Positions 1 through 64,000 of a stretch of 64,000 bases of DNA are shown here, piece after piece (positions within the stretch are counted from its first letter, which is position 1; each line of letters starts with the position of its first letter). The stretch covers positions 7,634 to 71,633 of the forward strand of contig DYHY01000004.1 in NCBI GenBank assembly GCA_020723935.1. The letters are read 5' to 3'. The translations under genes and the position numbers were made by a program. The notes beneath the pieces are model-generated. The model made no database searches. It saw only the letters and a list, made by a program, of their open reading frames with translations, and was not told the DNA's origin. Source of the DNA: Candidatus Micrarchaeum sp. (lineage in GTDB: Archaea; SpSt-1190; DYHY01).

Positions 1-11
1 CCAACTTCTCG

Positions 12-461
12 ATGTCGGGCTGCAGCCAGGACCGCGACTGCGTCCTCGTCGACTCCGACCTCTTCCCGACCTGCTGCTGGTCCGGAGCCTGCGAGCCGGT
101 CGATTATTCGCTTGAGAAATGGATCTCCGTGAACCTGAGCTGGTTCTCCTCGATGCGCGACAGGCTCTGCCCATCCGTGGAGAAGTGCGGCGGGGCGCCG
201 AACTGCGACCCTAAGCCGACAAACGACGGCTTCAAGGCCAGGTGCGTCTCGGGCTCGTGCGAGAAAGCGCCGATAATCGGAAGCTACGTCGCCTGCGGCT
301 GCGGATGCTGCCCAGACGTCCTCCCGCTCCAAGAGTGCATCTACCATTCGGAGCTGGACAGCATCGAGAGGATAATCGAGCGCGACAGGCTCGCCGCCGC
401 AAGCGAGCAGTGCCCGACGACGGGCTGCTCGCGCGGGATGAACTACACCTTCTGCGACTGA
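12..461 (+). CDS. Cys-rich small protein, probably extending beyond window start
   Basis: Frame is open to nt 1. More than 20 Cys in CC / CGCGCC / CxxC clusters. No recognisable family. Confidence 0.3.
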   Translation: MSGCSQDRDCVLVDSDLFPTCCWSGACEPVDYSLEKWISVNLSWFSSMRDRLCPSVEKCGGAPNCDPKPTNDGFKARCVSGSCEKAPIIGSYVACGCGCCPDVLPLQECIYHSELDSIERIIERDRLAAASEQCPTTGCSRGMNYTFCD

Positions 462-482
462 CTGACGGGGGAAATCGGATTA

Positions 483-1916
483 CTACTGCGTCCCAAGGGC
501 CCCGCCGCCATTTCCTTCCTGCGCAAGGAACACCCGCGGAAGCAGGGGCGGCATCGCGCCTATCGACCGTTCCAGCGGCGAGCTCGGAAGCTCTCCGGTC
601 GGCACGCGGACGCGCCACCTCACATCCTCCGGGAAGTCGGGCAGCCGGGAAATCGCCCACGAAAGAAGGAGCATCAGCACAAGGGCCGCCGAGAAGACCG
701 CGGCGGATCCTGCGGGCGAGCGCTCCGCAGCCGAGATGCCGAGGAACGCGAGGAGGAAGAGGGCGGGGAGCAGCCCCGCCGCAAGGCCAGTCTTGTCGAA
801 GCCCCAGTTCTCCATCGGCGCGAAGAGCAGGAGGAGGGCCAGCACGCCCGCCGCCAGGGCGGGAGCGAGGGGCCGCGGGCCCAGGAGCGAGCCTGTGACC
901 GCCGCGGCCAAGAGAAGGAGCCCGAGGGCGCTTGCCAGGACTAGCGGGAGCCCGATGAAGGTTGGATAGGGATAGCCTGGGGTGCGCACGATCGTCCCGC
1001 CCTGGAAGTTCAGGAGGCCGTTGAAGGGGAAGCAGGCGGGGCCGAGGCACTGGAAATACATCGGGTCCGTCGGCGTCGGCCTCTGGCTTTCGTGGAAGAC
1101 GATAGACCCGAACGCGAGCTGATGGAAGAGCGCGAGCACAGCGACGAGGGGGGAGAATCCGGAAAGGAACCCCTTCGCCGCCGACGCGCCTCCCTTCTTT
1201 CCGAGGAAAAGGAGCGATGCGAACGCCGGCGCCAGGAACACGGCGTATTCGTGCCTCGTCGCAACGAGCGCCGCCGCGGCGACGCCCGCGAGGACGCCGC
1301 TTCCTCCGGCGGAAAGGCCGAAGAGGAGGAACGCCGAGGTCATCAAAAGGGCGGTCAGGTGGGGCCACAGGCCCGATATCCCGGGAAAGAGGAGGTTGGA
1401 GACCGAGAGGAACCCGAGGGCTCCGGCGAGGAGAAGGCGGGCCGGCCCTCCGCCAAAGAGCCTCATCGCCGCGCAGACGAACAGGCCGAACGCGAGGGCG
1501 GCGGAAATCCCGACGAAGATCCCGCTTCCCGCCCGGGCGGAGAAGAAAGAGAAGAGCGGTGCGAGCAGGAGGCCCGTCCCCTCGGGCTGGTCGTAGCGCC
1601 AGTTCACCGCAAGGCCCGTGCCCAGGAACAATCCCTCCTCGCCCGCAAGGTCGCCGGAGATCACGCGGGCGTTCCTGAAATCCGTGTCAAGGGGGTTGGG
1701 CGCATAGGCGCGAAAGACCAGGGCGAATATCGCGAGGAACGCGGCGATCGCCGCCGCATCACGCAGGGCGGGCCCCCTCAGGCCCCTGAAGATCCGGCGC
1801 CGGCCCCTGAAAAGGAGGATCCCCGCAAGGGGGACGAGGACGCACGCCGCGAAGAGGAGGGCGCTGTCTCGCGCGGACGCAAGATCCGCAAGCGTGAAGA
1901 AAGTGGCGGGCTGCAC
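483..1916 (-). CDS. polytopic integral membrane protein of unknown function
   Basis: 477 aa, Gly/Ala/Leu-rich with more than 10 hydrophobic helices. Overlapping Arg-rich ORFs are GC shadow frames. Confidence 0.5.
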   Translation of the reverse strand: MQPATFFTLADLASARDSALLFAACVLVPLAGILLFRGRRRIFRGLRGPALRDAAAIAAFLAIFALVFRAYAPNPLDTDFRNARVISGDLAGEEGLFLGTGLAVNWRYDQPEGTGLLLAPLFSFFSARAGSGIFVGISAALAFGLFVCAAMRLFGGGPARLLLAGALGFLSVSNLLFPGISGLWPHLTALLMTSAFLLFGLSAGGSGVLAGVAAAALVATRHEYAVFLAPAFASLLFLGKKGGASAAKGFLSGFSPLVAVLALFHQLAFGSIVFHESQRPTPTDPMYFQCLGPACFPFNGLLNFQGGTIVRTPGYPYPTFIGLPLVLASALGLLLLAAAVTGSLLGPRPLAPALAAGVLALLLLFAPMENWGFDKTGLAAGLLPALFLLAFLGISAAERSPAGSAAVFSAALVLMLLLSWAISRLPDFPEDVRWRVRVPTGELPSSPLERSIGAMPPLLPRVFLAQEGNGGGALGTQ

Positions 1917-2089
1917 TGGCCCAGCGCGCCGCCCGTGGCTTTAATTTGTTTGCGTGCACGCGGGGGATTTGGGGCGGGGCCGGCCGCATGCTATTCGTGT
2001 GGGACGGCGCGACTGGCCCCCTGATTTTTCCCGGCGGAGGGCCTGCGCGGCCCTCTCCGCCGGATTCTCCTCCCTAGGAGCCTAACACT

Positions 2090-2344
2090 TCACTCGTAGA
2101 GCTTGTCGAGGCCCTCGACGAAGTTCTTCCAGGATTCGTCGGACTGCGCGTCCGACTTCATCTTCTCGGCGAGGAACTTCACGACGAGATCCGCCTCCTG
2201 GTCGAGCATCTTCCCTGCGAGGGGCTCAAGCTTCTTCTTGATCTTCTCCTTTAGGAGCTCGAACTTGCTGCCTTCGCCGCGGCCAGCACGAAATCCGCGC
2301 GCCAGTCGCCGCCCTCTTCGCCCGAGCAACAGGAGCACCCGCAT
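2090..2344 (-). CDS. small Lys/Glu-rich protein; an upstream Cys/His/acidic repeat (HACGCGDEGECGCGEDDESCCGDEGECGC) lies in a different frame
   Basis: C-terminal 60 aa has protein-like composition. Upstream 24-nt DNA repeats encode CGCGDEGEC units that end at a TAA exactly where this frame begins, suggesting a frameshift. Confidence 0.3.
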   Translation of the reverse strand: MRVLLLLGRRGRRLARGFRAGRGEGSKFELLKEKIKKKLEPLAGKMLDQEADLVVKFLAEKMKSDAQSDESWKNFVEGLDKLYE

Positions 2345-2629
2345 TCGCCCTCGTCGCCGCAGCAGGATTCATCGTCTTCGCCGCAGCCGCATTCGCCCTC
2401 GTCGCCGCAGCCGCACGCATGTCCTTCTTCGTGTCCTTGTTTGTGTATCTCAAAATTACTTCTCCTTTTTTGGTCCGGGGACGGTATCTGGTATATAAAC
2501 TATACTGTGTCTCCCTGGAGGACGCTTTTTCGGCCGTCGGCGGGGGCTCCAGATGGCGCCGTCATCCGGACTTCAGGAGAGGTTCCCTTTGGGTTAGGAT
2601 TAAAACCGGGTTCCGGCGGGCTTCCTCCA

Positions 2630-3361
2630 ATGGAACCGCGGATTGTGGGGGTCGGAAAGGACGCTTCCGCCGAGAGGCTTCTCCTCGCCGGCCTGCGCTC
2701 GATAGGCCATTCCCCGGTGAAGAGGAATCCGGAGATCGTCGTCTCCCTCGGGGGCGACGGATCCCTCCTCAAGGCCGAGCGGCTCTATCCTGGCGTCCCG
2801 AAGCTCCCCGTGCGCGACAGGAGCATCTGCGAGAAGTGTGGGGACGGGAGGCTCGGCGCGCTCCTCAACGCCGCCCTCTCCGGGAAGCTCGCCGTGAAGG
2901 AATATGGGAAGCTGGAGGGGCGGGTGCTTCGGAAGGGAAGGCCGGTCTTTCGCGGGATGGCTGCAAACGACGTCGTCGTGCGAAACGACAAGCCCTACCA
3001 CGCACTCAGGTTCTCCCTGAGGATAAATTCAAGGCCCGTGGACGGGATAATGGTCGGCGACGGGATCGTGGTCTCAACGTCCTTCGGCTCCACGGGGTAC
3101 TTCCACTCCGTAACCGGGAGGCACTTCAAGGAGGGCCTCGTCGGCGTCGCGTTCAACAACCCGATGAGGGGCCGGGCGCCCGTGATCGGGAAGGCCCTTC
3201 GCGTGCGCCTGAAAATCGAGAGGAACCCCGCCGTCGTGTGCCTCGACAACGACAGGCGCATCTTCCTCGCAAGGGAGGGGGACGTCGTCGAGGCGAGGCC
3301 CTCGAAGGGGAAGCTGAGGATCCTGGGCGGCTGGACGTTCGGGAACGGGAAGGAACCCTAG
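2630..3361 (+). CDS. nadK: NAD(+) kinase
   Basis: GGDGSLL, NDVVV and DGIVVSTSFGSTGY motifs. Start taken at the internal Met (MEPRIVGVG) of track ORF 2441..3361. Confidence 0.85.
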   Translation: MEPRIVGVGKDASAERLLLAGLRSIGHSPVKRNPEIVVSLGGDGSLLKAERLYPGVPKLPVRDRSICEKCGDGRLGALLNAALSGKLAVKEYGKLEGRVLRKGRPVFRGMAANDVVVRNDKPYHALRFSLRINSRPVDGIMVGDGIVVSTSFGSTGYFHSVTGRHFKEGLVGVAFNNPMRGRAPVIGKALRVRLKIERNPAVVCLDNDRRIFLAREGDVVEARPSKGKLRILGGWTFGNGKEP

Positions 3362-3363
3362 GC

Positions 3364-3693
3364 TAGTCCGGAAAGGCGTCGCTCGTCCCGAGGCATTCCG
3401 AATACTTCGCGAAATTGTCGGCCATGTATTTGCGCCACTGCGCGTCCGTGTAGCCGGGAAGCTTGGCGCAATAGGCGGCGCCCCCGCCGGTGGCGGATGA
3501 GGGGCGCGCCTGCTGCTTCTGCTGCGGCGCTCCGTAGGCCAGGCTCCTGTAGGAAGCGCGATACCCTCTCCCCCAGGAAAGCGCCTCCGAGGGAACCGAG
3601 CATCAGGAGGAGGAGAACTGCTACTGCGCCCGCCTTCGTGAGCAGGTCCCGTCTCACTTTCTTTCCACCGTGCCTAGCCCAGGCATTCCGCAT
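3364..3693 (-). pseudogene. small secreted protein, frameshifted paralog of 3674..3904
   Basis: Signal-peptide-like N-terminus in one frame; C-terminus (CAKLPGYTDAQWRKYMADNFAKYSECLG) in the +1 frame aligns with the neighbouring gene. The shift falls at a GGGGG run. Confidence 0.4.
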
Positions 3694-3904
3694 ACCGGTC
3701 CGGGTGGTGGCCCATGTGCTGTCTCCACGCAGCGTCGGTGTACCCGGCGGGGGTGGCGCACTTGTCGAGGGGGTTCTGCGCCGCGAAAGTCCGCTGCGCT
3801 TGGGCTGCCGTGTAAAGGGGCTTGGGCGCCAGAATCCCCGAAAGCGTCCAGGCGAGCGTCCCGACCGCGAAAAGGAGCAAGACTACCAGGGCTGTCGCCT
3901 TCAT
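3674..3904 (-). CDS. small secreted protein with signal peptide
   Basis: MKATALVVLLLFAVGTLAW signal peptide, then conserved CATPAGYTDAAWRQHMGHHPDRYAECLG. GGAGG-like motif upstream of the internal Met. Confidence 0.5.
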   Translation of the reverse strand: MKATALVVLLLFAVGTLAWTLSGILAPKPLYTAAQAQRTFAAQNPLDKCATPAGYTDAAWRQHMGHHPDRYAECLG

Positions 3905-3993
3905 CGGGCCGCCGGAACTTCCCCCCCTCCCCTGCCGCCCGCCGTCTCCGTGTTCGCGCTCTTCCTTGCCCCTCCGCTCGTTCTCCATGTTTT

Positions 3994-4602
3994 TCATCCT
4001 CCATACCTCGCCACGTATCCTATAGCGAAAACAACCGAAATGAACGATATCGTCAGGACGACCCGCTTGGCGTACTCCAGGTCGCGCCCGAGAAGGAAGT
4101 CGAGGAAGCCGATGCCAGTCACCCTCACGCCAGCCCTCCGGACGTACGAGAGCATCATGAAGGTCCCTAGAACGTTTGAGAATATCGTAGCGAGGAGAAA
4201 CGCCGGCTGGTAGCGGAAGAAGAAGAAGCTCGTCAGGGTGGAGATTCCAATGAGGGGGACGTCGGTCAGGTGGTGCGCGCAGCGGGCGACCATCGACGCG
4301 CCCGAGACTCCTGCGGAGCCCGCGAGCGGGGACGCACCGACCGCGACGAGGCCTGAAGCGTAGGAATAGATCCAGAACTGGAAGGCGGGGAGGGCCGAGA
4401 TGACGAGGACGAAGGGCAGCATCTGCCTGAACTGGGCGACCGCGAGATCGAACGAGTTGAAGACGAGCATTATCGAGAAGTAGAGCGTGGGCATCGCTAC
4501 CAGGCCTGCCAGGGCCGCCAGGGCCGCCAGGGCCGCGAGGATGCGCCCGGATTTGCCGGCGGCCTCCACCTTTCCCGGGCCCGCTTTCGTCCCCGCTTCC
4601 AT
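3994..4602 (-). CDS. integral membrane protein (about 6 TM) of unknown function
   Basis: 202 aa hydrophobic ORF. Last gene of a three-gene minus-strand set with the TRASH and His-rich proteins. Confidence 0.45.
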   Translation of the reverse strand: MEAGTKAGPGKVEAAGKSGRILAALAALAALAGLVAMPTLYFSIMLVFNSFDLAVAQFRQMLPFVLVISALPAFQFWIYSYASGLVAVGASPLAGSAGVSGASMVARCAHHLTDVPLIGISTLTSFFFFRYQPAFLLATIFSNVLGTFMMLSYVRRAGVRVTGIGFLDFLLGRDLEYAKRVVLTISFISVVFAIGYVARYGG

Positions 4603-4603
4603 C

Positions 4604-4873
4604 TCAGTGCCGATGCCTCCCCGCGCCCTTCTTCTCCTCCTCCTTCTCCTCCTTCAGCCCCCCTTCCTCGCCGCCGTGGTCGTGGCTGTGGCGGCCCTTT
4701 CCCGAGAACATCATCCAGAGGTGGAGCGCGGCCATTCCGCTTATCAGAATCATCGAGGCCGTTCCGCCGGAGATCCTCACGCCCAAGAACGGCAGGGCGA
4801 CAACCGCAAGGAGCGGCGCTACGCAGGCGAAGACCATCCAGAAGCCGCTGTCGCCGTCCTTCAGGAATCCCAT
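4604..4873 (-). CDS. small membrane protein with His-rich C-terminal tail
   Basis: Two TM segments, then HSHDHGGEEGG...HRH. Immediately downstream of the TRASH gene. Confidence 0.45.
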   Translation of the reverse strand: MGFLKDGDSGFWMVFACVAPLLAVVALPFLGVRISGGTASMILISGMAALHLWMMFSGKGRHSHDHGGEEGGLKEEKEEEKKGAGRHRH

Positions 4874-5125
4874 CTAGTGGCAGCAGTCTCCTCCGGAGTG
4901 CCCGCGGGATTCCAGCTCGACCTTGCGCTCGAATTTCTCGAGGCAGTTCTTCGAGCAGAACCATTGGCCGTGGCGCTCCGTGGCGCTCCCTTCCTTCCTC
5001 TTCCTCCCGCATATCGGGTCCTTCTTCGTCTCGAACAGTCCGAACAGTTCCCTTCTACTCAGCTCCTTCTTTCCTTTCTCGCAATCTTGCCGGCCTTGCC
5101 CGCAGCCTCGTCCTCGCCGCAGCAA
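4874..5125 (-). CDS. TRASH/YHS-type metal-binding domain protein
   Basis: DPICGRK...WFCSKNCLEKFE matches the TRASH/YHS Cys pattern, like the CopA N-terminus at 15557. C-terminal GGDCCH. Confidence 0.6.
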   Translation of the reverse strand: MLRRGRGCGQGRQDCEKGKKELSRRELFGLFETKKDPICGRKRKEGSATERHGQWFCSKNCLEKFERKVELESRGHSGGDCCH

Positions 5126-5351
5126 GGTGATTCCGGGAACTTCCTGGCCGCTTCCGCCGCCTCGGGGTTCCTCCTGGCGAGATCCTCGAGCGTCACTTTT
5201 TCCCCGCCTCCCGGAGGAACCAGAAGAGCGCGTAGGCGTCGAGGGCGTCGGAGAAACAGTCCATCGCGGCCTTCCTGTCGCCCGCCCCGCCCCTCTTTAT
5301 CCCGACCTCAAGGAGGCGCATCGTTGTCCTGAGGAGGTGCTTTGAGACGCA

Positions 5352-5620
5352 TCACATCTCGCCGGAGGTGTTGCGCACTACTATCTGCTTCTGGTACTTG
5401 CTGCGAAGCTTCCTCACCGCGGAATAGGTGCCGCGGTAAGTGGGATCCTTGGTCTTGACGGCCGCGAAGGCGGGGTGCTCCTCGATTGACACGAGGTTCA
5501 TCACCGCGACCGATATCTCCTGCAGCGTCCCGAGGTCCGACTTTTGGAAGTCTTCGCGCCTTCTTTCGTTTCCGCAACCGTGTTGCCGTTATTGTTGCCC
5601 TTCTTCGTTCTTTTCGCCAT
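5352..5620 (-). CDS. small basic protein with interrupted reading frame
   Basis: MAKRTKKGNNNGNTVAETKEGAKTSKS in one frame; 60-aa protein-like tail (..MNLVSIEEHPAFAAVKTKDPTYRGTYSAVRKLRSKYQKQIVVRNTSGEM) in another. Weak S25e-like ending. Uncertain. Confidence 0.2.
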
Positions 5621-5626
5621 CTTGGA

Positions 5627-6044
5627 TCACATCAGCGCCATCGGCAGTATGTAGCCGCCGATCGCCAGCATCGCGAGGCCCGCGAGGAGCGAGACCGCCC
5701 GATGGCCCGCCTTCTCCGCGCGCTCGATGTTGTCGACGACTCGCCTGTTCGCGGCGATCGCGAGTATCGCTATGAGCGGCAGGACGAACATCATCGCGTT
5801 GTAGACCATCAGGTACATGAACCCCCGGGCGGGATTGCCTATGAGCAGCGACGTTATGGAGAAGTAGATGCCTGACGTGCAGCTGGAGGAGCAGATCCCC
5901 ACAAGGAGCCAAAGGAGGAAGGCCGCGGGGAGGGATGCCCTGCTCGCGAGCTTGACGAAGCGCCCCTTCTGGTATGAACATGGGCTTGAGCAGGAAGAGG
6001 AACGCGATGTAGGAGATTATCCCGACGGCTATCATGAGCGCCAT
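5627..6044 (-). pseudogene. small membrane protein with apparent +1 frameshift
   Basis: MALMIAVGIISYIAFLFLLKPMFIP (track ORF 5589..6044) continues as KGRFVKLASRAS...GGYILPMALM (track ORF 5627..5902) across a GGGG run. Confidence 0.4.
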
Positions 6045-6153
6045 CTTGGAGGGGGAGGTCTAGCTCCACGGCGGGAAGCCTGGCGGTGCCTGCCTGCCTC
6101 TTTTTTCCGGAATCCCGCTTTGTCACCCTTTTCATCCTCCCTCGCCGCGAGTT

Positions 6154-7332
6154 TTAAGCCTTCTTCAGCGCGGCCCTCAAATCTTCAAGCAGGTCTTCCT
6201 TCGTCTCGATCCCGACGGAGAGCCTGACGAGGCCCGGCTCGACTGCTATCTGCGAGCCCGCGGTCGACGCGTGCGTCATCGCGAGCGGCACCTCGATTAG
6301 GGACTCCACTCCCCCAAGGGACTCTGCGAGCGGGAAGAGCCGTGTGCCCTCCGCGAGCCTCCTGGCGGCCCGTGCCCCGCCCTTCATCACGACGGAGACC
6401 ATCCCGCCGCCGTTCCTCATCTGCCGCTCCGCGAGGGAGTGCTGCGGATGGGACGGGAGCCCGGGGTAGAGGACGCGGGAGACCTTTGGATGGCCTTCGA
6501 GGAGCTCGGCGATTGCGAGCGCGTTCTCGGCATGCCGCTCCATCCTGACCGCGAGCGTCTTCGTCCCGCGCAGGATGAGGAAGCAGTCCATCGGGCCCGG
6601 GACCGCGCCGATGGCGTTCTGCAGGAACTTCAGGCGGGAATACATCTTCTCGTCGTTTAGGAGGAGCGCGCCCCCAACGACGTCCGAGTGGCCACCCAGG
6701 TATTTCGTCGTCGAATGGACGACGATGTCCGCCCCCAAGGAAAGGGGCCGCTGCAGGTAGGGCGTCGCGAAGGTGCTGTCGACTGCGACCTGCGGCCTCG
6801 CCCGGGACTTGCGGGCCAGATCCGATATCTCGCGTACGTCGCAGAGCGCCATGCGGGGGTTGGTCGGCGTCTCGAGCCAGACTAACTTCGTGTTCGGCAG
6901 GATGGCTTGCGCGACCGCTCCGGAATCCGATCCGTCGACATATGTGAAAGAGAGCCCGTACTGGCGCAGGACGCGCTCGAAGAGCCGGTAGGTGCCGCCG
7001 TAGACGTCGTTGCACGCGACCACGTGGCCTTCGGGTCCTACCGTGCGGAGGACCGTGTCTATCGCCGCCATCCCGGAGGAGAACGCGAGGCTGTGGCGCG
7101 CGCCCTCGAGCGCCGCGAGGTTCTTCTGAAGAGCCGTCCGCGTCGGGTTGTCCGTGCGCGAATAGTCGTATCCCTTGTGCTTCCCTATTCTTTCTTGGGC
7201 GTAGGTGGAAGTCAGGTAGACCGGCGTCATCACGGCGCCTGTCGACGGGTCGGGCGGCTGGCCCGCCCTGACTGCGAGAGTCTCGAATCCCTGTTCCTTC
7301 CCTTTCAGAATGCCCTTGTTCACGTAGGTCAT
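6154..7332 (-). CDS. cystathionine gamma-synthase/gamma-lyase family PLP-dependent enzyme
   Basis: 392 aa with the Cys/Met-metabolism PLP fold. PLP-lysine motif VHSTTKYLGGHSDVVGG. Confidence 0.85.
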   Translation of the reverse strand: MTYVNKGILKGKEQGFETLAVRAGQPPDPSTGAVMTPVYLTSTYAQERIGKHKGYDYSRTDNPTRTALQKNLAALEGARHSLAFSSGMAAIDTVLRTVGPEGHVVACNDVYGGTYRLFERVLRQYGLSFTYVDGSDSGAVAQAILPNTKLVWLETPTNPRMALCDVREISDLARKSRARPQVAVDSTFATPYLQRPLSLGADIVVHSTTKYLGGHSDVVGGALLLNDEKMYSRLKFLQNAIGAVPGPMDCFLILRGTKTLAVRMERHAENALAIAELLEGHPKVSRVLYPGLPSHPQHSLAERQMRNGGGMVSVVMKGGARAARRLAEGTRLFPLAESLGGVESLIEVPLAMTHASTAGSQIAVEPGLVRLSVGIETKEDLLEDLRAALKKA

Positions 7333-8402
7333 GTCGTTCCCCTTCCAAGCGTCTTGCTCTTTTTCTTCTTTTTCTTCTTCTTCTTCTTCTTCTCCCGCTC
7401 TTGCTCCGCGCCCCTGTTGCCGCGGAAACGCAGGACATGGGCCGCCAAAACTATCACGAGCAGGAGGAGGGCGCCCCCTAGCACCTTAGGATAGGGCCCG
7501 GAGGAAGAGGAGAGCGCCCTGCCCTGCACCGAATAGAAGTACTGCTTGAGGTGGAGGAAATCCCAGGTGTTGACGACGGAAGTCCCCCTGAATACGACAA
7601 ACGACAGGCCGATGAGCGCGAGGAACGCGCCCGACACCAGGTTCGTCGTGTGCAGCAGCAGGTCCTTCCCGAACAGGCGGACGCGCACCTCTTTTCCCCT
7701 GATAAGCGGGCTCTTCGCGAGGCCTGTGGAATCGTAGAAGACAGACAGGATGAAGAGCGGGGCGAAGATGCCCAGGGAATACGCGCCCATAAGGAGGCTA
7801 GCGTAGAGGACGTTCCCGAGGAGCGCCGCGACGGAGAGAATCCCGCTCAGTATCGGCCCGACGCAGGCGGTCCAGCCCAGGGCGAAAAGGGTGCCGGAGA
7901 CGAAGACCCCCGCGACGCCGTCGCCGCCGGGAGCCGGGGCGGTTCTCGGCCGGATGAAGGAGGAGAATCCCTTGCCGAGGGCGGTCATGATTCCCATCGC
8001 CATCAGGACGAGCCCCGCCACGAGGACGAGCTCCGGCCTCTGGAGCTTCAGGAGCGATTGCTCGCCGACGAATCCGGCGACCGCGCCGAACGCCATGAAA
8101 ACCACCGCGACCCCTAGCGAGAACGCGAGGGTCATCTTCGTCACTTCCGTTTTGCCTCCCGGCCGGAAGGTGTAAGAGAAGTACGCGGGAAGGAGCGGGA
8201 GGACGCAGGGAGAGAGGAGTGTGAGGGCGCCGGCAAAGAACGCGATGAGGAAGGAGATCTTCGCCTGGAAGTCCCTGGCATAGCCCTGGTTATAGTCCTT
8301 TATCTTCTGGAGGGCCGGCGGGAGAGCCGATGCGTCCGCCGCGAGGGCGGGCGCCAGGAGGACGAGCGCCAGCAGCGCCCGGCCCAGATCCATCCTATCC
8401 AT
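7329..8402 (-). CDS. ccdA: cytochrome c-type biogenesis protein CcdA (DsbD-family) with 100-aa C-terminal extension ending in poly-Lys
   Basis: LSPCVLPLLPAYF and a second conserved Cys in the TM core. Extra TM helices. EKKKKKKKKKKK tail encoded by a (TTC)n run. Confidence 0.75.
   Translation of the reverse strand: MDRMDLGRALLALVLLAPALAADASALPPALQKIKDYNQGYARDFQAKISFLIAFFAGALTLLSPCVLPLLPAYFSYTFRPGGKTEVTKMTLAFSLGVAVVFMAFGAVAGFVGEQSLLKLQRPELVLVAGLVLMAMGIMTALGKGFSSFIRPRTAPAPGGDGVAGVFVSGTLFALGWTACVGPILSGILSVAALLGNVLYASLLMGAYSLGIFAPLFILSVFYDSTGLAKSPLIRGKEVRVRLFGKDLLLHTTNLVSGAFLALIGLSFVVFRGTSVVNTWDFLHLKQYFYSVQGRALSSSSGPYPKVLGGALLLLVIVLAAHVLRFRGNRGAEQEREKKKKKKKKKKKSKTLGRGTT
7358..7393. repeat. (TTC)n microsatellite encoding the poly-Lys tail of CcdA
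   Basis: ctttttcttctttttcttcttcttcttcttcttc on the plus strand. Confidence 0.8.
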
Positions 8403-8406
8403 CCTA

Positions 8407-8991
8407 TCAGTTCACCGCCAAGGTTCCCCTCATCAAGCTGTGCCCGGAGCCGCAGGGGCGGTTGCAGAAGAATGCGAAACGCCCCTGCCTGTCCGCGGTG
8501 AACTCGACGACGACCGGCGCGTCCCCGGGGGAGAAGGACTGCGTCGCAACCCCATAGTCGGGAAGGGTGGGGCCGTGCGTCCCCGACGTGCTTGTTAGAA
8601 CGAGCCTAACGCGGTCTCCCTGGCTCACGGTTGTGGTCGACGAGTTCCAGCCGAAGGAGTATGCCTCGACCTTTATCTCCTTCATGGGCGCCTGGCCCGC
8701 CGTCGAGGAGGTGGGCGAGCTGGAGGATGAAGAGGAGGGGGATGAAGAGGAGAGGGATGAAGAGGAAGGGGATGAAGAGGAGGGGGATGAAGAGCCCTGC
8801 GAGCTTGATGTCGAACTGGATGGACTTCCTGAGCCAGCCGAAGGCATCCCCGCGTCCTGCGCTGGCCCCGTCACGCATCCCGCGACCAGGACCGCCGCCG
8901 CCAGCAGAACGGCCGCCACAACCGCAAAGGAGGCGGCCGTCTCGGGCATAGCCTTCCCGATGTTTCCCCTGAATCCCGATGCGTATCCCAT
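8407..8991 (-). CDS. cupredoxin-like (CuA-type Cys/His/Met motif) lipoprotein with Ser-rich linker
   Basis: Lipobox LVAGC after a hydrophobic signal. About 45 aa of SSSP-type linker. C-terminal FFCNRPCGSGHSLMRG resembles the CuA CxxxCGxxHxxM motif. Confidence 0.6.
   Translation of the reverse strand: MGYASGFRGNIGKAMPETAASFAVVAAVLLAAAVLVAGCVTGPAQDAGMPSAGSGSPSSSTSSSQGSSSPSSSSPSSSSLSSSSPSSSSSSSPTSSTAGQAPMKEIKVEAYSFGWNSSTTTVSQGDRVRLVLTSTSGTHGPTLPDYGVATQSFSPGDAPVVVEFTADRQGRFAFFCNRPCGSGHSLMRGTLAVN
8690..8810. repeat. 12-nt tandem coding repeats (ggatgaagagga-like) encoding the Ser-rich linker
   Basis: Five near-identical units. Antisense reading gives the EDEEEGDEEE artefact ORF 8567..9220. Confidence 0.7.
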
Positions 8992-9014
8992 TTCCGTCCT
9001 TTCATCCTCCCGTT

Positions 9015-10000
9015 CTTATCTCTTTCCCGCCGTCCCGTTCGGAACCACGACCGAGCCGTCGGACAGGTTCCTATACGGCAGGCTGAATATCTCGACCGTC
9101 TGGAAGACGTACGTCCCGTCCCGCTCGACCGTCCCAACGTACTTCCAAGAGCCGTTCAGCGCCGGATACGCATCCACGTCGCCGTTCAGGATCGCCGTAG
9201 GGACGAGGAGTATCCCGTAGCGCGAGAGAAGCTCCTTCCCCCTCAGCCGAGAATATGTCGACGGATTTCTCGGCTTGCACGGCCGCCCCGACCTTGGCCA
9301 AGACCTTCTTGTGTATGGGCCCGGGATCGTAGCAGGACGCGCACGAGGCGTCGCGGACTATCGTGAGGTTGACGTACCCGACGGCCCGCCCGAGGGAAGC
9401 GTCGTAGTAAGGCGGAAGGGGTTTCTCGGCCACGTAGGCGGAACCGTCGGCTGAGAGGGGGGCCGTGCTGAAGATTCCGGGAAGGATGCCCTCGTACGCC
9501 GAAAGCTCCCCTGAGAGGACGACAGCGGGGAATTTCGAGAGGGAATACTCGAGCGCGAGCGAGCGTCCTTTGGGGGAAGACAGGTTCACCTGGCTGATGC
9601 TTCCCAAGCCCACCCCAGCTAGGCGCAGCTGGCTTAGGAACGGAAGGGAGCCCGCGCAGGACAGGGCATAGATTACGGAAACGTTCACTATTCCTGCGAC
9701 CGACCCGCTAGAGACGTCGAAGTAGAAGGGGTCTGGAGAGGAAAACACGATTGCGTCGCCAGAAAGCCTTCCGCCGGGAACCGCTTGCAGGGATTTCGCC
9801 TTCCCTATCTCGCCCGTCACGATCACCGCCGGAAGACGCGTTATCCCGTACCTGGAGATTAGGGGAGCAACCAGGGAGGAGCCGAAATCCAGGTCGTCTT
9901 GCGATGCCACCCGCACTCCGGCGGACTTGCGTATGGAATCTGCCAGGGCCGCGGGCGATGAGCACCTGCCGCAGTCGGCCTTGACTACTATGGTAGTCAT
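9015..10000 (-). CDS. protein with three tandem thioredoxin/glutaredoxin-like repeats (CGRC, degenerate SCAGS, CASC); C-terminal repeat in shifted frame
   Basis: MTTIVVKADCGRC...RYGITRLPAVIVTGE; YSLSKFPAVVLSGE; then SRYGILLVPTAILNGD only after a shift at a GGGGG run near 9240. Track ORF 9071..10000 ends in Arg-rich junk. Confidence 0.5.
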
Positions 10001-10269
10001 GGAGACGTCCGCCGGGAGGGGCGCTCCTGCTCGGTTCGGACGGCCGAGCCCAGGATTCTGGAGAGCGAGGAGGACGAGAGGAGGTCAACGGACGCGAACA
10101 TGACGAGGGCCGCCGCGAGGGCGAGTACGAGGCCTTCCCTCCTAAAAACCCCGGGAGGCTCCGGCCCGCGCGATTCCGCTGCCTGCCTACTGCTCCGCCT
10201 CGTCTCCATCGCCATCTCGCAAGTATTGTGCCCCGGGGGGCGCGCTCTCTTGATTCCTGAATAGAACAA
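9997..10269 (-). CDS. small single-TM protein, translationally coupled to the thioredoxin-fold gene
   Basis: Its stop overlaps the downstream ATG (ATGA). One hydrophobic helix LVLALAAALVMFASV. Confidence 0.3.
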   Translation of the reverse strand: MFYSGIKRARPPGHNTCEMAMETRRSSRQAAESRGPEPPGVFRREGLVLALAAALVMFASVDLLSSSSLSRILGSAVRTEQERPSRRTSP

Positions 10270-10319
10270 AGGAAGGGTCTTTTTTTGGGAAACGGAAATA
10301 ATCCCTCTGACGCCCTAAA

Positions 10320-10556
10320 CTAACAGCCACCCACCTGCTGGGGAAGACTCGCAAGGCTCTTGGGAACCGAGCCTCCCGACGCCGCGGCGATGCCTCCGCT
10401 GTTGCTGCCTGCGGCCTCGGACGCTGCGAAGAGCTCCCCGAGGGAAACCTTCCCGTCCGAGACCTTCGTCCTAAGCTCGTTCAGCTGGAACGTCTGCGCC
10501 GCGGAGACTACCACGAACACCGCGAGAATCGCCGCGAGTATCTTCGTCTGGTCCAT
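10320..10556 (-). CDS. small membrane-anchored protein ending in the SLPQQVGGC motif
   Basis: N-terminal TM ILAAILAVFVVVSAAQTF. C-terminus ...SLASLPQQVGGC followed by a stop. Confidence 0.45.
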   Translation of the reverse strand: MDQTKILAAILAVFVVVSAAQTFQLNELRTKVSDGKVSLGELFAASEAAGSNSGGIAAASGGSVPKSLASLPQQVGGC

Positions 10557-10603
10557 CTTTTTTCGACACCTCCTTGTCTTTCTTCTTTCCTGATCTGATT
10601 AGC

Positions 10604-11416
10604 TTAACACCCGCCGACCTGGCTCGGGAGGCTCGCGGCGCCCGGCCCCGCGTCCCCGCCCGCCACATTGAGACCCAAGGTAACCATGTCCTTGGGGAAG
10701 AACAGGGTCTTCCACTTCATCGCCTCGTAGAGTATCTGCCCGTCGGAGTAGTTCGGCCTGTTCGCCGAGAGCCAGAGGGCCACGGAGAGCATCGCCGGGT
10801 TGTGCTGGCAGCCGCAGAGCGAGTTGCCGTTGGAGTCAGCTCCGGTCGGCCCTATCCCGCAACAGTACTCGCAGGAAATGCCGACCGGCTTGGTAGCGAA
10901 GCCTATGAACCTCTGGAACGCCTCAGGGTTGTTCTTCTTTACGTCGTCCTTGAGGCTCGGATAGGATTTCGCGAGGAGGTCGAGCGACTTTATCGGGTCG
11001 TCGAAGCTCACTCCCATCTCGGTGCCGTACTCGGGGGTGCCCGTCGGGAACATCGCCGCCATCGCCCCATCGGCCGTCTTCATCTTGTCGAGGGGGAAGA
11101 CCGCGGCGATCGTGTCGGCCGTGGATTTTATCTTCGAGACGTCAACCTTGGAGAGGTCAGCTCCGTCGGAGCTCCCGGCCTGGAGGACGCTCGAGAGAAA
11201 CCCTATCGAGGGCCCTTTGGCCCCGCCGCTGCCGTAGAGGGCGCCGGATATCGCGAATATCTGGGCCTGGTTGACTGCGAGGAGTATCGCCGCTATGACA
11301 ATGAGCGCTATCACCGGGGCGCCCAGCCTCATCGCGCCGGATTCCCTCTCTGCCGCCCCCTTCTCGGGAGCTGCCTTGGCCGCAGTAGCTTGCGTAGCAT
11401 GATGCCTTTCCGCCAT
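10604..11416 (-). CDS. membrane-anchored Cys-rich protein ending in SLPSQVGGC (paralog of 10320..10556)
   Basis: TM VIALIVIAAILLAVNQAQIF. Middle domain with CEYCCGIGPTG...CGCQHNP. C-terminus AASLPSQVGGC. Start possibly the internal Met at 11332. Confidence 0.5.
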   Translation of the reverse strand: MAERHHATQATAAKAAPEKGAAERESGAMRLGAPVIALIVIAAILLAVNQAQIFAISGALYGSGGAKGPSIGFLSSVLQAGSSDGADLSKVDVSKIKSTADTIAAVFPLDKMKTADGAMAAMFPTGTPEYGTEMGVSFDDPIKSLDLLAKSYPSLKDDVKKNNPEAFQRFIGFATKPVGISCEYCCGIGPTGADSNGNSLCGCQHNPAMLSVALWLSANRPNYSDGQILYEAMKWKTLFFPKDMVTLGLNVAGGDAGPGAASLPSQVGGC

Positions 11417-11466
11417 TTTCGGTCCGGTCGAGAACGCTGCCCCTATATTTAAAAGGGGGGAAATAA

Positions 11467-11486
11467 CCGTGAAAAAACAGTGAAAG
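11467..11486 (+). promoter_or_regulatory. 20-bp motif CCGTGAAAAAACAGTGAAAG (direct GTGAAA half-sites) overlapping the regulator start codon; TATATTTAAAA box upstream
   Basis: Reverse-complement copy at 13252..13272. AT-rich box at about 11441-11452 in a divergent intergenic region. Confidence 0.45.
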
Positions 11487-13228
11487 AAGGGGAAAACCAG
11501 CCTGCCGCGCAGCAGCGGGGCGTTTTCGCGAGCCAGAGGTCGGTCCTGGCGCTCTCCTTGGCGCTCCTCCTGATGGGCGCGGTGGTCCTGGTGAACTTCC
11601 TGTCCTTCTCCAAGGTCGGGGGGGTTATGGAAAGCCAGCTCCTGGACCGCCAGCAGATAGCGGCCGACTACGCGGCGTCAAGGATCGAGGAGCACATCCA
11701 TCAGGTCAGTATGGAGGTGACGACGCTTTCCAGCTTCCCCGCGCTGAAGAACCTCGACCTGAGCCAGTGCAGCGGGGACGTGAAAATAATACACCCCAGC
11801 CTCGAGGGCAAGACGAAGGTACTCCTGCGGGTTGACGCTCTCGGGAACATCGTGGAATGCTCGTCCCCGAATTACAAGGGATACGTTGGCTTGAACGTCA
11901 GGAACAAGGACTATTTCAAAGTCCCGGCCGAGACGGGGGCTTCCTATGTCTCGGGCCTCGCGAGGGACGGGAGCGACTACAATGTCTTCGTCTCCGCCCC
12001 CATCTTCGAGGGGGGGTCTGGAGGAACATACCCCAATAACGGCGAGTTCGGGGGAATACTCCTAAGCATCGTGGGCCTCCAGGACCTCTACGACCTCTAC
12101 ATACACCCAATAGGGCCGATGGGCAGGGACCTCTTCGTCCTCGCGAGCGTGGATGCGGGCGACACCGTGATGAAAAGCCAGGGCGCCCCTGACCTGGGCG
12201 GCCTCGGCAAGGTGCACGAGATAAGGGATTATGCCGGGACGGGCAGGACCATAGCCGTCTCCTCCGACCTCTCCCTCGGGAGCGAGAAGTTTCGCCTCTT
12301 CATCCTCACACCCCTCGCCAACGCAGACAAGGAGATACGGGACGTCAGAGCGGGCTACCTGTTCTCCCTGTTCTTGGCCGTTTCGGCCATCCTGGGCGCC
12401 CTCCTTCTCGCGGCTTCGGCGTACCTGTCGCGCGAGAGGATAAGGACGCAGCTCGCGCGGACCACAGAGACGCTCGAGAGCCTCGGGATCACGGTCGAGA
12501 CGGAACGGAGCGGATATTCTCCTACCGACATCGTCCTCGAGCCCCACAAGGTCTACCTCCTTAAGGAGGACGGGGAGACGAGCCCCCACGACCTCTTCAT
12601 TGGGATGCTCTCACATGGCTTCGCGGGCCTCGGCATAGTGAGGGACGACCCCAGGGAGCTGCGGAAGAAGTACAGCCTCAAGAAGACTTCGTTCATATGG
12701 CTCTCGGAGGCGGGCGGGGGCCGGGGCGTCCCGGCCGAGACCAAGATCGAGACGCTCCTCGGCCTCGCCAGGGAGTTTGTGGAGAGGAGCGAGAAGAGCG
12801 TCATATTGATAGACCGGCTCGACTACCTGATATTCGAGAACGGCTTCGAGCGGGTCCTCAAGGCGGTGTACGCCCTCCGCGACCTCGTCGCGAGGAGGAA
12901 GTGCGTCGTGATAATCTCGGCCAACCCCGCGGTCATACCCAAGGAGCAGATGGAGGCGTTCAGCGCGGAGACGATCGACCTCTTCGGCGGCAGGGCCGGG
13001 GCCGGCCTCTCCAAGGACGAGGCCGAGCTGCTCTCGTTCGTGAACGAGGGGAACGTCGCGAGCAGGCTCGTCTCCTACACGGACGTGACGGAGCAGCTTG
13101 GGATAACGAAGCCCACCGCCCGAGCCAAGATCCGGCGCCTGCAGGACGCGGGCTTCCTCTCCGTCGAGAAGGTCGGGCGGGTGAAGGCCGTGCGGATAAC
13201 GTCCCTGGGCAGGAAAATCATTTCCTGA
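11480..13228 (+). CDS. membrane-bound one-component regulator: N-terminal TM, extracytoplasmic sensor domain, second TM, DUF835-like (P-loop-less RecA/KaiC-like) domain, C-terminal winged HTH
   Basis: TM helices at about 22-42 and 295-318. Cytoplasmic part has IWLSE...VILIDRLDYLIFENGFE...CVVIISANPAVI. C-terminus ...QLGITKPTARAKIRRLQDAGFLSVEKVGR. GTG start. Confidence 0.65.
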   Translation: MKEGENQPAAQQRGVFASQRSVLALSLALLLMGAVVLVNFLSFSKVGGVMESQLLDRQQIAADYAASRIEEHIHQVSMEVTTLSSFPALKNLDLSQCSGDVKIIHPSLEGKTKVLLRVDALGNIVECSSPNYKGYVGLNVRNKDYFKVPAETGASYVSGLARDGSDYNVFVSAPIFEGGSGGTYPNNGEFGGILLSIVGLQDLYDLYIHPIGPMGRDLFVLASVDAGDTVMKSQGAPDLGGLGKVHEIRDYAGTGRTIAVSSDLSLGSEKFRLFILTPLANADKEIRDVRAGYLFSLFLAVSAILGALLLAASAYLSRERIRTQLARTTETLESLGITVETERSGYSPTDIVLEPHKVYLLKEDGETSPHDLFIGMLSHGFAGLGIVRDDPRELRKKYSLKKTSFIWLSEAGGGRGVPAETKIETLLGLAREFVERSEKSVILIDRLDYLIFENGFERVLKAVYALRDLVARRKCVVIISANPAVIPKEQMEAFSAETIDLFGGRAGAGLSKDEAELLSFVNEGNVASRLVSYTDVTEQLGITKPTARAKIRRLQDAGFLSVEKVGRVKAVRITSLGRKIIS

Positions 13229-13251
13229 CATTCTCGGCGGTTTGCCGGCGG

Positions 13252-13272
13252 CTTTTCACTGTTTTTTCACGG
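13252..13272 (-). promoter_or_regulatory. inverted copy of the 20-bp GTGAAA motif, 45 nt upstream of the 13316 operon
   Basis: cttttcactgttttttcacgg is the reverse complement of ccgtgaaaaaacagtgaaaag. TTTAATAT box follows at about 13296. Confidence 0.45.
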
Positions 13273-13315
13273 TTGTTTCGCCTTGCTTTAATATGGTGCT
13301 TTCTCCGTTCCCCGC

Positions 13316-13915
13316 ATGGAAAACGAAAGCAAGGCCGCAATCCCGGTGCTCGCCGTTGCCGCGCTCGCGGTATTATTGGCGCTCTTCGCGCTCCCCCTCG
13401 CGGGGGCGTATGCGTACGAGGGGAACTTCACCAAGGAGGCTCTCGCGATAATAGCGGCGAATGTGTCGTGCGGCTCGATAACCGAAGCACAGCTCGAGAC
13501 CCTGGGCGAATACTACAAGGAGCTCATGCATCCGGGCGCGGCCCACGAGGCTATGGACCAGATGATGGGTGGCGAGGGGTCTGAGTCCCTGCGGCAGGCG
13601 CACGTCGGAATGGGCCGGGCGTTCCACTGCGGCGCTTCGGGAAGCTTCAGGGGGATGATGGGCCTCGGCTACAGGATGGGCATGATGGGCGGTCCTTATT
13701 ACGGGGGATACACCGGCTACGGCGGGGGGATGATGGGCGCGTCCTATGCTACTCCTTGGTATCTGGTGCTCGTCAACGTCCTCTACTTGCTCCTCCTCCT
13801 GGGTGCGGTGATTTTGGTCTTCATCTGGGTCGTGCGGTCCTGGAGGGCGCTCAACAGCGGCGCCCGGCAGGAAGCCGGGAGCGGCCCGGTAAGGAAGCCT
13901 GCGAGGCGGAAATAA
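13316..13915 (+). CDS. secreted, C-terminally anchored Met/Gly-rich protein (Met-motif Cu-binding type)
   Basis: Signal peptide. MMGGEG, GMMGLGYRMGMMGGPYYGGYTGYGGGMMG. C-terminal TM helix. Confidence 0.5.
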   Translation: MENESKAAIPVLAVAALAVLLALFALPLAGAYAYEGNFTKEALAIIAANVSCGSITEAQLETLGEYYKELMHPGAAHEAMDQMMGGEGSESLRQAHVGMGRAFHCGASGSFRGMMGLGYRMGMMGGPYYGGYTGYGGGMMGASYATPWYLVLVNVLYLLLLLGAVILVFIWVVRSWRALNSGARQEAGSGPVRKPARRK

Positions 13916-13916
13916 G

Positions 13917-14582
13917 TTGGGCGGAACGGACGGAAAGGCGGCGGACGCCGTCTTCTACGCAATACTCATCGTTGCGGCTGCCGGGGCGACGGGAATAGCC
14001 ATCCTGTCGGCATTACAGCCTCCCTCCCCGGCAGCCCCAACTTCATTCGGCCCGCGCGCAACGAAGCTCACCTCATTCGACATATCGCTCGCGCAGGGGA
14101 TGATGGACAGAAACGGCGACGGGAAATGCGATTCCATGGGATCGTCGGTCGAGGGCGAGATCCTCGCGAACAGGCTCCAGTGCATGGGCGACCCCAACGC
14201 GACGATAGGGCAGCTCGGCTCCTCGCACCACCACGCGGACTTCAAGGTCTACGTAAACGGGCTGCCGACGGATTTCAACGACCCGAAATACTTCGTCAGG
14301 AGCTCGTTCGCCCATGTGGAGCCCGACGAGGTTTTGGGGGCGACCGGGACCGTCTTGCACCTCCACGCGACGGGAGTCCCGTTATGGGTCTTCTTTAAGA
14401 GTGTGGGGATGGACCTGGACGGGGCGAAGATCCTCGTGAACGGCGCGGAGAGTGGTCTGCTAGGGGACTATGCGCCGTCAAACGGCGACAGGATACTGGT
14501 GTCTTACGGAAACGCTACGCAAGGGGAACTGAAGAGAGAAATGGACAGCGTCACTGACTACGCGGCGATGGGGAGGGTCTGA
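13917..14582 (+). CDS. secreted protein with His motifs (SSHHHADFKVYVNG, HLHATG)
   Basis: N-terminal TM/signal. No recognisable family. Lies inside the copper gene set. Confidence 0.45.
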   Translation: MGGTDGKAADAVFYAILIVAAAGATGIAILSALQPPSPAAPTSFGPRATKLTSFDISLAQGMMDRNGDGKCDSMGSSVEGEILANRLQCMGDPNATIGQLGSSHHHADFKVYVNGLPTDFNDPKYFVRSSFAHVEPDEVLGATGTVLHLHATGVPLWVFFKSVGMDLDGAKILVNGAESGLLGDYAPSNGDRILVSYGNATQGELKREMDSVTDYAAMGRV

Positions 14583-14584
14583 AA

Positions 14585-15526
14585 ATGACTTCCACTGGCG
14601 CCTACATTTTCTCGTACCTGCTCTATATGGCGGTGCTCTCGGGCGCCGCCCTCTACGTCTGGAAGTACAGGAAGGGCCTCGACGAGATGTACGGCATGAT
14701 GATGGGAATGACGTTTGGCACGGTCGCAGGTCTTGCGACCGGCCTCTTCTACGCCCTCCCGAGCGGCGACTTTGTCGGCGGGGCGATTGTCGGGACCGTG
14801 GCCGGGCTCCTCTTCGGGATACTGCTAGGGGTGATCGGCGGGCCCCTCGGGATAATGGAGGGCGTTATGGGCGCCTTCATGGGGGGCTTCATGGGCTCGA
14901 TGACGGGGCAGATGGCGCGCCCGTTCCCGCTGGGCGCGTTCTCTCCGGTCTTCGCGGCGATATTCCTCGCGATGATGGCGGGGATCACCTATGCCGCGGA
15001 AACGGGCAAGACCTGCTGCGCTCCCGCGGGGGGTAAGCCGGAGGCGCCCGAGAGGCCGAAGCTGGTGAACCCGTCGGGCAAGTTCGTCGCCACGTGGACA
15101 GTCGTCGCCGCAATCCTCCTCTTCGCGAGCTTCGCGATAGACCTCTCGCCGTACTCCGCACAGGGCGCCCAGTCGACTGGCACGCAGAGCACGGCTCTTC
15201 CGGCGTCGCTTCGGGCGCTCACGGAGGAGCAGCAGACCCAGGCAGTCCAAAAGGACGGCTACCAGGAAGCGTCATTTAGGGTGACCGCGGGGAGGTACAC
15301 GCCTAACGTCATAGTCGTCAAGGCTGGGACGCCGCTTAGGCTGAACATCGCAGCAGACAGGAACGCCGGATGCGGGACTGACATCGTCTTCCCGGATCTC
15401 AGGGTGCGCTCGCTCATCCCCCCGGGGACGTCCAAGACGGTCGAGGTGGGGACCCCGTCCGCGGGGAACCATTCGTTCTCCTGCTCCATGGGCATGTTCC
15501 GCGGAAAAATCGTCGCGGTCGGTTAG
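14585..15526 (+). CDS. Met-rich polytopic membrane protein with C-terminal cupredoxin-like domain
   Basis: MMMGMTFG...GVMGAFMGGFMGSMTGQM TM region. C-terminal VKAGTPLRLNI...CGTDIVFPDL...HSFSCSMGMFRGKIVAV. Confidence 0.55.
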   Translation: MTSTGAYIFSYLLYMAVLSGAALYVWKYRKGLDEMYGMMMGMTFGTVAGLATGLFYALPSGDFVGGAIVGTVAGLLFGILLGVIGGPLGIMEGVMGAFMGGFMGSMTGQMARPFPLGAFSPVFAAIFLAMMAGITYAAETGKTCCAPAGGKPEAPERPKLVNPSGKFVATWTVVAAILLFASFAIDLSPYSAQGAQSTGTQSTALPASLRALTEEQQTQAVQKDGYQEASFRVTAGRYTPNVIVVKAGTPLRLNIAADRNAGCGTDIVFPDLRVRSLIPPGTSKTVEVGTPSAGNHSFSCSMGMFRGKIVAVG

Positions 15527-15556
15527 TCAGTTAAAAAGAGGTAAAGGGGGAGAAGA

Positions 15557-18196
15557 GTGAAAATGGCGATGGAAAAGGATCCTATATGCGGCATGAATGT
15601 CGACCCGCGGACCGCGAGGTTCAAGGGCGAGAAGAGTGGGAGGACATACTACTTCTGCAGCAAGTCCTGCATGGACGCTTTCCTGGGGGGCGGCGAGGAG
15701 GGCGTGGGGGAAGAGGGGCGCCATCGCGGCGACGGGGAACCGGAATCCGGGAAGGAAGAAGGACTCCCGCAAAAAGGCCCGCCGAAGAGGATGTTCAGGA
15801 TAAAGGGCATGCACTGCGCTAGCTGCGCGATAACGATAGAGAACAACCTCAAGAAGCTCCCAGACACCAGGGCGAGCGTCAACTACGCCTCCGAGAAGGC
15901 CTATGTCGAGGGGCCCGCGACCGACGCGCGGGTCATGGCGCGCGTGAAGGAGGCTGGCTACGAGGCGATCCCGGCTTCCGACAGGCCGGGGGAGATGGTC
16001 CTTGAGATATCCGGGATGGATTCCATGCACTGCGTCGGGATCGTCGAGAGCTCGCTCAAGCGCGTGCACGGGGTCTCCGAAGTCAAGGTCAACCTCGCCA
16101 CGGGCAAGGCGAGGGTCGCGTTCGACCCGGCAAGGGCCCATGCAAGCGACCTCGTCAAGGCTGTGAAAGCCGTCGGCTACGGCGCGATGGCGTCTAGCGA
16201 GAAGCGCGACGAGCACGCCGAGGAGCAGCGGGCGGAGATACGCTCCTACCTCTCCCGGATAGCGGTATCTTTCTTCTTCGCAATCCCTCTCCTCTACCTC
16301 TCGATGGGGATGCTCGTGGGCCTCCCGGTGCCGGAGTTCAAACCGTTCGAGCTGGGGCTCCTGGAGCTGGCGCTCGCTACGCCTGTGATAGTCGCGGGCC
16401 GGGGCTTCTACACGCGCGGCTTCAAGTCGCTCGCGAACCTCACGCCCAACATGGATTCTCTCGTCGCCATAGGGACGGGGGCTGCATACGTCTACAGCGT
16501 CTACGGCGTCGTCTCAGCGTACTACGGCGCGTCGCCGGAATACTATTTCGAGGTATCCGCGCTCCTGATAGCTTTCATACTCCTCGGGAAATACCTGGAA
16601 TCGGCCGCAAAGGGCAGGACGTCGGAAGCGATAAAGAAGCTAATCGGCCGGCAGGCCAAGACGGCGACCGTCGTCCATCACGGAGTCGAGACCGAGATCC
16701 CAATAGAGGAAGTGGCGATCGGCGACATCGTCATCGTCAAGCCCGGCCAGAAGATACCTGTGGACGGGACCGTCACCGAAGGGAGGTCCACCGTCGACGA
16801 GAGCATGATAACGGGCGAGAGCGTCCCCGTCGGGAAGGGCCCGGGGGACGCCGTGATAGGTGCGACGATGAATAAGACCGGCGCCTTCAGGTTCAAGGCA
16901 GAGAAGATAGGCGCCGACACGATGCTCGCGCAGATAGTGCGGATGGTTGAGGAGGCTCAGGGATCCAAGGCGCCGATACAGGCGCTCGCCGACAGGGTCT
17001 CGGCCTATTTCGTCCCGGCGGTCGTCGGAATCGCCCTCGTATCTTTCCTCGCGTGGCTCTTCCTCGCGGGCAAGCCGTTCCCGTTCGCCCTCACGATATT
17101 CATATCCGTCCTGATAATCGCCTGTCCCTGCGCCCTGGGCCTCGCGACGCCCACGGCCGTGATGATGGGGACGGAGAAGGGGGCCGAGAACGGGATACTC
17201 ATCAAGACGGCCGAGGCCCTGCAGATGGCCGGGAGCGTCGGAACGGTCGTCTTCGACAAGACCGGGACTCTCACAAAGGGCGAGCCTTCCGTGCCGGACG
17301 TCGCAACGGTCGCAGGCGGCGAGGAGAACGACGCCCTCGACTACGCGGCGGCCATAGAGAAGAACTCCGAGCATCCCCTGGGCGAAGCGATAGTGAGGTT
17401 CGCCGCCGAGAAGGGCATAAGGCCGGAGGCCGTGAACGAGTTCAGCTCGATCACGGGGAAGGGCATCAAGGCGTTCTACAGGAACAAGCTAGTGCACCTG
17501 GGCAACAGGGCGCTCATGGATTCGGAGGGGATCCCCTACCGCGCGTACGAGGACAAGACGTCCGGGCTCGAGGGCGAGGGGAAGACAGTCATGTTCCTCG
17601 CGGTCGACAGGAAGGTGATCTCGCTCATCGCGGTCGCGGACACCCTCAAGGAGCATTCGAAGGAGGCCGTCGCCGAGCTCGGGAGGCTCGGGATAGAGAC
17701 GGCCATGATAACGGGCGACAACGAGCGGACGGCCAAGGCGATAGCCTCGCAGGTCGGGATAAAGACCGTCCTCGCGCAGGTCCTTCCCGGCGAGAAGGCC
17801 GAGAAGGTGAAGAGCCTCCAGGAGGGGGGGAAGCGCAAGGTCGCGATGGTCGGGGACGGGATAAACGACGCGCCCGCGCTCACCCAGGCAGACGTGGGGA
17901 TAGCGATAGGCTCAGGGACCGACGTCGCGATCGAGTCAGGGGGGATAGTCCTCGTCAAGGACGACCTGCGCGACGTCGTGAAGGCGATACGCCTGAGCAA
18001 GTACACGATGGGGAAGATCAGGCAGAACCTCTTCTGGGCGTTCTTCTACAACCTGATCGGGATTCCGGTGGCCGCGGGCGCGCTCTTCCCGTTCACGGGC
18101 GGGCTGCTCAACCCCGTGGTAGCCGGCGCCGCCATGGCTTTCAGCAGCGTGAGCGTTGTCACGAACACGCTGACTATGAAGGGGTTCAAGTTGTAG
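15557..18196 (+). CDS. copA: copper-translocating P1B-type ATPase with N-terminal TRASH/YHS domain and two HMA domains
   Basis: DPICGMNV...[12 protein letters not shown]; two GMxCxxC HMA motifs; [10 protein letters not shown]; DKTGTLT; [10 protein letters not shown]. Confidence 0.9.
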
Positions 18197-18216
18197 TAAG
18201 GGCCGCCCGCATCGGG

Positions 18217-18849
18217 CTAGCCCCGTTTTTTCTTCTTCTTGGCGGGAGATCTGCTCTGCTTCCCCTTCCGCCCGATGAACCTCGTCGAATACGCGACGGT
18301 CGCCGCGAGGGAGACTGCGATAGGTATCACGACGATCGGCATCGCGAAGGCGGGCGGGATGATCGCCGCTATCGGCGGGAAAAGCGCTGAGAAATAGAGC
18401 CCAAGGGCGCCGGCCTTCTGCGTCCCCGCCCACGCGTCCTCGTTTCCCTTTATCCAGGGGAAGCGGAAGCCGAGGGCCGGGTTTTCCGGCGCGGATTGGA
18501 CGCACCAGCCCAGGTATGCGAGGGCTGCCGAGAAGAGGAGGAGGAAAGCCAGGGGCGTCCTCTCGTTCCCCGCGAGGATCGCAATCACCTGGTCGTTGGC
18601 TATTATCACGAGGAGGAGGAACATCAGCTCCAAGTTCCTTAGCGAGGAGACAACCCCTTCGGGAAGGAGCTCCTTCCTTTTCCTGCCCTTGAGCCGGAAG
18701 AGGAGGAACACCGCGATCGCCGCGGCCGGGGCGGCGAAGAGCAGGGGGCTTGCGAGGCCGGCTGCGAAGCGGAGGCGGAAATAGATGGAGGATGCGAGCG
18801 GGAAGAGCGCGAGGAAGGCGGAGAGGAGAAGGTACGCGAAGGCGGCCAT
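18217..18849 (-). CDS. SdpI/YhfL-family membrane protein
   Basis: GFRFPWIKGNEDAWAGTQK matches the family motif. Multiple TM helices. Lys-rich C-terminus. Confidence 0.45.
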   Translation of the reverse strand: MAAFAYLLLSAFLALFPLASSIYFRLRFAAGLASPLLFAAPAAAIAVFLLFRLKGRKRKELLPEGVVSSLRNLELMFLLLVIIANDQVIAILAGNERTPLAFLLLFSAALAYLGWCVQSAPENPALGFRFPWIKGNEDAWAGTQKAGALGLYFSALFPPIAAIIPPAFAMPIVVIPIAVSLAATVAYSTRFIGRKGKQSRSPAKKKKKRG

Positions 18850-19161
18850 CTATTCCCCCCTTGCGCCCTTCTTCGTCTTCTTCTTCGCCGCCTTGGGGAA
18901 GAACCCCGGAAGCGCCGCGTACGCGAGGACCGAGAAGGCTATCACGGCGAGGGCGGCGAATGCGGGCGTTGAGACGGGCGCCTCGGAGAGGAGGAGCTCA
19001 AGGCCCCCGGTGGGGACCCTTGGCGGGCCGGGCTTCTCGCTTTGCGTCAGGAGGAATATGAAGATGAAGGCGAACGCCGCTATCAGGAGGACGAATATCA
19101 GGAGGAACAGCTGCTTTGTCTTGGACATTCTCCTGTCTCGCCTCCACCCCAAGCGCGTCAC
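18850..19161 (-). CDS. small two-TM membrane protein
   Basis: Hydrophobic segments LFLLIFVLLIAAFAFIFIFLL and FAALAVIAFSVLAYAAL. Abuts the SdpI-like gene. Confidence 0.35.
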   Translation of the reverse strand: MTRLGWRRDRRMSKTKQLFLLIFVLLIAAFAFIFIFLLTQSEKPGPPRVPTGGLELLLSEAPVSTPAFAALAVIAFSVLAYAALPGFFPKAAKKKTKKGARGE

Positions 19162-19436
19162 CCCTGCTTATATCCCTTTTCGGCAGACGGCCTTCTCGCG
19201 GCGACCGCGGCCTTCACCGGGCAGGGGCAGCACCGGTAGCAGGGGTCGCAGTAGGGGCCGGGAGCGCTCTTCCCGGGGTCGAGGATCGCTCCGCCCGCCT
19301 CCCTCGCGTTCAGGTCCGCCTTTATAGAAAGGCAGTACGTTCCCGCGTCCGTCGGGCAGGTGCAAATCCTGGGGACCAAATAGAGTATCGGCGCGCGCGC
19401 CGCCCGCCCGTGCCCTTCCCTCCCGAAGGGACGCAC
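19158..19436 (-). CDS. Cys-rich small protein (CTCPTDAGTYC ... PYCDPCYRCCPCP)
   Basis: Coding-like codon usage. 4-nt overlap with the downstream gene. Family unknown. Confidence 0.3.
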   Translation of the reverse strand: MRPFGREGHGRAARAPILYLVPRICTCPTDAGTYCLSIKADLNAREAGGAILDPGKSAPGPYCDPCYRCCPCPVKAAVAARRPSAEKGYKQG

Positions 19437-19494
19437 AGTTCCCCCTTCCCGGGGCCCTGTGGCCTTAAAACGTTTCCAGCCCTCGCGCGTATCT

Positions 19495-20199
19495 TCAGGC
19501 CGGGCCGCCGTAGGAGGAGACTATCTTTGCAATCCGCCTCGCCGTCTCGGTCTGCGTGATGTCGGTCACGTCCAGGATGTGGACGTCCGGGAGCGCGATT
19601 GTCCTGCCGTCGCCACAATCCAGGCTCCTTGCCTGCGCGGCGAGGCGGAAGTACTTGTCCGTGAGCTCAAGCCTGCGCGTGTCGCTCTCATTCCACCTCT
19701 CGGCCGTCCCGGCGTCGCGCTTCCCGTCCTTCACGCGCTCCACAATGCGCTTGCGGTTCTCCTCGACGGTGGACACGAGTATTATCTCGGCACGCGGGAG
19801 TATTATCCCGCCCGACTCGACGGCCGAATACATGCTGTCCAGCGTCGGGCGCACCTTCTCGTCGGCCCATCCGTACTCCTCCTGCATCACGCGCAGGTAC
19901 ACCCAGACATCAAGGTACCCGCTCCTGTCCGAAAAGACGGTGGAATTCGGTGGGGCGGCGGCTAGCATGGCGGACCTCTCCCTGTGCTGGCGTATCAGCT
20001 CCTCCTCCCCTTTCAGGCTCCCTAGGAAGGGGTTGAGGGGCTCCTCGAGATAGAGCGCCCAGGGGACGAGCCTTACGAGTTCCGCCAGGGTCTCGGTTTT
20101 GCCCACGCCGTGGGAGCCGTTCACCGAAAAATAAAGTCCGTGCGTTTTCTGCGGCGACACCCTCCGGCCGGAACTTGCCCAATAAAAAGGAGATGGCAA
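19495..20199 (-). CDS. P-loop kinase, deoxynucleoside kinase-like
   Basis: Walker A GSHGVGKTE; LEEP and FSDRSGY resemble the dNK EP and ERS motifs. Track ORF extends to 20370 across the tRNA and repeats; true start is likely TTG/GTG near 20160-20199. Confidence 0.5.
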   Translation of the reverse strand: MPSPFYWASSGRRVSPQKTHGLYFSVNGSHGVGKTETLAELVRLVPWALYLEEPLNPFLGSLKGEEELIRQHRERSAMLAAAPPNSTVFSDRSGYLDVWVYLRVMQEEYGWADEKVRPTLDSMYSAVESGGIILPRAEIILVSTVEENRKRIVERVKDGKRDAGTAERWNESDTRRLELTDKYFRLAAQARSLDCGDGRTIALPDVHILDVTDITQTETARRIAKIVSSYGGPA

Positions 20200-20215
20200 C
20201 GGCGGGCGCGCTATC

Positions 20216-20323
20216 GGCCGGGCCGCGGCGGGGTCTGGAGGGCGCCGAACGAAGAGAGGGGCCCGGAACGGCCGGGCCGCGGCGGGGTCTGGAGGGCGCC
20301 GAACGAAGAGAGGGGCCCGGAAC
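20216..20323. repeat. perfect tandem duplication (2 x 54 bp) that includes the 3' terminal 10 nt of tRNA-His
   Basis: ggccgggccgcggcggggtctggagggcgccgaacgaagagaggggcccggaac at 20216-20269 and again at 20270-20323. Confidence 0.9.
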
Positions 20324-20385
20324 GGGAATCGAACCCGTGTTTGGGGATCCACAGTCCCCCAGTCTGCCACTAACTTATCCAGGCC
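20314..20385 (-). tRNA. tRNA-His (anticodon GUG) with extra 5' G-1
   Basis: Hand-folded cloverleaf. Acceptor GCCUGGA/UCCGGGC with one G-U. Anticodon stem GGGGA/UCCCC, loop CUGUGGA. T-arm ACGGG-UUCGAUU-CCCGU. Discriminator C73 pairs with G-1. TTTATAAAAG box about 30 nt upstream. No encoded CCA. Confidence 0.85.
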
Positions 20386-20873
20386 ACGATCGACTGCGAA
20401 GACTCCTGGAAGGCGCTTTATAAAAGTTAGATGCCCCGCGCTTCCTGCCGCGGCGCGCCATTTCGCCGGGCTTGGCTAGCTCCACTGCGCACAGCATCCA
20501 GAAGGCCGCCGCGCAGATGAGGAGGGCCTCCGCGAGCAGTATCAGCCAGTCGGACCCGATCCCGCGCGCGAAGGCGCGCGTCGCGGCCGCCGTCCATAGG
20601 AGGATGACGAAGAAGACGACGCCGGAATAGCCCGGCCGAAGATCCCCCCGCTGCCCCTGAGCGCCCGGACGCCCGCGACGATGGAATATGCCATGAGGCC
20701 GCCGCCGCGAGCCCGAGGAAAAGTATCGAAACAGTCAGGATGCCGCCCGTCCCCCTGCAAGCCGGCAGCGCTCAGTTTAAGGGTTCTGCCGGAAGACCCG
20801 GAACGTTATAAATGCCGGGCGGGGCCCCGCCCCCGTGCTAGGGACCAATATCGCCCTCGCGGCCGAAGCGGTG

Positions 20874-21881
20874 ATGTCCAACTTCAGGAGGCCCGCCTTT
20901 CCATACAAGCTCACATTCGCCGTCACCTACAACTGCAACTCGCGCTGCAAGACGTGCAACATCTGGCAGAACAGGAGCACGGGCGAGCTGACGCTCGGGG
21001 AGATAGACTCGTTCCTCAGGAAGAACGGTGGCTTCCGCTGGGTCGCCATAACGGGCGGGGAGCCGTTCCTGCGCCGCGACCTCCCCGAGATCTGTGAATC
21101 GTTCGCGAAGAACTGCCCGCTCCAGATACTCACAATAACGACCAATTCCCTCCTCCCGACGCTCCAGATAGAGGGGATAAGGAAGATAGCGAAGCTCAAA
21201 ATCCCCAGGCTCATCGTCACGCTGAGCTGCGACGGGGCGGGCAAGCTGCACGACGAGATACGCGGCGTGCCTGGGAACTTCGAGAAGCTCTGCCGGATAT
21301 ACTCGGAGCTGCGCGGCCTGCAGGACAGCCACTTCCGGATTTTCTTCGGGATGACGCTCTCGTCCTTCAACGTCGGGAAATTCGATGAGCTCTACAGGGA
21401 GCTGCATTCGCGCTTCCCGGAGATCGGGTACGACAGGATCCACGTGAACGTCTTCCACACCTCGAGCCACTTCTACAGTAACGCTGAGGGCGGCGCCGAG
21501 GAGAAGAGGGAGAAATGGAAGAGGGCGGCGATAGCGGAGATGAGGAACGTCCTCTTGAAGAGGAGGTTCTCCCCCTTCGATTCCCTCGGGTTCCTCGAGC
21601 GTAGGTACATCAAGGGCTCGATAAGATATATGAAGACGGGCAGGTCGCCGATGTCCTGCCTCTCGCTCTCGAGCTCGATGTTCCTCGACCCGCACGGGAA
21701 CCTCTATCCCTGCACAATATGGAACAGGAAGATGGCGAGCATCCGCGAGAACAAGGATTTGAGGAAGCTGTGGAACTCGCGCGAGTTTCGGGAGACCGCG
21801 CGCCTCGCCCGCGAGCTCAAATGCCCCAACTGCTGGACCCCTTGCGAGGCGTATCAGACGATACTCGGGAATCTTCTCTAA
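20874..21881 (+). CDS. radical SAM enzyme with C-terminal SPASM/Twitch-like Cys cluster
   Basis: CNSRCKTC (CxxxCxxC) near the N-terminus. C-terminal C-x17-C ... CPNCWTPC. Start taken at MSNFRR within track ORF 20835..21881. Confidence 0.8.
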   Translation: MSNFRRPAFPYKLTFAVTYNCNSRCKTCNIWQNRSTGELTLGEIDSFLRKNGGFRWVAITGGEPFLRRDLPEICESFAKNCPLQILTITTNSLLPTLQIEGIRKIAKLKIPRLIVTLSCDGAGKLHDEIRGVPGNFEKLCRIYSELRGLQDSHFRIFFGMTLSSFNVGKFDELYRELHSRFPEIGYDRIHVNVFHTSSHFYSNAEGGAEEKREKWKRAAIAEMRNVLLKRRFSPFDSLGFLERRYIKGSIRYMKTGRSPMSCLSLSSSMFLDPHGNLYPCTIWNRKMASIRENKDLRKLWNSREFRETARLARELKCPNCWTPCEAYQTILGNLL

Positions 21882-21935
21882 AAAGGGCCCAAGGGACGTT
21901 TCTGCGTAATGTCATGAGTAACAGTTAAAAACTCC

Positions 21936-23222
21936 TTGCCAGTTATACCGCACCGGGGGAATACCAGAATGTCAACTAGTGATAGCAGAAAGTCTCTCCC
22001 GTGCATTTTGACCTCTAGTCCGAAGGCGCCTAAGGGGGGAAGCGGTATCAAGCTTCCGGGCGTTCCCAAGGGCCCGGTGCCCTACGTCGTTGGCGTGGGG
22101 GCCTTCCTGACGATGGTGCTCGCCGGATACCAGAGTTTGGCATACAGCCCGCCGGATTCCCCGGACTTCGAAGTCGACAGGCTAGTTGACCCCTACGCCA
22201 GGGACCTCGCTAAGACCAAGACGCAGGGCACGATAGCTGAACTTATCTACTACCGGCTCGCGGCGCTCCCGACCTACCTGACCGTGAAGGGCGCGATAGA
22301 TGAGTGCAAGACCAGTCCCCCCCCAGCCGAGGAGACCGCCTTCCTACACAATGCGGCGTGTGTTGATGCGGCCCTCGCGAGCTACCAAGCAGGCCTTAAT
22401 CAGGTCATCGCCGACATGGGGAACCCGGCATCCGTCGTCTACACACCCGTCGGGAGCGCGATGGGAGGGGTTGAGGGCAGGCTCTCCCTCCTAGACAGGC
22501 AGATCGCCGCGGCGAGGGCAGGGATCGCAGAGACCGGGGAAGCGTACAGGAACGGCGTGGACACCCTCGGCCGCCTCACCGCCGAGCGGGCCGGGATACA
22601 GCGCGAGCAGGACGAGAGGAGCGACGAGCTCACGCAGGCCACCTACGACAGGATGCAGGTGGAACAGCAACTCGCTGCCCTCACGGCCTACAACGTGGGG
22701 GAGGACGTGCCGCTCTCCGGCGTGAGGCGCTGGGCCGAGGACTTGTGGGAGCTGCCAACCGCGATCGGCCTCAAGGGCCAGCTCTCCGAGAAAGCGGCAG
22801 CCGAAGCGCAGGCGCAGGCGACCTTGGATTCCACGAACATCAGGGCGAAGGCGACGGACCTGGAGATCAAGGCGACAGAGAGCGTCCTCTCCAACGGGGA
22901 GAATATTGTCAAGGCCGCGTACGTTGATCCGACGCTGACCCTCCTGGGCGACTTCATGGGATATTCCGGCGCGAACGACGCAAGGGACGCGCAGGTCGTA
23001 AGCGTCCCGGAGGAACTAGATAACATCCGGCAGCTCTCCCGCGACTCGATACTGCAGGATTCGCAGGCGTTCGTGGAGGCTGCCCTCGCCGACGCAAGGG
23101 ACGATGCGGCAAGGAACAAGCCGAACCCCTTGGCCGGCCCCATAGCGACGGCGATCGGAGGCACTATCCTGACCCTGACGATTGCCGGAGCCACGCTCCT
23201 GGGTAGGAAGAGCAGGGGCTGA
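21936..23222 (+). CDS. membrane-anchored coiled-coil protein (N- and C-terminal TM helices)
   Basis: TM near residues 48-65 and 400-420. Long Ala/Glu/Gln-rich helical middle. No family recognised. Confidence 0.45.
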   Translation: MPVIPHRGNTRMSTSDSRKSLPCILTSSPKAPKGGSGIKLPGVPKGPVPYVVGVGAFLTMVLAGYQSLAYSPPDSPDFEVDRLVDPYARDLAKTKTQGTIAELIYYRLAALPTYLTVKGAIDECKTSPPPAEETAFLHNAACVDAALASYQAGLNQVIADMGNPASVVYTPVGSAMGGVEGRLSLLDRQIAAARAGIAETGEAYRNGVDTLGRLTAERAGIQREQDERSDELTQATYDRMQVEQQLAALTAYNVGEDVPLSGVRRWAEDLWELPTAIGLKGQLSEKAAAEAQAQATLDSTNIRAKATDLEIKATESVLSNGENIVKAAYVDPTLTLLGDFMGYSGANDARDAQVVSVPEELDNIRQLSRDSILQDSQAFVEAALADARDDAARNKPNPLAGPIATAIGGTILTLTIAGATLLGRKSRG

Positions 23223-23262
23223 ACAGAGAAGTAGGAAGGCAGCAGCTCCCTAGCAAGAGGGC

Positions 23263-23532
23263 TCAGTCCTCGTACTGGCTCCGGGATATCTCCCAGCCTA
23301 TTGCGGCGCTAGCAAGGAGCGCGGCGACGGTGAGGACGGTGACCGGCACCGCCAGCGCGAGCATCCGGTAGGCGGGAGTCAGGATCCCGAAGAGGAACAG
23401 AGCGAGCAGCGCGACGGAAGCGAAGGTGAGCATTATCCCGCTGAGGTTCCCGGCCTGCGGGCCCTGCGGCCCCTTCTTCCCCCCTTTTTCCGGGGCAGCC
23501 CCTTTGTAATCCTTCCTGCTCGAGCGAGGCAT
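23263..23532 (-). CDS. small two-TM membrane protein
   Basis: 89 aa, Lys/Gly-rich N-terminus then two hydrophobic helices. Confidence 0.35.
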   Translation of the reverse strand: MPRSSRKDYKGAAPEKGGKKGPQGPQAGNLSGIMLTFASVALLALFLFGILTPAYRMLALAVPVTVLTVAALLASAAIGWEISRSQYED

Positions 23533-23915
23533 ATTCGGAAGCCTGGATGGAGAGGCGGTTTAAAATCGTTTTCGGAGAGGGCTGCTGTGCGGGGCTCCGG
23601 AACGGCGGGGGTGGGGGGCAGGAAACCTTCCTTCTGGGATTTTCCCTTCCCGGGCAGCTAGGGCCGGGCGGCCCTGCAATGCCTCGTGGGAAACGGGAGT
23701 GCAGTTCTCTTGTCGCCCTCTCGCATCCCCTTTTCCGGAGCCCTCAATCATTCGGCTTGCGCGCCTGGCGGTTATGCTTCCGATATCCTCACATGCGCGG
23801 GGCTTCCCCGCAATCCTCCTTGCCCGTCCTCCCGCGCGCCCTGCGGATAACGATTGGGGGAGGGCTTTTCCGCTAATGCTTTTATCTCGGGAATGCTCTC
23901 CCGGGAAGGAACATA

Positions 23916-24320
23916 ATGGCGCTCTCCGACACCAAGAAGAAGGCCGCGCGCGAGATGGTCCTCGCGGCCCTGGGGAACAAGGGGAGGGATGGCGCCAGGT
24001 TCTCCGAGCTCTTCTTGATTGCGCGGCGCTCCATCGACCCCTCCGAGCTCAAGCTCCTCCTCTTCGAGATGCAGCTGGCAGGCGAGGTCGAGGAGATTGT
24101 CCCGACGCTCTTTCGCCTTGCCGACAGGAAGCCGCCGCCAAAGGAGAAGGAGCCCGAGAAGCCGACCTTCAAGTGCAGGATCTGCGGCCTCACCTACGCC
24201 GACGAGAAGTGGTGGAAGAAGTGCGAGTTGTGGTGCGCGACGCACCCGGCATGCAACCTGCAGATAGGGCAGCACTCGCTCGAGGGCCGCGGCGAGAAGG
24301 AGTCGGACCTGGAGCATTAG
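23916..24320 (+). CDS. small winged-helix plus C4 zinc-ribbon protein (regulator-like)
   Basis: N-terminal helical part; CRICGLTYADEKWWKKCELWCATHPAC. Followed by a terminator hairpin. Confidence 0.5.
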   Translation: MALSDTKKKAAREMVLAALGNKGRDGARFSELFLIARRSIDPSELKLLLFEMQLAGEVEEIVPTLFRLADRKPPPKEKEPEKPTFKCRICGLTYADEKWWKKCELWCATHPACNLQIGQHSLEGRGEKESDLEH

Positions 24321-24332
24321 CAGGCACCCGAG

Positions 24333-24360
24333 GCCGTCCCGAGGGACGGGCGCTTTTCTT
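24333..24360 (+). terminator. hairpin plus T-tract downstream of 23916..24320
   Basis: gccgtccc-ga-gggacgggc followed by gcttttctt. Confidence 0.4.
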
Positions 24361-24460
24361 CCGAAGAGGATGGAGGGCCCGTTCTTTTCGCAAAAGAAGG
24401 GGGGTTCTGGTGCAGGAGGCCGGGCTCCGAAGAGTCCGGTTTTGTTGCACCATCTGAGGA

Positions 24461-24547
24461 TGGTGCAGGAGGCCGGATTCGAACCGACGAACCCTCTAGG
24501 GGAGCAGATCTTGAGTCTGCCGCGTTTGACCGCTCCGCCACTCCTGC
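24461..24547 (-). tRNA. tRNA-Leu (anticodon CAA), long variable arm, CCA encoded
   Basis: Acceptor GCAGGAG/CUCCUGC. Anticodon stem GCAGA/UCUGC, loop CUCAAGA. Variable arm about 17 nt. T-arm CGGUUCGAAUCCG. Ends ACCA. TTTAAAA box about 25 nt upstream. Confidence 0.85.
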
Positions 24548-24639
24548 GAAGGAGAGGCCGGCGCGACTCATTTAAAACCCTTGCATGGCTTTCCGAAAAG
24601 AGGGGAGAGCGAGACCAGGGCAGACCTGTCCGCGAGAAA

Positions 24640-25524
24640 GACGAAGGCGCTTGTCGCGATTTCCGAAGAGCTCTCGCGCGCGCCGGCGTCGAGAAGTGGT
24701 GCCTCATAGGGAGTTGCGCCCTCTTCGCGCGCGGCGTGACGCAGAAGGAGCCAAACGATATCGACATCCTGACCGACCTCCCGGGGGCAAGGACTGCCGG
24801 GCGCGCCCTCGCCGGGATGGTCGTGTCTTCCAAGGAAACTCCAAAAGAAGGCGCCCAGCCGCTCATGCTTTCCGTCGTCCTGTTGATCGGGGGCTGCGAG
24901 GTCGAGATCATCGGCGAGGAGCCTGCGCCGGACCTGTCGCATCTGGAATGGATCGCTGCGGGAGGGGGCCGGTCGTCCCGCTCCGGCCGGCAGAGGAGGA
25001 GCTGGCCCTCTATGAGCGGCTCGGGAGGGGGGAGCGCGTCGGGGAGATTAGAGTGTGGCTCGCCCGCGCGAGGGTGTGGGCCCTGAAGCTGGTCTGCGCG
25101 AGGCTTGGGGGGTTGGGAATAAGGTGGGCGCTCGTGGGAAGCAGCGGCCTCGCGCTGCGGGGCGTGGACGTTGAGCCGCACGACATCGACATCCTCACGG
25201 ACGAGGGTGGGGCATACGGAATTGACCGGCTGCTCTCCGAATTTTCTCCGTCCGCAAGGTCTCGTTCTCCGAGACCACCCGGTTCAGGTCGCACTTCAGG
25301 GAGCTGAGGATGGACGGCGTCAAGGTCGAGATTATAGGGGATCTCCGGACGCGGGAGCCTGGCGGAAAGTGGTCCGAAATCGGGGACCTCTCCAAGGGCA
25401 TGCAGGAGGGCGCTCCTCGCGGACAAGACGAGGGTTCCCGTGAGGCCCTTTGAGTCCTACCTGCGGATGAGGCGAAAGGAAACGACGGAAGCTATAACGT
25501 GCAGGCTCTCTAGGAGCTCCGGTT
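24640..25524 (+). pseudogene. two tandem minimal nucleotidyltransferase (MNT / Pol-beta superfamily) domains broken by several frameshifts
   Basis: GSCALFARGVTQKEPNDIDILTD and ALVGSSGLALRGVDVEPHDIDILTDEGG (GS...DxD) lie in different frames. Downstream VKVEIIGDL and LLADKTRVPVRPFESYLRMRRKE segments are in two further frames. Confidence 0.45.
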
Positions 25525-26229
25525 GAGCTTGTTTATCTCCTCGCGGATCTTCCTTATCCTGTCTTCTATTCCGTCTATCTCCTCGGGAGCCATCTTCTTG
25601 ACCGACTCGTAGCGCGAGCCGCTCACCCGCTCCTGCACGTCCTCGAGGCGGCCGAGGATCTTGTCCAGCTTTATCTGCGAGCGCTCGAGCTCCTTCATCA
25701 GGCCGTCGAGGATCGAGACCGAGTCAAGCTGCACCTCGCGCACGAGGCTGAAGACCTCCGCGAGGTTCTTGATGTTGTTCATCGTCGCCTTCATGTCGGA
25801 GAGCTCGGTGAGTATCTCCTCGTACTTGTCGATCTTGACGAACACCGGGGCGTCCGGGTTGCTCGCGACGACCGTCGGCTGTAGGTCGCGCTCCGTCGAG
25901 TCGCGCTGGACCTGCACTATGACCGGCTGCCGCTCGGGAGGATACATCTGCTGGGACATCTGCTGCTGGAACTGCGGCTGCTGCGGCTGCGGGGGCTGGG
26001 GCGCGGGCCTGGGGGCCTGCTGCTGGGTGACGACGTGCACCGTGACGGGGACGGGAGGAGTGTAGTTGGACGGAAGAGAGGCCGCCCTCTGAGGGGGCAT
26101 CCAGCCGGGGCTTGCGGGCTGCTGCTGGGGCATCCCCAGGGGCGATTTTAGCGGTACCGTCTGGGGCTGCATGGAATTCGCGGCCGTCGGCTTGGGTTTC
26201 GTGAATATTCCCATTGCGTATAGTTTCAC
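25510..26229 (-). CDS. protein with Gln/Pro-rich low-complexity N-terminus and helical coiled-coil C-terminus
   Basis: PQPPQPQQPQFQQQ region, then about 130 aa of heptad-like helical sequence. Family not recognised. Confidence 0.45.
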   Translation of the reverse strand: MKLYAMGIFTKPKPTAANSMQPQTVPLKSPLGMPQQQPASPGWMPPQRAASLPSNYTPPVPVTVHVVTQQQAPRPAPQPPQPQQPQFQQQMSQQMYPPERQPVIVQVQRDSTERDLQPTVVASNPDAPVFVKIDKYEEILTELSDMKATMNNIKNLAEVFSLVREVQLDSVSILDGLMKELERSQIKLDKILGRLEDVQERVSGSRYESVKKMAPEEIDGIEDRIRKIREEINKLNRSS

Positions 26230-26294
26230 TCCACTTGGTGGTGACAGGATGGAGGGCGACTTTCTTTAAAAAGGTTCTTTATCCGGCGGGCCCC

Positions 26295-28922
26295 CTAGAC
26301 AAGGAAGCTCACGTATCCCTTGCGCCCGGCCCATTTCAGGGCTTCGTAGGCGACGAGCACGCTCGAAGCAGTCAGGAACGCGAAGACCCAGTCGAGGGGG
26401 CCAAGGGCGACCGTCCGGAAGATCCTCTGCAGGAACGGGACGTACACTATCAGGACGTGCGCCGACATCAGGACGGCGATGGATGTCACGCCGACCCTGT
26501 TCGTGAGGATCCCTATCTTGAAGGCGGACTCGTCGAAGGAGCGGCAGTTAAGGACGTTGAAGACCTGGAAGATGGCGAACGTCGTGAAGGCCACGGTGGT
26601 CGCGCGCGTCTGGTCGCCCGCGAGGAAGTAGGCCCAGAATATGGAGAGGGTCCCTAGCGCCATTATCAAGCCCGTTATCGCCATGTTGATCAGCATGTTC
26701 CTGGATATCAGCGGCTCGCGCATCCCCCTGGGCTTCCTGGACATCAGGTTCCGCGCGCGCGTGGGCTCCAGGCCCAAGGAGAGGGCAGGGGGCCCGTCGA
26801 TCGAGAGGTTTATCCACAGGAGCTGGACGGGGAGTATCGGGAGTGGGAGGGAGATGGCGATGCTCAGAAGTATCAGGAGGATCGCGCCGATGTTGGTCGA
26901 GAGCTGGTAGCGGATGAACTTCCTGATGTTCTCGTATATCGCCCGCCCCTCCTCGACGGCCCCCACGATGCTCGCGAAATTGTCCTCTGTGAGGACCATC
27001 GCAGAGGCCTCCTTCGCCACGTCCGTCCCCGTGAGGCCCATGGAGATCCCGATGTCTGCCTTCCTGAGGGCGGGCGCGTCGTTCACGCCGTCCCCCGTCA
27101 TCGCGACGACGTAGTCCTTCTGCTGCAGGGCCTTCACGATCTTGAGCTTGTGCTCGGGCGAGACGCGGGCGTAGATGACCATCTCCTCGACGATGTCCTC
27201 CAGGGACGTGACCTCGTCTATCTCGCGGCCAGTGAGGACCTTGGGCTCCAGGCCCAGGGACTTGGCTATGGCGATCGCCGTGCCGGCGTGGTCGCCCGTT
27301 ATCATGACGACCTTTATCCCCGCGCGCATGCACCTCTCTATCGCGCCCTTCACCTCCTCGCGCAGGGGGTCCATCATCGCCTGCAGGCCCACGAACACGA
27401 GGTTTTCCTCGTGCAGGTGCTCGCCGGGGAAGAGGGGCTTGTATGCGAAACCGAGGATCCTGAGGCCCTCGGAGGAGAAGACGTCGTTCGCCTCCAGGGC
27501 CTCCTTCCTGTGGCGCTCAGTCATCTGGAACTCGCGGCCGCCGTAGAGTATCTTTGTGCACTTGGCTATCACATCGTCGGGCGCGCCCTTGACTAGGAGC
27601 ATGGGGTTTGCCCCGAGGAGGTTCACCGTGCTCATGAGCTTCCTCTCGCTCGTGAACTCGAACTCATCTATCCTCTTGAAGACGCGCTCCAGCTCCTCCT
27701 TGTGTATCTCGCCCTTGGCGGCGCTCACGATGAGCGCAATCTCCGTCGGGTCCCCCGAGACCTTGTCGTGGAAGAAGGAGGCGTTGTTGCAGAGGGCTCC
27801 TATCTGGAGGAGCATCTCGAGGGCGGGCGTGCGGTCGCCAAGGATCTTGCCGTGGACGTTGTAGCCCTGGCCTGATACCTCACACGTGCGCCCGTCGTAG
27901 AAGACCTTGGTCACGGTCATCTGGTTCTTCGTGAGGGTCCCCGTCTTGTCCGTGCAGATGACGTTCACGCACCCGAGGGTCTCAATGGACGCGAGCCTGC
28001 GCACGAGGACGTGGCGGTGGACCATCCTCCTTATCCCGACGGCGAAGGTTATCGTCATCACGATGGGCAGGCCCTCGGGGAGCGCGGCGACTATCATCGC
28101 GACGGATGTGAGGAGGACGTCCAGGAACGGCCACTTCTTGACGAACAGGAGGAAGCCGAAGACGAGGACGGAGAGCGCGAGGATCCCGTAGGAGAGCTGC
28201 TTGCTCATCCTGTCTATGCTCTTCTGGAGGGGCGTGCTCTCGAACTCTATCCCCTCTATGAGCTTGGCGATCTTGCCTATCTCCGTGCGGGGGCCCGTCT
28301 CGACGACGACCGCCGCGGCCCGCCCGGTCGCGACGACCGTGCCCGAATAGGCCATGTTCTTCCTCTCCGCAAGGGGCGTGTCCTTGTGCAGCGTCTCGGC
28401 GTGCTTCCGGGACGGCGACGATTCGCCCGTGAGCGCGGCCTCTAGGACGGAGAAGGAATGATGCTCGGTGATCCTCGCGTCCGCCGGGACGCGGTCGCCC
28501 GTCTCCAGGAATATGATGTCGCCGCGCACGAGCTGGGGTGCCTCTGCTAGCTGCTTGAGGCCGTCGCGCAGGACCTTCACCTTGAGCGCGGACATCCTCT
28601 TGAGGGCCGCTATCGCGTTCTCGGCGTTCCTCTCCTGCGCGAAGCCTATCACGGCGTTTATGAGGAGAATCAGGGCGATCGCGAGGGACTCGGCCCGGTC
28701 GCCGAGGATGAACGAGAGGACGGATGCGGCGAGGAGCAGGAGGACGGGGAGGCTCTTGAACTGCTCGAGGAAGAGCACTGCGTCGTGGCGGCGCTTGGCC
28801 TCCGCGAGGAGGTTCCTCCCCTCCGCGGAAAGGCGCCTGGAAGCCTCGGCCGACGAGAGCCCCTCCTTCCCGGTCCCAAGCTCCGCAAGGAGGACGTCGA
28901 TGTCCTTCGCATGATGCGACAT
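26295..28922 (-). CDS. P2-type cation-transporting ATPase (Ca2+/SERCA-PMCA-like)
   Basis: 875 aa. ICTDKTGTLT, MITGDHAGTAIAIA, MTGDGVNDAPALRKADIGISMG, 10 TM. Confidence 0.9.
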   Translation of the reverse strand: MSHHAKDIDVLLAELGTGKEGLSSAEASRRLSAEGRNLLAEAKRRHDAVLFLEQFKSLPVLLLLAASVLSFILGDRAESLAIALILLINAVIGFAQERNAENAIAALKRMSALKVKVLRDGLKQLAEAPQLVRGDIIFLETGDRVPADARITEHHSFSVLEAALTGESSPSRKHAETLHKDTPLAERKNMAYSGTVVATGRAAAVVVETGPRTEIGKIAKLIEGIEFESTPLQKSIDRMSKQLSYGILALSVLVFGFLLFVKKWPFLDVLLTSVAMIVAALPEGLPIVMTITFAVGIRRMVHRHVLVRRLASIETLGCVNVICTDKTGTLTKNQMTVTKVFYDGRTCEVSGQGYNVHGKILGDRTPALEMLLQIGALCNNASFFHDKVSGDPTEIALIVSAAKGEIHKEELERVFKRIDEFEFTSERKLMSTVNLLGANPMLLVKGAPDDVIAKCTKILYGGREFQMTERHRKEALEANDVFSSEGLRILGFAYKPLFPGEHLHEENLVFVGLQAMMDPLREEVKGAIERCMRAGIKVVMITGDHAGTAIAIAKSLGLEPKVLTGREIDEVTSLEDIVEEMVIYARVSPEHKLKIVKALQQKDYVVAMTGDGVNDAPALRKADIGISMGLTGTDVAKEASAMVLTEDNFASIVGAVEEGRAIYENIRKFIRYQLSTNIGAILLILLSIAISLPLPILPVQLLWINLSIDGPPALSLGLEPTRARNLMSRKPRGMREPLISRNMLINMAITGLIMALGTLSIFWAYFLAGDQTRATTVAFTTFAIFQVFNVLNCRSFDESAFKIGILTNRVGVTSIAVLMSAHVLIVYVPFLQRIFRTVALGPLDWVFAFLTASSVLVAYEALKWAGRKGYVSFLV

Positions 28923-29061
28923 TATTGTCGGGAAGGACCCGCAAATCGGCGTTAATAATGGTTTGTTTTGTGGGGAACGGCCGGTGGGCCGACCGGAAGC
29001 GGCCCTCGGACCGCAGAGAAGTCCGCCGATTTCCGGCCAGACCTGTCACTAGTTGAGAAAT

Positions 29062-29274
29062 TGGTGGGGTCGTAGGGATTTGAACCCTAATAAGCAGGTT
29101 TCTCCGAAACCAGCCGGAATCTCAAACCCGCTGTCCTGGCCTCCCGCTTCGAGGCGGGATTGTGCCATTCCTTCCTTTCTTTTCAGTCATCGTCTCGTGG
29201 TCCGCTGACCACTCGACTCTTAGCTCCAAGATTTCCCTGGAGCCTGCCGTAATGCCTAGTTATACGACGACCCC
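29062..29274 (-). tRNA. tRNA-Trp (anticodon CCA) interrupted by a 137-nt intron at position 37/38; CCA encoded
   Basis: Canonical 3' half GGGUUCAAAUCCCUACGACCCCACCA ends at 29062. The matching 5' acceptor GGGGUCG lies 200 nt away. Anticodon stem GCAGG/CCUGC and loop CUCCAG|A are reconstituted across the intron. Confidence 0.55.
29100..29236 (-). ncRNA. tRNA-Trp intron; possible box C/D-like element (CGAUGA-CUGA)
   Basis: ACGAUGACUGA inside the intron. Archaeal tRNA-Trp introns often carry a C/D guide. Motif complement incomplete. Confidence 0.25.
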
Positions 29275-29297
29275 TTGCTTTGGGTGAGAACCGGGGA

Positions 29298-29310
29298 GAC
29301 TTTATATAAA
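29298..29310. promoter_or_regulatory. palindromic TATA-like box TTTATATAAAA shared by divergent tRNA-Trp and the ACD gene
   Basis: About 26 nt upstream of the tRNA 5' end and 30 nt upstream of the ATG at 29340. Confidence 0.35.
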
Positions 29311-29339
29311 ACTTGGTGCCGGGGGGAGATGAGGGCAAA

Positions 29340-30725
29340 ATGGCAGAGGCACGGGGAGCGATCAACACCTTCTTTGACCCCAAGACAATAGCGGTCGTCG
29401 GGGTCTCCTCCACTGAGGAGGAAGGGCCGGGCCGGATAATATTCAAGAACCTCTCCTCGGGCTTTCCTGGGAAGGTCTATGCTGTCAACCCCCGGGCCGC
29501 GCAGATAGAGGGGGCGCGCTGCTACCCGTCCGTCGGGGAGATACCCGGGCCCGTCGACCTGTGCGTGATAGCGACGCCCGCCGCGGTCGTCCCGCAGATA
29601 CTCGAGGACTGCGGCCGCAAGGGGACGCGCAACGCGATAATAGTGTCCGGCGGCTTCGGCGAGGTCGGGAACACGGACCTGGAGGCGCGCCTCGAGGAGG
29701 CCTCAGTCAAGCACGGGATCAGGATAATAGGCCCAAACTGCCTGGGGATCTACGACTCGCATTCCAAGATAAACGCGTTCTTCCTCCCCAGCTACAGGAT
29801 ACGCGTGCCGAAGCCTGGGAACGTCGCGTTCATCAGCCAGAGCGGCGCGGTCGCCGGCGGGGGCCTGGACTGGGCGGCCGCCGAGAACATCGGGATCTCC
29901 AAGATCGTCTCCTACGGCAACAAGCTGGACGTAGGGGAGTGCGAGATGCTCGAATACCTGGAGCGCGACGACCGCACGAAGGTCATAATGGTGTACCTGG
30001 AGGGCCTCAAGGACGGGAGGCGGTTCGTGAGGATAGCCCGCAGGGTCTCCAGGAAGAAGCCTATAATAGTCCTCAAGGTCGGGAACACCTCCAGGGGCGC
30101 GGCCGCGGTCAAGAGCCACACCGGGTCCCTCGCGGGCGACTCCAAGGTCTACGCCGGCGCCTTCGCCCAGGCGGGCATCGTCCAGGCGAGGACCCTGGAG
30201 GAGCTCTTCGACTTCGCGAAGGCGTTCTCCCTCCAGCAGCCGGGCGCGGGCCCGCGCGTCCAGGTGATAACTAGCGGCGGGGGCTTCGGCGTCATGGGGA
30301 CGGACGCGATAGAGGAGAACGCTCTCGTCATGGCCGAGATGGGGGAGGAGAGGCGGGCTGCCCTGCGCGCCCAGCTCCCGGCGCATTGCGTGATCGTAAA
30401 CCCGCTGGACGTCACGGGGGACTCGGACGCCGAAAGGTACAAGCTCGCGACGGACGCGGCGATAGATGACCCTGCGGTCGACGCGATCCTCCTGATCTTC
30501 CTCTTCCAGCTCCCGAAGCTCTCGACGGAGGTCGTGAAGATAATGGCCCTCGCCGACAGGCGCACCGACAAGCCGATAGTCGCCGTCGCGATAGGGTCGG
30601 AATTCACGCACCTGCACCGGGTCACGATGGAAGCCGAGGGGATCCCGGTCTACGACACGCCCGAGCGGGCGGTGCGCGCGATGAAGGCGCTCGTCGACGC
30701 GGGACGCCTCCGCGCCGCGCCATGA
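29340..30725 (+). CDS. acetyl-CoA synthetase (ADP-forming) / NDP-forming acyl-CoA synthetase alpha subunit
   Basis: CoA-binding N-terminus TIAVVGVS, succinyl-CoA-synthetase-like core, GPNCLG. Start at MAEARG within track ORF 29313..30725. Confidence 0.8.
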   Translation: MAEARGAINTFFDPKTIAVVGVSSTEEEGPGRIIFKNLSSGFPGKVYAVNPRAAQIEGARCYPSVGEIPGPVDLCVIATPAAVVPQILEDCGRKGTRNAIIVSGGFGEVGNTDLEARLEEASVKHGIRIIGPNCLGIYDSHSKINAFFLPSYRIRVPKPGNVAFISQSGAVAGGGLDWAAAENIGISKIVSYGNKLDVGECEMLEYLERDDRTKVIMVYLEGLKDGRRFVRIARRVSRKKPIIVLKVGNTSRGAAAVKSHTGSLAGDSKVYAGAFAQAGIVQARTLEELFDFAKAFSLQQPGAGPRVQVITSGGGFGVMGTDAIEENALVMAEMGEERRAALRAQLPAHCVIVNPLDVTGDSDAERYKLATDAAIDDPAVDAILLIFLFQLPKLSTEVVKIMALADRRTDKPIVAVAIGSEFTHLHRVTMEAEGIPVYDTPERAVRAMKALVDAGRLRAAP

Positions 30726-31663
30726 CCGCGGGCGTGCCCTGGAACGGGAAGGTCAGGTTCATAATATCGGACGTCGACGAGACCGTCGCCGACGTCTACA
30801 GGAAGGCCTCGCCTAATCTCGTCAAGCGGATAGAGGACGTCCTCTCGGGTGGGCGCTCGATCCTCTTCATATCGGGCCAGGGCAAGGAGGGCATACACGA
30901 GAGAATTACGGGAATGCTCGAGCCGGCGCTGCGCCAGAGAACCCTCGTCGGCGGATGCCTGGGCGCGGAGGTCTGGGGCTTCGGGGCGGACGGCAGGTTC
31001 CTCGGGCGCCCCCTCTATAGCCTCTACGACGCCCTGACGGGCCAGCAGAAGAGGAAGTGGCGCGAGATCGTGGGCAGGGTGGCTGGCGAGTTCTCCCTCA
31101 GGATCTTCCCGCCGATGCCCTTTGCCGACTTCAAGAAGAAGGCGGGCGGGAACCCGCGGGCAGTCATGCTCGCCGACAGGGGCGCGCAGATAACCCTCGA
31201 GGTCGTGAACAAGAGCCTTGCGCCTGGGATACCCGACATGCGGGTCCCCATCGCTAGGAGGCTCAAGGCGCTTCTGTCCGCGGCGAGGCTCCCCGTCAGG
31301 CCGACGTTCGGCGGGGCGTTCGCCCTAGACATGCGCCTCGCCGGGGCGTCCAAGGGCCTCGCGGTGAGGCGCGTCGTCTCCGACGAGAGGGTCCTCTCCG
31401 CGGTGGGCCTCTCCAGGAGGGAAATCCTCCCTATGCGCGAGCGCGTGGAGGTGTGGGGCGATAGGTTCGAGGGCGGGGGCGTCGATTCGGAGATAAGCAG
31501 GGCCCTTCCGCCGGCGGTCAGGTCAATCGACTTCCGTGCCGAGGACCCGGCTCGCTTCCCAAAGGGGCGAAACATCGTCCTCTGGGACGGGCGGCGTAGG
31601 CTCCACGACGGCCTCCTGCAATACCTCTCCTCCCGGCAGCCGCGAAAAGGGCATATTAATTAA
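30722..31663 (+). CDS. HAD-superfamily hydrolase (type IIB-like phosphatase)
   Basis: IISDVDETV (DxDxT motif I). 4-nt overlap with the upstream gene. Confidence 0.55.
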   Translation: MTAGVPWNGKVRFIISDVDETVADVYRKASPNLVKRIEDVLSGGRSILFISGQGKEGIHERITGMLEPALRQRTLVGGCLGAEVWGFGADGRFLGRPLYSLYDALTGQQKRKWREIVGRVAGEFSLRIFPPMPFADFKKKAGGNPRAVMLADRGAQITLEVVNKSLAPGIPDMRVPIARRLKALLSAARLPVRPTFGGAFALDMRLAGASKGLAVRRVVSDERVLSAVGLSRREILPMRERVEVWGDRFEGGGVDSEISRALPPAVRSIDFRAEDPARFPKGRNIVLWDGRRRLHDGLLQYLSSRQPRKGHIN

Positions 31664-31701
31664 CCGGCCCCTCGGGCCACCCGGGCAAGGGAAAGAGAAG
31701 T

Positions 31702-33129
31702 ATGGGAATACGCCTCTACAACACGCTCACGAGGAAGGTCGAGGAGTTCTCGCCGATGGGCGAGACGGTCGGCCTCTACACCTGCGGCCCGACGATATAC
31801 AACTTCGCGCACATCGGGAACTTCCGCGCCTACGTCTGCCAGGACGTCCTCAAGCGCCACCTGCGCCACAGGGGCTTTGCCGTGCGCCACGTCATGAACC
31901 TCACGGACGTCGACGACAAGACGATACGCGACTCGCAGAAGGAGGGCGTCGTCTTGAAGGCCTTCACGGACAGGTACAAGAAGGCGTTCTTCGAGGACAT
32001 CGCGGCGCTCAGCATCGTCCCCGCCGAGGCCTATCCCGAGGCGACCGCCTACATCGAGGACATGATCTCCCTCATCGAGTCGCTAATGAGGAAGGGCGTC
32101 GCGTACCGGGGCGAGGACGGCTCGGTCTACTACAACATAAGGAAGTTCCCGGAGTATGGTAAGCTCTCCAAAATAAACCTCGAGGGGCTCCTCGCCGGCG
32201 CGAGGGTCAAGCAGGACGAGTATTCCAAGGAGCAAGCCAACGACTTCGCGCTCTGGAAGGCGTACGACCCCCCGGACGGGATGGTCTACTGGGAGAGCCC
32301 CTGGGGCAGGGGGCGCCCCGGCTGGCACATCGAATGCTCCGTGATGAGCATGAGGAACCTCGGGGAGACCTTCGACATACACTGCGGGGGGATAGACCTC
32401 ATCTTCCCCCACCACGAGGACGAGATAGCGCAGAGCGAGGCCGCCACAGGGAAGAAGTTCGCGAACTACTGGGTACACAACGAGCACCTCCTCGTCAACG
32501 GGAAGAAGATGTCCAAGTCCATGGGGAACTTCTACACCCTGCGCGACGTCCTTTCCAGGGGCTACTCGGGGAAGAGTGTGAGATACCTCCTCATCTCGAC
32601 GCAATACCGTCAGCAGCTGAATTTCACCTTCCAGGCCCTGGACGCCGCGCAGGCGGCCGTCGGCAGCCTCGAGGAGCTCGTGAGGAACCTGAAGGCGCGC
32701 GAGGAGGCGGGAAGGGGTGCGGCTAGGTCGGACATGCTCCCCGCGCTCGTCGAATCCTCTAGGCGCGCGTTCGATTCCGCGATGGACGCCGACCTCAACA
32801 CCCCCGAGGCGCTCTCCGCGGTGTTCGCGTTCGCGCACGAGATGAACAGGCTCATGGGCTCCCTTTCGGCCGAGGACGCGCAGGACGCCCTGAGGCTCCT
32901 CTCGGAGTTCGACTCCGTCCTGGGGGTCCTGGGGGAGGCGTTCTCGGAGAAGGAGGCCCTCCCGCCGGAGGTGGAGGAGCTCGTCGCGAAGCGCGAGGAG
33001 GCGCGGGCCGGCAGGGACTGGAAGATGGCCGACTCCTTCCGCGCCCAGATAGAGGCTTTCGGCTATGCAGTGCAGGACCGCAAGGACGGGGCGCCCGCAG
33101 TCAGGAAAATACGACCCGAACGTCGCTAG
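31702..33129 (+). CDS. cysS: cysteine--tRNA ligase
   Basis: HIGN (HIGH) and KMSKS motifs. Zn-binding Cys pattern. 475 aa. Confidence 0.95.
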
Positions 33130-33541
33130 GCGGCCGGGGCTTCCAGGAGGAGACCTCCTTGTGCAGCCTGTCGAGGAGGTCGCGCGCCTCGGGGCCTATG
33201 TATTGCAGCTCGACTGACAGGCGCGTGGGCTCGAAGGTCGCCGAGACGAGCGGCTGGCTGTTGTAGAAGTTGGACCAGGTCATCCTCGCTATCGCCTTGT
33301 GCGGACGCTCCTCGGAGAGCTGGTCCGAGTACATCGCGACCAGGCCCTCGCGGTCGATAGGCTTGGCCAGGTCCTTGTAGTGGATTATCTTGGAATATTG
33401 CGGGTAGAATGCCATGCCTGCCTGCGGCTCGGTCGTGACGTCGTGGCGGAACTCCAGGACGTGCACCTGCTCGGGCTCGCCGAGTATCGAGAGGAGGCGT
33501 CTGAGGAATTCGGGGTGCCATGCGACGGGGCTCTTCACCAT
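33101..33541 (-). CDS. hypothetical protein downstream of cbf5
   Basis: 146 aa, protein-like composition. No family recognised. Confidence 0.4.
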   Translation of the reverse strand: MVKSPVAWHPEFLRRLLSILGEPEQVHVLEFRHDVTTEPQAGMAFYPQYSKIIHYKDLAKPIDREGLVAMYSDQLSEERPHKAIARMTWSNFYNSQPLVSATFEPTRLSVELQYIGPEARDLLDRLHKEVSSWKPRPPSDVRVVFS

Positions 33542-33553
33542 GCGGGTGCGGAA

Positions 33554-34543
33554 TCAAGCCCCCTTCTTCGGCTCGTCCTTCTTCTTCCACATGCGCGGAT
33601 AGGTGCCGCCGGGCATGACGACCCTCACGGGGCTCGCCGCCCAGCCCCTGCTTGCGGACGCCATCTGCCGGGCGTCGCACATCGACGTCGCGAGGGAGAC
33701 TAACTCCTCCTTGCCGCTTATGACCGCGATGAGCTCGCCCGGGACGATTCCTGCATCGATCTTCGTCAGCCCCACGCTCGCTAGGTTTGCCCCACAGCAG
33801 ACGGCCTCGATCGCGCCGTCCTTCACCCAGACCTTCGGGAGGTGGGAGACTGCGGATTCCACCGGGAGCACGGCCTTCCTGATCCTCGCCTCCTCGCCGG
33901 ACTCCATCGCGTCGGCAAGGTCCTGGAGCGTCACGCTGTCCGCCTCCATGAACGGCCCGGCGCGCGTGCGCCGCAGCTCCGTCATGTTGGCGCCCCCCAG
34001 CTTCCTCCCGAGGTCGTGGCACAGCTTCCTGATGTAGGTTCCGGCCTCCACGCTCGTCCTGAACAGGGCGTCCTGGCCCTCGATCTCCGTTATCTCCAGG
34101 GAATACACGCGCCTGGGCCTGATCTCGCGCTTCACCGCCGAGCGCACAGGGGGCTTCTGCATTATCGTCCCGACGAACCCCGCGGCCGCGGAGCGCAGGG
34201 CGGCCTCGTCGACCGGATGGTGCAGGTGCATAACCCCGACGTACTCCTTCCCCGCCGGAAGGAGGGCGTAGAGGACCTTCGTCGCGTCGTTTATCGCGGT
34301 CGGGAGGACGCCCGTGACGTTAGGGTCCAGGGTCCCTGAATGGCCCGCGCGCGCGGCCGAGAGCATGTCCCTCACCCAGGAGGCAACCTCGTGGCTCGTC
34401 GGGCCCGCGGGCTTGTTCAGGTTTATCACGCCGAAGCGCATGAGCTCCTTCATCGGCCGCGCGTCGGGGAAAATGCCGAACTTCTGGTCGGACTCCTCGG
34501 AAGATGCGCCTTCGCGGGAAAGGAACTCGCCGGTCTTGGGCAT
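33554..34543 (-). CDS. cbf5: H/ACA RNP pseudouridine synthase Cbf5 (TruB family with PUA domain)
   Basis: GHSGTLDPNVTG catalytic motif. C-terminal PUA-like region. Confidence 0.9.
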   Translation of the reverse strand: MPKTGEFLSREGASSEESDQKFGIFPDARPMKELMRFGVINLNKPAGPTSHEVASWVRDMLSAARAGHSGTLDPNVTGVLPTAINDATKVLYALLPAGKEYVGVMHLHHPVDEAALRSAAAGFVGTIMQKPPVRSAVKREIRPRRVYSLEITEIEGQDALFRTSVEAGTYIRKLCHDLGRKLGGANMTELRRTRAGPFMEADSVTLQDLADAMESGEEARIRKAVLPVESAVSHLPKVWVKDGAIEAVCCGANLASVGLTKIDAGIVPGELIAVISGKEELVSLATSMCDARQMASASRGWAASPVRVVMPGGTYPRMWKKKDEPKKGA

Positions 34544-34607
34544 TGTGCTCAGCCGGAGTGCGCGGCCCCCTCTTTTAAAACCGCGCCGCCCGCCGCTCCC
34601 GGGCCGC

Positions 34608-35072
34608 CTAGATCTCTATCTCGAAAAAGTCGCGCACGATGAGGCTCGCGACGACCGCTATGTAGAAGTACCACCAGAACCAGGAGAGGCTGGACACGAA
34701 GGCTATCGGGGGCATCTTCCAGACGAGGATCGGGATGGGCATGGGCGTCGGTATCTGCAGCGTCGCGTACGCCTTCTGGGCCCAGCCGAGGAGGAAGATG
34801 AAGATGAAGGACGAGATGAGGTTGGGCTTCATCGTGAGGGAGAGGCGCCTCATGGAGAGCTCGTTCACCTTCCCCAGGGCCCCCTCGAGCTTCTTGGGCT
34901 CCTTCGTCTTCTGCGCCTCCTTCATCTTGGCCTGGGCGTGCTCCAGCTGCTTCTTGAGCTCGCGCAGCGCCGTCTGGTCGGAGAGCTTCTTGAAGAGGAG
35001 GTTCTGTATTACCACCGCGGCGAACGCTATCGCGATTATCTCAAGGGCCTTGAGGGCGACTTCGGAGACCAT
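34608..35072 (-). CDS. DUF106-type membrane protein (archaeal YidC/Oxa1/EMC3-like insertase)
   Basis: TM1, Lys-rich coiled coil, TM2-TM3. Located next to secY as in many archaea. Confidence 0.55.
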   Translation of the reverse strand: MVSEVALKALEIIAIAFAAVVIQNLLFKKLSDQTALRELKKQLEHAQAKMKEAQKTKEPKKLEGALGKVNELSMRRLSLTMKPNLISSFIFIFLLGWAQKAYATLQIPTPMPIPILVWKMPPIAFVSSLSWFWWYFYIAVVASLIVRDFFEIEI

Positions 35073-35084
35073 CCTAGGGCCCCC

Positions 35085-36542
35085 TCACTTGCTCCCGGCG
35101 ACGAAGCCTTTGAGCATCGGGGCCATGTCGACGAGGTGCTGCTTGACGACGCTCTCGTACATCTTGTAGACTATCATGACCGTAAGGAGTATCCCCGTGC
35201 CCCCGCCTATCGCCTGCGTGAAGTCGGCGAACGCCGCGAGGAGGCCGACGGCCGCCCCGCCTATCACGGTGAGGTAGGGGATGTAGCGGTCCAGGATCAT
35301 CTCTATCACGCGCGGGTCGCTCCTGAAGCCTCTCACCTGCATCCCGGCCTGGTTGATCTGCGCGGCGACCGACTTTGTGTCCTGGCCACTAGTCTTCACC
35401 CAGAAGATGGAGAAGAGGACGGAACCCACGACCATGAAGACTGTGTACGTGAAGGCCTGCAGGAGCATCGTGAGGTATATCAGGTTGTAGAAGTTGGCCG
35501 CCCCGCCGGCGACGAAGAGTGATGACACGTCGCGCGCGACCCCCCCGAAGAAGGCGAAGGGGTTGAGGAGGTATGTTATGAAGTTCGTCGGGGGCGTGAG
35601 GAAGAATATCAGGCCCGTCGCCGGGGCGTTGTTTGTCACGGTCCCCAGGAAGGCGAACCCCGCGTTCTGCGCGAGGCGCGCCCAGAGCTGGAGGTTTGCT
35701 ATCAGCGCCGCGACGAGGATGACGGGGATGTTCCCCGTGTAGAAGAGGTTGAGCGGCCAGCGCGTCGTCATCCCCGCGATCCTGCCGAACGCGAGGGGGA
35801 TCTCGACGTTTATCGACTGGGCGTAGACCGCGATGAAGAAGACGATGATCGTGAACACTATCGGGACGAGGACGTAGAGGGCCTGCGTCGGGTCGCCCTG
35901 GCCGAGGAACTGTAGGGCAGCGGGTATCCGGCCGGCCGCGATCGTCGGGTTCTGCGGGTTGGGGAGCGGGTTGAGGGCAGCGACCATCACTTCCGTCGCG
36001 ACGCCCGCCGCTATGAACAGGCTTATGCCCGAGACGAACCCCCATTTCTGGCAGAGCTCGTCGAGGAGGGCTATCAGCATCGTGCCCATGAAGAGCTGGG
36101 CCACGAGGAGCATCTTGAGGGTCGGGTCGTTGTTGAGCGCCGGAAGGCCGCCCATGTAGACGTAGATCCCCGCCTCGAAGAGGGCGACGACGATCGTGAG
36201 GACCTGCGAGAGGCCCTGGAAGATCTGCTTGTCGCGCGGCTTGCTCATATCCAGCGGCAGGAGCTTGACGCCGACAAGGAGCTGCAGGATTATCCCGGCG
36301 GTGACTATCGGGCCTATTCCCAGGGTTATTATGGACCCGAAGCGCCCGGCTATTATCGCCCTGACCGCCTGGAAGAAATCCACTTCCCACTGGGGGTCCA
36401 GGCCGTAGAGGGGGATCATGCCTAGGACGTAGTAGATGAGGAGGGCTATGGCGGTCCATTTCAGCTTCTCGTTGAATCCGAGGCGGAGGGTCGGCTTCTT
36501 TATCGCTGGGATGTATTTCAGGACTTCCTCTATTCCCGGCAT
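35085..36542 (-). CDS. secY: preprotein translocase subunit SecY
   Basis: 485 aa, 10 TM, canonical SecY N-terminus. Confidence 0.95.
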   Translation of the reverse strand: MPGIEEVLKYIPAIKKPTLRLGFNEKLKWTAIALLIYYVLGMIPLYGLDPQWEVDFFQAVRAIIAGRFGSIITLGIGPIVTAGIILQLLVGVKLLPLDMSKPRDKQIFQGLSQVLTIVVALFEAGIYVYMGGLPALNNDPTLKMLLVAQLFMGTMLIALLDELCQKWGFVSGISLFIAAGVATEVMVAALNPLPNPQNPTIAAGRIPAALQFLGQGDPTQALYVLVPIVFTIIVFFIAVYAQSINVEIPLAFGRIAGMTTRWPLNLFYTGNIPVILVAALIANLQLWARLAQNAGFAFLGTVTNNAPATGLIFFLTPPTNFITYLLNPFAFFGGVARDVSSLFVAGGAANFYNLIYLTMLLQAFTYTVFMVVGSVLFSIFWVKTSGQDTKSVAAQINQAGMQVRGFRSDPRVIEMILDRYIPYLTVIGGAAVGLLAAFADFTQAIGGGTGILLTVMIVYKMYESVVKQHLVDMAPMLKGFVAGSK

Positions 36543-36601
36543 CTGTGTTTCGAATCCTTCCCTTCAGTTCCCCGGCCGACCGCGCGGCCCGCGCCTTCCG
36601 G

Positions 36602-37057
36602 CTATTCCTTCTTCCCGGGGGGAGCCGCTATGCTCCCGCCCGCGGATTCCACCTTCTCCTTCGCGGATTCGGTGAAAGATGTGCAGTTCGTGAGTATCAG
36701 GGGGCGTGTGACCTTGCCGCTCCCCAGGACCTTCCCTATGCCGAGCTTGGCGCAGTCGATCTCGACGGACGCGCCGCGCATCGACGCCAGCTTCTCCGCG
36801 ACGAGCTTCTCTGCCATCGCGTCGAGGAGCCCGACGTTCGCGGTCTCGGGCCTGTTCGCGACCTGGCCGGGCGTGTGGAAGCCGCACTTCCCGAAGTGGC
36901 CGGGGTCGTACTTGAGGCTCCAGACCCACAGGTGCTTGTCCCAGGCGTATCCCTTGCCGCCCTTGTTGCCCTTGCCGCGGTGCTTCTTCCCCGCCCCGTA
37001 GCCATGGGTCCTGTGGCCGCGCTCCTTCCTGGAGCGCTTCGGAAACCTCTTTGCCAT
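36602..37057 (-). CDS. rpl15: 50S ribosomal protein L15 (uL15)
   Basis: MAKRFPKRSRKERGHRTHGYGAGKKHRGKGNKGG. Start at the internal Met of track ORF 36602..37177. Confidence 0.9.
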   Translation of the reverse strand: MAKRFPKRSRKERGHRTHGYGAGKKHRGKGNKGGKGYAWDKHLWVWSLKYDPGHFGKCGFHTPGQVANRPETANVGLLDAMAEKLVAEKLASMRGASVEIDCAKLGIGKVLGSGKVTRPLILTNCTSFTESAKEKVESAGGSIAAPPGKKE

Positions 37058-37109
37058 GATGTGACTAACTATGCCTCGCCTGCAAGCCGTTTTTGGGTGT
37101 TTATAAAAC

Positions 37110-38075
37110 TTGGGTGGAGGCCGCGAGGCGCCTGACGGCGGCCTGCCTGCGGCTTGCCATTGGAAAGGGCTAAACAAGAAATTTATACAAGGTCGGGCCC
37201 TCCTGCGCGTGGCCTACGAGAACGAGGACGACCTTTCCGCCGCCGAGCGGGCCCGCCTCGGGATAAGCTTCTCGCACAAGGTCTACATCATGAGGGACAC
37301 GACGGGCGAAGCCGTGGCGGTGAAGACCGTGGACCCGATGGCCAACAAGGAGAGCGTCATAGACCTCAAGGTCGCGATGCCCAAGGAGGGGCGCGGGACG
37401 CTCCTCGAGATCGTGAAGGGTGTCTATTCGGGGATGCGCAGACTCCCTCAGAACTACGCCACCTACATGGCGCCCGACGGCATGCTCACCCGCGCGCAGA
37501 GGAGCGGGGTCGTCGGATACTCGGCCGAGAGGAGCCTTGAGGAGAACGGCCGGGTCGCGCAGTTCGTCGTGGGGAATTCCTCCGCGATGCAGGCGTTCAT
37601 AGGGCGGAAGCGCGCCGCCGCGTCGGACGCGTACGGCGCCGGATCGTCGGACGGGTACAAGGGGGATTCCAGCGCCGATTCCTACGGGCGCGGCGGCGAG
37701 GCGGAGCTCTGGGCGGGGCACAAGAAGGACGATGATGCATCCTCCCTGGCCGCGGGCGGGAAGAAGGCGGGGAAAGACCGGACCATCCAAGCCGGCCCTG
37801 CCGCCCGGCATCGCCGCGGGCGGGGCGCCGGAGCTGCTGCCCGGCGGGGAAAAGGGCCTCAGGAAGAGGGTGGTAGGAACGTGCGGGCCCCGTCCCCGTT
37901 TGCCACGGCAGACTTCCTGGAGATAGAGCTACTTCTTACCGAAACCGCCGCGGCCACGACATACCTGCAGCGAGAGCCGCCGTCTGCGGGCCCCGTCAGA
38001 TCATCCTTTCGAGGAGCGCGCCCATCCCGGCCTTCCTGTAGCCGGCCTCGCCCTTGGAGGAGACCTGCCGCTTGA
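37110..38075 (+). CDS. hypothetical protein encoded on the opposite strand between rpl30 and rpl15
   Basis: Coding-like codon usage over about 230 aa (VAYENEDDLSAAERARLGISF...MRDTTGEAVAVKTVDPMANKESVIDLKV...). Gly/Ser/Asp/Tyr-rich disordered middle. C-terminal 80 aa overlap rpl30 and look non-coding. Confidence 0.35.
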   Translation: MGGGREAPDGGLPAACHWKGLNKKFIQGRALLRVAYENEDDLSAAERARLGISFSHKVYIMRDTTGEAVAVKTVDPMANKESVIDLKVAMPKEGRGTLLEIVKGVYSGMRRLPQNYATYMAPDGMLTRAQRSGVVGYSAERSLEENGRVAQFVVGNSSAMQAFIGRKRAAASDAYGAGSSDGYKGDSSADSYGRGGEAELWAGHKKDDDASSLAAGGKKAGKDRTIQAGPAARHRRGRGAGAAARRGKGPQEEGGRNVRAPSPFATADFLEIELLLTETAAATTYLQREPPSAGPVRSSFRGARPSRPSCSRPRPWRRPAA

Positions 38076-38472
38076 GGCTCTTCTTGAAGCCCCCCGCGGG
38101 GGGGTGGAGGCGCATGTGCCTCTTGATCCCGTAGTCCTGAAGCTTCTTCCCCGAGAAGAGGCCCGCCGAGGCGTCCTTGGCCTTGGCCTCGTCGACGCGC
38201 GCATCCCCAGGGAGCCTTCCGCGCCTGGCGACGACCTTGGCGACCGTCTCCTGGTCCACTGGCCCCCACGCGACGTAGTCCTTGGCTATCTGGAGCATCG
38301 CGCGCGACGTCGGCGTGTCCGGCAGGAGCATGCAAGTGTTTATCCGATGGAGGTTGAGTATCACAAGGGTCCTCCTCGCGTCGGGCTTGGAGCCTATCGG
38401 CGACTTTATGAGGACCGCCGCGACCACTCCTCCGGCCGCCGGCGACTTTTCGTCTTTCTTGGGTATCTTCAT
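37996..38472 (-). CDS. rpl30: 50S ribosomal protein L30 (uL30)
   Basis: PDARRTLVILNLHRINTCMLLPDTPTSRAMLQIAKDYVAWG. Confidence 0.9.
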   Translation of the reverse strand: MKIPKKDEKSPAAGGVVAAVLIKSPIGSKPDARRTLVILNLHRINTCMLLPDTPTSRAMLQIAKDYVAWGPVDQETVAKVVARRGRLPGDARVDEAKAKDASAGLFSGKKLQDYGIKRHMRLHPPAGGFKKSLKRQVSSKGEAGYRKAGMGALLERMI

Positions 38473-38499
38473 CTCAGATCGTTTCTCCTTCCTTGCCTT

Positions 38500-39294
38500 T
38501 CACTTGAGGCCCCATTTCTCCGCGAATTCCTTGGGGACCGAGAGCGTGCTCGTCTGCTTGAGCGCCTCGAATGTGGCGTAGCCAAGGTTTATCCTGTTCC
38601 TCGTCTCTCCATCTATCCTTGACCAGGCATCCGTTATCCCGGCGAGCGCGAGGATCCTCTTCGCCTCCGGGTGCACGACCAAGCCCGTTCCCCGCGGGGC
38701 GGGGATGAGCTCGACCATGACGCTCGAGGACTTGCCGCGTATCTTGAAGGGGACGCTGTGGGGCTTTCCGCACCCGCATTCCCACGATCCGCACGCGCGA
38801 AGGACCCTCACCATATTGAGCTTGGCCGCCTTCGTCGAGGACTCCTTTGCAGGGAGGGATTCCCTCGACGAGCCCTTGCCCATGCCGATGTACCCGTCGT
38901 TGTTCCCGACGATCGCAAGGTACGAGAACTTGGTCCTCGCGCCCTCGCGCACCTTCTTCTGGGTGTTCTTGTACACCCTGCGCGCGCCGCCGCCGAACTT
39001 GCCCTTGGACTGGCCGATCATGACGAAGTCCACGGCGAGCTGCGGGAAGAAATAGTCGACGATCTCAGGCTCCATGACCTTGATGCCCTTGGAGAGTATC
39101 TCGTCGAAGCTCTTCACCTTGCCCGCAAGGACGTCTCGCCCGAGAGCCGTCTTGGGGATCCAGATCTTGGGCGCCGCGTCCTCGTCGCGCCTGTATCCTC
39201 CGGCCGCGCCCTTGCGCCTTCCCCGGCCCCTGCCTCCGCCGAAACCTCCGCGTCCGCCGGGCCTTCCGCCCGCTGATGGTCCTGCCATTTTCAA
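38500..39294 (-). CDS. rps5: 30S ribosomal protein S5 (uS5)
   Basis: Gly/Arg-rich N-terminus; S5 dsRBD and C-terminal domain. Confidence 0.9.
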   Translation of the reverse strand: MKMAGPSAGGRPGGRGGFGGGRGRGRRKGAAGGYRRDEDAAPKIWIPKTALGRDVLAGKVKSFDEILSKGIKVMEPEIVDYFFPQLAVDFVMIGQSKGKFGGGARRVYKNTQKKVREGARTKFSYLAIVGNNDGYIGMGKGSSRESLPAKESSTKAAKLNMVRVLRACGSWECGCGKPHSVPFKIRGKSSSVMVELIPAPRGTGLVVHPEAKRILALAGITDAWSRIDGETRNRINLGYATFEALKQTSTLSVPKEFAEKWGLK

Positions 39295-39860
39295 TCGCTA
39301 CCTCCGTCGTCGTTCCTGCTCTTCTCTATCCTGCCCTTCACTTCCGCGAAGTTGGCCGGTATCTGCGACGGCTCCAGGCCGTGCTTCTTGTAGTCGGAGA
39401 ACGTCGACGGCGCGCCCTTGATGTGCGCGCCCTCTAGGCGCTCCTTGGACGGGAAGACCCCTTCGTCGCATTCGACAAGGAGGCCTGCGTCTATCGCGCC
39501 CTTGAGCGCCGCGAAGATCCTGCCGCCCTTGGCCGGGCGCTGCAGGCCCACGTCCAGGATCGCCTTCTGCGCCTTGCCGGCGGAGCGCTTCCCGACGAGG
39601 TAGCCCACGAGGTACGCCGTGGGGATGTTCCCGAGGTTCCCCTTCCATCCCAGCTTCCTGATGTCCGCCCCGGACGCCGCCGCGACCGTCGTGTCGCCTT
39701 CCGGCCTGAACTCGACGAGCTGCGCGTAGACGTTGGAGAGGCTCTTCCTCACGACGAGCCGTGTCATCCCCGACCTCACTGCCGCAAGCCTGCGGCGGTA
39801 GTCGGTCTTCCCTTCCCGCCTCCTCCTGAAGCGGACCCGGTATATCGGTGAATCTGCCAT
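39291..39860 (-). CDS. rpl18: 50S ribosomal protein L18 (uL18)
   Basis: RRRREGKTDYRRRL...RLVVRKSLSNVYAQL. Confidence 0.9.
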   Translation of the reverse strand: MADSPIYRVRFRRRREGKTDYRRRLAAVRSGMTRLVVRKSLSNVYAQLVEFRPEGDTTVAAASGADIRKLGWKGNLGNIPTAYLVGYLVGKRSAGKAQKAILDVGLQRPAKGGRIFAALKGAIDAGLLVECDEGVFPSKERLEGAHIKGAPSTFSDYKKHGLEPSQIPANFAEVKGRIEKSRNDDGGSD

Positions 39861-39861
39861 C

Positions 39862-40326
39862 TTACTGCTTCGCGCTCCCTTCCTTGTTCCTCGCTTCCGC
39901 GCCCTTGCCCAGGTGCAGCTTCAAGTGCGTCTTACTCCTGAAGTACCCCCCGCGCGCCTTGGCATAGAGGTCGGTGTACTCCTTCTTGGAGACCTCGCCC
40001 TTGGAAAGCATCGCCTTGAGCAGGCGCCTTATCGGGCGGATCGTGTTTATCCAATCGCGCTTGTCGGACACTGAGGAGCCCCTCCTCGTCGCCGCGCCGC
40101 GGGGGCGGCCCTTGCGCCGCTTCTCGCCGCGCGCCCGGGCCCTCGCCCTAGAGGTCCCCAGCTCGTCGCGCTTCCCTATGATCCCTTTCTCTATCAGGCG
40201 CCTCACGTCGTCGCGGGTTATCGCCGCGGAGACCTTCTTCCCCGCATCCGGGTCTATCCAGACGCGGTTGATCCCTACCTTGAGTATCTCCGACGCCATC
40301 CTTCTCTGAGAGTATACGTCCGTCAT
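39862..40326 (-). CDS. rpl19e: 50S ribosomal protein L19e (eL19)
   Basis: QRRMASEILKVGINRVWIDPD. Confidence 0.9.
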   Translation of the reverse strand: MTDVYSQRRMASEILKVGINRVWIDPDAGKKVSAAITRDDVRRLIEKGIIGKRDELGTSRARARARGEKRRKGRPRGAATRRGSSVSDKRDWINTIRPIRRLLKAMLSKGEVSKKEYTDLYAKARGGYFRSKTHLKLHLGKGAEARNKEGSAKQ

Positions 40327-40754
40327 TGCTGCTTCTTCTCCTCCTCCGCCTTGCCCCCGGCGGGCGCGGCCTCGGCCTTCTGCGCCGTCTTGGCCTGCGC
40401 CTTCTTCCTCGCCTTCGCCGGGTTGAAGACCTTTATCCCTGCCTTCTTCGCAGCCTCGGTGATCGCCACCTTGTTCCTCCGGGAGAGGTTCCCCGAGATT
40501 CTCGCGCCCTCGCCCTTCTTGTCAAGGAGCGACAGGTCCGCTATCCTGAAGACCATGATTTCCGCAAGGCCCGTAGGATGCAGCCCGCGCAGGGCCGCGG
40601 CCTTCCCGAACCCCGCGTCCACGACGCGCGGGTTGCCCTTCCTGTGCTCGCGCATCTTGCTGTGGTGGCCGCGCGGCTTCCTCCAGGAGGGATCGTGCGC
40701 GACCCTCTTGTACCTGTGGTGCTCCTGCTTGAGAAACTTTACTCTTCCTGCCAT
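40323..40754 (-). CDS. rpl32e: 50S ribosomal protein L32e (eL32)
   Basis: KFLKQEHHRYKRV...WRKPRGHHSKMR. Confidence 0.85.
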   Translation of the reverse strand: MAGRVKFLKQEHHRYKRVAHDPSWRKPRGHHSKMREHRKGNPRVVDAGFGKAAALRGLHPTGLAEIMVFRIADLSLLDKKGEGARISGNLSRRNKVAITEAAKKAGIKVFNPAKARKKAQAKTAQKAEAAPAGGKAEEEKKQQ

Positions 40755-40761
40755 TTCCTTT

Positions 40762-41340
40762 TCAGGCTCCTTCCACCCCTTTCGGGCGGACCTTCTTGTC
40801 GATTATGTAGACCCCGTCCTGGAACGTGCGGTGGTCCTTCCTCTTTATCTTCGTGGCGTCCTCTATCTTCTGGGCGCTCTTCCCCAGGGCCTCAACGTCG
40901 GATCCGGAGAGCGTCAGGGACTTGCCGCCGACCTTGGCCTTCACCCCGGGCTCGATTTTGACGACCCGCGGGGATTTCTCCCCGATGAAGTTCTCGATCC
41001 TGACCTCCGAGCCCGCCGCCGTGACCTTTATCGGGAAGTGGCTCTGGACTACCTCCAGCCTGTACTCGAAGCCGTTCAGGACGCCCTCGGCCATGTTGGC
41101 TATGTGCGCCTGGATCGTCTCCAGGGTGGCCTTGGCCTTCCTGTTCTGGGACCTTGCGACGAGGATTATCTTCCCTCTGTCCACCGACACGGCGACGAAC
41201 GGGCTCACCATCGCGCGGGAGACGGATCCCTTGGGCCCCCTCATCGTGAGGCGCCCCTCCTTCATTTCCGCGGACAGACCGCTTCCGAGGGACTCGATCC
41301 CTATTTCCCTCGTGACCTTGTGCGTAGCTTCTGTTGCCAT
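40762..41340 (-). CDS. rpl6: 50S ribosomal protein L6 (uL6)
   Basis: Two L6 repeats. Start at the internal Met (MATEATHKV) of track ORF 40762..41493. Confidence 0.9.
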   Translation of the reverse strand: MATEATHKVTREIGIESLGSGLSAEMKEGRLTMRGPKGSVSRAMVSPFVAVSVDRGKIILVARSQNRKAKATLETIQAHIANMAEGVLNGFEYRLEVVQSHFPIKVTAAGSEVRIENFIGEKSPRVVKIEPGVKAKVGGKSLTLSGSDVEALGKSAQKIEDATKIKRKDHRTFQDGVYIIDKKVRPKGVEGA

Positions 41341-41363
41341 GTTGTTCTCTTTCCTGCGTCCGT

Positions 41364-41747
41364 CTAGTAGACGAACGCTATGAGCTTCCCTCCCACCTTC
41401 TTCTTCTTGGCTTCCTCGTGGGTTATGACGCCCGCCGAGGTTGTCAGGATGAGTATGCCGAAGCCCTGGGCCGGGAGGTAGCGCTTCTCCCATTTCTCTA
41501 TCTCAAAGACTCTCACCGGGGTCCTCGGGCTTATCGCCCCGCAGTTGTTCACGGTGTGTGGGAGCTTCAGGCGGTAGACCTTGCCCCTGCCGTCGTCTAT
41601 CGTCTCGAACTCCCCGACGTAGCCGTTCTTCTGCATGAGCTGCAGCACCGCGGTACAGACCGCCGACGTGGGCCGGACGAGCGCCTCGCTCTTCCCGCTA
41701 TTTGCGGCGTTCTTCACCGTCGCCATCATGTTCGAAAGCGTTGTCAT
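41364..41747 (-). CDS. rps8: 30S ribosomal protein S8 (uS8)
   Basis: 127 aa, conserved S8 C-terminus ...GGKLIAFVY. Confidence 0.9.
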   Translation of the reverse strand: MTTLSNMMATVKNAANSGKSEALVRPTSAVCTAVLQLMQKNGYVGEFETIDDGRGKVYRLKLPHTVNNCGAISPRTPVRVFEIEKWEKRYLPAQGFGILILTTSAGVITHEEAKKKKVGGKLIAFVY

Positions 41748-41775
41748 TTTCTCTTCGTTCTCCTTCCTTGGTTCG

Positions 41776-41935
41776 TCATTCGTACTGCTTGAAGCCGAGG
41801 TCCTTGGAGACCTCCCTGAAGCACTGCCTGCAGACGTTGAGGCCGTACTTGCGTATGAGGGCGTTGTGGTTCCCGCATATCCTGCACTGCCTCGACCCCT
41901 TGCCGAAAGCGCGCTGCACCTTCTGGTTCTTGACC
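41776..41935 (-). CDS. rps14: 30S ribosomal protein S14 type Z (zinc-binding uS14)
   Basis: Below the track size cutoff. [53 protein letters not shown]. Confidence 0.8.
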
Positions 41936-41946
41936 ATGTCGGACTA

Positions 41947-42486
41947 CTATTCCTCCTCCTTGCCCTCTTCGCGGCTCGATATCTTGGCCCCGAAGCGCTT
42001 CGCGAACTCCATCGCGTCCTCCCTGGACACCCTGTGATGTAGCCCCACCTTCGCCGGCCTCATCCGCCTCCACTTGACGCGGTAGCCCGGACGCTTGAGC
42101 GTGACGCACACGTCCATCCCTATTATCCCGAGGCTCGGGTCGTACTTGACGTCGGGGAGGTCGATGTACTCCTTTATCCCGAACGCGAAGTTCCCCTCGT
42201 TGTCGAAGCTCGTCTCGCGGACGGTGTTCTCGGCCGCCGCAAGCGCCCGCTTGAGGAACTTCTCCGCGGCCTCGCCGCGCAGCGTCAGCTTGCAGCCTAT
42301 GACGGTGTTGGGGCGCACGCCGAAGTCCGGGATCCTCTTCGTCGTCATGGTCTTGACGGGGGTCCTGCCCACGACCTTCTTGAGGACGTTTATCGCGTTC
42401 TCCAGCTTCGCGCCGCCTTCGCCGACGCCGACGTTTATCGTCACCTTCTCTATCGCGACCTGCTGCATCGGGTTGGTCTTGGCCAT
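41947..42486 (-). CDS. rpl5: 50S ribosomal protein L5 (uL5)
   Basis: 179 aa, canonical L5. Confidence 0.9.
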   Translation of the reverse strand: MAKTNPMQQVAIEKVTINVGVGEGGAKLENAINVLKKVVGRTPVKTMTTKRIPDFGVRPNTVIGCKLTLRGEAAEKFLKRALAAAENTVRETSFDNEGNFAFGIKEYIDLPDVKYDPSLGIIGMDVCVTLKRPGYRVKWRRMRPAKVGLHHRVSREDAMEFAKRFGAKISSREEGKEEE

Positions 42487-42488
42487 CT

Positions 42489-43217
42489 CTAGGCTGCCTC
42501 CTTCTTGCCCTCGGAAACCGTGAGCTCGGGCTTGCCCACGCCGACAGCTATCACATACTCCTTGAGCGTCTCGAGGGACTTCCTGCCGGCTTCGAGGAGC
42601 ACCGTCGGGGGGGAGTTCGCCGTCCCGCTCCTGAACTCCGATATCTCGAAGACCTTGCCCGTGTGCGCGCCGTCGTAGACGACGACGATGGTCCTCTTGT
42701 CGAGGGGTATGTACTTGGCGACCTTGCCGCTCTTCAGGTCGAAGAGCACCGAGAAGCCGGTCTTGACGGACCCGGCCGCCGCGGCGTCAAGGAGGAGGGT
42801 CCTCCCGTCGTGGAAGGCGACCTGCGTCTTCCCGCCGCCGATCGTGCGCTTCCCCGTGACCTTGAGGATCTTGAGGAGCGCCTCCTTCTCCGGTATTTCG
42901 ACCAGGCCCAGGCCCTTCCCCAAGGGGACCACCCGGTAGTGCTTGCCGACGGTCTTGAATGTGATCGTGTCCATGAGCCCCACCGCGAGCGAGCCCTTCA
43001 TGCACGCCTTGCCGTCGACGAGGACCTCCTTGGCCCCCAGGATCGCGTTGACCTCCCTTGCGGTCCGTCCCAGCTTCAGGACGTCGCGCATCACGACGAG
43101 GAGCGGCAGCGACCTGTCCTTCGGGTGCCTGCCCGGCTTGGGCGTGACGACCCAGTACGCGGTCTTCTTGCCCGTCTTCCAGTAGGACGGGGATATTATG
43201 CGTTTCAGATGCGCCAT
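42489..43217 (-). CDS. rps4e: 30S ribosomal protein S4e (eS4)
   Basis: MAHLKRIISPSYWKTGKK... with S4 and KOW domains. Confidence 0.9.
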   Translation of the reverse strand: MAHLKRIISPSYWKTGKKTAYWVVTPKPGRHPKDRSLPLLVVMRDVLKLGRTAREVNAILGAKEVLVDGKACMKGSLAVGLMDTITFKTVGKHYRVVPLGKGLGLVEIPEKEALLKILKVTGKRTIGGGKTQVAFHDGRTLLLDAAAAGSVKTGFSVLFDLKSGKVAKYIPLDKRTIVVVYDGAHTGKVFEISEFRSGTANSPPTVLLEAGRKSLETLKEYVIAVGVGKPELTVSEGKKEAA

Positions 43218-43219
43218 GA

Positions 43220-43603
43220 CTATTTCTTCCTCCCTGCTGCCGTCGCCCTTTCGAGTGCCTTCTTCCTCATCTTGTCGTCCCCGGATATCTCCAGGATGAT
43301 GAGGTTGGACGGGTGGAGCGGGACGCGGACCTTGGACCCGTTGACCTTCTGCACCGTGACGCCCTCCAAGTAGGCCCTGGACCTGACGAGGTCCACTTCC
43401 TCAACCTTGGCGACGGTCCCGTTGAACTCGCCGCGCACGACCTTGACCTTGTCGCCCTTCCTCAGCTGGATCGCGCGCTTCCCTATCTTCGCCTTCAGGT
43501 CCTTGGAGACGTGCGCGTGCACGAGCGACTGCCGCTTGTGCATCGGCGCGTTGTAGAGGGCTTTGTGCTGGTTTCGCCTAAGGGCGGATCTCGTGAGCAC
43601 CAT
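43220..43603 (-). CDS. rpl24: 50S ribosomal protein L24 (uL24)
   Basis: KOW motif KGDKVKVVRGEFNGTVAKV. Confidence 0.9.
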   Translation of the reverse strand: MVLTRSALRRNQHKALYNAPMHKRQSLVHAHVSKDLKAKIGKRAIQLRKGDKVKVVRGEFNGTVAKVEEVDLVRSRAYLEGVTVQKVNGSKVRVPLHPSNLIILEISGDDKMRKKALERATAAGRKK

Positions 43604-44032
43604 CTAGACAACAATCCTCGCGACCTTGCCTATCTTGTTCCAGCGCTCGATCGCCTCCTTGGCAATCGCCGCCTTGACCTCGGAGCCCTTGGGGCCCCCC
43701 TCGTCGTCGACGATGACGCAGGTGTTCTCCTCGAATTTGATCCTCGTCCCGTCGGCGCGCCTGAACTCCTTCCTCATGGAAGTGATGACCGCCTTGGCCA
43801 GCTTCTTCCTGTATTCAGGCGTGCCGCTCTTGACCGCGACGAAGACCATGTCCCCGATCGTCGCGCGCGGAGCGCGGCCCCTGACCCCGTGGTAGCCCTT
43901 GATCGCGGCTATCTCGCAGATCTTGGCTCCGGAGTTGTCTATGCACTTGATCCTGCTCCCCGTGTTGAGGCCCCGCGTCGTCTTGATCGTCAGGGGCCTC
44001 TTGCCCGAAACCTTTACACGTCGTTGTCCCAT
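43604..44032 (-). CDS. rpl14: 50S ribosomal protein L14 (uL14)
   Basis: CIDNSGAKICEIAAIKG. Confidence 0.9.
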   Translation of the reverse strand: MGQRRVKVSGKRPLTIKTTRGLNTGSRIKCIDNSGAKICEIAAIKGYHGVRGRAPRATIGDMVFVAVKSGTPEYRKKLAKAVITSMRKEFRRADGTRIKFEENTCVIVDDEGGPKGSEVKAAIAKEAIERWNKIGKVARIVV

Positions 44033-44040
44033 CTAGAAAA

Positions 44041-44430
44041 TCATGCCCCTTCCTTCTTCTTCGCTGCCGCCGGTGTCGCCGCGGCGGCGGCTCGGACGTG
44101 CTCCGCCCGCTTGATCACCGCTGTGACTATGAAGTTCATCGTCTTGGAGAGCTTCCTCGTCTCCTCGATCCTGACCGTGTCGCCGGACCGCGCGCCGAGG
44201 CCCTCGGGGTTCCTCGCCTTAACCCTGCTGGAGAGCCTCTTGAACCTGTTGTACTTGGGGACCCAGACGACGCGCGGCCACTCCACAATGACCGAGCCGT
44301 GCATCTTGTCGGACACGACCGTCCCCTCGAAAAACTTGCCCCTGGTCCTTACTGCCAGGGCTCCCGCCACGCCGAAAGCACCCTTTGGAGCCGCTTTGTG
44401 CGCTCCTCCGGTCTTGCCATGATCGCCCAT
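44041..44430 (-). CDS. rps17: 30S ribosomal protein S17 (uS17)
   Basis: GKFFEGTVVSDKMHGSVIVEWPRVVWVPKYNRFKR. 5' end overlaps the rnp1 3' end; start may be further downstream. Confidence 0.85.
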   Translation of the reverse strand: MGDHGKTGGAHKAAPKGAFGVAGALAVRTRGKFFEGTVVSDKMHGSVIVEWPRVVWVPKYNRFKRLSSRVKARNPEGLGARSGDTVRIEETRKLSKTMNFIVTAVIKRAEHVRAAAAATPAAAKKKEGA

Positions 44431-44699
44431 CCTTCGATATCCACCTTCGTTGTTCTTTTGCTGCTTCCCTTCTTTCCCTCGCCGGCGGGAATCGAGAAGC
44501 GGAACACGGCCCCTTTCTTCGGGACCTTCGTCTCCCGCTGCTTCCTCTTCCCGCTAGCGCTCTCAATCACCAAAAGGCGCTCCGTTTCCCACGCGACCGT
44601 CCCCGACAGGCCGACGAGGCCAGGGTCCGTCGCGCGCACGACTTTTACAGGAATCCCTGCGAACTCGTGACCCGCAAGGTTCCGAGGTGTGACAGGCAT
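44349..44699 (-). CDS. rnp1: RNase P protein component 1 (Rpp29/Pop4)
   Basis: GLVGLSGTVAWETERLLVI core. Conserved position between L29 and S17. Confidence 0.7.
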   Translation of the reverse strand: MPVTPRNLAGHEFAGIPVKVVRATDPGLVGLSGTVAWETERLLVIESASGKRKQRETKVPKKGAVFRFSIPAGEGKKGSSKRTTKVDIEGWAIMARPEERTKRLQRVLSAWREPWQ

Positions 44700-44738
44700 A
44701 ACGTCTGCTGGAAGTAGGGGGCCAGGTTCCCCGGCCGT

Positions 44739-44993
44739 TTATAAGAGTTCCGGATGACCCTTCCTGAGGGAAAAGGGCCCCCTGTGGGAGCAAATCAGAA
44801 ATAGGGGTATTGCGGCCCGCCCGAGGTAGAGGGCGGTGAGGACGAGGACTGCGCACGTGAGCAGGCCCATCTTCCACCTGCGCGGGACGTCCTCGAGGGC
44901 CGTGTCCAGGAAGTCTAGGAACAGGAGGAGGGCGAGGGCGCAGCCCACGAGGAGGATGAGGAAGTTCGCCCCTTGAGAAAAGTCCGCGCGCAT
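44739..44993 (-). CDS. small two-TM membrane protein
   Basis: 84 aa hydrophobic ORF. An in-frame TAG 12 codons upstream of its Met separates a further 24-aa hydrophobic segment. Confidence 0.3.
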   Translation of the reverse strand: MRADFSQGANFLILLVGCALALLLFLDFLDTALEDVPRRWKMGLLTCAVLVLTALYLGRAAIPLFLICSHRGPFSLRKGHPELL

Positions 44994-45151
44994 CTTGAAG
45001 GAGAAGGCGTTGTAGCCGGAGTCCCCCTAGTTGGCGACCGCGTAGGAGAGGAGCACGAGGGCTAGGAGGAGGCTGGCAAAATAGAGCTTTATGTCTGCCA
45101 CGGTATTCCTACTAGGCGGGCAAAATAAAGCTTTCCCTGCGCGGGCTGCCC

Positions 45152-45466
45152 TCAGTCGTTGTCCTTGACCTCGACCGATTCGGGGGGGAACCCGGCCGCG
45201 GCCAGGGCGGGGAGTATCCTCTTCCTGTGGTCGCCCTGCAGCTCTATTATCGCGTCCTTCCCGGTGCCGCCGCAGGCGAGGCGCTCCTTGAGTTTCTTTG
45301 TCACGTCCTCAATGTTGACGTCCTTGGGGTTTATCCCCTCGACGAGCGTCACCATCTTCTTGAACCTGCGCTTCTCGACCCGCACGACGATCTTCTGGAC
45401 CTCGCGGGAAATGCTCTCGCAGACGCAGAAATCCTTAGGTAGTCCGCACTTCTTGCATACTTCCAT
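45152..45466 (-). CDS. translation initiation factor SUI1 (aSUI1/eIF1)
   Basis: VVRVEKRRFKKMVTLVEG...LKERLACGGTGKD. Confidence 0.85.
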   Translation of the reverse strand: MEVCKKCGLPKDFCVCESISREVQKIVVRVEKRRFKKMVTLVEGINPKDVNIEDVTKKLKERLACGGTGKDAIIELQGDHRKRILPALAAAGFPPESVEVKDND

Positions 45467-45472
45467 TTGCGA

Positions 45473-45682
45473 CTATTTGCCCATGACCTTCTTGGATGAG
45501 GAGACGGTGAGAAGCTTGGCGATGGCGCGGCGGATGTTCTTGATGCTCGACGGCTTCGTCGGCGCTCTCCCGGTCGCCCTCTTGGACATCTCCTTCACTA
45601 GTTCCGCCCTGAGCTCTTTTAACCTTTTGCCGGCTTCCGCCGCTCCGAGGCCCGCGAGCTCCTTCTTCTTGATGATCGCCAT
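45473..45682 (-). CDS. rpl29: 50S ribosomal protein L29 (uL29)
   Basis: 69 aa, KELRAELVKEMSKRATG. Confidence 0.85.
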   Translation of the reverse strand: MAIIKKKELAGLGAAEAGKRLKELRAELVKEMSKRATGRAPTKPSSIKNIRRAIAKLLTVSSSKKVMGK

Positions 45683-45684
45683 CC

Positions 45685-46386
45685 CTACTGTACCTCCCCG
45701 GCCGATGCCGCCGCCGGCGCGGCCTGCGGCTGCTGCGGCTGCTGCGGCTGCTGCGGCTGAGCCGGTTTCTGGGCCGCCGCGCTCGCCGCGATGTTCTCGG
45801 CGATCAGGACCTCGTCCGGGAAGCCGACGTTCTGGGGCATTATCCTCACGCGCACGCCGACGACTCCCGGCTTGAGCTGGGCGTCGTAGTATCCGACGAG
45901 GACGCTGTCCTTGACCACCTGCCCGCAGTGCCTGATGTAGCCCTTCTTGAATATCCAGTCCTTGGCCCTGGCGCTAGGGACCTTGCCCGAGATTCGGATC
46001 TCGGCGCCCCTCGCCCCGGCGAGCATTATGCTGTCAAGGACCCTGTGGGCGACCTTCTTGAAATAGTAGCCGCGCTCCAGGAACCCGCCGACCTTCGCCG
46101 CCTGAAGCTGCGCGTCAACGTCGGGGTTGTCTATCGTCTTCACCTCAACCTGCGGGTTGTCTATCTTGAAGTCGGTCTTGAGCTTCTCCGTGAGCTCCTT
46201 GATGCTCTCGCCGCTCCTGCCGATGACGAGGCCCGGGCGCATCGCGTAGATTATGACGCGCGTGCCCATGGGCGTGCGCTTTATCTCGGTGTGCGAGTAG
46301 CCGGCGCGCCTAAGGTTGCGCGCTAGCATCCTCATCACTTCCAGCTCCTTCATCTTCTCCGACACGAAGAACTTTTCGACTGTCAT
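45685..46386 (-). CDS. rps3: 30S ribosomal protein S3 (uS3) with Gln/Pro-rich C-terminal tail
   Basis: KH and S3-C domains. PQQPQQPQQPQ tail from a (CTGCGG)n repeat. Confidence 0.9.
   Translation of the reverse strand: MTVEKFFVSEKMKELEVMRMLARNLRRAGYSHTEIKRTPMGTRVIIYAMRPGLVIGRSGESIKELTEKLKTDFKIDNPQVEVKTIDNPDVDAQLQAAKVGGFLERGYYFKKVAHRVLDSIMLAGARGAEIRISGKVPSARAKDWIFKKGYIRHCGQVVKDSVLVGYYDAQLKPGVVGVRVRIMPQNVGFPDEVLIAENIAASAAAQKPAQPQQPQQPQQPQAAPAAASAGEVQ
45724..45759. repeat. (CTGCGG)n hexanucleotide repeat in the rps3 3' end
   Basis: ctgcggctgctgcggctgctgcggctgctgcggctg. Confidence 0.8.
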
Positions 46387-46387
46387 C

Positions 46388-46843
46388 TTAGCGCACCCTC
46401 TCCTCCAGAACTATCTCCACGCTCGCCCTTCTGCTTCTGTTGGACGGGCCCTTGGCGAAGGCGCGGGCGGTGCCGGGCCTCTTGTGGACCGACCTGTTTG
46501 CGACCGCGCTCACGACGTAGAGCCTCTTCTCGTCCAGGCCCTTGGCCTTGGCGTTGCCCTTGGCGTTGAGGAGGATCGTGAGGACTTCCTGCGCGGCGTT
46601 CACCGGGAAGCGCGCGGGCCCGATGCCCGGCTTGTGCCCGACCTCGGTGTTGTACCTGCGGAACCTTATCGGGGTCTTCACGTAGATCACCTTGCTGAGG
46701 ACGTCCTCTGCCTGGGCGACCGGGAGGCCCCGGATGTTCCAGACAACCTCGACTGCGTCCTTTGCGGATATGTGCAGCGCCATCGCGTGGGCCTTGGCAA
46801 CCTTCGCCCCGTTGGGCGCTTCGTAGGAATATTTCCTTGGCAC
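46388..46843 (-). CDS. rpl22: 50S ribosomal protein L22 (uL22)
   Basis: 151 aa, canonical. Confidence 0.9.
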   Translation of the reverse strand: MPRKYSYEAPNGAKVAKAHAMALHISAKDAVEVVWNIRGLPVAQAEDVLSKVIYVKTPIRFRRYNTEVGHKPGIGPARFPVNAAQEVLTILLNAKGNAKAKGLDEKRLYVVSAVANRSVHKRPGTARAFAKGPSNRSRRASVEIVLEERVR

Positions 46844-46864
46844 GTGTGTTGTCCTTCCTCCTTC

Positions 46865-47260
46865 TTACTTGAGCGGGATGAACATGCTGCTCTTCGTCGC
46901 GCCGATTCCCGGAGCCCCGTGCTGGACGCGGTGCCTCGTGAGCGCGAACTCACCCATCCTGTGGCCCACCTGCTCGGCGGTTATCTCGAACGTCACGAAC
47001 TCCTTGCCCGCGTGGACGGCGACCAGGGCGCCCACCATCTGCGGGGTGATTATCACATCTCTGTAGTGCGTGCGCACCGGGTTTTTGTCCTTGTTCTTGG
47101 CCGCGTTCAGGACGTCGAAGACGAACTTCTTCTCCGCGGGCGAAAATCCGCGAAGAAGGCGCCTCCGGGCCCTGGCCGGGACCAGCTTCGAGAACTCCTG
47201 CAGCGTCAGCTTCTGGAGCTCCTCTATCGTCTTTCCTCGGTATTTGAAGATCCTTGCCAT
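46865..47260 (-). CDS. rps19: 30S ribosomal protein S19 (uS19)
   Basis: 131 aa, canonical. Confidence 0.9.
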   Translation of the reverse strand: MARIFKYRGKTIEELQKLTLQEFSKLVPARARRRLLRGFSPAEKKFVFDVLNAAKNKDKNPVRTHYRDVIITPQMVGALVAVHAGKEFVTFEITAEQVGHRMGEFALTRHRVQHGAPGIGATKSSMFIPLK

Positions 47261-47284
47261 CTGGTGAGCGTGTTCCTCCTGTGC

Positions 47285-48088
47285 CTATTCCTTCTTCTTC
47301 TTCTCCTGCTGCTGCCCGGAGTCCTGCTGGCCTCCGGAGCCTCCGCTTACTATCTGGGACTCCTTCTTCTTGGAGGAGCCGCGGCCCATCGAGCGCGCGG
47401 CGATGCTCCCGACCTTCCTTCCGGGCGGCGCGTTGTGGCTCACCGTCTGGGACTTACCCAGGTGCTGGTGGCCTCCGCCCCCGAACGGGTGGTCGACGGG
47501 GTTCCTCGCGGACGCCGAGCTCCTCGGCCAGCGCAGGTTCCTCGCGTGCTTCTTGTGATGCATCTTCCCAGCCTTTGCGAACGGCTTGAGTATGCGCCCG
47601 GATCCGGCGGCGATCCCTATTGTCGCGCGGCACTGGGGAAGGAGCGTCCTCATCTCCCCGGACGCGAGGCGGATGTTTATGATCCCCCTGTCCTTGGCGA
47701 CGATGAACGCGTAGCTTCCGGAGGAGCGGCCGATCTTGCCGCCGTCGCCGGGCCTAAACTCGATGTTGAAGACGGGGATCGTCTCGGGGATCATCCCGAG
47801 CGGGAGGACGTTGCCCTCCTTCGCCTCGGCCTGCGAGCCTATGAAGACCTTCTGCCCGACGAGCAGGCCTTCCTTGGCCGGCACGAGGGCTTCGGCCGGG
47901 CCCCGCCTGATCACCGCGACCGGGACGTTGTGCCCGACGGAGTGGATGATGTCTGAGACCGTCCATTCCTCGGCCGCGCCGTCGGCGGAGGGCTCCGGAT
48001 AGGCGAGCGTCCCCGCGTACCTGTGCGAGGGCGCCCTGAAAGTCGGCAGGTTCTTACCGCGTCTCTGTTGGATGAGTCGTTTTCCCAT
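47285..48088 (-). CDS. rpl2: 50S ribosomal protein L2 (uL2)
   Basis: 267 aa, canonical L2 with Gly/Gln-rich C-terminal extension. Confidence 0.9.
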   Translation of the reverse strand: MGKRLIQQRRGKNLPTFRAPSHRYAGTLAYPEPSADGAAEEWTVSDIIHSVGHNVPVAVIRRGPAEALVPAKEGLLVGQKVFIGSQAEAKEGNVLPLGMIPETIPVFNIEFRPGDGGKIGRSSGSYAFIVAKDRGIINIRLASGEMRTLLPQCRATIGIAAGSGRILKPFAKAGKMHHKKHARNLRWPRSSASARNPVDHPFGGGGHQHLGKSQTVSHNAPPGRKVGSIAARSMGRGSSKKKESQIVSGGSGGQQDSGQQQEKKKKE

Positions 48089-48095
48089 TTTTCCT

Positions 48096-48479
48096 TCACA
48101 GCATCCCGAGTTTCGATGCGAGGTCGGAGGCGGAGGATTCGGGCGACAGGTCTATGTACGCCTTCTTCTTGCCGTTCGCGGCGTTCTGCGTCCTCACGGC
48201 CGCCACCTTCACGCCGTAGAGCGATTCCATCGCCATGCGCACCGTCCCCTTCGTGGCCGTGCGGGCCACAATGAAAGTTATCGTGTTGAGCGCAGTCATC
48301 CTGACCGCCTTTTCGGTCGTGTAGGGATAAAGGAGGACCTCCTCGGGCCTGAAGGTTCCCGGGAATGCCTTCGCCTTCCCCTTGCCTTTCCCCTCGGCGC
48401 CCGCCGGCGACGCGCCGGGCTTCTTCCTGGGGGATTTCATGGGTTTCTTGACCTGCTGGGGTTCAGCCGTTTCAGCCAT
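48096..48479 (-). CDS. rpl23: 50S ribosomal protein L23 (uL23) with Lys-rich N-terminal extension
   Basis: Start at MAETAEPQQVKKP within track ORF 48096..48605. Core LLYPYTTEKAVRM. Confidence 0.85.
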   Translation of the reverse strand: MAETAEPQQVKKPMKSPRKKPGASPAGAEGKGKGKAKAFPGTFRPEEVLLYPYTTEKAVRMTALNTITFIVARTATKGTVRMAMESLYGVKVAAVRTQNAANGKKKAYIDLSPESSASDLASKLGML

Positions 48480-49296
48480 GGTAGTAGAGTTTCTCCTCCT
48501 TGAGTTTCGCGATCGCGCCCTCGCTCCAGACTGTGAGCCTTCCCGGCACCGTCCCGGGCGCGAGAAGCTCGGCGTTGAGCTGGTTGACCGTGACTGCGTC
48601 AACACCGGGGATGTTCCTCGCGGCCCTGAGCGCGGCCGCGCCGGGCTTGGATAGGATGAGGAGGACCGACTTCTTGGCCTTGTAGGGCCGCCCCCTCATC
48701 TTCCCGACGCCCGCACGGGTCTTCCTCTTGGAAACGCGCTCTAGGTCCGAGCCCAGGCCCAGCTTCTGGAGAAGCGTCTCCATCTCCTTTGCCTTGGAGA
48801 TCTCCTCCGCGCCGTCCTCGACGATTATCGGGAGCTCCAGCTCCTTCGCTATCCTGTGGCCGCGCGCCTGGACGAGCATTATCTGCGCCGTCGCGGCGAT
48901 CGCGCTCCTGATCGCAAGGAGCCTCTCCTTGCGGTTGATCCGCTCCGTGAAGTTCTTCTCGGGGGTGGGGGCGTGCACCGACCTTCCGCCCACCGCCTGC
49001 GGGACGATCTTGGCCTGGCCGACGCGCCTTCCGCCCTTCTTTATCAGGAGGCGTGGGATCCTGGCCTGCCCGTATCCGTAGGAATGGCCCCAGCCCTTCC
49101 TCGTGCCCTTGTAGCGGGCGGACGAGCGCTTGCCGCTCTTGGGGTCCGGGCCGTAGGGCTGCCGCCTCGCGTTCTGCGAGGAGATGACGGCGCGCGCTAT
49201 GACGTCGGGCCTCACGCTTTCGGAGAACTGCGACGGGAGATCGGACCTTGCGGAGGTCTTCTCGCCCGACTTCGAATATACTGGAACCTTGCTCAT
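48472..49296 (-). CDS. rpl4: 50S ribosomal protein L4 (uL4)
   Basis: 274 aa, canonical. Confidence 0.9.
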   Translation of the reverse strand: MSKVPVYSKSGEKTSARSDLPSQFSESVRPDVIARAVISSQNARRQPYGPDPKSGKRSSARYKGTRKGWGHSYGYGQARIPRLLIKKGGRRVGQAKIVPQAVGGRSVHAPTPEKNFTERINRKERLLAIRSAIAATAQIMLVQARGHRIAKELELPIIVEDGAEEISKAKEMETLLQKLGLGSDLERVSKRKTRAGVGKMRGRPYKAKKSVLLILSKPGAAALRAARNIPGVDAVTVNQLNAELLAPGTVPGRLTVWSEGAIAKLKEEKLYYHG

Positions 49297-50255
49297 TGCC
49301 TGATCACTCCTTCCATCGCGACATTGTCTACCTTCCTCGCGGGGTAGACCTTTTCAGGTATGCGCATGGCGAACCTCAGGCGCACGAGCCTCTTGGATGG
49401 CCCGGGGACCGAGCCCGCGATGAGGAGATAGTCGCCCTCGACCTTGCCTCCGTAGCCCGTGATTCCGCCGGGGACGTCCAGGCCCTTGTCGGACATGAAG
49501 ACGACCTGCTTGTTGAACTCGCAGCGCTGGTTGTATCCGGCCTTGCCGGGCATCGGCGTCTGCCAGAGGACCCTCTTGGGGCGCCAGCTGCCGATGTTGC
49601 CCGGCCGCCTCCTTGAGCGCTTGGTCTTAGGGGGCTGGAGCGGGACGTTGTGCCTAGCGACGGGGCCCAGGAACCCGTGGCCCTTGGTGACCGCGAAGAC
49701 GTCGATGTAATCGCCGACAGTGAGGACGTCGGATGCCCTGATGTCCTTCCCCAGGAGCTCTTCGGCCTTCTTCTTCTGCTCCTCAGGGGTGCCGGCGACC
49801 GCCACTTCCATCACTTCCGGCTTCTTCTTCCCGAAGCCTGCGATGCGTGGCTGCGTCGCGACGAGGATCACCACCTTGTCGAACTTCTCCGGGGCCTTGC
49901 CCTCGGCGGCCTTCTTGGGAAGGGGCCTCATCGTCCTCGCGAGGTCCTTGGGGAGGCTTGATGCCATCACCTGGCCCGTCTTCTTCTTCCCCTTGTAGAA
50001 CACGGCGCCTATCGCCTTCAGGGGCGGCGTGTGGAGGACGGTGAGTGCCTCCTGGCGCGGCTGGTTCACGAGGATGCTCTTGGGATTGTTCTCTATGAGC
50101 TGGCCGTGGGTTATCGCAACCTTGTATCCCGAAAAGCCGAGGATCGACTTGCCCTCGGGAGCGACCCATGTCCGGATGCGAGGTATCTCGCTGTCCGCGC
50201 GTGCACGGGGATTGAACTGCCTGCTTCCCCTTCTAGGATGGCTGAATTTGCCCAT
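49293..50255 (-). CDS. rpl3: 50S ribosomal protein L3 (uL3)
   Basis: 320 aa, canonical. First gene of the cluster. Confidence 0.9.
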   Translation of the reverse strand: MGKFSHPRRGSRQFNPRARADSEIPRIRTWVAPEGKSILGFSGYKVAITHGQLIENNPKSILVNQPRQEALTVLHTPPLKAIGAVFYKGKKKTGQVMASSLPKDLARTMRPLPKKAAEGKAPEKFDKVVILVATQPRIAGFGKKKPEVMEVAVAGTPEEQKKKAEELLGKDIRASDVLTVGDYIDVFAVTKGHGFLGPVARHNVPLQPPKTKRSRRRPGNIGSWRPKRVLWQTPMPGKAGYNQRCEFNKQVVFMSDKGLDVPGGITGYGGKVEGDYLLIAGSVPGPSKRLVRLRFAMRIPEKVYPARKVDNVAMEGVIRQ

Positions 50256-50338
50256 GTTGGTATCGGGAAGGGGCCTTCTTGAGCCGTTTATAATGTTTTA
50301 GGGGTTTAAAAGGGGGCCTGGAACGCCCCGGGGCGCCC

Positions 50339-51880
50339 TTGCGTCAGTGTTTAATATGTGGGACAGGGCTCCTGCCGGGGAGGTCCGCAAAGGCGGTCCT
50401 TGCCAACAGGGGGTTCTTCCTGCAAATAGCCGGCGCCCTCACAATCCCCTCTGTCGTCCTCTCGTTCTACTATTCCGAGACGCATGCGACAATAGCGCTC
50501 CTCGTCACCGCTCTCCTCTTCCTCCTCGCCGGCTTCGGCCTGAACAGCCTCGCCGAGAAGAGGGATCTCAACGTGCGGGAGGCCTCCGCCCTCCTCGTGA
50601 CCGCTTTCGCAGCCATGGCCCTCATCAGCTCCTTCCCGTTCCTCTATCTCAACTCCACCGGCGGGGCGGGCATGGCCGAAAGGGTGACGAACGCCTATTT
50701 CGAGGGCGTCTCCGGCTACACGACGACGGGCTTCTCGTTCATAGCCGACGAGAGCATCCTGCCGCGCTCCGTGCAGACCCACCGGGCGATGATAGAGTTC
50801 GTCATGGGGATCGGCCTCGTCTTCATGCTCCTCTCGTTCCTCTACCCGGAGAAGTCGATCAAGGGGTTCTTCGAGACCGTCGGCAGGGAGCGCCTCGGGA
50901 ACTCGAGCATGCCGAGGACGTATTTCGAGATCGCGTCCGTCTACGCCCTCTACATTGCGGCGGCCGTGATAACGTTCTACGTGCTCGGCTTCCGGGGGCG
51001 GCTCATGATGTTCGCGTTCGCGACCCACATACTGACCGGGGGTTTCACCCCCGCGCCGGAGACGCTTGCCAGGTACCTGGCCTGCCCCGGCGCCGCGATA
51101 ATCGTGGTGACGATGCTCGCGGGCTCCGTGAGCTTCGTCTTCCACAACTCGCTCCTCGGCAGGAGGATAAGGAAGGCTCTGACCGCGGAGGTCTTCGCCT
51201 ATTTCCTCGTCATCCTCGCGGGCGCCCTCGCCTTCCTCGGGACTTCCCCGGTGTGGGCGCTCTTCAACACCCTGAGCTTCTCGTCGGGGACGGGGGTGAC
51301 TAGCGCCCTCCAGATGACCGAGCAGGTGAAGGTCGTCCTAATAGCCTTGCTGTTTGTCGGCGGCTGCGGCTTCTCGCTCGCCGGCGGGATCAAGATATTC
51401 AGGCTGGTGCTGATGGTGAAGTCCGTCCTCGCGAGGTATTCGGGGGGTGACCTGGACTTCGCCGAGACGCCCAAGAGCCACAGGAAGACCACCGACCTCC
51501 TGGTCGCGATGCTCTCGGTGCTCGCCGGGATGGCGATCGTCTTTTCCGCGGCGGCGGTCTTCGCAGTCGCGCTGGGAATACCGTTCGTCGACGCGCTCTT
51601 CGAGTCCGTGTCCGCCTATTCCACGACCGGCGCGACCCTGGGCAGCATATCGGCGGCGGTGCCCATCGGCCTCGAATGGCTCGTCATGGCGCTCATGGCA
51701 GTCGGGCGGCTCAAGATAATCTTCTTCATGGTCGCCCTCTTCGCGCTGGGCATGAGGATCGGCCGCAGCCTGATGGGCGGGGCGGCGGACGGGCTCCTCG
51801 CGGTTGAGATAATGCCCTCTGGAAAAGGGGACAAGACTGAGAAGGCCGGGCCGCAAAAGGGGACCCTTGACGATCCCTGA
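50339..51880 (+). CDS. trkH: TrkH/KtrB-family cation (K+) transporter membrane subunit
   Basis: Repeated GYTTTGFS-type selectivity motifs. About 10 TM helices. Confidence 0.8.
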   Translation: MRQCLICGTGLLPGRSAKAVLANRGFFLQIAGALTIPSVVLSFYYSETHATIALLVTALLFLLAGFGLNSLAEKRDLNVREASALLVTAFAAMALISSFPFLYLNSTGGAGMAERVTNAYFEGVSGYTTTGFSFIADESILPRSVQTHRAMIEFVMGIGLVFMLLSFLYPEKSIKGFFETVGRERLGNSSMPRTYFEIASVYALYIAAAVITFYVLGFRGRLMMFAFATHILTGGFTPAPETLARYLACPGAAIIVVTMLAGSVSFVFHNSLLGRRIRKALTAEVFAYFLVILAGALAFLGTSPVWALFNTLSFSSGTGVTSALQMTEQVKVVLIALLFVGGCGFSLAGGIKIFRLVLMVKSVLARYSGGDLDFAETPKSHRKTTDLLVAMLSVLAGMAIVFSAAAVFAVALGIPFVDALFESVSAYSTTGATLGSISAAVPIGLEWLVMALMAVGRLKIIFFMVALFALGMRIGRSLMGGAADGLLAVEIMPSGKGDKTEKAGPQKGTLDDP

Positions 51881-51885
51881 GCGCT

Positions 51886-53355
51886 TCAGCCCTTCACTAC
51901 ACCTATCGGCCGCATCCGCGCGACGAGGCGCCCTATCCCCGCCTCGTGGGACACGCGCGCGACCTCGTCAATGTCCTTGTAGCAGTCCGGCGCCTCCTCC
52001 GCGATCGATCTCCAGGAATCGCAGCGAACGAGTATCCCGCGGGCGCCTAGCTCCTTCACTATCTCCTCGCCGCGGTGCCTCCTGAGCGCCTCGCCGCGGC
52101 TCATCATCCTCCCGGCGCCGTGGGCGGTCGAGCCGAAGGTGCGCTCCATCGCGGTCTCGCTCCCGACGAGGACGTAGCTAGCAGTCCCCATGCTTCCGGG
52201 CAGGAGCACCGGCTGGCCGACGCGCCTATATGCCTGCGGGACCTCCTTCCGTCCCGGGCCGAAGGCGCGGGTCGCGCCCTTCCTGTGCACGAAGCACTTC
52301 CTGGCGTGGTGCTCCTCTATCTTGGCGATGTTGTGGGCGACGTCGTAGAGGAGGCTCATCCCGAGGTCCTCGGGCGTCCTCCCGAACACGCGCGAGAAGG
52401 CGCCGCGCACCGAATGCATTATCGCTTGCCTGTTCGTGAAGGCGAAATTGACGGCGCAAGCCATCGCGGAGAAGTAATCGTCGGCTTCCCTGGTCCCTGC
52501 CGGCGCGTAGGCGAGCTCGCGGTCGGGCAGGCCCGAGATCTCCTCCTTGAACTTGTCCTCCATCACGCGCAGGTAGTCGGAGCATACCTGGTGGCCGAAG
52601 CCGCGCGAGCCGCAGTGGATCATCACTACTGCCTTCCCCTTCTCAAGGCCGAAGGCCTCCGCTTCCGGGCCGAACGTCTCGCCGATCTCCTGCACCTCGA
52701 GGAAATGGTTCCCTGCTCCAAGAGTCCCTACCTGGCTCTTCCCCCTGTCGCGCGCCTCCGCCGACACCTTCTCGGGCCTAGCGCCGGGAAGGCTCCCTCC
52801 CTCCTCGCAGTGCTCGAGGTCCTCCTTCCAGCCCTGGCCGATTCTCACGGCGGCTTTCGCGCCGTCTACCAGGACCGCGTCAAGTTCGGAGGGCGAGAGC
52901 TTCCTCTTGGTCGCCCTTCCGACACCGCTGGGCACCGAATCGTGTATCTTGTCAAGCAATTGCTTGATTTTCGGGCGCACCTCGGCCGCGGAAAGGTTCG
53001 TCCTTATCAGGCGCACGCCGCAGTTGATGTCGTAGCCTATGCCGCCCGGGGAGATCCCTCCCGTCTCGCAGTCGAGGGCGACGACGCCGCCTATGGGAAA
53101 GCCGTATCCCTCATGGCTGTCTGGCATCGAGATCGGGAATTTGACTATCCCGGGGAGGCAGGCGACGTTCGCGAGCTGGCGCAGGGTCCTGTCCGTCCGG
53201 ATCTTCTCCAGGAGCGCCTTGCTTGCGATTATGCGCGCCGGCGTCTTCATCTGGGCGACCGTTCCCATCGGTATCTCCCATTCCACCGGCCCTATGCGGT
53301 CCAGTTTCAGGGCCCGGGTGTCGAGGTCCGCGTGGGCGTGAGGGGAATCTTCCAT
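51886..53355 (-). CDS. rtcB: tRNA-splicing ligase RtcB
   Basis: 489 aa. GYDINCGVRL and HCGSRGFGHQV metal-binding motifs. No intein. Confidence 0.9.
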   Translation of the reverse strand: MEDSPHAHADLDTRALKLDRIGPVEWEIPMGTVAQMKTPARIIASKALLEKIRTDRTLRQLANVACLPGIVKFPISMPDSHEGYGFPIGGVVALDCETGGISPGGIGYDINCGVRLIRTNLSAAEVRPKIKQLLDKIHDSVPSGVGRATKRKLSPSELDAVLVDGAKAAVRIGQGWKEDLEHCEEGGSLPGARPEKVSAEARDRGKSQVGTLGAGNHFLEVQEIGETFGPEAEAFGLEKGKAVVMIHCGSRGFGHQVCSDYLRVMEDKFKEEISGLPDRELAYAPAGTREADDYFSAMACAVNFAFTNRQAIMHSVRGAFSRVFGRTPEDLGMSLLYDVAHNIAKIEEHHARKCFVHRKGATRAFGPGRKEVPQAYRRVGQPVLLPGSMGTASYVLVGSETAMERTFGSTAHGAGRMMSRGEALRRHRGEEIVKELGARGILVRCDSWRSIAEEAPDCYKDIDEVARVSHEAGIGRLVARMRPIGVVKG

Positions 53356-53404
53356 CTTCGGCCGGTTTCCAGGGCTTGCGGGGCAGTATAAAAAATAGCG
53401 CTTA

Positions 53405-53827
53405 TTAGACGTCCAGGACGACCCGGCAGACGAACCGGCCGGCGCGCTTCGTTATCGCCATCTCGTGATAGGTGACCGACTTCACCAGGGAGAACGTCGG
53501 GTGTTTCCGGGATATGGGCTCGCCCCGCGCGACGGCGGAAAGGCCCGCCTTGGTGATCCTCACCGAGAACGAGGAGAAGAACATCCCCTTCGCGTCGTAG
53601 AGGTAGACGAGCCTGTCGAGGAAATCGTAGAGGAGGGCGACATCGTCGGAGCGGCGGGGGACGGAAACCCGGACCGCCTTCTTCCTGGCGACCTCGGACA
53701 GATCGGTCATCGAGGCGAAGGTGGCTTTCCCGGCGTTCGCGAAAGCCCGGGAAAGCGTGCGTCCGTAGGATTCGAACTCGACGTCCGTCGTGTGGGGGAG
53801 GAATCTGAAGCCGGAATCCTCAGTCAT
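53405..53827 (-). CDS. archease (RtcB activator)
   Basis: FRFLPHTTDVEFESYG. Adjacent to rtcB. Start at the internal Met of track ORF 53405..53884. Confidence 0.75.
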   Translation of the reverse strand: MTEDSGFRFLPHTTDVEFESYGRTLSRAFANAGKATFASMTDLSEVARKKAVRVSVPRRSDDVALLYDFLDRLVYLYDAKGMFFSSFSVRITKAGLSAVARGEPISRKHPTFSLVKSVTYHEMAITKRAGRFVCRVVLDV

Positions 53828-53910
53828 ATGGCTGGGTGGAAAAAGACGGAAAATAAAAGAAGATTGGTGGCCCGCCGGGGCCACCGTTCTTGCCTGCTTG
53901 CTCCGCTTGC

Positions 53911-54513
53911 CTAGCGCTTCTTGCGCCTGGGCGCGGGCCTCTTGGGCGCGGGCCTCTTGGACTCGAACTTCTCCTCCTGGCCTGCGACGACGTCCGCGAT
54001 GTGGGACGTGTACTTGGAAAGATCCTTGTAGAGGATCTTCCCGGCGGCCCAGAAGAGGGCGAGGGACACCGCGACGATGAACCAGATTGATATCGTTGCT
54101 AGCATCTGCCCGACGACCGGTATCAGCGCCAGCATCCCAGGCAGGAACGGCGTCAGGAGGATGAGGACCAAGGCGAGGACTATCTCCTTTATCGCCTTCT
54201 TGAGGTCCGCAGCCTCGCTCCCCCTAACGAGGGGCGCGTAGCCGACAATTGTCTCCGCTGCCGTGTCCGCGAGAGCGAGTACATCCTGGATGACTGCTAT
54301 CGCGAAGTACAGCATGACCACGATCAGCGACGCGATCACGAGGAATCCCGTCGAGATCTGGGCGCCTGGAATCACCGAGCCGAGCGATTGCACGGCCGGG
54401 GACACGAGGGTCGCTATGAACCACACGGAGAACAGAACCGCGAGGTTCAGTATAATCCTTGGTAGTTTCTGTCTTATCCTATTGCCTAGTTCGGTCATTC
54501 TTTCGAATGTCAC
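53911..54513 (-). CDS. membrane protein of unknown function
   Basis: 200 aa, 4-5 TM helices, Lys/Arg/Pro-rich C-terminus. Confidence 0.45.
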   Translation of the reverse strand: MTFERMTELGNRIRQKLPRIILNLAVLFSVWFIATLVSPAVQSLGSVIPGAQISTGFLVIASLIVVMLYFAIAVIQDVLALADTAAETIVGYAPLVRGSEAADLKKAIKEIVLALVLILLTPFLPGMLALIPVVGQMLATISIWFIVAVSLALFWAAGKILYKDLSKYTSHIADVVAGQEEKFESKRPAPKRPAPRRKKR

Positions 54514-54955
54514 CAGAGCTAGTGGTAACTAACTACGTATTTATGGGTTGGTAGGGGTTTAGCCTATTTTCGGACCAAAAGGGAGATACCGAGGTGGAAT
54601 CTGCGAATTTCAATCGTTTTTTCGGCTTGAAGGAGTTGAGCTGGAAGTGGGGGCCGGAGGTCTGAGCCATCCGGTCCGTGAAAGTTAGGCGAGGGCTGAA
54701 AGTCCGACTCGCCCTGCGAGGGATAGATAAGGGAGGGGCCTCCCCCGTGGCGGTCAGGAAAGCCCCAAGGCTCAGTTGCGCCACGTCCCCGGGGGCGAGA
54801 ACCGATATCGCCCCGCAGGAAGCGCAGTGGTGAACCCACGTCCTATCCATGGTAGAGCCGCCCGAGAGGAACCAGTACCTGCCGCACCTGTTGCAAGTCT
54901 GCATCCTCGGGCTTCTTTCCATGGGGAAGCTTCCCCCGCGGAAAGGTAAAGGTGT

Positions 54956-55600
54956 TTGCAGGCACCTCCCTTCCGGTATTTTTTTATCCGGCGCGGGCGG
55001 CGGAGCGCGGGAAGCGAAGCGGACCAAAAGCCTGAAGACTGGAAGAAGCGCCTGACGCCGCAGGAGGTCTACGAGCCGCAGGAGGATTCCGAGCTCCTGC
55101 TCTCCGTCATCAGGAAGCTGGGCCTCTCGGGGAAGCTCGCCTGCGACATGGGGACGGGCTCCGGGATCCTCGCAAACGAGCTTGCGAAGGGGTTCGGGGC
55201 CGTCGTCGCGGCGGACGTGAACCCCGCGGCGCTCGATCCTAAGAACTTCGCAGCGAAAAACATCCGTCCGGTCGAAAGCGACCTGTTCTCCGGCATTCCG
55301 GAGCGCAGGTTTGACTTGGTAGTCTTCAACTCCCCCTACCTTCCAGGCGACGAGGATGCGAGGTGGTCGTGCGGGCCGGACGCAAAGGTGGTCGCCGATT
55401 TCCTCGCGCGGGCGGCGGGGAGGCTTTCCGAAAAAGGGGAGATACTCCTCCTCATCTCGAGCCTCACGCCGCCGCAGGCGTCCGCTGCGGCGCGCAGGCT
55501 CTTTCGCAGGGTCGAGATCGCCGGCGAGCGCAGGCTCCCGGGCTTCGAAACCCTCTTCGTGCTAAGGCTTTCTGGACCCAAGGGCCCTCATGCCGATTGA
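54956..55600 (+). CDS. HemK/Mtq2-like SAM-dependent methyltransferase (N5-glutamine methyltransferase family)
   Basis: VYEPQEDSELLL, DMGTGSGILA, VVFNSPYLP (NPPY-type). True start upstream is uncertain. Confidence 0.6.
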   Translation: MQAPPFRYFFIRRGRRSAGSEADQKPEDWKKRLTPQEVYEPQEDSELLLSVIRKLGLSGKLACDMGTGSGILANELAKGFGAVVAADVNPAALDPKNFAAKNIRPVESDLFSGIPERRFDLVVFNSPYLPGDEDARWSCGPDAKVVADFLARAAGRLSEKGEILLLISSLTPPQASAAARRLFRRVEIAGERRLPGFETLFVLRLSGPKGPHAD

Positions 55601-56173
55601 GCCCTTGATCTTCGCGAGGATCCTGCCCTTGAACGAGTTCCTCCTCCTGCCGCGGGAAGCCCCGATGGCGCGGGCGGCGGCGACTATCAGGGCGGCCACC
55701 TGGTCGGCGTTGAGGTTGTCCGTGTTTATCTCGATGTCGACTTGCGGCCGCGCCCCGACGTCCACGCCGTAGAGCCTCTTGTAGCGGGCGATGTTCTTCT
55801 CGTCGCGCATCTTCGTGAAGTAGAGAGCGCGCTCCATGGGGACCCCGTCCTCCTTCGCCCTGCGGGCCGCGCGCACTTCCACGGAAGCAGAGAGCCAGAC
55901 ATAGAGGTCGGCGTCGACGAGCCAGCACGCGAGGCGCGAGCCGGTTATCGAGTTCCTGCTCCTGTCGGAGCGCGTTATCAGGCGGCCGTCGACGAGGTAG
56001 TCTATCCGGTCGTCCTTCTCGGCCTCCGCCTGGATCGTCTCGAACGGGACGCCCCGCTCCTCGGCTATCTGCCTCAACGTGTAGTTGACGACCTGCAGGC
56101 CTATGGCCTTCGCGACCTTGTTGCACGCGGTCGTCGTGCCCGCCCCGGAAAGGCTCGATATCGCTATTTTCAT
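55562..56173 (-). CDS. cmk: cytidylate kinase, archaeal type
   Basis: MKIAISSLSGAGTTTACNKVA P-loop, 203 aa. It is the C-terminal part of composite track ORF 55562..57745. Confidence 0.7.
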   Translation of the reverse strand: MKIAISSLSGAGTTTACNKVAKAIGLQVVNYTLRQIAEERGVPFETIQAEAEKDDRIDYLVDGRLITRSDRSRNSITGSRLACWLVDADLYVWLSASVEVRAARRAKEDGVPMERALYFTKMRDEKNIARYKRLYGVDVGARPQVDIEINTDNLNADQVAALIVAAARAIGASRGRRRNSFKGRILAKIKGSIGMRALGSRKP

Positions 56174-56217
56174 GTGGGGGGTCCGGAAAGGAAGGTAAAA
56201 AAACTTTTTGGTTCCCC

Positions 56218-57816
56218 TCAGGCCGGGAGCAGGTAATAGGAGAACTGGCCCGTCGGGTCTGTGGCCATGAGCTTTGCCGCGGGGTTCTTGTCCATTATCT
56301 GCCTGCACTGGCCGCCCTTGAACGGCGGGACGGTGCACCAGAAGCCGTAGTCGAAGATCGCGCACGGCGCCTTCTCCAGGGCCTTGGCGCGCAGCGCCGG
56401 GTCCTGCAGGTACCAGGGCTGGGCGGAAGTCCTCCCCAGGTCTATGTGCAGGGAAGTCACGTGCGAGAAGATCGTGCAGTTCTCCGGGAGCCGGACGTCG
56501 CGCGCGAACTCCGCGTAGGACCTCGCCTGGTTGGCCTCCGCTATCCTCGGGGCGGGCGTGGAGACCGAGGGGTAGAACGCGACGAGGAAATATGCGCAGA
56601 GCAGGACCGAGAACGCCGCAAGGTGCCTTCCCGAGGGGAGGAGTAGGGCGAAGGCGGACGCCGCGATCGCGAACGGGGCGTAGTAGGAGACCACGTAGCG
56701 CACGTCCGTGCCGTACCTCACGCTTCCGGCGTAGAAGGCGGCGTAGAGGAGGAAGAGGGAGAGGAACCAGAGCAGGAGGACGAGTGCGGCCCTCCTGCGG
56801 CCGCCAGCCAGGAGGACGAGCGTCCCTGCGACCGCGAGGGCGGAGAGGAGGAGCGGGTGCTCTATCGCCGGATAGCCGAAGAGGAAGAACCCCGCGTTCA
56901 CCGGGAGGTTCTGGCCGAAGTACTCCCGGGAGAACTTGGCGCCCGTCGCGCCCCAGGAGCTCTTCGTCGCGCCCAGGTAGACGTGGAGGAGGTGGGGCGC
57001 GGAGAGGAGGAGAACGAGGGCTGCCGACGCGTAGAAGGCCGGCTTCAGGAGGGTCGCGCGCGGGCCGGCGAGGATCGCGGCGGCCAGGTAGAAGAGAGGC
57101 AGGAGGACGCCCGTCTCGGCCTTGGACTGGATCGCCATCGCGAGGGTCGTTCCCAGGAGGAGGAGGAAAACCTGCTCCTTCCCCTCGGAAAAGAGGAGGA
57201 GGGAAAGGAAGGAGAGGAGGGAGAGGAAAAGGAACGTCGTCTCGGCGGCGATCGTGTTGGACCATACGATCGCGACCGGGAGGAGGTTGATGAGGAGGGC
57301 GGAGAGGAGGGCGGGGCGCTCCCTCTTCCCGAAGAGGAGGTAGGTGCAGAGGAACATCAGGAAGCCGGAGGCGAGGAATGCCGCCTGGGAATATGCGAAG
57401 CCCGCGGCCCTCGACGGGCCGAAGGCGTGGAAGACGAGGGCCATCAGGAAGGGATGGGCGGCCGGAGCCTTGTTGATGATGCAGTCGTAGCAGGCCGAAG
57501 CGTCTCCCCAGTTGCACATGCACGACCGCCCCTCGAGGAGGACGTTCCTCGCCATGTTCTCGTAGAGATCCTCGTCGAAATAGACGCGGTTCGTCAGCGG
57601 CACGAAGGCGAGGCGGAACGCGAGGGACGCGAAGAGGATGAGCACCAGGGCGAGCCAGGCTTTCCTCGAGACGCGGGAGAAGGCGGCGCGGATCTTCCTC
57701 CAGGACAGGGCGGCGAGGAGGATCGTGAGCCCGAGGGCAGCCCACATGGAAATCACGGTGCCGTATTCGATTATGTTAAGCTGCAGGGGTGTCGTCGCCA
57801 TGAGCTCGCCCGACAT
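56218..57816 (-). CDS. GT-C glycosyltransferase, ArnT/PMT-like (GT39 family)
   Basis: 532 aa, more than 10 TM. FDEDLYENMARN (DE...Y loop motif). Confidence 0.7.
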   Translation of the reverse strand: MSGELMATTPLQLNIIEYGTVISMWAALGLTILLAALSWRKIRAAFSRVSRKAWLALVLILFASLAFRLAFVPLTNRVYFDEDLYENMARNVLLEGRSCMCNWGDASACYDCIINKAPAAHPFLMALVFHAFGPSRAAGFAYSQAAFLASGFLMFLCTYLLFGKRERPALLSALLINLLPVAIVWSNTIAAETTFLFLSLLSFLSLLLFSEGKEQVFLLLLGTTLAMAIQSKAETGVLLPLFYLAAAILAGPRATLLKPAFYASAALVLLLSAPHLLHVYLGATKSSWGATGAKFSREYFGQNLPVNAGFFLFGYPAIEHPLLLSALAVAGTLVLLAGGRRRAALVLLLWFLSLFLLYAAFYAGSVRYGTDVRYVVSYYAPFAIAASAFALLLPSGRHLAAFSVLLCAYFLVAFYPSVSTPAPRIAEANQARSYAEFARDVRLPENCTIFSHVTSLHIDLGRTSAQPWYLQDPALRAKALEKAPCAIFDYGFWCTVPPFKGGQCRQIMDKNPAAKLMATDPTGQFSYYLLPA

Positions 57817-57865
57817 TCCAGTCCCTCCTACCTCCCGGCGCCTGGCGCGCGGGCCCCTTGTTTCC

Positions 57866-59608
57866 TCACTTCGTGCGCCCCTTGCTCTTGCCCTTCTTCG
57901 CGCCCGCGGCCTCCTTCCTGCAGGTTATGTGGACGCCTTCCGCGAACAGGTGCTCGGCGCGCGTCTTCTCCATCATGTCGAGTGCGTCGTCTATCGAGGA
58001 GACTATCGGGTCCCCGTGGAGGTTGAAGGATGTGTTGAGCACTATCCCGTATCCCGTGCGCTTCCTGACGCGCGATATCAGGGCGCGGTATTCCCTGTTC
58101 TCGCCCCCGACCATCTGCGGGCGCGCGGAGCCGTCGACATGCGTGACGGCAGCAAGGTCGGCCTTCTTCTCGGGCCGGCACATGTAGCCCATCGTCATGA
58201 ACCTGTCGGGGATCCTGTCGTAATCCGAGAAGAGCCTGGCGGCGTCCTCCTCAAGGAGCGAGGGGCAGAAGGGCTGGAACCAGTTCCTGGACTTTATGCG
58301 CAGGTTCAGCTCGTCCTTCACCGCCAGGGACGACGCCGGGGCGACTATGCTCCTGTTCCCGAGGGCCCGGGGGCCGTATTCCATCCCGCCCTGGAACCAG
58401 AAGACGTACTTCTCCTCGTCCTCGACGATGTCAGCGGCCTCGGAGGCGAAGCCCCTCTCCTCGCTTGCGCGAAGGCCTGGCCTCTTCTTCACCGCCGCGA
58501 GCACCGATCCCTTGGTCTCGCCGGGGCCGAAGTAGGCAAGGGGCATTTTCTTCCCGTGTGGGACGCCCGCTATCTGCAGGGCCGCCCCGAGGGCGAGGCC
58601 CCCGTCCCCCATGTGCGGGAAGACGAACCAGTCTTCGGGCGACAGCTCCGCGCGTATGCGCATGTTGAGCTTGATGTTGGACGCCACCCCACCGCTCCAG
58701 CAGATGCGCCTCATCCCGGTCTCGGCGACGGCGTTCCTGAAGAGCTGCAGGAGGTGCTTTTCCAGCGTCCGCTGCGCCATCGAGGCGAAATCCTCCGGCG
58801 GCGTGCGCCAGGCCAGGCGCTCGAGGAGCGCGTACTGGGTTATCGGGTCGTGCTTCGCGCGCACCGCAAGGCCGCGCACGGAGAAGAAGTCCTCTAGCTT
58901 GTTCTCCTTCTTGTGGCTGTAGTCAGCGAGGCTCATAACCTTGCCCTCGTCCTCCAGCTCGCGCATCCCGAGGATCGTCGTCACCTGCTCGAAGAATATC
59001 CCGATCGAATCGCGGGCGGGGATCGCGGAGATCCTCCTTATCCTCCCGTCCTCGCACACGTTCACGGAGCCCGAGAGGCCGTCGCCCACGCCGTCGACCG
59101 TTATGCACAGGGCGTCCCCCATGCCGCTGGGGTAGTAGGCGCTCGCCGCGTGCGCCGCGTGGTGGTCGACGTAGGAGAGCCTCGCTTGCGCGAAGCCCTC
59201 GCGCCGCACGAGGGAGGCGAAATATCCCTCGTTCACCCTCCTCAGGATCCAGCGGGGGCGATCGACCGTCGTCAGGACGAACTTTGCCGCCCGCCTCAGG
59301 CCCACGAGGGGCGGCCGGTCGATCTTCCTCCTGCGGAACTTGTAGTAGTTCCTCCCGATGCCGGGAAAGAAGCGCGACGACGTCTTGGCGACGTCGACTG
59401 TTGTGAACGCGACGTCCGTGATCTCCGGGCGTGAGAGCCCGGCTATCCGCAGGCACGCCTCGACCGAGTGGGCCGGGTATCCGATGTCCAGCTTCTTCCT
59501 TGAGAGCCTCTCCTCGTTCACGGCCGAAAGGACCCTCCCTTCCCCGTCGACGATCGCCGCCCCGGCATCGTGCCCGTCCCAGATCCCCAGTATCGCGTGT
59601 CCCGCCAT
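57866..59608 (-). CDS. carbamoyltransferase (NodU/CmcH family)
   Basis: MAGHAILGIWDGHDAGAAIVDGEGRVLSAVNEERLSRKK N-terminus, 580 aa. Confidence 0.8.
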   Translation of the reverse strand: MAGHAILGIWDGHDAGAAIVDGEGRVLSAVNEERLSRKKLDIGYPAHSVEACLRIAGLSRPEITDVAFTTVDVAKTSSRFFPGIGRNYYKFRRRKIDRPPLVGLRRAAKFVLTTVDRPRWILRRVNEGYFASLVRREGFAQARLSYVDHHAAHAASAYYPSGMGDALCITVDGVGDGLSGSVNVCEDGRIRRISAIPARDSIGIFFEQVTTILGMRELEDEGKVMSLADYSHKKENKLEDFFSVRGLAVRAKHDPITQYALLERLAWRTPPEDFASMAQRTLEKHLLQLFRNAVAETGMRRICWSGGVASNIKLNMRIRAELSPEDWFVFPHMGDGGLALGAALQIAGVPHGKKMPLAYFGPGETKGSVLAAVKKRPGLRASEERGFASEAADIVEDEEKYVFWFQGGMEYGPRALGNRSIVAPASSLAVKDELNLRIKSRNWFQPFCPSLLEEDAARLFSDYDRIPDRFMTMGYMCRPEKKADLAAVTHVDGSARPQMVGGENREYRALISRVRKRTGYGIVLNTSFNLHGDPIVSSIDDALDMMEKTRAEHLFAEGVHITCRKEAAGAKKGKSKGRTK

Positions 59609-59609
59609 C

Positions 59610-60359
59610 CTATCCCGAAATCCTCCTTTCCTCTTGCTTTCCGCCAGCCATTCTTTTGAAGATCAGCTCCCTGACTATCGTCTTGAGTATGAGGAATCCG
59701 TCCTTGAAGGTGCCCAGCCTGCTCTCGCCGTGGAGGCGGGGCTTCTCGGTGCTCGGGACCTCGATCGTGCGCAGGCCCGCCTTGGCGCAGCGGATGGATA
59801 TCTCCGTCTCTATGCCGAAGCCCTTGCTGGAGAGGGCGAGCCTCCCGACCGCGCTCCGCCTCATCGAGCGATAGCCGTAGCACAGGTCAGTGTACCTCGT
59901 CCCCCAGAAGAGATTGACGAGGGCGACGAAGAGCTTGTTCCCGACGTAGCGCAGGGGCGTTATGTCCTCGCTCCCGCCGCCACGCATGAAGCGCGAGCCC
60001 ATGCAGACGTCGTATCCGCCGCTCTCGACCTTCGATATCAGGACGGGGAGCTCGTCTGCCGTGTGCGAGCAGTCGGCATCCATTATCACGATGACCGGCG
60101 CCTGGCACGCCCCCAGGCCCGCTATTATCGCCGAGCCCTTGCCCACGGAGTCGAAGATCACTCGCGCCCCCGCGCGCCTGGCGATCGCGACCGTCCCGTC
60201 CTTCGAGTGGCCGTCGACGATTATGATCTCGGTCCTGCGGCCGCTCCGCTTGGAGAAGGACCTGACGTCCGAGAGCACGCGGGGGAGATTGCGCTCCTCG
60301 TTTATCGTCGGGATCACGATGGAGACCGAGGGCCTAGGTGACGTAGAAGCTCTTGGCAA
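59610..60359 (-). CDS. GT2 glycosyltransferase, dolichyl-phosphate sugar synthase (Dpm1-like)
   Basis: VSIVIPTINEE, IIVDGHSKDGT, DADCSH (DxD). Confidence 0.8.
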   Translation of the reverse strand: MPRASTSPRPSVSIVIPTINEERNLPRVLSDVRSFSKRSGRRTEIIIVDGHSKDGTVAIARRAGARVIFDSVGKGSAIIAGLGACQAPVIVIMDADCSHTADELPVLISKVESGGYDVCMGSRFMRGGGSEDITPLRYVGNKLFVALVNLFWGTRYTDLCYGYRSMRRSAVGRLALSSKGFGIETEISIRCAKAGLRTIEVPSTEKPRLHGESRLGTFKDGFLILKTIVRELIFKRMAGGKQEERRISG

Positions 60360-62871
60360 AGCCGTTGTTGAAAACCTCCCGGAACCTCCTGGACGGGCCC
60401 CCGTCCAGTATGAAGGTCTCCGTGAAAACGCTCCCCGCGGCGTCGTCGGGCATCAGGAACGCGGTCGGGCCGGCGGCGTAGACGGCTCCGGGCGTCTTGG
60501 TCTGGTTCCCGAAATCCACGTCGAGGACGCCCTCGCGGGTCACGATCTTGCTCAGAACCCCGTACCCCGGCTGGCCCGAGCTCCCTATGAGGGGGATTGT
60601 CGTCCCGTTGGCGTCGACCATCGCTATGAAATAATGCTGCGCGGCATAGACCTTGGCCGGCCCCAAGGGCGTGTCGCGGTCGCCGACGAGCTGGAAGGAG
60701 AGGTACTGTGTGGGCCGCCCGCCTATCCTGGACGCCCAGTACATCTTCCCTATCATCGTCGCGTCGTGGGTCATGAGGTGGGGTATTGCTATCCTGAATC
60801 CCGTAGAGTTGTACCCGAAGGAAAGGAGGCCGCCGGGAGAGAGCTCCAGGAACGGGGCTATCACGGTCCCGTCCTTCTGCGCAAGGTAGTCCTGGAAGAC
60901 TGCGTAGCCTTCCTCGAGCGTGCTTTCCGAGAGTACGCCCCCCGCGGTGTCCAGGCTCGCGGCGAGGTGGTGGGTCATCCCGCGGTACGTGACGTAGAAG
61001 TCAAGGCGGTACTTTCCGGGAAGGAGGGTCGCCGAGACGTTCTGGACGAAGCCGGGGCAGACCTTGGGTATCGGCGTGGACGGATCCCTGCAGGTTGCGA
61101 CGGCCAGGTGGCTGTCCGGTATGAAATTGGCGTAGTATTCGGGCGCGAAGACGCCGTTGTCGAAGGTCGTAACCTCTTCTCCCGAGGGCTTGGAGACGAC
61201 GAGCTTCACCTCGGGGTAGGGGAGGGAGAGCATCCAGGCCGCAGCCTTGTCCTCGTTCGTCTCGGTGAACATGAGCCCGAGCTCCTCGTCCATCTTGAGG
61301 ATCCGGTTGCCCCCGTCGGCGACGGAGGGGCGCCTGGCGAAATACTGTATCCAGTAGCCGTAGTCCCACCACGCGACCACGGGGCTCTCCGCCCTCATGT
61401 TGAGGTCGGTCCACTTGAAGTTCTCGAACCATTCCTCGTTCACGGACGTGTGTATGCCCCTCGCCTGCGCGAGGATCCCGGGCGCGCCCATCCCGACGTA
61501 TATCTGGGCGAAGGCGGCCATGACGAGGATCACCGAGGCCGCCTTGATGTATCCCCTGATTCCCTGCGGCCCGAAGCCTGCGCGGAACAGGAACGCTATC
61601 GCCTGCCCGGCGGCGAACGCGGCGATGGGCATGAGGTTCATGAACAGGCGCATCCCGCGCGAGGCCGCGTAGATGTTGAAGCCGAGGAAGAACGCAGTCA
61701 GGATGTCCTCGTCGCGCTTCGTGAAGAGGGGTATCGTGAGGGTGAGGAGCGCGATCGGGAAGACGAGCTTCATCTGCTCCCAGTAGGCGTTCCCGCCCTG
61801 CCAGAAGAAGGGCTCCCAGGGCCATGCCCAGCTCGTCGGCTGGTTCTCGCCGACCGAGGAGCCGTGGACGCTGGAGCGCAGGGGGTCGGCAACCTCCGAG
61901 AAGACCCGCCCGACGATCGAGGCGGGCGCCTGCCCCTTCGCCGCGGCCGCGAGGAAGGCGATCGCGACGGTCACGACGACCGCCGCCGCGAGCCTGTAGG
62001 CCCGCTCGTTCCCCTTCCCCGACAGGAACGGCATCCTGAGCCTCAGGACGAAATAGGAGATGATGAGGAAGGCCGCCGAGCCCATGAGTATGAGGTTCCT
62101 GGAGTCGGAGAACTGCCACAGGCCGCCCGCGGAGCCGTACCCCGCCTTCATCAGCATCGGCAGGAGGACGAGCACAGCCGTCCCGAACACGTCCTTCCCT
62201 GCGCGGTAGCGGAAGATCACCTGGAAGATGTGGAAGAGGACGACGGGGACGACGAAGAGGATGTAGCTGGAAAGGCTCATCGCCCCCAGGCCCATCGCGA
62301 CCCCGGCGAGGATGCTGTAGAGGAGGACCGGCGCGAGGCGCTCCCTCTCCTGGACGTACCTGTAGACGAAATAGGTGGCGAGGACCATGAAGAAGAACGC
62401 GGCTGTGTCCTTGTCAGAGAAGCCAGCGACCGACCTGAAGAGGGCGCCAGGGACTATCGCGAAGAGGAGGCCCCCGACGAACCAGTCGCGGCCCGCCCGG
62501 TGCCCGAGGTAGAAGAGGGTGATGATCGTGAGGAACGTGAAGATCGGCGCGTACCATTTCGCGGCGGACTTCACCCCCTCGAACGTCTCTAGGCAGAACG
62601 GGTTGATCTTGCAGAGGAGCGCGATGGAATACGTCGGGACGTGCAGGTCCCCCCCGTCGTAGAGGAGCGGATAGTACCTGTCCTCCTCGACGCGCGGGAG
62701 CTCCCCGCCCGTGACGATCCTTTCCGCCGCGTTGTGGAAGTAGACGGTGTCAAACTCGAGCATGTGCGGGTCGCCGAGGCTCTGGAGGCGCGTCCCGAAC
62801 GCTATCCAGAGGACGAGGAAGATGGCTGCTAGCGCCAGTATCCCTGCCGCCAGCTTCTTCGCGTCCTGCAC
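60334..62871 (-). CDS. aglB: oligosaccharyltransferase AglB (STT3 homolog)
   Basis: WWDYGYWI motif, 13 TM N-terminal domain, 845 aa. Confidence 0.9.
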   Translation of the reverse strand: MQDAKKLAAGILALAAIFLVLWIAFGTRLQSLGDPHMLEFDTVYFHNAAERIVTGGELPRVEEDRYYPLLYDGGDLHVPTYSIALLCKINPFCLETFEGVKSAAKWYAPIFTFLTIITLFYLGHRAGRDWFVGGLLFAIVPGALFRSVAGFSDKDTAAFFFMVLATYFVYRYVQERERLAPVLLYSILAGVAMGLGAMSLSSYILFVVPVVLFHIFQVIFRYRAGKDVFGTAVLVLLPMLMKAGYGSAGGLWQFSDSRNLILMGSAAFLIISYFVLRLRMPFLSGKGNERAYRLAAAVVVTVAIAFLAAAAKGQAPASIVGRVFSEVADPLRSSVHGSSVGENQPTSWAWPWEPFFWQGGNAYWEQMKLVFPIALLTLTIPLFTKRDEDILTAFFLGFNIYAASRGMRLFMNLMPIAAFAAGQAIAFLFRAGFGPQGIRGYIKAASVILVMAAFAQIYVGMGAPGILAQARGIHTSVNEEWFENFKWTDLNMRAESPVVAWWDYGYWIQYFARRPSVADGGNRILKMDEELGLMFTETNEDKAAAWMLSLPYPEVKLVVSKPSGEEVTTFDNGVFAPEYYANFIPDSHLAVATCRDPSTPIPKVCPGFVQNVSATLLPGKYRLDFYVTYRGMTHHLAASLDTAGGVLSESTLEEGYAVFQDYLAQKDGTVIAPFLELSPGGLLSFGYNSTGFRIAIPHLMTHDATMIGKMYWASRIGGRPTQYLSFQLVGDRDTPLGPAKVYAAQHYFIAMVDANGTTIPLIGSSGQPGYGVLSKIVTREGVLDVDFGNQTKTPGAVYAAGPTAFLMPDDAAGSVFTETFILDGGPSRRFREVFNNGFAKSFYVT

Positions 62872-62938
62872 GGCAGGGAGGACCGGCGGAGCGTTTTAAA
62901 CCTTTTCCGGCGCCGCGCGCGGCGAGAGAGTTTTAAAC

Positions 62939-63904
62939 ATGCGGGGCGGCCGCATCCCGAAGGACATGCCCCAAAAGCGCCGCGGAAGGCCTGGGATAAC
63001 GATCATCTGCACTGTCAGGAACGAGGCGGGCTCCGTCGGGGAGCTCGTCTCATCCGTCCTCTCGGGCGAGAGGAAGCCGGACGCGTTCATAATAGTGGAC
63101 GGCGGATCGACCGACGGCACCCCCGCCATCCTGCGCAGGAGGTTCGGGAGGAGGGTGCGGGTCATAGTGGCGCCCGGCGCAAACATAGCGGCGGGGAGGA
63201 ACGCGGCGGTGCGCGCCGCGGGGACGGAGTGGATAGCCTCCATCGACGGAGGGTGCGTGGCGAGGCCGGGATGGCTTTCCGCCCTCGAGAGGGGGTTTGC
63301 GGGCGCTGACGTAGTCTCGGGCGCCTACGTGCCCCTCGCGAGGAGCGCCTTCGAGCGCGCGCAGGGAAGGATCGTGTGCAAGGACCCGGAAAGCCTCGGG
63401 GAAGGTTTCCTTCCCTCTTCGCGCTCCGTCGCCTTCAGGAAGTCCGCCTGGGAGAAGGCTGGCGGATATCCGGAAGGGACATACACCGCCGAGGACACGC
63501 TCTTTGACATCAATCTGCGCAAGACTGGGGCGCGGTTTTCCTTCGCGAGGGACGCGATAGTCGAATGGAGGATGCGCCCCGACATCAGGTCCTTCGAAAG
63601 GCAGTTCTACAACTACGGCCTGGGGGACGGAAGGACGGGCCTCGTCCTCGGCATGCCGGGCAACCTCCTCCTCGTCCTCGCTTTCAAGGCGGCCGTCTGG
63701 GGCCTGCTCCTCAGCATGTCGGCAAACCCCCTCCTCCTGTTCCTCGCCGCCCCGTTCGCGCTCCTCGTCCTCGCCGAGAGCGCATATCACGCCCTCCGGG
63801 ACCCCGCGCACTTCCACGACTATTTCGTCCTGGTCCTCGCCAAGCGCGCGGGATATTCCCTCGGCGCGTCCATCGGGCTCTTCAGGGGGCTCTCGCCTTG
63901 GTGA
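62939..63904 (+). CDS. GT2 family glycosyltransferase with C-terminal TM helices
   Basis: ITIICTVRNE, FIIVDGGSTDGT, AEDT. Hydrophobic C-terminus. Confidence 0.7.
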   Translation: MRGGRIPKDMPQKRRGRPGITIICTVRNEAGSVGELVSSVLSGERKPDAFIIVDGGSTDGTPAILRRRFGRRVRVIVAPGANIAAGRNAAVRAAGTEWIASIDGGCVARPGWLSALERGFAGADVVSGAYVPLARSAFERAQGRIVCKDPESLGEGFLPSSRSVAFRKSAWEKAGGYPEGTYTAEDTLFDINLRKTGARFSFARDAIVEWRMRPDIRSFERQFYNYGLGDGRTGLVLGMPGNLLLVLAFKAAVWGLLLSMSANPLLLFLAAPFALLVLAESAYHALRDPAHFHDYFVLVLAKRAGYSLGASIGLFRGLSPW

Positions 63905-64000
63905 CCCTTCCCGCGCCCCTAGAGAGGCTGCTGCCGCGCGGCGGCAGGAAGAGGGCGACGGCCTTCCTTTCAGCTGCAAGCCTCTATTCCTACGCGATGA

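Follow-up and report, generated by a model that had tools for sequence, protein, structure and literature searches.

Two neighboring genes of Candidatus Micrarchaeum sp., here called big and small, belong to a large, undescribed protein family and end in nearly the same cysteine-terminated tail. A reading that falls a little short of probable, and that serves here as the working model, is that the two proteins are the central pair of a CcmH-like thiol and copper module that faces outside and, among the homologs seen, is confined to DPANN archaea. Its four-gene core, made up of big, small, a triple-thioredoxin protein and a CcdA-type conduit, is kept in at least seven named lineages of tiny-genome DPANN archaea, which suggests an important, undescribed envelope function.

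The gene pair and its family

A preliminary description of the window, that is, of the whole stretch of DNA analyzed (64,000 nucleotides), had proposed two membrane-anchored paralogs with a common C-terminal tail, and both are indeed present as minus-strand open reading frames (ORFs). The big gene (10604..11416) encodes 270 residues and ends in GAASLPSQVGGC before the stop codon; the small gene (10320..10556), with a Shine-Dalgarno-like GGAGGTG read from the sequence 10 nt 5' of its ATG (10567..10573, minus strand), encodes 78 residues and ends in SLASLPQQVGGC. The two proteins agree at nine of their last 10 positions, the common form being ASLP(S/Q)QVGGC-stop, and the two genes are the only GGC-ending ORFs of at least 30 aa in the window. 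Conservation of the peptide rather than of the DNA, also part of the original claim, is confirmed by the codons: VGGC is written gtc ggc ggg tgt in one gene versus gtg ggt ggc tgt in the other, and the same codon is used for three of the nine identical residues among the last 12. In a single BLASTP comparison, the last 19 residues of the two proteins aligned with 11 identities (E 2e-4).

The small protein consists of a transmembrane (TM) helix (..SAAQTFQL..), a Ser/Gly/Ala linker and the tail, and it has a single cysteine. The similarity proposed for the two N-terminal anchors holds at the profile level: hhalign of the two family alignments, from which the read-through big-small fusion P0055 was left out, set big residues 32-87 on small residues 4-60 (probability 94.8%, E 5e-8, a score that hydrophobic helices can inflate) and placed FNQxQI against VQAxQL. 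Searching for homologs of the 78-aa protein by word index returned only the protein itself, and the small family was gathered from the genomic context of big, not by homolog search. In 74 of 80 related loci, big is followed on its strand by an equivalent of 63-99 aa, in most cases as its immediate neighbor, while the subfamily-2 loci examined hold one to three copies each, with MxxRMH motifs in their linkers. The tail, with Cys as the last residue before the stop, is found in about 330 of 368 family proteins, and this frequency together with the recurrence of the pair rules out chance. These observations support the view that big and small are real membrane-anchored proteins and that small is a domain-less relative of big.

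The big family comprises two subfamilies with at least 659 and at least 1357 homologs, respectively, which match each other by hhalign with an E value of 2.4e-51 and both keep the tail; it was seen in 282 clusters at 50% identity and in 178 species genomes. Among the homologs found, the family is seen only in DPANN archaea: every source name seen is that of a DPANN lineage, and one locus (L063) is labelled only 'bacterium'. MVGGC-like tails may occur in Firmicutes, but no bacterial family members turned up. The tail is widespread in archaea, so that a motif limited to this one pair, which the preliminary description had given as the finding that would dismiss it, is not what is observed. Pfam and NCBIfam scans of big, small and 93 family members gave nothing relevant, sequence searches of the PDB with the big protein and the family profile gave only noise, Foldseek matched the big model to nothing in the PDB, and a scan of viral contigs found no relatives. 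A literature search on MVGGC, QVGGC and variants, and on PCYCGC, found nothing relevant.

The C-terminal tail

In big, the tail spans residues 259-270 and the stop (10604..10642, minus strand), of which P264, V267, G268, G269 and C270 are invariant; in small it spans residues 67-78 and the stop (10320..10358, minus strand), with V, G, G and C invariant in the family alignment and, in the window, Gln at position -5 as in the big protein of the same genome. This Gln is found at -5 of the big tail in 2 of 187 proteins of subfamily 1 and 37 of 202 of subfamily 2. The replacement of Met by Gln in about 11% of tails indicates that this Met is not an obligatory copper ligand. The two partners of a genome vary together at this position, with 79 M/M pairs, three Q/Q pairs (the window, L082 and L085) and no discordant ones. 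Likewise, Pro at -7 is missing from both partners in L077 and L078, and all three tails of L086 have LPN. Such rare variants always alter both partners of a genome, using different codons, and across the big/small pairs the codon is shared at only 51% of identical tail residues, which argues that gene conversion is not the usual cause of the covariation. There is also a clade of tail-less big proteins with five cysteines, and in L087, L089 and L090 three tail-only proteins come after them, as though the tail were supplied in trans. In the AlphaFold model of big the tail has a pLDDT of about 87, a value that suits a docked tail better than a free one.

The terminal GGC had been likened to a lipidation or processing signal, and a search for co-occurring peptidases or lipid transferases had been suggested. 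That proposal finds no support: neither type of enzyme co-occurs consistently, no conserved one is found in the loci, and the constant partners are instead a thioredoxin-fold protein and a CcdA/DsbD_TM protein. M48/M56 peptidases do occur in some loci, where they and BlaI/CopY-type repressors encoded on the other strand make up a regulatory pair. More broadly, the terminal (M/Q)VGGC might mark the proteins for cleavage, for lipidation or for a covalent link to the envelope. The motif does not vary, occurs only at the C terminus, has small residues before it and Leu-Pro upstream, and in these respects loosely resembles sorting signals. Yet in LPXTG, PGF-CTERM and GlyGly-CTERM signals, as in sortase, archaeosortase and rhombosortase signals in general, a hydrophobic TM segment and then a basic tail come after the motif, whereas here the stop comes directly after the cysteine. 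CaaX or Rab-type prenylation calls for Cys at -4 or a CC/CXC end on a cytoplasmic protein; here a single Cys at -1 follows GG in a protein predicted to be extracytoplasmic. Both proteins are already anchored by their N-terminal helix, and the tail is confidently modelled in both subfamilies, with a pLDDT of 72-83 in the subfamily-2 model. Together with the lack of a conserved peptidase or transferase nearby, this makes a sorting or processing signal highly improbable. RiPP-precursor and ubiquitin-like GG-processing were also set aside, the proteins being membrane-anchored and predicted to face outside, with no conserved maturation enzymes nearby. A radical SAM/SPASM gene at a distance of 10 kb is not a recurrent neighbor.

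The big protein and its cysteine knuckle

From the N terminus, big has a short His-containing cytoplasmic tail, one TM helix, a low-complexity linker, a helical domain predicted to face outside and the C-terminal tail (LPSQVGGC). The anchor covers about residues 33-55 (11252..11320, minus strand; the model helix spans 33-61) and has a conserved NQxQI at its outer end, in which N49 is nearly invariant in the family alignment. The mean net charge of the 15 residues flanking the TM helix is +1.3 before and 0.0 after it in 176 homologs, values that fit an N-in, C-out topology. N-tails with at least three His residues are present in 94 of 176 big proteins.

The Cys-rich segment CEYCCGIGPTG...CGCQHNP, noted in the preliminary description, was located at residues 182-207. 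It is part of a Cys5-His knuckle, S181-C-E-Y-C-C-G...C201-G-C-Q-H-N-P207 (10796..10876, minus strand), whose residues are invariant in 48 sequences and which is retained in the distant subfamily. All 187 big proteins contain C[EQD][YFW]CCG, 185 of them with a CC-to-CGC spacing of 14, and 172 have six cysteines; the six near-invariant ones are those of CxxCC-x14-CxCxH and the terminal Cys. Four of the six, CxxC...CxC, could simply hold structural zinc. The AlphaFold model of big (pLDDT 84.5) is all-helical apart from the knuckle. L073 and L078 encode a big protein joined to a multi-TM domain that carries an in-membrane CPxC, and the length and additional cysteines of six further representative clusters make such a fusion probable there too; L073 has no DsbD within 10 kb.

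That the knuckle forms beta-bridges like those of a zinc ribbon in the models, and that five family members weakly match a zinc-binding domain model, would suit cysteines with a mostly structural role, in which CxxC...CxC binds zinc and a terminal disulfide between big and small, or a tie to the envelope, provides a scaffold with neither catalysis nor metal traffic. Covarying tails are likewise expected of partners. We consider this very unlikely, as it leaves unexplained both the copper neighborhood and a constant reductive relay, which would break such disulfides.

Redox neighbors

Next to the pair lies a gene for a membrane-anchored protein with several thioredoxin-fold CxxC domains (9016..10269, minus strand; weak Thioredoxin_3 match). 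In the window, reading through this gene needs two frame changes, at about 10040 and 9238, which leaves two possibilities, a relay that does not function in this organism or errors in the assembly. Its L001 homolog matches Thioredoxin_3 at 1.2e-10, and phmmer found homologs in 57 of 81 loci (80 scan loci plus L001). The CcdA/DsbD_TM-type thiol-disulfide conduit (7329..8402, minus strand; PF02683 at 8.2e-18, PF13386) has both Cys motifs. A conduit with two conserved cysteines and a membrane-anchored CxxC thioredoxin-fold protein are thus encoded together, as in a CcdA-thioredoxin relay. Among the 35 full loci, defined by at least 5 kb on both sides of big, a thioredoxin-like gene is present in 32 and a CcdA/DsbD_TM gene in 33.

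Between these two genes lies that of a CuA-type cupredoxin (CxxxCxxxHxxM) with an N-terminal anchor and a Ser-rich linker (8407..8991, minus strand; COX2, Cupredoxin_1, NosZ C-terminal and CoxB models), which is found in this position in about a dozen other loci too. The operon might accordingly be an assembly line for this cupredoxin, akin to TlpA-Sco-PCuAC, with the thioredoxin protein as reductant of the CuA cysteines and big and small as copper donors. Fusions of a cupredoxin with the thioredoxin protein (L006) and with DsbD_TM (L085) exist. In DPANN, CuA-only 'nosZ-like' proteins are widespread and have been considered possible N2O reductases (PMC10936187); the module offers them an alternative context. 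An assembly line of this kind is nevertheless distinctly unlikely: homologs of the CuA-type cupredoxin are found in the same cluster in 18 of 80 loci, about a quarter, and just 11 of the 35 loci spanning 15 kb or more have a cupredoxin of any kind, against the near-constancy of big, small, the thioredoxin protein and CcdA; similarity to Sco or PCuAC is absent.

The copper neighborhood and the divergent arm

As had been described, the pair lies next to a divergent regulator, encoded 63 bp from big (11480..13228, plus strand), in which two TM helices around a Cache-like sensor are combined with a DUF835 domain and a winged helix (PF05763 at 1.1e-25, HTH matches). DUF835 has been described as iKaiC, an inactivated KaiC-like domain (PMC5847659). 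Homologs of the regulator occur no more than 6 kb from big in 12 of the 35 full loci. The 63-bp divergent intergenic region holds an A/T-rich TATATTTAAAA (11444..11454) about 30 nt from each start codon, which from its position and composition is a candidate shared archaeal TATA box. A sigma-70 promoter and terminator scan was uninformative, the host being an archaeon.

The copper arm proper (13316..18196, plus strand) consists of four genes 3' of the regulator: a Met/Gly-rich protein (13316..13915), a 221-aa protein of no assigned kind, a cupredoxin (14585..15526) and a CopA-type P1B ATPase with YHS and HMA domains (15557..18196), all on the plus strand. This copper-island setting recurs in other genomes, where homologs of the Met/Gly-rich protein and of CopA are again found near big. 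CopA, CopZ, cupredoxins and CopG are strongly enriched near the family. In subfamily-1 loci of at least 15 kb, a copper marker is present in 19 of 35 and CopA in 8 of 35, against about 2% expected if a gene is single-copy and the genome has a size of 1 Mb. No copper gene lies within 10 kb in about half of the subfamily-1 loci. In subfamily 2, genes for CopA, HMA, cupredoxin, DUF411 or PCYCGC proteins occur in six of the first seven loci examined, and L082 as well as 10 subfamily-1 loci have DUF411 genes adjoining the family.

The relay, being more constant than any copper gene, invites the alternative that the module performs pure thiol-disulfide repair like Scs or DsbD-DsbC, reducing or isomerizing misoxidized surface cysteines without binding copper. 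The tails would then be redox shuttles or decoy substrates, and the link to copper genes would arise only since copper catalyzes disulfide damage. The possible resemblance of the fold and of the CxxC position to CcmH is in keeping with such a role, as is the tolerance of Gln in place of Met at -5, and ScsB and ScsC do confer copper tolerance by a reductive relay (PMC3322552). On the other hand, the Met/His linker motifs of small and the His-rich N-tails suggest direct contact with metal, relay proteins are found fused to cupredoxins, and six invariant cysteines and a His exceed the needs of a CxxC oxidoreductase. Repair alone is rather unlikely.

A working model

Under the favored reading, that of a thiol and copper module, big and small would be co-transcribed with the membrane-anchored triple-thioredoxin protein and the CcdA-type conduit. 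Reducing power would pass from the cytoplasm through CcdA and the thioredoxin protein to the CcmH-like domain of big, keeping the knuckle and terminal cysteines as free thiolates. The terminal Cys may act as a reactive thiol on a swinging arm. The arm of big would reach the knuckle of its own chain and that of small the knuckle of a partner, a docking suggested by the pLDDT of the modelled tail. Once docked, the Cys might bind and pass on Cu(I), or exchange disulfides, in the response to copper stress.

A more specific and rather doubtful version of this model sees in the (M/Q)VGGC tail a sixth cysteine that is modular and can be exchanged. Tail-only mini-proteins and lipobox-GGGC peptides would then serve as thiol arms tethered to the membrane, fit into the Cys5-His knuckle and complete a split active site that moves Cu(I) or electrons along the cell surface. 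Such a site would represent a new type of extracytoplasmic carrier system, so far limited to DPANN, possibly relevant to how episymbionts cope with or exploit the surroundings of their hosts. A split or shuttling thiol site would also be a new mechanism in envelope redox biology. The design is in any case unusual, in that a domain protein is accompanied by domain-less copies that have in common with it only an anchor and an invariant Cys tail covarying per genome, and the family provides a testable entry to extracellular copper and thiol homeostasis in DPANN archaea.

Comparison with known systems

A possible structural parallel is CcmH (2hl7, 2kw0), whose three-helix bundle the modelled external domain of big may resemble and whose CxxC would sit where big has the CxxCC-x14-CxCxH knuckle. 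At the sequence level the likeness is not significant: hhalign weakly set ISCEYC of big on LRCPKC of CcmH, hhalign probabilities were 0.3% and 1.9%, the PDB profile search with the big family did not retrieve 2hl7 or 2kw0, and PF03918 did not match big or 48 + 45 family members at E values up to 10. The CcmH active site is LRCxxC, whereas big has (I/V)SCEYCCG and then CGCxH, that is, a CxxC without the LRC context, as well as an extra N-terminal subdomain and the C-terminal Cys tail. In the 10 loci for which gene tables were made, neither Ccm nor cytochrome c genes had been called.

In concept only, the family tail is like the C-terminal redox or metal arms CGC of Erv2p, CC of MerA and GCUG of thioredoxin reductase, in which a tail Cys shuttles electrons or metal to a buried site. 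Those arms are parts of flavoenzymes of the cytoplasm or ER, and we know of none that exists as a separate tail-only membrane protein. CopG (DUF411), one of several Cys-rich copper proteins of the envelope, which has a thioredoxin-like fold and a Cys-bridged Cu4 cluster, shares with big a CxCC-type cysteine motif in a copper-resistance setting; big, however, has no Pfam or sequence match to DUF411, and its model is all-helical with a knuckle.

In functional terms, close counterparts are ScsABCD and DsbD-DsbC/CueP, in which a conduit and a thioredoxin-fold protein that keep envelope cysteines reduced are tied to copper tolerance (PMC3322552, PMC4546943). Although these systems are bacterial, have neither a Cys6 domain protein nor a tail-only mini-protein, and differ from the DPANN module in that its conduit is CcdA-like rather than ScsB, they resemble it in combining a membrane electron conduit with a thioredoxin-fold protein and in their link to copper.

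Two proteins with a common C-terminal tail

Two minus-strand genes of the window encode proteins with nearly identical C-termini, as the preliminary description had reported: a large protein of 270 residues (10604..11416), ending GAASLPSQVGGC, and a small one of 78 residues (10320..10556), ending SLASLPQQVGGC. BLASTP aligned their last 19 residues, 11 of which are identical (E 2e-4 in a single comparison), and no other ORF of at least 30 aa in the 64-kb window ends in GGC. The shared residues are written gtc ggc ggg tgt in the large gene and gtg ggt ggc tgt in the small one, and the codon is the same in only three of the nine identical residues within the last 12, which upholds the view that the peptide rather than the DNA is conserved. 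The ribosome-binding site GGAGGTG lies 10 nt 5' of the ATG of the small gene. The sequence as a whole has about 63% GC.

The N-terminal anchors, also described as similar, were matched by profile comparison, in which residues 32-87 of the large protein align with 4-60 of the small one (probability 94.8%, E 5e-8), FNQxQI falling on VQAxQL and both tails being aligned. From this alignment of anchors and tails, the small protein looks like the large one minus its globular domain. The first hhalign comparison had been misleading, because its alignment contained P0055 (335 aa), a representative of the large family that is an in-frame read-through fusion of large and small proteins (...LPGIVGGC-EGGKK-MKQATL...LPQMVGGC).

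Distribution and anatomy of the large protein

Neither protein of the window has a Pfam or NCBIfam match. For the large one, a word-indexed search yielded at least 659 homologs, every named one being a 'hypothetical protein' of Woesearchaeota, Nanoarchaeota or other DPANN archaea; among the matches listed, the closest share 54-64% identity across 69-100% of the protein, those with names coming from Woesearchaeota-type MAGs. When 1.84 billion representatives were searched exhaustively with a profile, 282 clusters scored an E of 1e-3 or better, 230 of them 1e-10 or better. Relatives were found in 178 genomes by a scan of one genome per species, from which 80 loci were kept, with names from Woese-, Nano-, Pace-, Micr-, Aenigmat-, Iain- and Altiarchaeota; the loci of the scan include some third-party assemblies labelled 'Methanosarcinales' and one labelled only 'bacterium'. 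At least 1357 more proteins, likewise carrying DPANN names, form a more distant branch, subfamily 2 (CEYCCGA...ACGCAHSxAMRGLA), which aligns with the window protein's own branch, subfamily 1, at an hhalign E of 2.4e-51. No relatives were found on viral contigs, and no paper was found that mentions the C-terminal motif. The family of the large protein, seen in DPANN archaea alone, is undescribed, and so is its C-terminal motif.

Among 48 aligned members, the invariant residues fall in a Cys5-His cluster, CxxCC-x14-CxCxH (S181, C182, E183, C185, C186, G187, C201, G202, C203, H205, N206 and P207), and in the tail (P264, V267, G268, G269 and C270). All 187 subfamily-1 proteins carry C[EQD][YFW]CCG, with a spacing of 14 to CGC in 185 and exactly six Cys in 172. 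Met occupies position -5, counted back from the terminal Cys, in 185 of the 187, the Gln of the window protein being one of two exceptions; QVGGC ends 37 of 202 subfamily-2 tails. The N-terminal region contains at least three His in 94 of 176 proteins and at least eight in 36. Net charge is +1.3 before the single TM helix and 0.0 after it, a basic N-terminal side that fits an N-in, C-out topology, which would place the Cys-rich domain outside.

For the window protein (pLDDT 84.5) and a subfamily-2 member 34% identical to it (pLDDT 84.1), AlphaFold gives concordant models: a TM helix and a disordered linker lead to a helical domain that has a small beta-knuckle at the Cys cluster, and the tail has a pLDDT of about 72-87. 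Foldseek found no match for the protein in the PDB. Profile-profile comparison with two solved CcmH sequences was not significant: it placed a helix and ISCEYC onto the CcmH helix and LRCPKC (E 0.026, probability 1.9%), and another run placed the YSDGEIL helix onto KSKKEIV, again without significance. The resemblance to CcmH is treated here as a reproducible but weak one of fold, and homology is not established. It is of note because the step directly before CcmH is carried out by a DsbD/CcdA conduit and a thioredoxin-fold protein, the very pair of partners conserved beside the large protein.

Small companions and covariation of the tails

The word-indexed search with the small protein returned only the window protein itself, and its family was recovered through genomic context instead: an ORF of 63-99 aa lies downstream of the large gene on the same strand, usually immediately adjacent, in 74 of the 80 loci. 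The tail motif is widespread outside the window pair, in both subfamilies of the large protein. Four of the six other loci stop at a contig edge, and two (L026 and L042) truly lack a small gene. The companions consist of a TM helix (..VQAFQL..LK..), a Ser/Gly-rich linker and ...(S/N)(I/L)xNLPxMVGGC. The subfamily-2 loci examined have one to three copies, and several of their linkers carry an (E)MxxRMH(P/G) motif. In 15 loci (L005, L007, L008, L012, L016, L018, L019, L021-L023, L028, L029, L047, L048 and L084), a lipobox peptide of 34-69 aa (e.g., LVGC-S) with the ending ...PSGP(I/V)GGGC(G) lies beside the large gene, usually directly after it; these peptides are a third type of membrane-tethered product with a GGC end, and none was found in the window.

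The tails of the two partners vary together. Across 82 pairs (75 pairs plus seven subfamily-2 loci), position -5 is M/M in 79 and Q/Q in three (the window, L082 and L085), and mixed in none; the three Q/Q cases would arise by coincidence about once in 88,000, in a calculation of our own that ignores phylogeny. Pro at -7 is absent in only two genomes, each time from both partners (R/D in L077, N/Q in L078). All three tails of L086 have LPN, and Leu-Pro is missing from every tail of L083, L084, L085 and L088, the small protein of L083 keeping only the Pro at -7. Identical residues use the same codon in only 305 of 599 cases, so this likeness does not in general come from recent gene conversion; L071, with nine of nine codons identical, may be an instance of it. 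Most simply, the two tails would be matched to one common binding partner, or to each other. In keeping with this, the large proteins of one clade are tail-less, with five Cys and the ending ...NKYRGIEKA, and in L087, L089 and L090 three tail-only mini-proteins then follow; evidently another protein can provide the tail in trans. The same loci encode a triple-thioredoxin protein, a thioredoxin-membrane fusion and a lipobox-anchored paralog of the large protein ending LPNQMG(S/K)C. Tail-only companions and covariation of tails within a genome are the truly unusual features of the system. The terminal GGC had also been proposed to be a lipidation or processing signal, which found no support and is very improbable: the neighbourhoods hold no conserved enzyme that could be a candidate for it, and none of the hallmarks of known sorting or prenylation signals is present in the motif.

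Redox partners

Thirty-five subfamily-1 loci extend for 5 kb or more on each side; a DsbD_TM/CcdA protein is encoded in 33 of them and a homolog of the thioredoxin-like protein of the window in 32. The latter is a membrane-anchored protein of about 380 aa with three thioredoxin-fold repeats, each having a CxxC and a cis-Pro loop. The window ccdA (7329..8402, minus strand; PF02683, 8.2e-18) retains both Cys motifs; its 3' end (7329..7390, minus strand) is an (AAG)n tract encoding about 11 lysines, and its TGA overlaps the next ATG (ATGA), that of a cystathionine gamma-synthase-like ORF (6154..7332). The thioredoxin-like gene (9016..10269, minus strand) is spread over three frames, with the N-terminal TM part at 9997..10269, the middle at 9071..10000 and the C-terminus at 9016..9177. 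The breaks lie near 10040 and 9238, the second beside a C5/G5 run, and in the second repeat CxxC has become CAGS, without its second Cys. Either the gene is a pseudogene and the relay of this genome is in decay, or the breaks are assembly indels.

Fusions join cupredoxins to thioredoxin (L006) and to DsbD_TM (L085). In L073 (9269..10672) and L078 (9365..10759), the large protein is fused N-terminally to a multi-TM domain of about 230 aa with GCPxCG (GCPSCG) inside a helix, for which Pfam gave no match. This domain has stand-alone relatives with an in-membrane CxxC in L005 and L033, and six further representative clusters (P0125, P0126, P0129, P0131, P0133 and P0140) probably share the fusion, judging by length and extra Cys. 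No DsbD lies within 10 kb of the L073 gene, and the domain may be an alternative membrane redox conduit.

Copper genes and regulators

The module as a whole may have a copper-free disulfide-repair role of the Scs type, a doubtful reading that ranks second. Copper markers (CopA, HMA, cupredoxin, DUF411/CopG or the Met/Gly-rich protein) occur in 19 of the 35 subfamily-1 loci of at least 15 kb, CopA itself in eight, where a single-copy gene of a 1-Mb genome is expected in about 2% of 20-kb windows. Genes for CopA, CopZ-like HMA, cupredoxin, DUF411 or PCYCGC proteins were present in six of the first seven subfamily-2 loci examined, and Met/His-rich small proteins accompany the module in L082 and L083. 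A gene for a CobW-type metallochaperone GTPase lies immediately upstream of the large gene in L001 (6807..7793) and L003, and at a distance of about 4 kb in L004, which further hints at a link to metals.

Between the thioredoxin-like gene and ccdA, the window encodes a CuA-only cupredoxin (8407..8991, minus strand) with CxxxCxxxHxxM and a long Ser-rich linker, matched by NosZ C-terminal and CoxB models. DPANN 'nosZ-like' genes of this class have been discussed as possible N2O reductases (PMC10936187); its place in a thiol and copper operon suggests another role. That the module is dedicated to assembly of the CuA cupredoxin ranks third and is unlikely.

As first described, the pair diverges from the regulator of a copper island. 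The regulator, a membrane-bound DUF835 and winged-helix protein, begins 63 bp from the large gene, and beyond it come, in order, a Met/Gly-rich protein, a cupredoxin and a CopA-type ATPase with YHS and HMA domains. The Met/Gly-rich protein (13316..13915, plus strand) has a signal or anchor, a helical segment (..QLE.LGEYY.E.MHPG.AH..M..MMG), a Met/Gly-rich stretch and a C-terminal TM helix; it matches no family, recurs near the module in L084 (12967..13491) and seven other loci, and probably binds copper. Midway in the 63-bp gap, about 30 nt from both start codons, an A/T-rich element (11444..11454, TATATTTAAAA) stands between a C4 and a G6 run; it suggests a single TATA region common to both directions, each with leaderless transcripts. 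Across loci, the adjoining regulators are DUF835-wHTH, MarR/DUF7343, PadR, or BlaI/CopY-type repressors paired with M48/M56 sensor peptidases. Elsewhere, the window holds a radical SAM/SPASM protein (20835..21881, plus strand), a second P-type ATPase of type II, Ca/Mg-like (26295..28922, minus strand), tRNA-His (20312..20384, minus strand) and tRNA-Leu (24461..24547, minus strand), none recurrent with the module.

Proposed function

The best-supported reading is an outside-facing reductive relay, which would run from CcdA through the triple-thioredoxin protein to the CcmH-like Cys5-His domain. Membrane-tethered C-terminal cysteine arms would serve this relay, or be served by it, and the module would be deployed mainly together with copper-homeostasis genes. 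As to its task, direct handling of Cu(I) by thiolates that the relay keeps reduced is tentatively favoured. The logic of such a system resembles that of known envelope redox and copper modules, namely CcmG-CcmH, Scs and TlpA-Sco.

Follow-up and report, generated by a model that had tools for sequence, protein, structure and literature searches.

The DNA analysed here (the window, 64 kb in length) encodes a regulator of 582 aa that stands between two predicted target operons, one downstream on the same strand and one transcribed divergently, the latter missed in the initial annotation. The features of the locus, with predicted operators and boxes included, are listed below.

8407–11416, minus strand: divergent target operon
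8407–8991, minus strand: possible further member of the divergent operon, with a weak COX2/cupredoxin match
9071–10000, minus strand: thioredoxin-like protein, divergent operon
10320–10556, minus strand: small protein with a VGGC tail, divergent operon
10604–11416, minus strand: Cys/His-rich membrane protein of the CEYCCGIGP...CGCQHNP...VGGC family
11444–11454, minus strand: TATA-like A/T box on the left, TATATTTAAAA (TTTAAATA in minus-strand orientation)
11458–11485, plus strand: left operator, with half-sites h3 (GGGAAA, 11458–11463), h2 (GTGAAA, 11469–11474) and h1 (GTGAAA, 11480–11485)
11480–13228, plus strand: regulator gene, 582 aa, with a TM helix, a dCache-like extracellular domain, a second TM helix, DUF835 (iKaiC) and a predicted C-terminal winged HTH (wHTH)
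13254–13281, minus strand: right operator, with half-sites h1 (13254–13259), h2 (13265–13270) and h3 (GCGAAA, 13276–13281)
13286–13294, plus strand: right A/T box CTTTAATAT, 4 nt from h3
13316–18196, plus strand: downstream target operon of four genes
13316–13915, plus strand: Met/Gly-rich membrane protein, first gene of the downstream operon
13917–14582, plus strand: protein without an assigned function, second gene of the downstream operon
14585–15526, plus strand: Met-rich membrane protein with a cupredoxin-like domain, downstream operon
15557–18196, plus strand: CopA-type P1B ATPase with a YHS and two HMA domains

About half of the target proteins have no Pfam family. The first gene of the divergent operon (10604–11416) is 54% identical to the divergent gene of a homologous locus (L006), and the true start of copA is probably ATG 15563 or 15569. 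A database protein (P0001) is identical to the regulator, has the same length of 582 aa and shares its start at GTG 11480.

The 19-nt sequence CCGTGAAAAAACAGTGAAA occurs exactly twice in the 64 kb, in inverted orientation, at 11467–11485 and 13254–13272. With up to three mismatches allowed there were two occurrences in the window against 0.01 expected (0 of 100 shuffles reached two), and GTGAAA-N5-GTGAAA with at most one mismatch gave four matches against 0.07 expected, all of them within these two copies. Thus, the inverted motif that the initial annotation described around the regulator gene is real. The left copy was originally read as CCGTGAAAAAACAGTGAAAG (11467–11486, plus strand), with its reverse complement at 13252/13254–13272; the reported match of 20 out of 21 nt is perfect over 19 nt and requires a 1-nt gap to reach 20 of 21. 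The overlap with the regulator's GTG start was described correctly, GTG 11480, the first start codon of the regulator ORF, being the opening triplet of the third half-site (h1) of the left copy. The right copy was also rightly placed just past the regulator's stop codon (25 nt) and at the promoter of the Met-rich/CopA operon, with its box facing outward, although it ends 43 nt, not 45, before ATG 13316. On the plus strand, the right operator contains a T6 run (13262–13267) that lies 34 nt past the stop codon of the regulator.

The repeated unit is larger than the bare 20-mer originally proposed. The full inverted repeat spans 41 nt with 83% identity (11445–11485 and 13254–13294) and has an A/T box in each arm, and both copies carry a third, weaker half-site in the same 11-bp phase (GGGAAA at 11458–11463 and GCGAAA at 13276–13281, minus strand). 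The unit thus appears to be an archaeal composite of a TATA-like box and three half-sites in a fixed register; the archaeal origin of the DNA was judged from a match to an archaeal (d)CMP kinase equivalog. A position weight matrix (PWM) built from 41 modules of other loci, with the window excluded, found exactly two such composite modules in the 64 kb, the left one scoring 51.2 bits and the right one 50.4 bits, with a next-best score of 0.9 bits. There is also a possible fourth half-site on the left, GGGAAA at 11490–11495, 10 nt beyond h1.

Conservation, register and polarity of the module

Homologous loci were retrieved via the regulator protein, giving 22 loci covered over approximately ±5 kb each, in which the regulators share 27–48% identity and genomic G+C contents lie between 26 and 62%. 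Conservation at such loci had been named in the initial annotation as a check on the motif, and the motif is kept there: 43 modules were found across 25 loci, nearly all of them in Woesearchaeota (DPANN) MAGs, where they adjoin regulator homologues or metal genes. The consensus of the 43 modules is aacc.taTaTatAAA.aag.agaAA.AaTA-GtGAAA-AAATA-GgGAAA, the non-A-tract positions (TA-GKG) being its best conserved part.

The 199.6 kb of the 22 loci contain 34 perfect dimers, whereas 0.25 would be expected from dinucleotide shuffles, and 30 of the 34 are intergenic although intergenic DNA makes up only 11% of this sequence. The half-sites are separated by the N5 spacer in 34 cases and by any other spacing from 0 to 22 at most twice, which bears out the original description of a direct pair one helical turn apart; no palindromic pairs were found in the 22 loci at spacings from 0 to 22. 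A site is present in 25 of the 28 promoter-bearing intergenic regions that adjoin the regulator gene and in 6 of the 62 located elsewhere in the loci (four of them perfect), in agreement with the proposed tie between the motif and the gene for a protein with a C-terminal wHTH, a co-occurrence that is partly a matter of ascertainment because the loci were found through the regulator gene. Two of the four perfect non-adjacent sites face Met/Cys-rich membrane proteins related to the product of the window's 14585–15526 gene, the third faces a gene followed by that of a CxxxC membrane protein, and the fourth a methyltransferase. Another 25 regions away from the regulator have an ordinary A/T box and no site. 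The module targets across the loci include CopA/HMA proteins, small YHS/TRASH-like 'DPICGM...CCGH' proteins, DUF302, DsbA-like thioredoxins, CxxxC membrane proteins and the His/Cys-rich MVGGC family.

The distance from the start of the box to the strong dimer is 21–25 nt in the 43 modules (mode 23), and TTTAWATA is matched at 8 of 8 positions toward the proposed target in 29 of them, as opposed to 10 in the opposite direction. Both boxes of the window point outward, the right one toward the Met-rich/cupredoxin/CopA operon and the left one, which matches TTTAWATA at 8 of 8 positions toward the divergent gene and at 6 of 8 toward the regulator, toward the divergent Cys/His-rich operon. Target start codons are found about 26 nt or more past the box, several of them at 26–30 nt, which would fit leaderless mRNAs; the first T of the right box, 29 nt upstream of ATG 13316, would likewise fit a leaderless or near-leaderless mRNA. 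Judging from these start-codon distances and their resemblance to the archaeal consensus, the A/T boxes are probably TATA-like elements.

The regulator and its counterparts

Pfam identified DUF835 (PF05763, iKaiC) at residues 371–494 of the regulator (E = 1.1e-25; 90.4 bits versus a cut-off of 33.1). In the AF2 model (pLDDT 78) the protein consists of a TM helix, dCache, a second TM helix, an alpha/beta domain and the wHTH, and helices 9–44 and 279–328 flank an alpha/beta domain of double Cache fold. Foldseek matched the latter to the sensor domains of PctA, Mlp37, DctB and KinD (E = 1e-8 to 1e-6); this search used the full-length model, was dominated by dCache and was uninformative on DUF835 or the wHTH. 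PF02743 is precomputed on most of the regulator homologues and had no Pfam match at E ≤ 0.01 in the window regulator. The model resolves the wHTH into three helices (512–526, 533–540 and 544–556) and two strands (560–565 and 568–573). In the PDB the C-terminal wHTH matched TubR (4aso, E = 4e-5) over approximately 65 residues, and Pfam HTH families (DUF6293_C, HTH_20, HTH_24 and Fe_dep_repress) matched it below their gathering thresholds. Apart from P0036, whose truncated sequence ends before this region, the family is invariant for the recognition-helix sequence ITKPTTRxKI but for a single T-to-A exchange in the window regulator, in keeping with the near-invariant half-site. Pfam found neither receiver nor Trans_reg_C (PF00486) domains in the regulator, nor Lrp/AsnC HTH or TRASH domains. 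Roughly a thousand cluster representatives, in other respects a diverse set of sensors, carry the DUF835(iKaiC)+wHTH unit at their C-terminus.

Response regulators of the PhoB/OmpR family bind through their wHTH head to tail on 11-bp direct repeats (the pho box), are commonly autoregulated and have sites that abut and partly replace an upstream core-promoter element. They need a receiver domain, a separate kinase and the Trans_reg_C fold, whereas the window protein has neither receiver nor Trans_reg_C domain, and the OmpR-type analogy implicit in the initial annotation is functional only. Much the same applies to ToxR, a membrane-bound wHTH protein that reads TNAAA-N5-TNAAA direct repeats (PMC8517210). 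ToxR and its relatives CadC and TcpP resemble the window regulator in being one-component, membrane-anchored proteins with an extracytoplasmic sensing domain; a further parallel is the wHTH, which in ToxR (PMC8517210) reads, and in the window protein is predicted to read, A-rich direct repeats spaced by approximately one helical turn and located before the core promoter. ToxR, however, is bacterial, has an N-terminal wHTH of the Trans_reg_C type, a single TM helix and a periplasmic C-terminal domain, and works with the sigma-70 polymerase, whereas the wHTH of the window protein is C-terminal, following two TM helices and DUF835, its repeats have a period of 11 rather than 10 bp and its predicted partner is an archaeal TBP/TFB promoter. 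Pfam detected no homology between the two proteins and, given the reversed topology, their resemblance is functional only.

Among archaeal systems, the closest in regulatory logic is CopR, a copper-responsive regulator of Thermococcales and Sulfolobus encoded beside copA (PMC7830388). In P. furiosus, CopR occupies a divergent control region that serves two promoters, binding next to the BRE on its upstream side, and from there copA is activated and copR repressed (PMC7830388); a motif directly upstream of the BRE at induced promoters and opposite action on two promoters are both features that the window system is predicted to share. CopR is nevertheless an octamer of the Lrp/AsnC type, soluble and equipped with a TRASH metal site in the cytoplasm, and its cop-motif is a semi-palindrome, TTNNCAWWWTGNNAA. 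The window protein, in contrast, combines dCache, DUF835 and a C-terminal wHTH in a membrane sensor and lacks Lrp and TRASH domains, and its predicted site consists of three direct repeats in an 11-bp phase. The only experimentally studied membrane-bound one-component activators of archaea are ArnR and ArnR1 of Sulfolobus acidocaldarius, ArnR acting from two boxes at −43 to −84, upstream of BRE/TATA (PMC6396743). ArnR differs from the window protein in its N-terminal HTH, HAMP domain, C-terminal TM helices and sensing on the cytoplasmic side, and in its binding to inverted repeats (TCGAC-N5-GTCGA), and it belongs to another phylum and another regulon (archaellum).

TubR, a centromere-binding protein and, in sequence, the nearest match to the C-terminal wHTH among solved structures (4aso), binds cooperatively to direct iteron arrays upstream of the gene that encodes it and represses the operon to which this gene belongs (PMC6009700). 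It is, however, a small soluble partition protein (type III) of plasmids and phages that recruits TubZ and has no sensor or membrane part. DUF835 is catalogued in a survey entry as an output domain of archaeal response regulators, an 'inactivated KaiC', in REC-DUF835 and REC-PAS-PAS-DUF835 proteins of Methanomicrobia and Thermoplasmata, and that entry assigns it no DNA target (PMC5847659). In contrast to the proteins of this entry, the window regulator combines DUF835 with a wHTH, and a specific operator is predicted for it.

Proposed regulation and competing explanations

The best reading of these sites, as deduced from sequence, is that they are predicted operators of a metal (probably copper) regulon under an undescribed one-component regulator with dCache, DUF835 and wHTH domains. 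Most likely, this membrane-anchored sensor and DNA-binding protein would control copper-handling genes on either side of its own gene, with copper as the most likely effector. We consider it probable that the sensor, acting through the composite modules, activates the outward metal promoters and shuts off its own transcription.

The predicted arrangement, read upstream from the target gene, would comprise 26–40 nt or more, the TATA-like box, approximately 4 nt, the weak h3 and then the strong h2 and h1. Direct G(T/G)GAAA repeats 11 bp apart place all half-sites on one face of the helix, and the regulator would bind them head to tail as an oligomer. The right module would drive the Met-rich/cupredoxin/CopA operon and the left module the conserved divergent operon for Cys/His-rich exported proteins; standing back to back around the regulator gene, they are read as an inverted repeat. 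From the position of the half-sites over the BRE and their invariant distance and polarity we infer a stereospecific contact with TBP/TFB, which would switch on the outward promoters in response to metal, most likely copper. Binding at these sites should at the same time silence transcription of the regulator itself. A second box is found 1–2 nt after h1 in 18 of the 23 regulator-proximal modules, versus 2 of the 20 others; since h1 abuts this regulator-facing box in most relatives, bound h1 would occupy the BRE of that promoter. The left module of the window has no such second box, and the shared box points away from the regulator gene; here the GTG start lies within h1, 34 nt from the shared box, so that the operator would cover the presumptive leaderless start site. 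Homology, geometry and box polarity suggest that the left copy is primarily the upstream module of the conserved divergent operon that starts at 11416 (minus strand). The original idea of an autoregulated wHTH operator survives in part: the start overlap is real and the motif is kept at homologous loci, but the left copy would serve mainly the divergent operon and lacks the second box.

A broader and distinctly more tentative proposal is that DUF835(iKaiC)+wHTH proteins are an uncharacterised class of archaeal one-component transcription factors, the window protein representing a membrane-anchored, metal-sensing subfamily in which one oligomer sets the direction of transcription. Proteins of this class would recognise direct repeats that have an 11-bp phase and keep a fixed register to the TATA box; metal would be sensed outside the cell by the membrane-anchored protein through a dCache domain with conserved cysteines, of which Cys97 is invariant and Cys127 nearly so; and the oligomer would block the regulator promoter and at the same time recruit the pre-initiation complex for the outward metal operon, with both directions in the window sharing one TATA box.

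The same operator and regulator could also work by repression alone, h3 occluding the BRE/TFB site until metal releases the protein and frees both operons and the regulator's own gene. This we regard as unlikely, if well worth considering: h3 stops approximately 4 nt short of the box, precisely at the position of the TFB contact, and its place over the BRE position would suit a repressor equally well; the near-consensus boxes may need no activator; and the operator in the window also covers the regulator's start. Many metal sensors of archaea and bacteria, such as those of the ArsR/SmtB and CsoR families, are de-repressors. However, a steric block would require neither the invariant polarity nor the 21–25 nt register of the 43 modules, the strongest half-sites (h2 and h1) are those farthest from the box, as in typical upstream activator sites, and in CopR, the most similar archaeal system to have been characterised, activation proceeds from a position immediately upstream of the BRE (PMC7830388). 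Reading of the module by something other than the neighbouring protein, whether as a lineage-typical curved strong promoter or by another factor such as an ArsR-type repressor, appears improbable. The A5-6 tracts of the half-sites, phased at 11 bp, do bend DNA, G(G/T)GAAAA resembles a purine-rich BRE, h1 with TTTATAAA looks like a canonical BRE/TATA pair, and ArsR-family genes are present in two loci (L003 and L010). Yet 56 of the 62 regions not adjoining the regulator lack the site, including the 25 with an A/T box, conservation is best outside the A-tracts and the motif persists at 62% G+C. Moreover, the ORFs profiled include no ArsR gene near the window's modules, the recognition helix is invariant save for the one substitution in the window protein, and the dCache-DUF835-wHTH gene is the sole gene common to every locus (the loci having mostly been found through the regulator).

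Two explanations of the inverted arrangement as such were judged highly improbable and rejected. One is an RNA panhandle, in which the 5' end and the 3' UTR of the regulator mRNA would pair over 19–41 nt and hide the start. The arms are perfectly complementary over 19 nt, the GTG start lies inside the left arm and the right arm begins 25 nt past the stop codon, but identical modules precede genes located 1–4 kb from any regulator gene (L007 6640, L008 5397, L011 7364, L014 6097, L017 6810 and L019 1926), and downstream of several regulators there is a convergent gene and no 3' arm. With the box at 11444–11454 as the sole one available, the left arm would be mostly untranscribed, and the T6 run within the right arm would probably terminate archaeal transcription. 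An Rfam covariance-model search of 9000–19000 had no matches at E ≤ 1, and a known structured RNA was rejected as well. The other explanation, equally remote, is that the regulator gene is carried by a mobile element or an invertible DNA switch whose ends are the inverted repeats. The 41-nt inverted repeats do bound a 1.8-kb segment, and L012 and L013 have the regulator gene and the MVGGC operon in the opposite relative orientation, an outcome expected of recombination between the arms, although a rare evolutionary inversion explains this adequately. The ORFs profiled by Pfam (5.6–21.9 kb) contain no transposase or recombinase domain, the repeat ends show no target-site duplications (the flanks differ, gaaataa|ccgtg versus cacgg|ttgtttc), the promoter boxes in the arms look functional and keep a fixed spacing to start codons, and the module also stands singly before other genes.

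Activation by the dCache-DUF835-wHTH sensor, the reading that we prefer, supplies a testable protein–DNA pair, an operator of approximately 30 bp with three phased half-sites and a cytoplasmic fragment of about 240 residues (approximately 340–582, with the wHTH at 505–582). The predicted regulon consists of genes for copper and thiophilic metals, including two uncharacterised conserved families with an LPxMVGGC tail. If this reading is correct, the membrane-bound transcription factors of archaea would gain a second family, ArnR being the first; archaeal copper control would gain a third design beside the Lrp-TRASH CopR type; and there would be a clue to DNA recognition in the much larger DUF835-wHTH family. 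With its fixed register between box and operator, the module makes for a clean system in which to study how archaeal activators position TBP/TFB and how a single bound factor acts oppositely on divergent promoters. A narrow literature search found no description of a cis-regulatory element for DPANN archaea, and in the entries that it returned DUF835 figured solely as a catalogued domain with no assigned role.

Similar motifs outside the composite modules

The initial annotation also pointed to a GTGAAAA half-site at the start of copA. This heptamer (15557–15563, plus strand) is a single half-site that has neither box nor partner, scores −2.5 bits with the PWM and lies inside the 30-nt intercistronic gap beside an SD-like GGGGGAG. 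The window contains six GTGAAAA heptamers against 2.74 expected, three of them within the two modules; only three are left outside, so that the copA half-site is at the level of chance. We rejected it as an operator, and it looks like translation-start context. Operator-like GGGGAAAAAATAGTGAAA at the regulator start codons of homologues was first taken for a second operator; it is not counted as evidence because it can equally be read as an SD (GGGG or AGGTGA) followed by GTG-AAA, and a similar string precedes copA.

As to occurrences at unrelated sites, the bare 19-mer is found in many unrelated bacterial contigs; thus, only the composite module is diagnostic. A regulator-independent scan of metagenome contigs with TAGKGAAAAAATAGKGAAA gave at least 120 loci. 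Among the matches listed for this query, the only true modules were those of L069, L086 and L138, each with a regulator next door, L086 and L138 being duplicates of L010 and L021 at the module level. Most of the listed matches were unrelated 11-bp tandem repeats or satellite-like arrays; the tandem repeat of one such locus (L034) lies just past a gene whose product has a C-terminus that, by eye, resembles a tyrosine recombinase.

Sequence and layout of the repeat

The initial annotation described a 20-bp motif at the start of the regulator gene with an inverted counterpart just after its stop codon, and both are present: CCGTGAAAAAACAGTGAAAG lies at 11467–11486 (+) and its reverse complement at 13252/13254–13272, with 19 nt of perfect identity between the two. 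With up to three mismatches, the 64-kb window contains this 19-mer two times only, compared with 0.01 occurrences expected from dinucleotide-preserving shuffles. The true extent of the repeat is larger than 20 bp: a repeat finder delineated two 41-nt arms (83% identity), each including an A/T-rich box, and these A/T-rich copies are conspicuous because the window has a G+C content of ∼62%. A search for GTGAAA-N5-GTGAAA with one mismatch added to each copy a weaker half-site (h3), nearest the box and in the same 11-bp phase as the two strong ones (h2 and h1). The features of the region are:

8407–11416, minus strand: divergent operon
left box, TTTAAATA: read toward the divergent gene it matches TTTAWATA at 8/8 positions, with the ATG 37 nt away
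11445–11485: left arm of the inverted repeat (left module)
11458, plus strand: GGGAAA, h3 of the left copy
11480–13228, plus strand: regulator gene
13254–13294: right arm of the inverted repeat (right module)
13276–13281, minus strand: GCGAAA, h3 of the right copy
13286–13294: right box, its first T 29 nt before the ATG at 13316
13316–18196, plus strand: downstream operon, ending in copA

Counted from the box, the third half-site of the left copy (h1) opens with GTG 11480, which is the earliest start codon of the regulator ORF and also the start in an identical 582-aa database protein. Inside the right module, 34 nt past the regulator stop codon, there is a T6 run (13262–13267, +), with T6 runs at the equivalent place in homologues; transcription of the regulator gene might end at this run, as at an archaeal oligo-T terminator. 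Elsewhere in the window, the 3' end of tRNA-His (20312–20384, minus strand) lies partly within a perfect 54-nt tandem duplication (20215–20325; 100% identity over 2.1 copies).

The composite module in homologous loci

Scanning one genome per species yielded 22 homologous loci (26–54% G+C), nearly all labelled as Woesearchaeota or other DPANN MAGs, and the motif was immediately visible in the flanks of their regulator genes. A systematic scan for GKGAAA-N5-GKGAAA found 34 perfect dimers in 199.6 kb (0.25 expected), with plus-strand sites at the regulator start or just upstream and minus-strand sites after its stop; a few further perfect sites 1–4 kb downstream are also on the minus strand. Thirty of the 34 are intergenic, in sequence of which 11% is intergenic, and three of the four 'coding' dimers lie at regulator 5' ends where the gene caller took an upstream start (those in loci L006 and L011 are start-codon sites and that in L012 is an upstream module). 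The N5 spacer was used 34 times and any other spacing from 0 to 22 at most twice, while inverted or everted half-site pairs were essentially absent from these loci, so the unit is, as proposed, a direct repeat with an 11-bp period.

Alignment of every site with a nearby A/T box gave 43 modules in 25 loci, including the window, with the consensus aacc.taTaTatAAA.aag.agaAA.AaTA-GtGAAA-AAATA-GgGAAA; the strong dimer lies 21–25 nt (mode 23) from the point where the box begins. A profile of the 41 non-window modules scored the window copies at 51.2 and 50.4 bits, and the next-best match in 64 kb at 0.9 bits; a long purine-rich (GAA)n-like low-complexity stretch at 7342–7394 (−) is merely a weak false match of this profile. 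Among 90 promoter-bearing intergenic regions of the 22 loci, sites were found in 25 of the 28 regulator-adjacent regions and in 6 of the 62 others, a co-occurrence that is partly built in since the loci were retrieved via the regulator. This distribution rules out a generic promoter feature; an ordinary A/T box is present in 25 site-less promoter-bearing regions. The comparison of homologous loci lends good support to the operator interpretation, and the repeat copies are probably operators.

Metagenome contigs were also scanned for the 19-mer independently of the regulator. Most of the matches listed fell in unrelated DNA, namely satellite-like arrays and, in bacterial contigs, 11-bp tandem repeats of TAGTGAAAAAA; three of those listed had a box at the right distance, with the regulator gene adjacent in all three, and the modules of two of these are duplicates of those in L010 and L021. 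Because most of the listed matches are unrelated repeats, the bare 19-mer, which does occur at unrelated sites in other organisms, is not diagnostic across the biosphere; judged by these comparisons, the composite module is. In many bacterial (often gut) contigs, TAGTGAAAAAATAGTGAAA is part of a different 11-bp tandem repeat, aatgaaaaa-tagtgaaaaaa-tagtgaaattt-tagtgaaaaaa (L034, 6440–6480, and similarly L023, L030, L113, L118 and many others). In L034 the repeats directly follow a gene with a tyrosine recombinase-like C-terminus (by eye) and precede a 473-aa gene; they have no relation to the archaeal module and are probably part of an integrative element. Equally unrelated are the TAGGGAAATAA-type 11-nt units in satellite-like arrays (L041, with 17 matches, L057, L102, L116 and L135), several of which come from one project (Ga0126342).

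Direction of the modules and the genes they face

Position, box polarity and distance indicate that the modules direct transcription away from their half-sites. In every module the box is on the 5' side of the half-sites, as read on the motif strand, and the first gene beyond it points away from them. At 8/8 positions, TTTAWATA, the TATA consensus of archaea, is matched by 29 of 43 boxes read outward versus 10 of 43 read inward; the outward match exceeds the inward one in 27 modules, equals it in 10 and falls below it in 6. Start codons of the faced genes lie ∼26 nt or more beyond the box, several of them at 26–30 nt, as expected for leaderless mRNAs. The left box matches the consensus at only 6/8 positions toward the regulator and, by homology and geometry, the left copy is the upstream module of the divergent operon, whose operator-proximal gene starts at 11416 and was left out of account in the initial annotation. 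That account is amended here in three respects: the promoter context, which appears to be that of an archaeal TATA box; the main target of the left copy, which would be the divergent operon; and the half-site proposed before copA, which is rejected (see below). The copies look like an inverted repeat because both modules face outward from the regulator gene. In L012 (6991–7848) and L013 (6832–8645), the regulator is followed on its own strand by the entire MVGGC operon, in place of the divergent arrangement with the operon upstream; relative to these targets the regulator has been flipped, with both outward modules kept. This flip is consistent with rare past recombination between inverted modules and is taken here as an evolutionary footprint, not a switch.

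The downstream operon, on the regulator strand, has four genes. The first and third encode membrane proteins, one Met/Gly-rich and the other Met-rich with a cupredoxin-like domain; the second encodes an unknown protein, and the fourth a CopA-type ATPase that has a YHS domain and two HMA domains. The divergent gene (10604–11416, −), 54% identical to its L006 counterpart and better conserved than the regulator, represents a family of His/Cys-rich membrane proteins of ∼250–300 aa that have a single TM helix, CEYCCGIGP...CGCQHNP motifs, an N-terminus rich in His and an LPGMVGGC C-terminus. It is followed in nearly every locus by a small ∼75-aa single-TM protein with an LPxMVGGC tail (10320–10556, −, in the window). 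The tail pair, shared by two otherwise unrelated-looking proteins and reading QVGGC in the window, recurs in L001, L003, L006, L007, L009–L013, L015–L018, L020 and L022; no Pfam family was found for either protein, and the common Met/Cys tail could be a metal-binding or a processing/anchoring signal. Judging from the gene content, the regulon most likely serves homeostasis of copper or another thiophilic metal.

Genes faced by modules in other loci
L001: CopA
L005, L008, L009: small 'KKDPICGM...CCGH' proteins
L006: DUF302
L011: DsbA-like thioredoxin
L013, L020, L021: CxxxC membrane proteins
L014, L017: Met/Cys-rich membrane proteins related to window 14585–15526
L019: methyltransferase

A frequent first gene behind the module encodes a protein of 56–66 aa, 'M(F/G)..FK(K/R)KDPICGM...C..C...CC(G)H' (L005 6835, L008 5484, L009 3596; in L003 just past the regulator stop). 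These proteins, with no Pfam match at E ≤ 1e-2, look like stand-alone YHS/TRASH-type metal-binding proteins.

The GTGAAAA before copA (15557), also proposed as a half-site, is rejected as part of the system: it has neither a box nor a phased partner, scores −2.5 bits with the module profile and is one of 3 such heptamers outside the modules (2.7 expected in total), in a 30-nt gap inside the operon beside an SD-like G-run. A mobile element was likewise dismissed: profiling of the neighbouring ORFs gave no domain of a transposase or recombinase, and target-site duplications are absent. Pairing of the copies as an mRNA 5'-3' panhandle cannot explain the modules in general, because identical ones precede genes far from any regulator gene and several regulators lack a 3' arm; there was no Rfam match in 9000–19000.

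The regulator and a proposed mechanism

The dCache-DUF835-wHTH gene is the sole gene common to every locus. Its product matches DUF835 (PF05763, E = 1e-25), and its C-terminus has only sub-threshold HTH matches. In an AlphaFold model (42 homologues, mean pLDDT 78), a TM helix, an alpha/beta domain, a second TM helix and a second alpha/beta domain (DUF835) are followed by three helices and a beta hairpin. The first domain resembles dCache sensor domains of chemoreceptors and kinases (Foldseek), and the last 65 residues resemble TubR in the PDB by sequence (E = 4e-5). The protein has 41 full-length or near-full-length relatives (37–48% identity). The recognition helix ITKPTTRxKI and the wing GRFKSLKITSAGRR are among its best conserved parts; the helix motif is invariant in the family except for one T-to-A change, in the window protein, and its conservation fits the near-invariant half-site. 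In the dCache domain of the 42 homologues, Cys97 is invariant and Cys127 nearly so (window ∼11768–11770 and ∼11858–11860); the two may form a disulfide or a metal site outside the cell.

The three half-sites of a copy, spaced by one helical turn, lie on one DNA face, which would suit an oligomer approaching from the membrane side. When bound, the protein would contact the pre-initiation complex stereospecifically, in the outward direction. The same layout might be that of a repressor released by metal, as h3 sits over the BRE position; we consider this less likely. Polarity and register are invariant, the strongest half-sites lie farthest from the box and the outward side of the modules has no purine-rich BRE, all of which favour activation. 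A second, regulator-facing box (TTTATAAA-like) begins 1–2 nt past h1 in 18 of 23 regulator-proximal modules versus 2 of 20 others. In most relatives h1 (GGGAAAA) would therefore take the place of the BRE in the promoter of the regulator gene itself, where occupancy should hinder TFB. This box is absent in the window, L012, L017 and L022. In the window the regulator GTG is part of h1, and 34 nt separate it from the beginning of the sole box; the best available reading would be that the shared box gives rise to a leaderless regulator transcript, the operator spanning the site where this transcript starts. Autoregulation, as initially proposed, is thus plausible, but its ground in the window is weaker than that for outward regulation. 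The operator-like string GGGGAAAAAATAGTGAAA, found at the start codons of many homologues, was not counted as a second operator, being equally readable as an SD followed by GTG-AAA; the similar GGGGGAGAAGAGTGAAAATG precedes copA in the window. The overall mechanism, in which outward activation and self-repression are combined with a copper signal and membrane-tethered binding, seems to us on balance probable.

By function, the nearest known systems are archaeal CopR, the membrane-bound archaeal activator ArnR (PMC6396743) and the membrane-bound wHTH protein ToxR, which reads the direct repeat TNAAA-N5-TNAAA (PMC8517210); by sequence, the wHTH is nearest to TubR, a protein whose binding sites are direct iterons in front of its own gene (PMC6009700). 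Among archaeal copper regulators, CopR of P. furiosus has been studied best, and it behaves as proposed here for activation: it binds immediately upstream of the BRE and, in vitro, has an activating effect on copA and a repressing one on copR (PMC7830388). The regulator belongs to none of these four families; no REC, Trans_reg_C, Lrp or TRASH domain was found in it (CopR differs in the last two) and its topology is the reverse of that of ToxR. One survey calls DUF835 'iKaiC' and lists it among the output domains of response regulators in archaea, with no DNA target assigned in its table entry (PMC5847659). The complete dCache architecture is rare, an exhaustive profile-free search having given 26 representatives at E ≤ 1e-30, whereas the DUF835+wHTH unit (residues ∼353–580; window 12536–13219) forms the C-terminal end of ∼1,000 cluster representatives (E ≤ 1e-10) of 225–2,500 aa with very different N-terminal parts. 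The module may therefore be a first clue to how this large family reads DNA.

What the first reader, a model, noticed from the sequence alone, without database searches (positions are those of the whole stretch)
11480..18196. Copper island governed by a novel sensor-DUF835-wHTH one-component system
CopA (TRASH + 2 HMA) is preceded by three secreted or membrane proteins: Met/Gly-rich, His-motif, and Met-rich TM with a cupredoxin domain. Upstream is a 582-aa regulator with an extracytoplasmic domain between two TM helices, a P-loop-less RecA/KaiC-like (DUF835-type) cytoplasmic domain and a winged HTH. Archaeal copper regulation is known from cytoplasmic CopR/CopT-type factors. A membrane-embedded one-component regulator sensing periplasmic metal would be a different, undescribed control logic, consistent with the paired operator motifs.
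Basis: partly seen in the sequence, partly recalled or inferred. Interest (0 to 1): 0.7.

Follow-up and report, generated by a model that had tools for sequence, protein, structure and literature searches.

The report
Membrane-anchored regulator of copper/thiol defence genes
An uncultured DPANN-like archaeon carries a membrane-anchored transcription factor, with a sensor outside the cell and a DNA-binding domain inside, flanked by two identical operator sites in front of a copper-export operon and a thiol-repair operon; the layout recurs in dozens of related archaea, giving this uncharacterised regulator class a first testable target set.

Summary
ORF 11480-13228 encodes TM, double-Cache sensor, TM, a Walker-A-less KaiC-like DUF835 domain and a C-terminal winged helix. 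Downstream is a tight operon: Met/Gly-rich protein, His-motif protein, Met-rich TM-cupredoxin protein and CopA.

The "paired operator" is real. An identical 21-mer (AACCGTGAAAAAACAGTGAAA) occurs exactly twice in 64 kb, 9-12 nt upstream of the TATA-like box of each flanking operon.

The motif is tandem AGKGAAA half-sites 11 bp apart. It and its spacing to the TATA box are conserved in about 45 related loci (77 hits against 0.6 in shuffles). It is absent from two loci that keep the target operon but lack the regulator.

It is present in 35 of 35 loci. copA lies within 10 kb in about half.

The DUF835-wHTH module is widespread behind other sensors and is catalogued but functionally unstudied. Metal sensing itself is not shown; a conserved extracellular Cys pair makes copper or thiol-redox sensing plausible.

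Verdict: a new variant of membrane-bound one-component regulation, with a predicted operator and regulon.

The parts
7329..8402 (-). DsbD/CcdA-type membrane thiol-electron transporter (357 aa), distal gene of the divergent operon
   Evidence: Pfam DsbD_TM 64.9 bits against a cut-off of 27.1. Homologues (45-51% identity) occupy the same operon position in relatives.
8407..8991 (-). Cupredoxin/COX2-like protein (194 aa)
   Evidence: Weak Pfam hits to COX2 (E 6e-4) and Cupredoxin_1 (E 6e-3), both below cut-off. Homologues sit in the same operon in L009, L010 and L011. In L016 the domain is fused to the C-terminus of the Trx-like protein.
9025..10269 (-). Membrane-anchored protein with three tandem Trx-like CxxC domains, broken by frameshifts in this window
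   Evidence: tblastn of intact relatives (370-414 aa) aligns in frame -1 at 10036-9236 and in frame -2 at 9294-9025. The N-terminal TM piece lies in a third ORF, 9997-10269. CGRC and CASC motifs can be read in ORF 9071-10000.
10320..10556 (-). Small membrane-anchored protein (78 aa) ending ...LPQQVGGC
   Evidence: It has an N-terminal TM helix, a Ser/Gly/Ala-rich linker and a C-terminal VGGC tail. Homologues with an invariant LPxMVGGC end occur in nearly all related loci.
10604..11416 (-). First gene of the divergent operon: 270-aa membrane-anchored Cys-rich protein (CEYCC...CGCQHNP) ending ...LPSQVGGC
11444..11454 (.). Single AT-rich TATA-like box (TATATTTAAAA) shared by the two divergent genes
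   Evidence: Read directly. It lies about 33 nt from the ATG of the 270-aa gene and about 30 nt from the regulator's GTG. It aligns with the TTTAAATA boxes of relatives. Function is inferred from standard archaeal promoter geometry.
11465..11496 (+). Operator O1: CGTGAAA / AGTGAAA / GGGGAAA half-sites spaced 10-11 bp apart. It overlaps the regulator's start codon and lies 9 nt upstream of the TATA box as seen from the divergent operon.
   Evidence: One of the two exact 21-mer copies in the window. It corresponds to the conserved AGKGAAAAAAYAGKGAAA site in relatives.
11480..13228 (+). Regulator (582 aa): TM1, dCache sensor with conserved C97/C127, TM2, long helix, DUF835 (Walker-A-less KaiC-like), wHTH
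   Evidence: The segment ITKPTTR at the start of the predicted recognition helix is invariant or nearly so across the family.
13254..13274 (-). Operator O2: the same 21-mer in reverse orientation, 12 nt upstream of the TATA-like box of the cop operon
   Evidence: A site in the same orientation lies 5-63 nt after the regulator's stop codon in about 20 relatives.
13287..13294 (+). TATA-like box (TTTAATAT) of the cop operon, 29 nt before the ATG at 13316, implying a leaderless or near-leaderless transcript
   Evidence: Read directly. Function is inferred.
13316..13915 (+). Met/Gly-rich membrane protein (199 aa)
   Evidence: Homologues (about 50% identity over the first roughly 95 residues) occur in operator-preceded operons of L009, L015, L023 and L024, and beside the regulator in L016, L017 and L035.
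13917..14582 (+). His-motif protein (221 aa; SSHHHADF, HLHATG)
   Evidence: No Pfam or PDB relatives. A homologue of its C-terminal half lies inside the divergent operon of L001.
14585..15526 (+). Met-rich multi-TM protein with a C-terminal cupredoxin domain (313 aa)
   Evidence: Cupredoxin_1 E 1e-14. Homologues are directly preceded by the operator in L018 and L021, and one lies next to copA in L025.
15557..18196 (+). CopA, a Cu(I)-exporting P1B-type ATPase with YHS/TRASH and two HMA domains
   Evidence: CPC and DKTGT were read directly. The gaps between the four operon genes are 1, 2 and 30 nt.

Best explanation
The 582-aa protein is a membrane-tethered one-component transcription factor.

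Anatomy (shown): an extracytoplasmic double-Cache domain with an invariant or near-invariant Cys97/Cys127 pair, and conserved His72, Met101 (Val in this window) and His105. It is joined through TM2 and a long helix to a Walker-A-less KaiC-like DUF835 domain and a C-terminal winged helix.

DNA binding (inferred): the winged helices bind head-to-tail to tandem AGKGAAA half-sites spaced one helical turn (11 bp) apart.

Operator positions (shown): one operator sits at a fixed distance immediately upstream of the BRE/TATA region of each target operon. An operator also covers the regulator's own promoter or start codon.

Regulon (inferred from the operators): the protein autoregulates and co-controls two operons.
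1. An envelope thiol-reduction operon: CcmH-like Cys-rich protein, GGC-tailed small protein, triple-Trx protein, cupredoxin-like protein and the DsbD/CcdA electron importer.
2. A copper-handling and efflux operon: Met-rich protein, His-rich protein, cupredoxin protein and CopA.

Signal (inferred): most likely extracytoplasmic copper, or the thiol oxidation that copper causes, read by the Cys pair of the sensor. The output would be induction of copper export together with repair or protection of surface thiols, as in the bacterial Cus/Cop plus Scs responses.

Not determined: whether binding activates or represses the target operons. The pyrimidine-rich, poor BRE regions of the targets favour activation. 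The site over the regulator's own BRE and start codon favours autorepression.
For: Architecture.

Operators in the window: an identical 21-mer occurs twice and only twice, 9 and 12 nt from the two TATA-like boxes.

Conservation of the motif and its geometry:
- The 18-bp consensus is present (up to 1 mismatch) 77 times in 573 kb of 47 non-redundant related loci, against 0.63 in shuffles.
- Almost all of these hits lie at the regulator's 5' end, 5-63 nt after its stop codon, or in front of cop-type operons.
- The operator-to-TATA spacing is rigid in about 40 promoters.
- The two sites around the regulator's own TATA box are 52 bp apart in 10 loci.
- The start of the predicted recognition helix (ITKPTTR) is as invariant as the DNA motif.

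Negative control: two loci keep the Cys-rich operon but lack the regulator. Both also lack the motif at that promoter. One has a BlaI/CopY-type repressor with TACA-N5-TGTA dyads instead, and copA close by.

Copper link:
- copA lies within 10 kb in about 13 of 25 loci.
- Operator-preceded operons in relatives contain YHS proteins, DUF411/CopG, DUF302, Trx, cupredoxins and CopA.
- The divergent operon carries cupredoxin-like genes, and L016 has a Trx-cupredoxin fusion.

Precedent: copper and envelope thiol repair are co-regulated in bacteria through the Scs system (PMC10907172).
Against: - No experiment exists, and binding of this protein to the motif is inferred from position and co-occurrence only.
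- The ligand is unknown. dCache domains usually bind small organic molecules, and no canonical Cu site is evident. Met101 is Val in this window's protein.
- Half of the loci have no copA within 10 kb.
- Some operator-preceded operons contain SAM methyltransferases and an FCSD/SQR-like flavoprotein, so the stimulus may be broader, for example soft metals or sulfide/persulfide.
- The Trx-like gene of this window is frameshifted, so part of the system may be decayed or the assembly may be imperfect.
- The negative control rests on two loci.
Confidence: 0.6

Rival explanations
1. The architecture and regulon are as above, but the sensor reads extracytoplasmic thiol-disulfide balance rather than copper. 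This could occur through oxidation or reduction of the Cys97-Cys127 pair, possibly relayed by the GGC-tailed proteins or the Trx/DsbD pathway. Cop genes would then be accessory regulon members recruited in some lineages.
For: - The thiol-oxidoreductase operon is the universal partner (35 of 35 loci), whereas copA is present in only about half.
- The Cys pair is the most conserved feature of the sensor.
- Neighbouring genes include DsbA, DsbB, AhpC/Redoxin, DsbD-DsbH fusions, glutaredoxin and thioredoxin reductase-like genes.
- From my own knowledge: periplasmic Cys pairs act as sensors in the membrane-bound regulators ToxR and CadC.
Against: - Cupredoxin-like genes lie inside the invariant operon itself.
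- Operators directly precede copA-containing operons in at least 7 lineages.
- The conserved Cys pair could simply be a structural disulfide.
Confidence: 0.25
2. The dCache domain senses an ordinary small organic ligand, such as an amino acid or carboxylate, or a host-derived cue. Copper and thiol genes are merely among its targets, so the system is not a metal or redox sensor at all.
For: The closest structural matches are amino-acid, carboxylate and pyruvate sensors: PctA-C, Mlp24/37, DctB and KinD.
Against: - The regulon content is coherent (copper efflux plus thiol repair) across about 45 loci.
- The Cys, His and Met residues conserved in this sensor are not, to my knowledge, a feature of those ligand-binding dCache sensors.
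- Sequence identity to them is only 11-17%.
Confidence: 0.1
3. The repeated motif is a promoter element or the site of a different DNA-binding protein, for example the DUF7343/MarR-like small proteins found next to the regulator in some loci. The DUF835 protein would then not be the factor that binds it.
For: - A small DUF7343 or MarR-like wHTH gene follows the regulator, or lies beside it, in L001, L067, L068 and L069.
- In relatives the second half-site abuts the regulator's own TATA box and looks BRE-like.
Against: - This window has no second wHTH gene in the cluster, yet it carries two perfect operators.
- The motif is absent where the regulator is absent.
- It occurs only around the regulator and its neighbouring operons in 573 kb.
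- At target promoters it lies 12-13 nt from the TATA box in reverse orientation, so it is not a BRE there.
Confidence: 0.05

Closest known systems
DUF835 (PF05763) / 'iKaiC' inactivated KaiC-like signalling domain of archaea (Makarova, Galperin & Koonin 2017, not readable here; listed in Galperin et al. 2018, PMC5847659)
   Same: - Clear Pfam membership.
- No Walker A motif.
- A KaiC/FlaH-like fold.
- Placement between a sensor and an output, as in the catalogued REC-(PAS)-DUF835 proteins.
   Different: - In the paper I could read, DUF835 is treated as an output domain of unknown function.
- Here it is always followed by a wHTH.
- Here it comes with a predicted operator and regulon.
- In this subfamily it sits directly behind a transmembrane dCache sensor.
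Membrane-bound one-component transcription regulators: bacterial ToxR/CadC/TcpP and archaeal ArnR/ArnR1 (PMC6396743)
   Same: - One polypeptide spans the membrane and joins an outside or membrane signal to a cytoplasmic DNA-binding domain.
- The DNA sites are direct repeats.
- From my own knowledge: Cys pairs in the periplasmic domains of ToxR and CadC have sensory roles.
   Different: - The topology is opposite: here the wHTH is at the C-terminus and there are two TM helices.
- The DNA-binding domain type differs (not OmpR-type; ArnR has an N-terminal HTH with C-terminal TM helices).
- A dCache sensor and a KaiC-like transducer are present.
- There is no detectable sequence relationship.
Archaeal copper regulators CopR/CopT (TRASH-domain, Lrp-like HTH; e.g. 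Pyrococcus furiosus CopR, PMC7830388)
   Same: An archaeal transcription factor encoded next to copA, with its binding site in the copA-operon promoter region.
   Different: - CopR is soluble and senses cytoplasmic copper through a TRASH domain.
- The regulator here has no TRASH/YHS or HMA domain.
- It is membrane-embedded, and its sensor faces outward.
Bacterial periplasmic copper sensing by CusRS/CopRS, and the Cu-induced Scs thiol-oxidoreductase system (PMC10907172)
   Same: - The functional logic is shared: an extracytoplasmic signal induces copper export together with DsbD-like and Trx-like envelope thiol reductases.
- Copper and redox homeostasis are linked.
   Different: - There is no histidine kinase or receiver domain; everything sits in one protein.
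- The thiol operon contains protein families with no bacterial counterpart (the Cys-rich protein and the GGC-tailed small protein).
- The lineage is DPANN archaea.
CcmH (System I cytochrome c maturation thiol reductase), for the 270-aa Cys-rich protein
   Same: - A CxxC-type motif in a small helical domain.
- Genetic linkage to DsbD/CcdA and Trx-like proteins.
   Different: - No sequence-level match to the CcmH Pfam family.
- Extra invariant CGCQH motif.
- His-rich N-terminus.
- Invariant C-terminal LPGMVGGC tail.
- No cytochrome c maturation genes were seen nearby.

Membership tests
DUF835 / iKaiC (PF05763) | Sequence match to the family model above the curated threshold | tested here: met
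   90.4 bits against a cut-off of 33.1, E 1e-25, residues 371-494 covering profile positions 10-132 of 136.
DUF835 / iKaiC (PF05763) | RecA/KaiC-like fold lacking the Walker A P-loop | tested here: met
   Foldseek match to FlaH 4yds at E 1.7e-5. No [AG]x4GK[ST] motif in 40 of 40 family members. An acidic DRLDY (Walker-B-like) motif is retained.
dCache_1 extracytoplasmic sensor | Double PAS-like module with a long N-terminal helix, between two TM helices | tested here: met
   The window protein scores only 15.8 bits against a cut-off of 45 by sequence, but most homologues carry precomputed PF02743 hits. The model matches KinD, Mlp37, PctC and DctB at E 1e-8 to 1e-6 with TM-scores of 0.5-0.7 normalised to the target. 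TM segments are at 14-49 and 289-317.
dCache_1 extracytoplasmic sensor | Known ligand-binding signature, such as the amino-acid motif | not tested
   No coordinates were available to inspect the pocket. Only conservation of C97, C127, H72, M101 and H105 was noted.
Winged-helix DNA-binding domain | Three helices plus a beta-hairpin wing at the C-terminus, with sequence similarity to wHTH families | tested here: met
   Predicted elements are H512-526, H533-540, H544-556, E560-565 and E568-573. Several Pfam wHTH hits fall below cut-off: DUF6293_C E 3.6e-4, Fe_dep_repress, HTH_20, MarR_2. The family profile hits PDB HTH regulators at E 0.01. DNA binding itself was not tested.
ToxR/CadC-type membrane-bound regulators | N-terminal OmpR-type wHTH, single TM helix, C-terminal periplasmic sensor | tested here: not met
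   The domain order is reversed, there are two TM helices, and no OmpR-type (Trans_reg_C) hit was found. It works like these regulators but is not a member.
CopR/CopT TRASH-type archaeal copper regulators | Lrp-like HTH fused to a TRASH/YHS metal-binding domain; soluble | tested here: not met
   No YHS/TRASH or HMA hit in the regulator, and the protein is membrane-embedded.
Two-component copper sensors (CusS/CopS with CusR/CopR) | HisKA and HATPase_c kinase core, with a REC-domain partner | tested here: not met
   No HisKA, HATPase or REC hits in the regulator or its window neighbours.
P1B-1 Cu(I)-ATPase CopA | P-type core with a CPC transmembrane motif, DKTGT phosphorylation site and N-terminal metal-binding domains | tested here: met
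   TIGR01511 scores 643 bits against a cut-off of 397. E1-E2_ATPase, Hydrolase, two HMA stretches and YHS are all hit. CPC and DKTGT were read in the translation. Transport specificity was not tested.
DsbD/CcdA thiol-electron transporter | DsbD_TM membrane domain | tested here: met
   64.9 bits against a cut-off of 27.1 for ORF 7329-8402.
CcmH/NrfF family (for the 270-aa protein) | Sequence membership in the family; three-helix domain with an LRCxxC motif; role in cytochrome c maturation | tested here: inconclusive
   [not shown]

The most novel reading that the evidence does not exclude
This is the first definable regulon and operator for the DUF835(iKaiC)-wHTH class, which is widespread in archaea. 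In this reading a membrane-tethered transcription factor of DPANN archaea reads copper or thiol stress outside the cell through a Cys-bearing dCache domain. It passes the signal through an ATPase-dead KaiC-like oligomerisation module to winged helices that bind tandem repeats. It thereby switches on both CopA-based efflux and a previously unrecognised extracytoplasmic thiol system. That system is built around two protein families ending in an invariant LPxMVGGC-COOH tail, possibly a Cu(I)- or electron-carrying swinging arm serviced by Trx/DsbD.
Probability: 0.4. Interest if true: 0.75.

Novelty: new variant of a known kind. Interest (0 to 1): 0.62.

Why it matters
- **A testable target set for an unstudied class.** DUF835/iKaiC domains are proposed hubs of archaeal signalling. 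In the paper library I searched, only one paper mentions DUF835, and it does not assign a function, a DNA site or a target gene. This locus and about 45 relatives give a concrete hypothesis: a 21-bp operator, a soluble cytoplasmic fragment to test it with, and a coherent regulon.
- **Outward-facing sensing in a reduced archaeon.** It would also show that DPANN archaea, whose lifestyle depends on their cell surface, keep a dedicated outward-facing stress sensor. That sensor would couple copper export to surface-thiol maintenance, a parallel to the bacterial Cus/Scs logic built from unrelated parts.
- **A side product.** The work points to a large uncharacterised family (more than 659 members) of Cys-rich surface proteins with an invariant C-terminal ...MVGGC tail.

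Tried and rejected
- **First genome scan.** Searching genome contigs with the single protein found nothing. The family alignment was needed.
- **Source record.** The exact-sequence look-up of the window's own regulator returned no contig. The closest named SecY relatives are Altiarchaeota (52%) and Woesearchaeota (about 50%). Rfam and tRNA scans gave only two tRNAs.
- **Key paper.** The KaiC-hub paper (Makarova 2017) is not in the library. I could not check whether the exact Cache-DUF835-wHTH architecture was drawn there.
- **Literature.** Searches for DUF835 function, DPANN or Woesearchaeota copper regulation, and Cache/KaiC/HTH one-component systems found nothing specific.
- **Promoter scan.** The sigma-70 and terminator scan is uninformative for an archaeon.
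- **Unmatched proteins.** The Met/Gly-rich and His-motif proteins have no Pfam, NCBIfam or PDB sequence relatives.
- **Alternative start codon.** I considered and rejected a downstream start for the regulator. There is no in-frame ATG, GTG or TTG before the TM helix except GTG 11480.
- **Motif as a BRE.** I considered that the motif is merely a BRE. This is rejected for target promoters because of its reverse orientation and its 12-13 nt distance from the TATA box.
- **Sensor Cys pair.** I could not test whether C97 and C127 are close in the model, because coordinates are not returned.

Full report
**1. What is in the window**

The plus strand from 11480 to 18196 holds five tightly packed ORFs.

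The first ORF (582 aa) matches DUF835 well above threshold: 90.4 bits against 33.1, residues 371-494. Residues 514-581 give a series of sub-threshold winged-helix hits, and residues 50-205 a weak dCache_1 hit. Hydrophobic segments lie at 14-49 and 289-317. None of 40 family members has a Walker A motif.

An AlphaFold2 model built on 40 homologues (pLDDT 78.9) shows, in order:
- a long helix;
- two PAS-like alpha/beta modules;
- a roughly 50-residue helix running through TM2;
- a Rossmann-like domain;
- a three-helix plus hairpin winged helix.

Foldseek against the PDB matches the outside part to solved dCache sensors (KinD, Mlp24/37, PctA-C, DctB; E 1e-8 to 1e-6). It matches the inside part to the KaiC-like FlaH (E 1.7e-5).

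The last ORF is a canonical Cu-type P1B ATPase. TIGR01511 scores 643 bits against a cut-off of 397, and it has YHS/TRASH plus two HMA stretches. CPC and DKTGT can be read in the sequence. The second HMA has lost its second Cys.

Between the regulator and CopA lie three proteins:
- a Met/Gly-rich membrane protein;
- a protein with His motifs;
- a Met-rich multi-TM protein ending in a Cupredoxin_1 domain (E 1e-14).

**2. The operators**

The 63-bp gap upstream of the regulator and the 87-bp gap downstream each contain the same 21-mer, AACCGTGAAAAAACAGTGAAA. It lies at 11465-11485 on the plus strand and at 13254-13274 on the minus strand. These are the only two matches in 64 kb even with three mismatches allowed, and none occurred in 100 shuffles.

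Read in the sense of the gene it precedes, each copy lies 9-12 nt upstream of the only AT-rich, TATA-like box in its intergenic region. These boxes are TATATTTAAAA at 11444-11454 and TTTAATAT at 13287-13294. They sit about 30 nt before the start codons, which by standard archaeal promoter geometry (my own knowledge) implies leaderless or near-leaderless transcripts.

The upstream copy serves the divergent minus-strand gene (ATG at 11416). It also overlaps the regulator's own GTG at 11480. A third, weaker half-site follows it, GGGGAAA at about 11489. The motif is therefore a tandem direct repeat of AGKGAAA with a period of one helical turn.

**3. The same layout elsewhere**

A protein search found 42 full-length relatives at 37-48% identity. 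Two scans returned 22 genome loci and 38 metagenome loci, mostly Woesearchaeota or other DPANN MAGs. In these loci:

- *The motif is conserved.* The 18-bp consensus AGKGAAAAAAYAGKGAAA occurs 77 times (up to 1 mismatch) in 573 kb of 47 non-redundant loci, against 0.63 in local shuffles.
- *Its positions are stereotyped*. One site lies between the TATA box of the divergent operon and the TATA box of the regulator. A second lies 52 bp downstream, over the regulator's start codon, in 10 loci. A third lies in reverse orientation 5-63 nt after the regulator's stop codon, in about 20 loci. Further copies lie directly in front of cupredoxin- or copA-containing operons (L012, L018, L021).
- *Target promoters are nearly superimposable.* The pattern is TTTC(C/A)CTA TTTTTTC(A/C)CTA, then 12-13 nt, then TTTAAATA or TTTATATA.
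- *The protein side is equally conserved.* The start of the predicted recognition helix, ITKPTTR, is invariant or nearly so across the family, matching the invariance of the DNA motif.

Five have the regulator next door. In the two of these that I scanned, L067 and L068, the motif sits at that promoter.

Two have no regulator (L065, L066), and both lack the motif at that promoter. L066 instead has a BlaI/CopY-family repressor plus an M48 peptidase, TACA-N5-TGTA dyads, and a copA/HMA/cupredoxin cluster 4-8 kb away.

This is the best available evidence that the motif belongs to the DUF835-wHTH protein. It rests on only two negative loci.

**4. What the regulator is tied to**

copA lies within 10 kb in about 13 of 25 non-redundant loci with at least 8 kb of flank. 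In the window and in L005, L010, L012, L018, L024 and L025 it belongs to an operon headed by the operator.

Its first gene, the 270-aa protein at 10604-11416, is present in 35 of 35 loci with enough sequence. At 50-55% identity it is better conserved than the regulator.

In the window this operon runs as follows:
- the 270-aa protein;
- a 78-aa protein (10320-10556);
- a Trx-like gene (about 9025-10269);
- a cupredoxin/COX2-like protein (8407-8991);
- DsbD/CcdA (7329-8402).

The 270-aa family has more than 659 members, all unannotated, from DPANN archaea, with no Pfam hit. It has the following features:
- a His-rich N-terminus in many members, and one TM helix;
- invariant residues C182, C185, C186 (CEYCC), C201, C203 and H205 (CGCQH);
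- an invariant C-terminal LPGMVGGC.

The 78-aa protein is a TM anchor and a flexible linker ending in the same tail. Of the 49 ORFs in the first 26 related loci that end in Cys, 39 end in GGC, nearly all of them in this operon.

Intact relatives of the Trx-like gene encode three tandem CxxC Trx-like domains. In L016 this protein is fused to the cupredoxin domain.

Operator-preceded operons in relatives add the following:
- YHS mini-proteins, DUF411/CopG and DUF302;
- Trx, DsbA and DsbB;
- AhpC/Redoxin;
- SAM methyltransferases;
- an FCSD/SQR-like flavoprotein.

The regulon is thus an envelope "soft-metal and thiol" defence set. Copper export is a frequent member but not an obligatory one.

**5. 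How it most likely works**

*Shown:*
- the membrane topology and domain order;
- the lack of a P-loop;
- the two identical operators and their conserved geometry;
- the gene content of the flanking operons;
- the co-occurrence statistics.

*Inferred:*
- The wHTH binds the AGKGAAA repeats head-to-tail, since direct repeats 11 bp apart lie on one face of the DNA.
- The DUF835 domain, like other RecA/KaiC folds, supplies signal-dependent oligomerisation rather than ATP hydrolysis.
- The sites over the regulator's own BRE, TATA box and start codon give autorepression.
- The sites just upstream of the pyrimidine-rich, poor BRE regions of the target operons act positively. The opposite sign cannot be excluded.

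*The stimulus is the least secure step.* The sensor carries an invariant Cys97 in a C-x3-M-x3-H loop (Met is Val in this window), a near-invariant Cys127 (ECSSP) and His72. Given the regulon, I favour copper, or copper-driven thiol oxidation, at the cell surface.

*Rivals:*
- a pure thiol-disulfide sensor, which I rate at 0.25;
- an ordinary organic dCache ligand (0.10);
- binding of the motif by another factor (0.05).

**6. Comparison with what is known**

The protein is a bona fide DUF835 member. Galperin et al. (PMC5847659) list this domain as an inactivated-KaiC output domain of archaeal response regulators, citing Makarova et al. 2017, which I could not read.

A profile search of 1.84 billion representatives shows that only about 20 clusters share the full dCache architecture. 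More than 130 further clusters match just the DUF835-wHTH half at E up to 1e-30, and 2,177 proteins match some part of the profile at E up to 1e-10. Ten of these partial matches were scanned. They carry the module alone or behind 4HB-HAMP, dCache-PAS, multi-PAS or REC-PAS sensors.

The module is therefore a general archaeal output device, and this is one sensor variant of it.

In function the protein resembles three known systems:
- membrane-bound one-component regulators (ToxR/CadC; archaeal ArnR/ArnR1, PMC6396743);
- the bacterial pairing of periplasmic copper sensing with Scs-type thiol repair (PMC10907172);
- CopR, in being a transcription factor encoded beside copA (PMC7830388).

It fails the defining features of all three: domain type and order, kinase/receiver domains, and the TRASH domain. 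I found no paper assigning a function, DNA site or regulon to DUF835 proteins.

**7. Caveats**

- Everything is computational.
It has 63% GC, and the closest named SecY relatives are Altiarchaeota and Woesearchaeota at about 50% identity.
- The Trx-like gene in this window is split across three frames, which means either decay or assembly indels.
- Half the relatives lack a nearby copA.
- The CcmH similarity is weak.

**8. Verdict**

This is a new variant of membrane-bound one-component regulation, with an unusually well-defined predicted operator and regulon. Interest is moderate to high for archaeal signalling and DPANN biology.

Noticed in passing
window 10604-11416 (-) and 10320-10556 (-); L001-L026: Two unrelated-looking protein families in the same operon end in an invariant ...(D/N)LPxMVGGC-COOH tail (LPSQVGGC and LPQQVGGC in the window). 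Tiny 50-54-aa ORFs ending GP(I/V)GGGC occur in L001 5757-5921 and L024 5151-5303. I know of no described C-terminal motif of this kind. It could be a sorting signal or a Cu/thiol swinging arm.
   Followed up: partly
window 9025-10269 (-): The triple-Trx-like gene is broken. Homology runs in frame -1 at 10036-9236 and in frame -2 at 9294-9025, and the N-terminal TM segment lies in a third ORF (9997-10269). It is either a pseudogene or the result of indel errors in the assembly.
   Followed up: partly
L016 13193-14662 (+): The Trx-like protein is fused to a C-terminal cupredoxin domain. That domain is homologous to window ORF 8407-8991 and to the cupredoxin end of window ORF 14585-15526. This Rosetta-stone fusion links the thiol and copper parts of the regulon.
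   Followed up: partly
L066 7383-7757 (-), 6580-7359 (-), intergenic 7780-8000: One genome lacks the DUF835 regulator. There the Cys-rich operon is divergent from a Penicillinase_R (BlaI/CopY-family) repressor and an M48 peptidase, with two TACA-N5-TGTA dyads in the promoter region and a copA/HMA/cupredoxin cluster 4-8 kb away. This looks like non-orthologous replacement of the regulator.
   Followed up: partly
L001, L007, L009, L010, L011, L012, L013, L015, L017, L024 (5' end of the regulator gene): In relatives two operator copies sit 52 bp apart (53 bp in L012) around the regulator's own TATA box. The second copy overlaps the first codons, so the conserved N-terminal '(G)VKxVK' residues may be dictated by the DNA site. 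In the GC-rich window this 52-bp unit is collapsed to one site and one shared TATA box.
   Followed up: partly
proteins P0314-P0436: The DUF835-wHTH half of the regulator occurs alone or behind 4HB_MCP-HAMP, dCache-PAS, multi-PAS and REC-PAS sensors in proteins of 230-1266 aa. Many proteins catalogued as having a 'DUF835 output domain' are therefore probably DNA-binding one-component regulators or response regulators.
   Followed up: partly
window 15557-18196, CopA residues about 148-210: The second HMA domain has [10 protein letters not shown] instead of GMxCxxC. It has lost the second metal-binding Cys and may be regulatory or degenerate.
   Followed up: no
L023 2000-2614 and 5888-7036; L009 12892-13512; L067 1-4849: Operator-preceded operons in some relatives contain a UbiE/TehB-like SAM methyltransferase, a PEMT-like protein and an FCSD/SQR-like flavoprotein alongside DUF411/CopG. 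This hints that the regulon also deals with sulfide, persulfide or metalloids.
   Followed up: no
window 6154-7332 (-): A Cys/Met-metabolism PLP enzyme (E 1e-141) overlaps the end of the DsbD gene by 4 nt, so it may be co-transcribed with the thiol operon.
   Followed up: no
window 26295-28922 (-): The window holds a second P-type ATPase of the type II kind (Cation_ATPase_N and Cation_ATPase_C domains), unrelated to the cop cluster.
   Followed up: no
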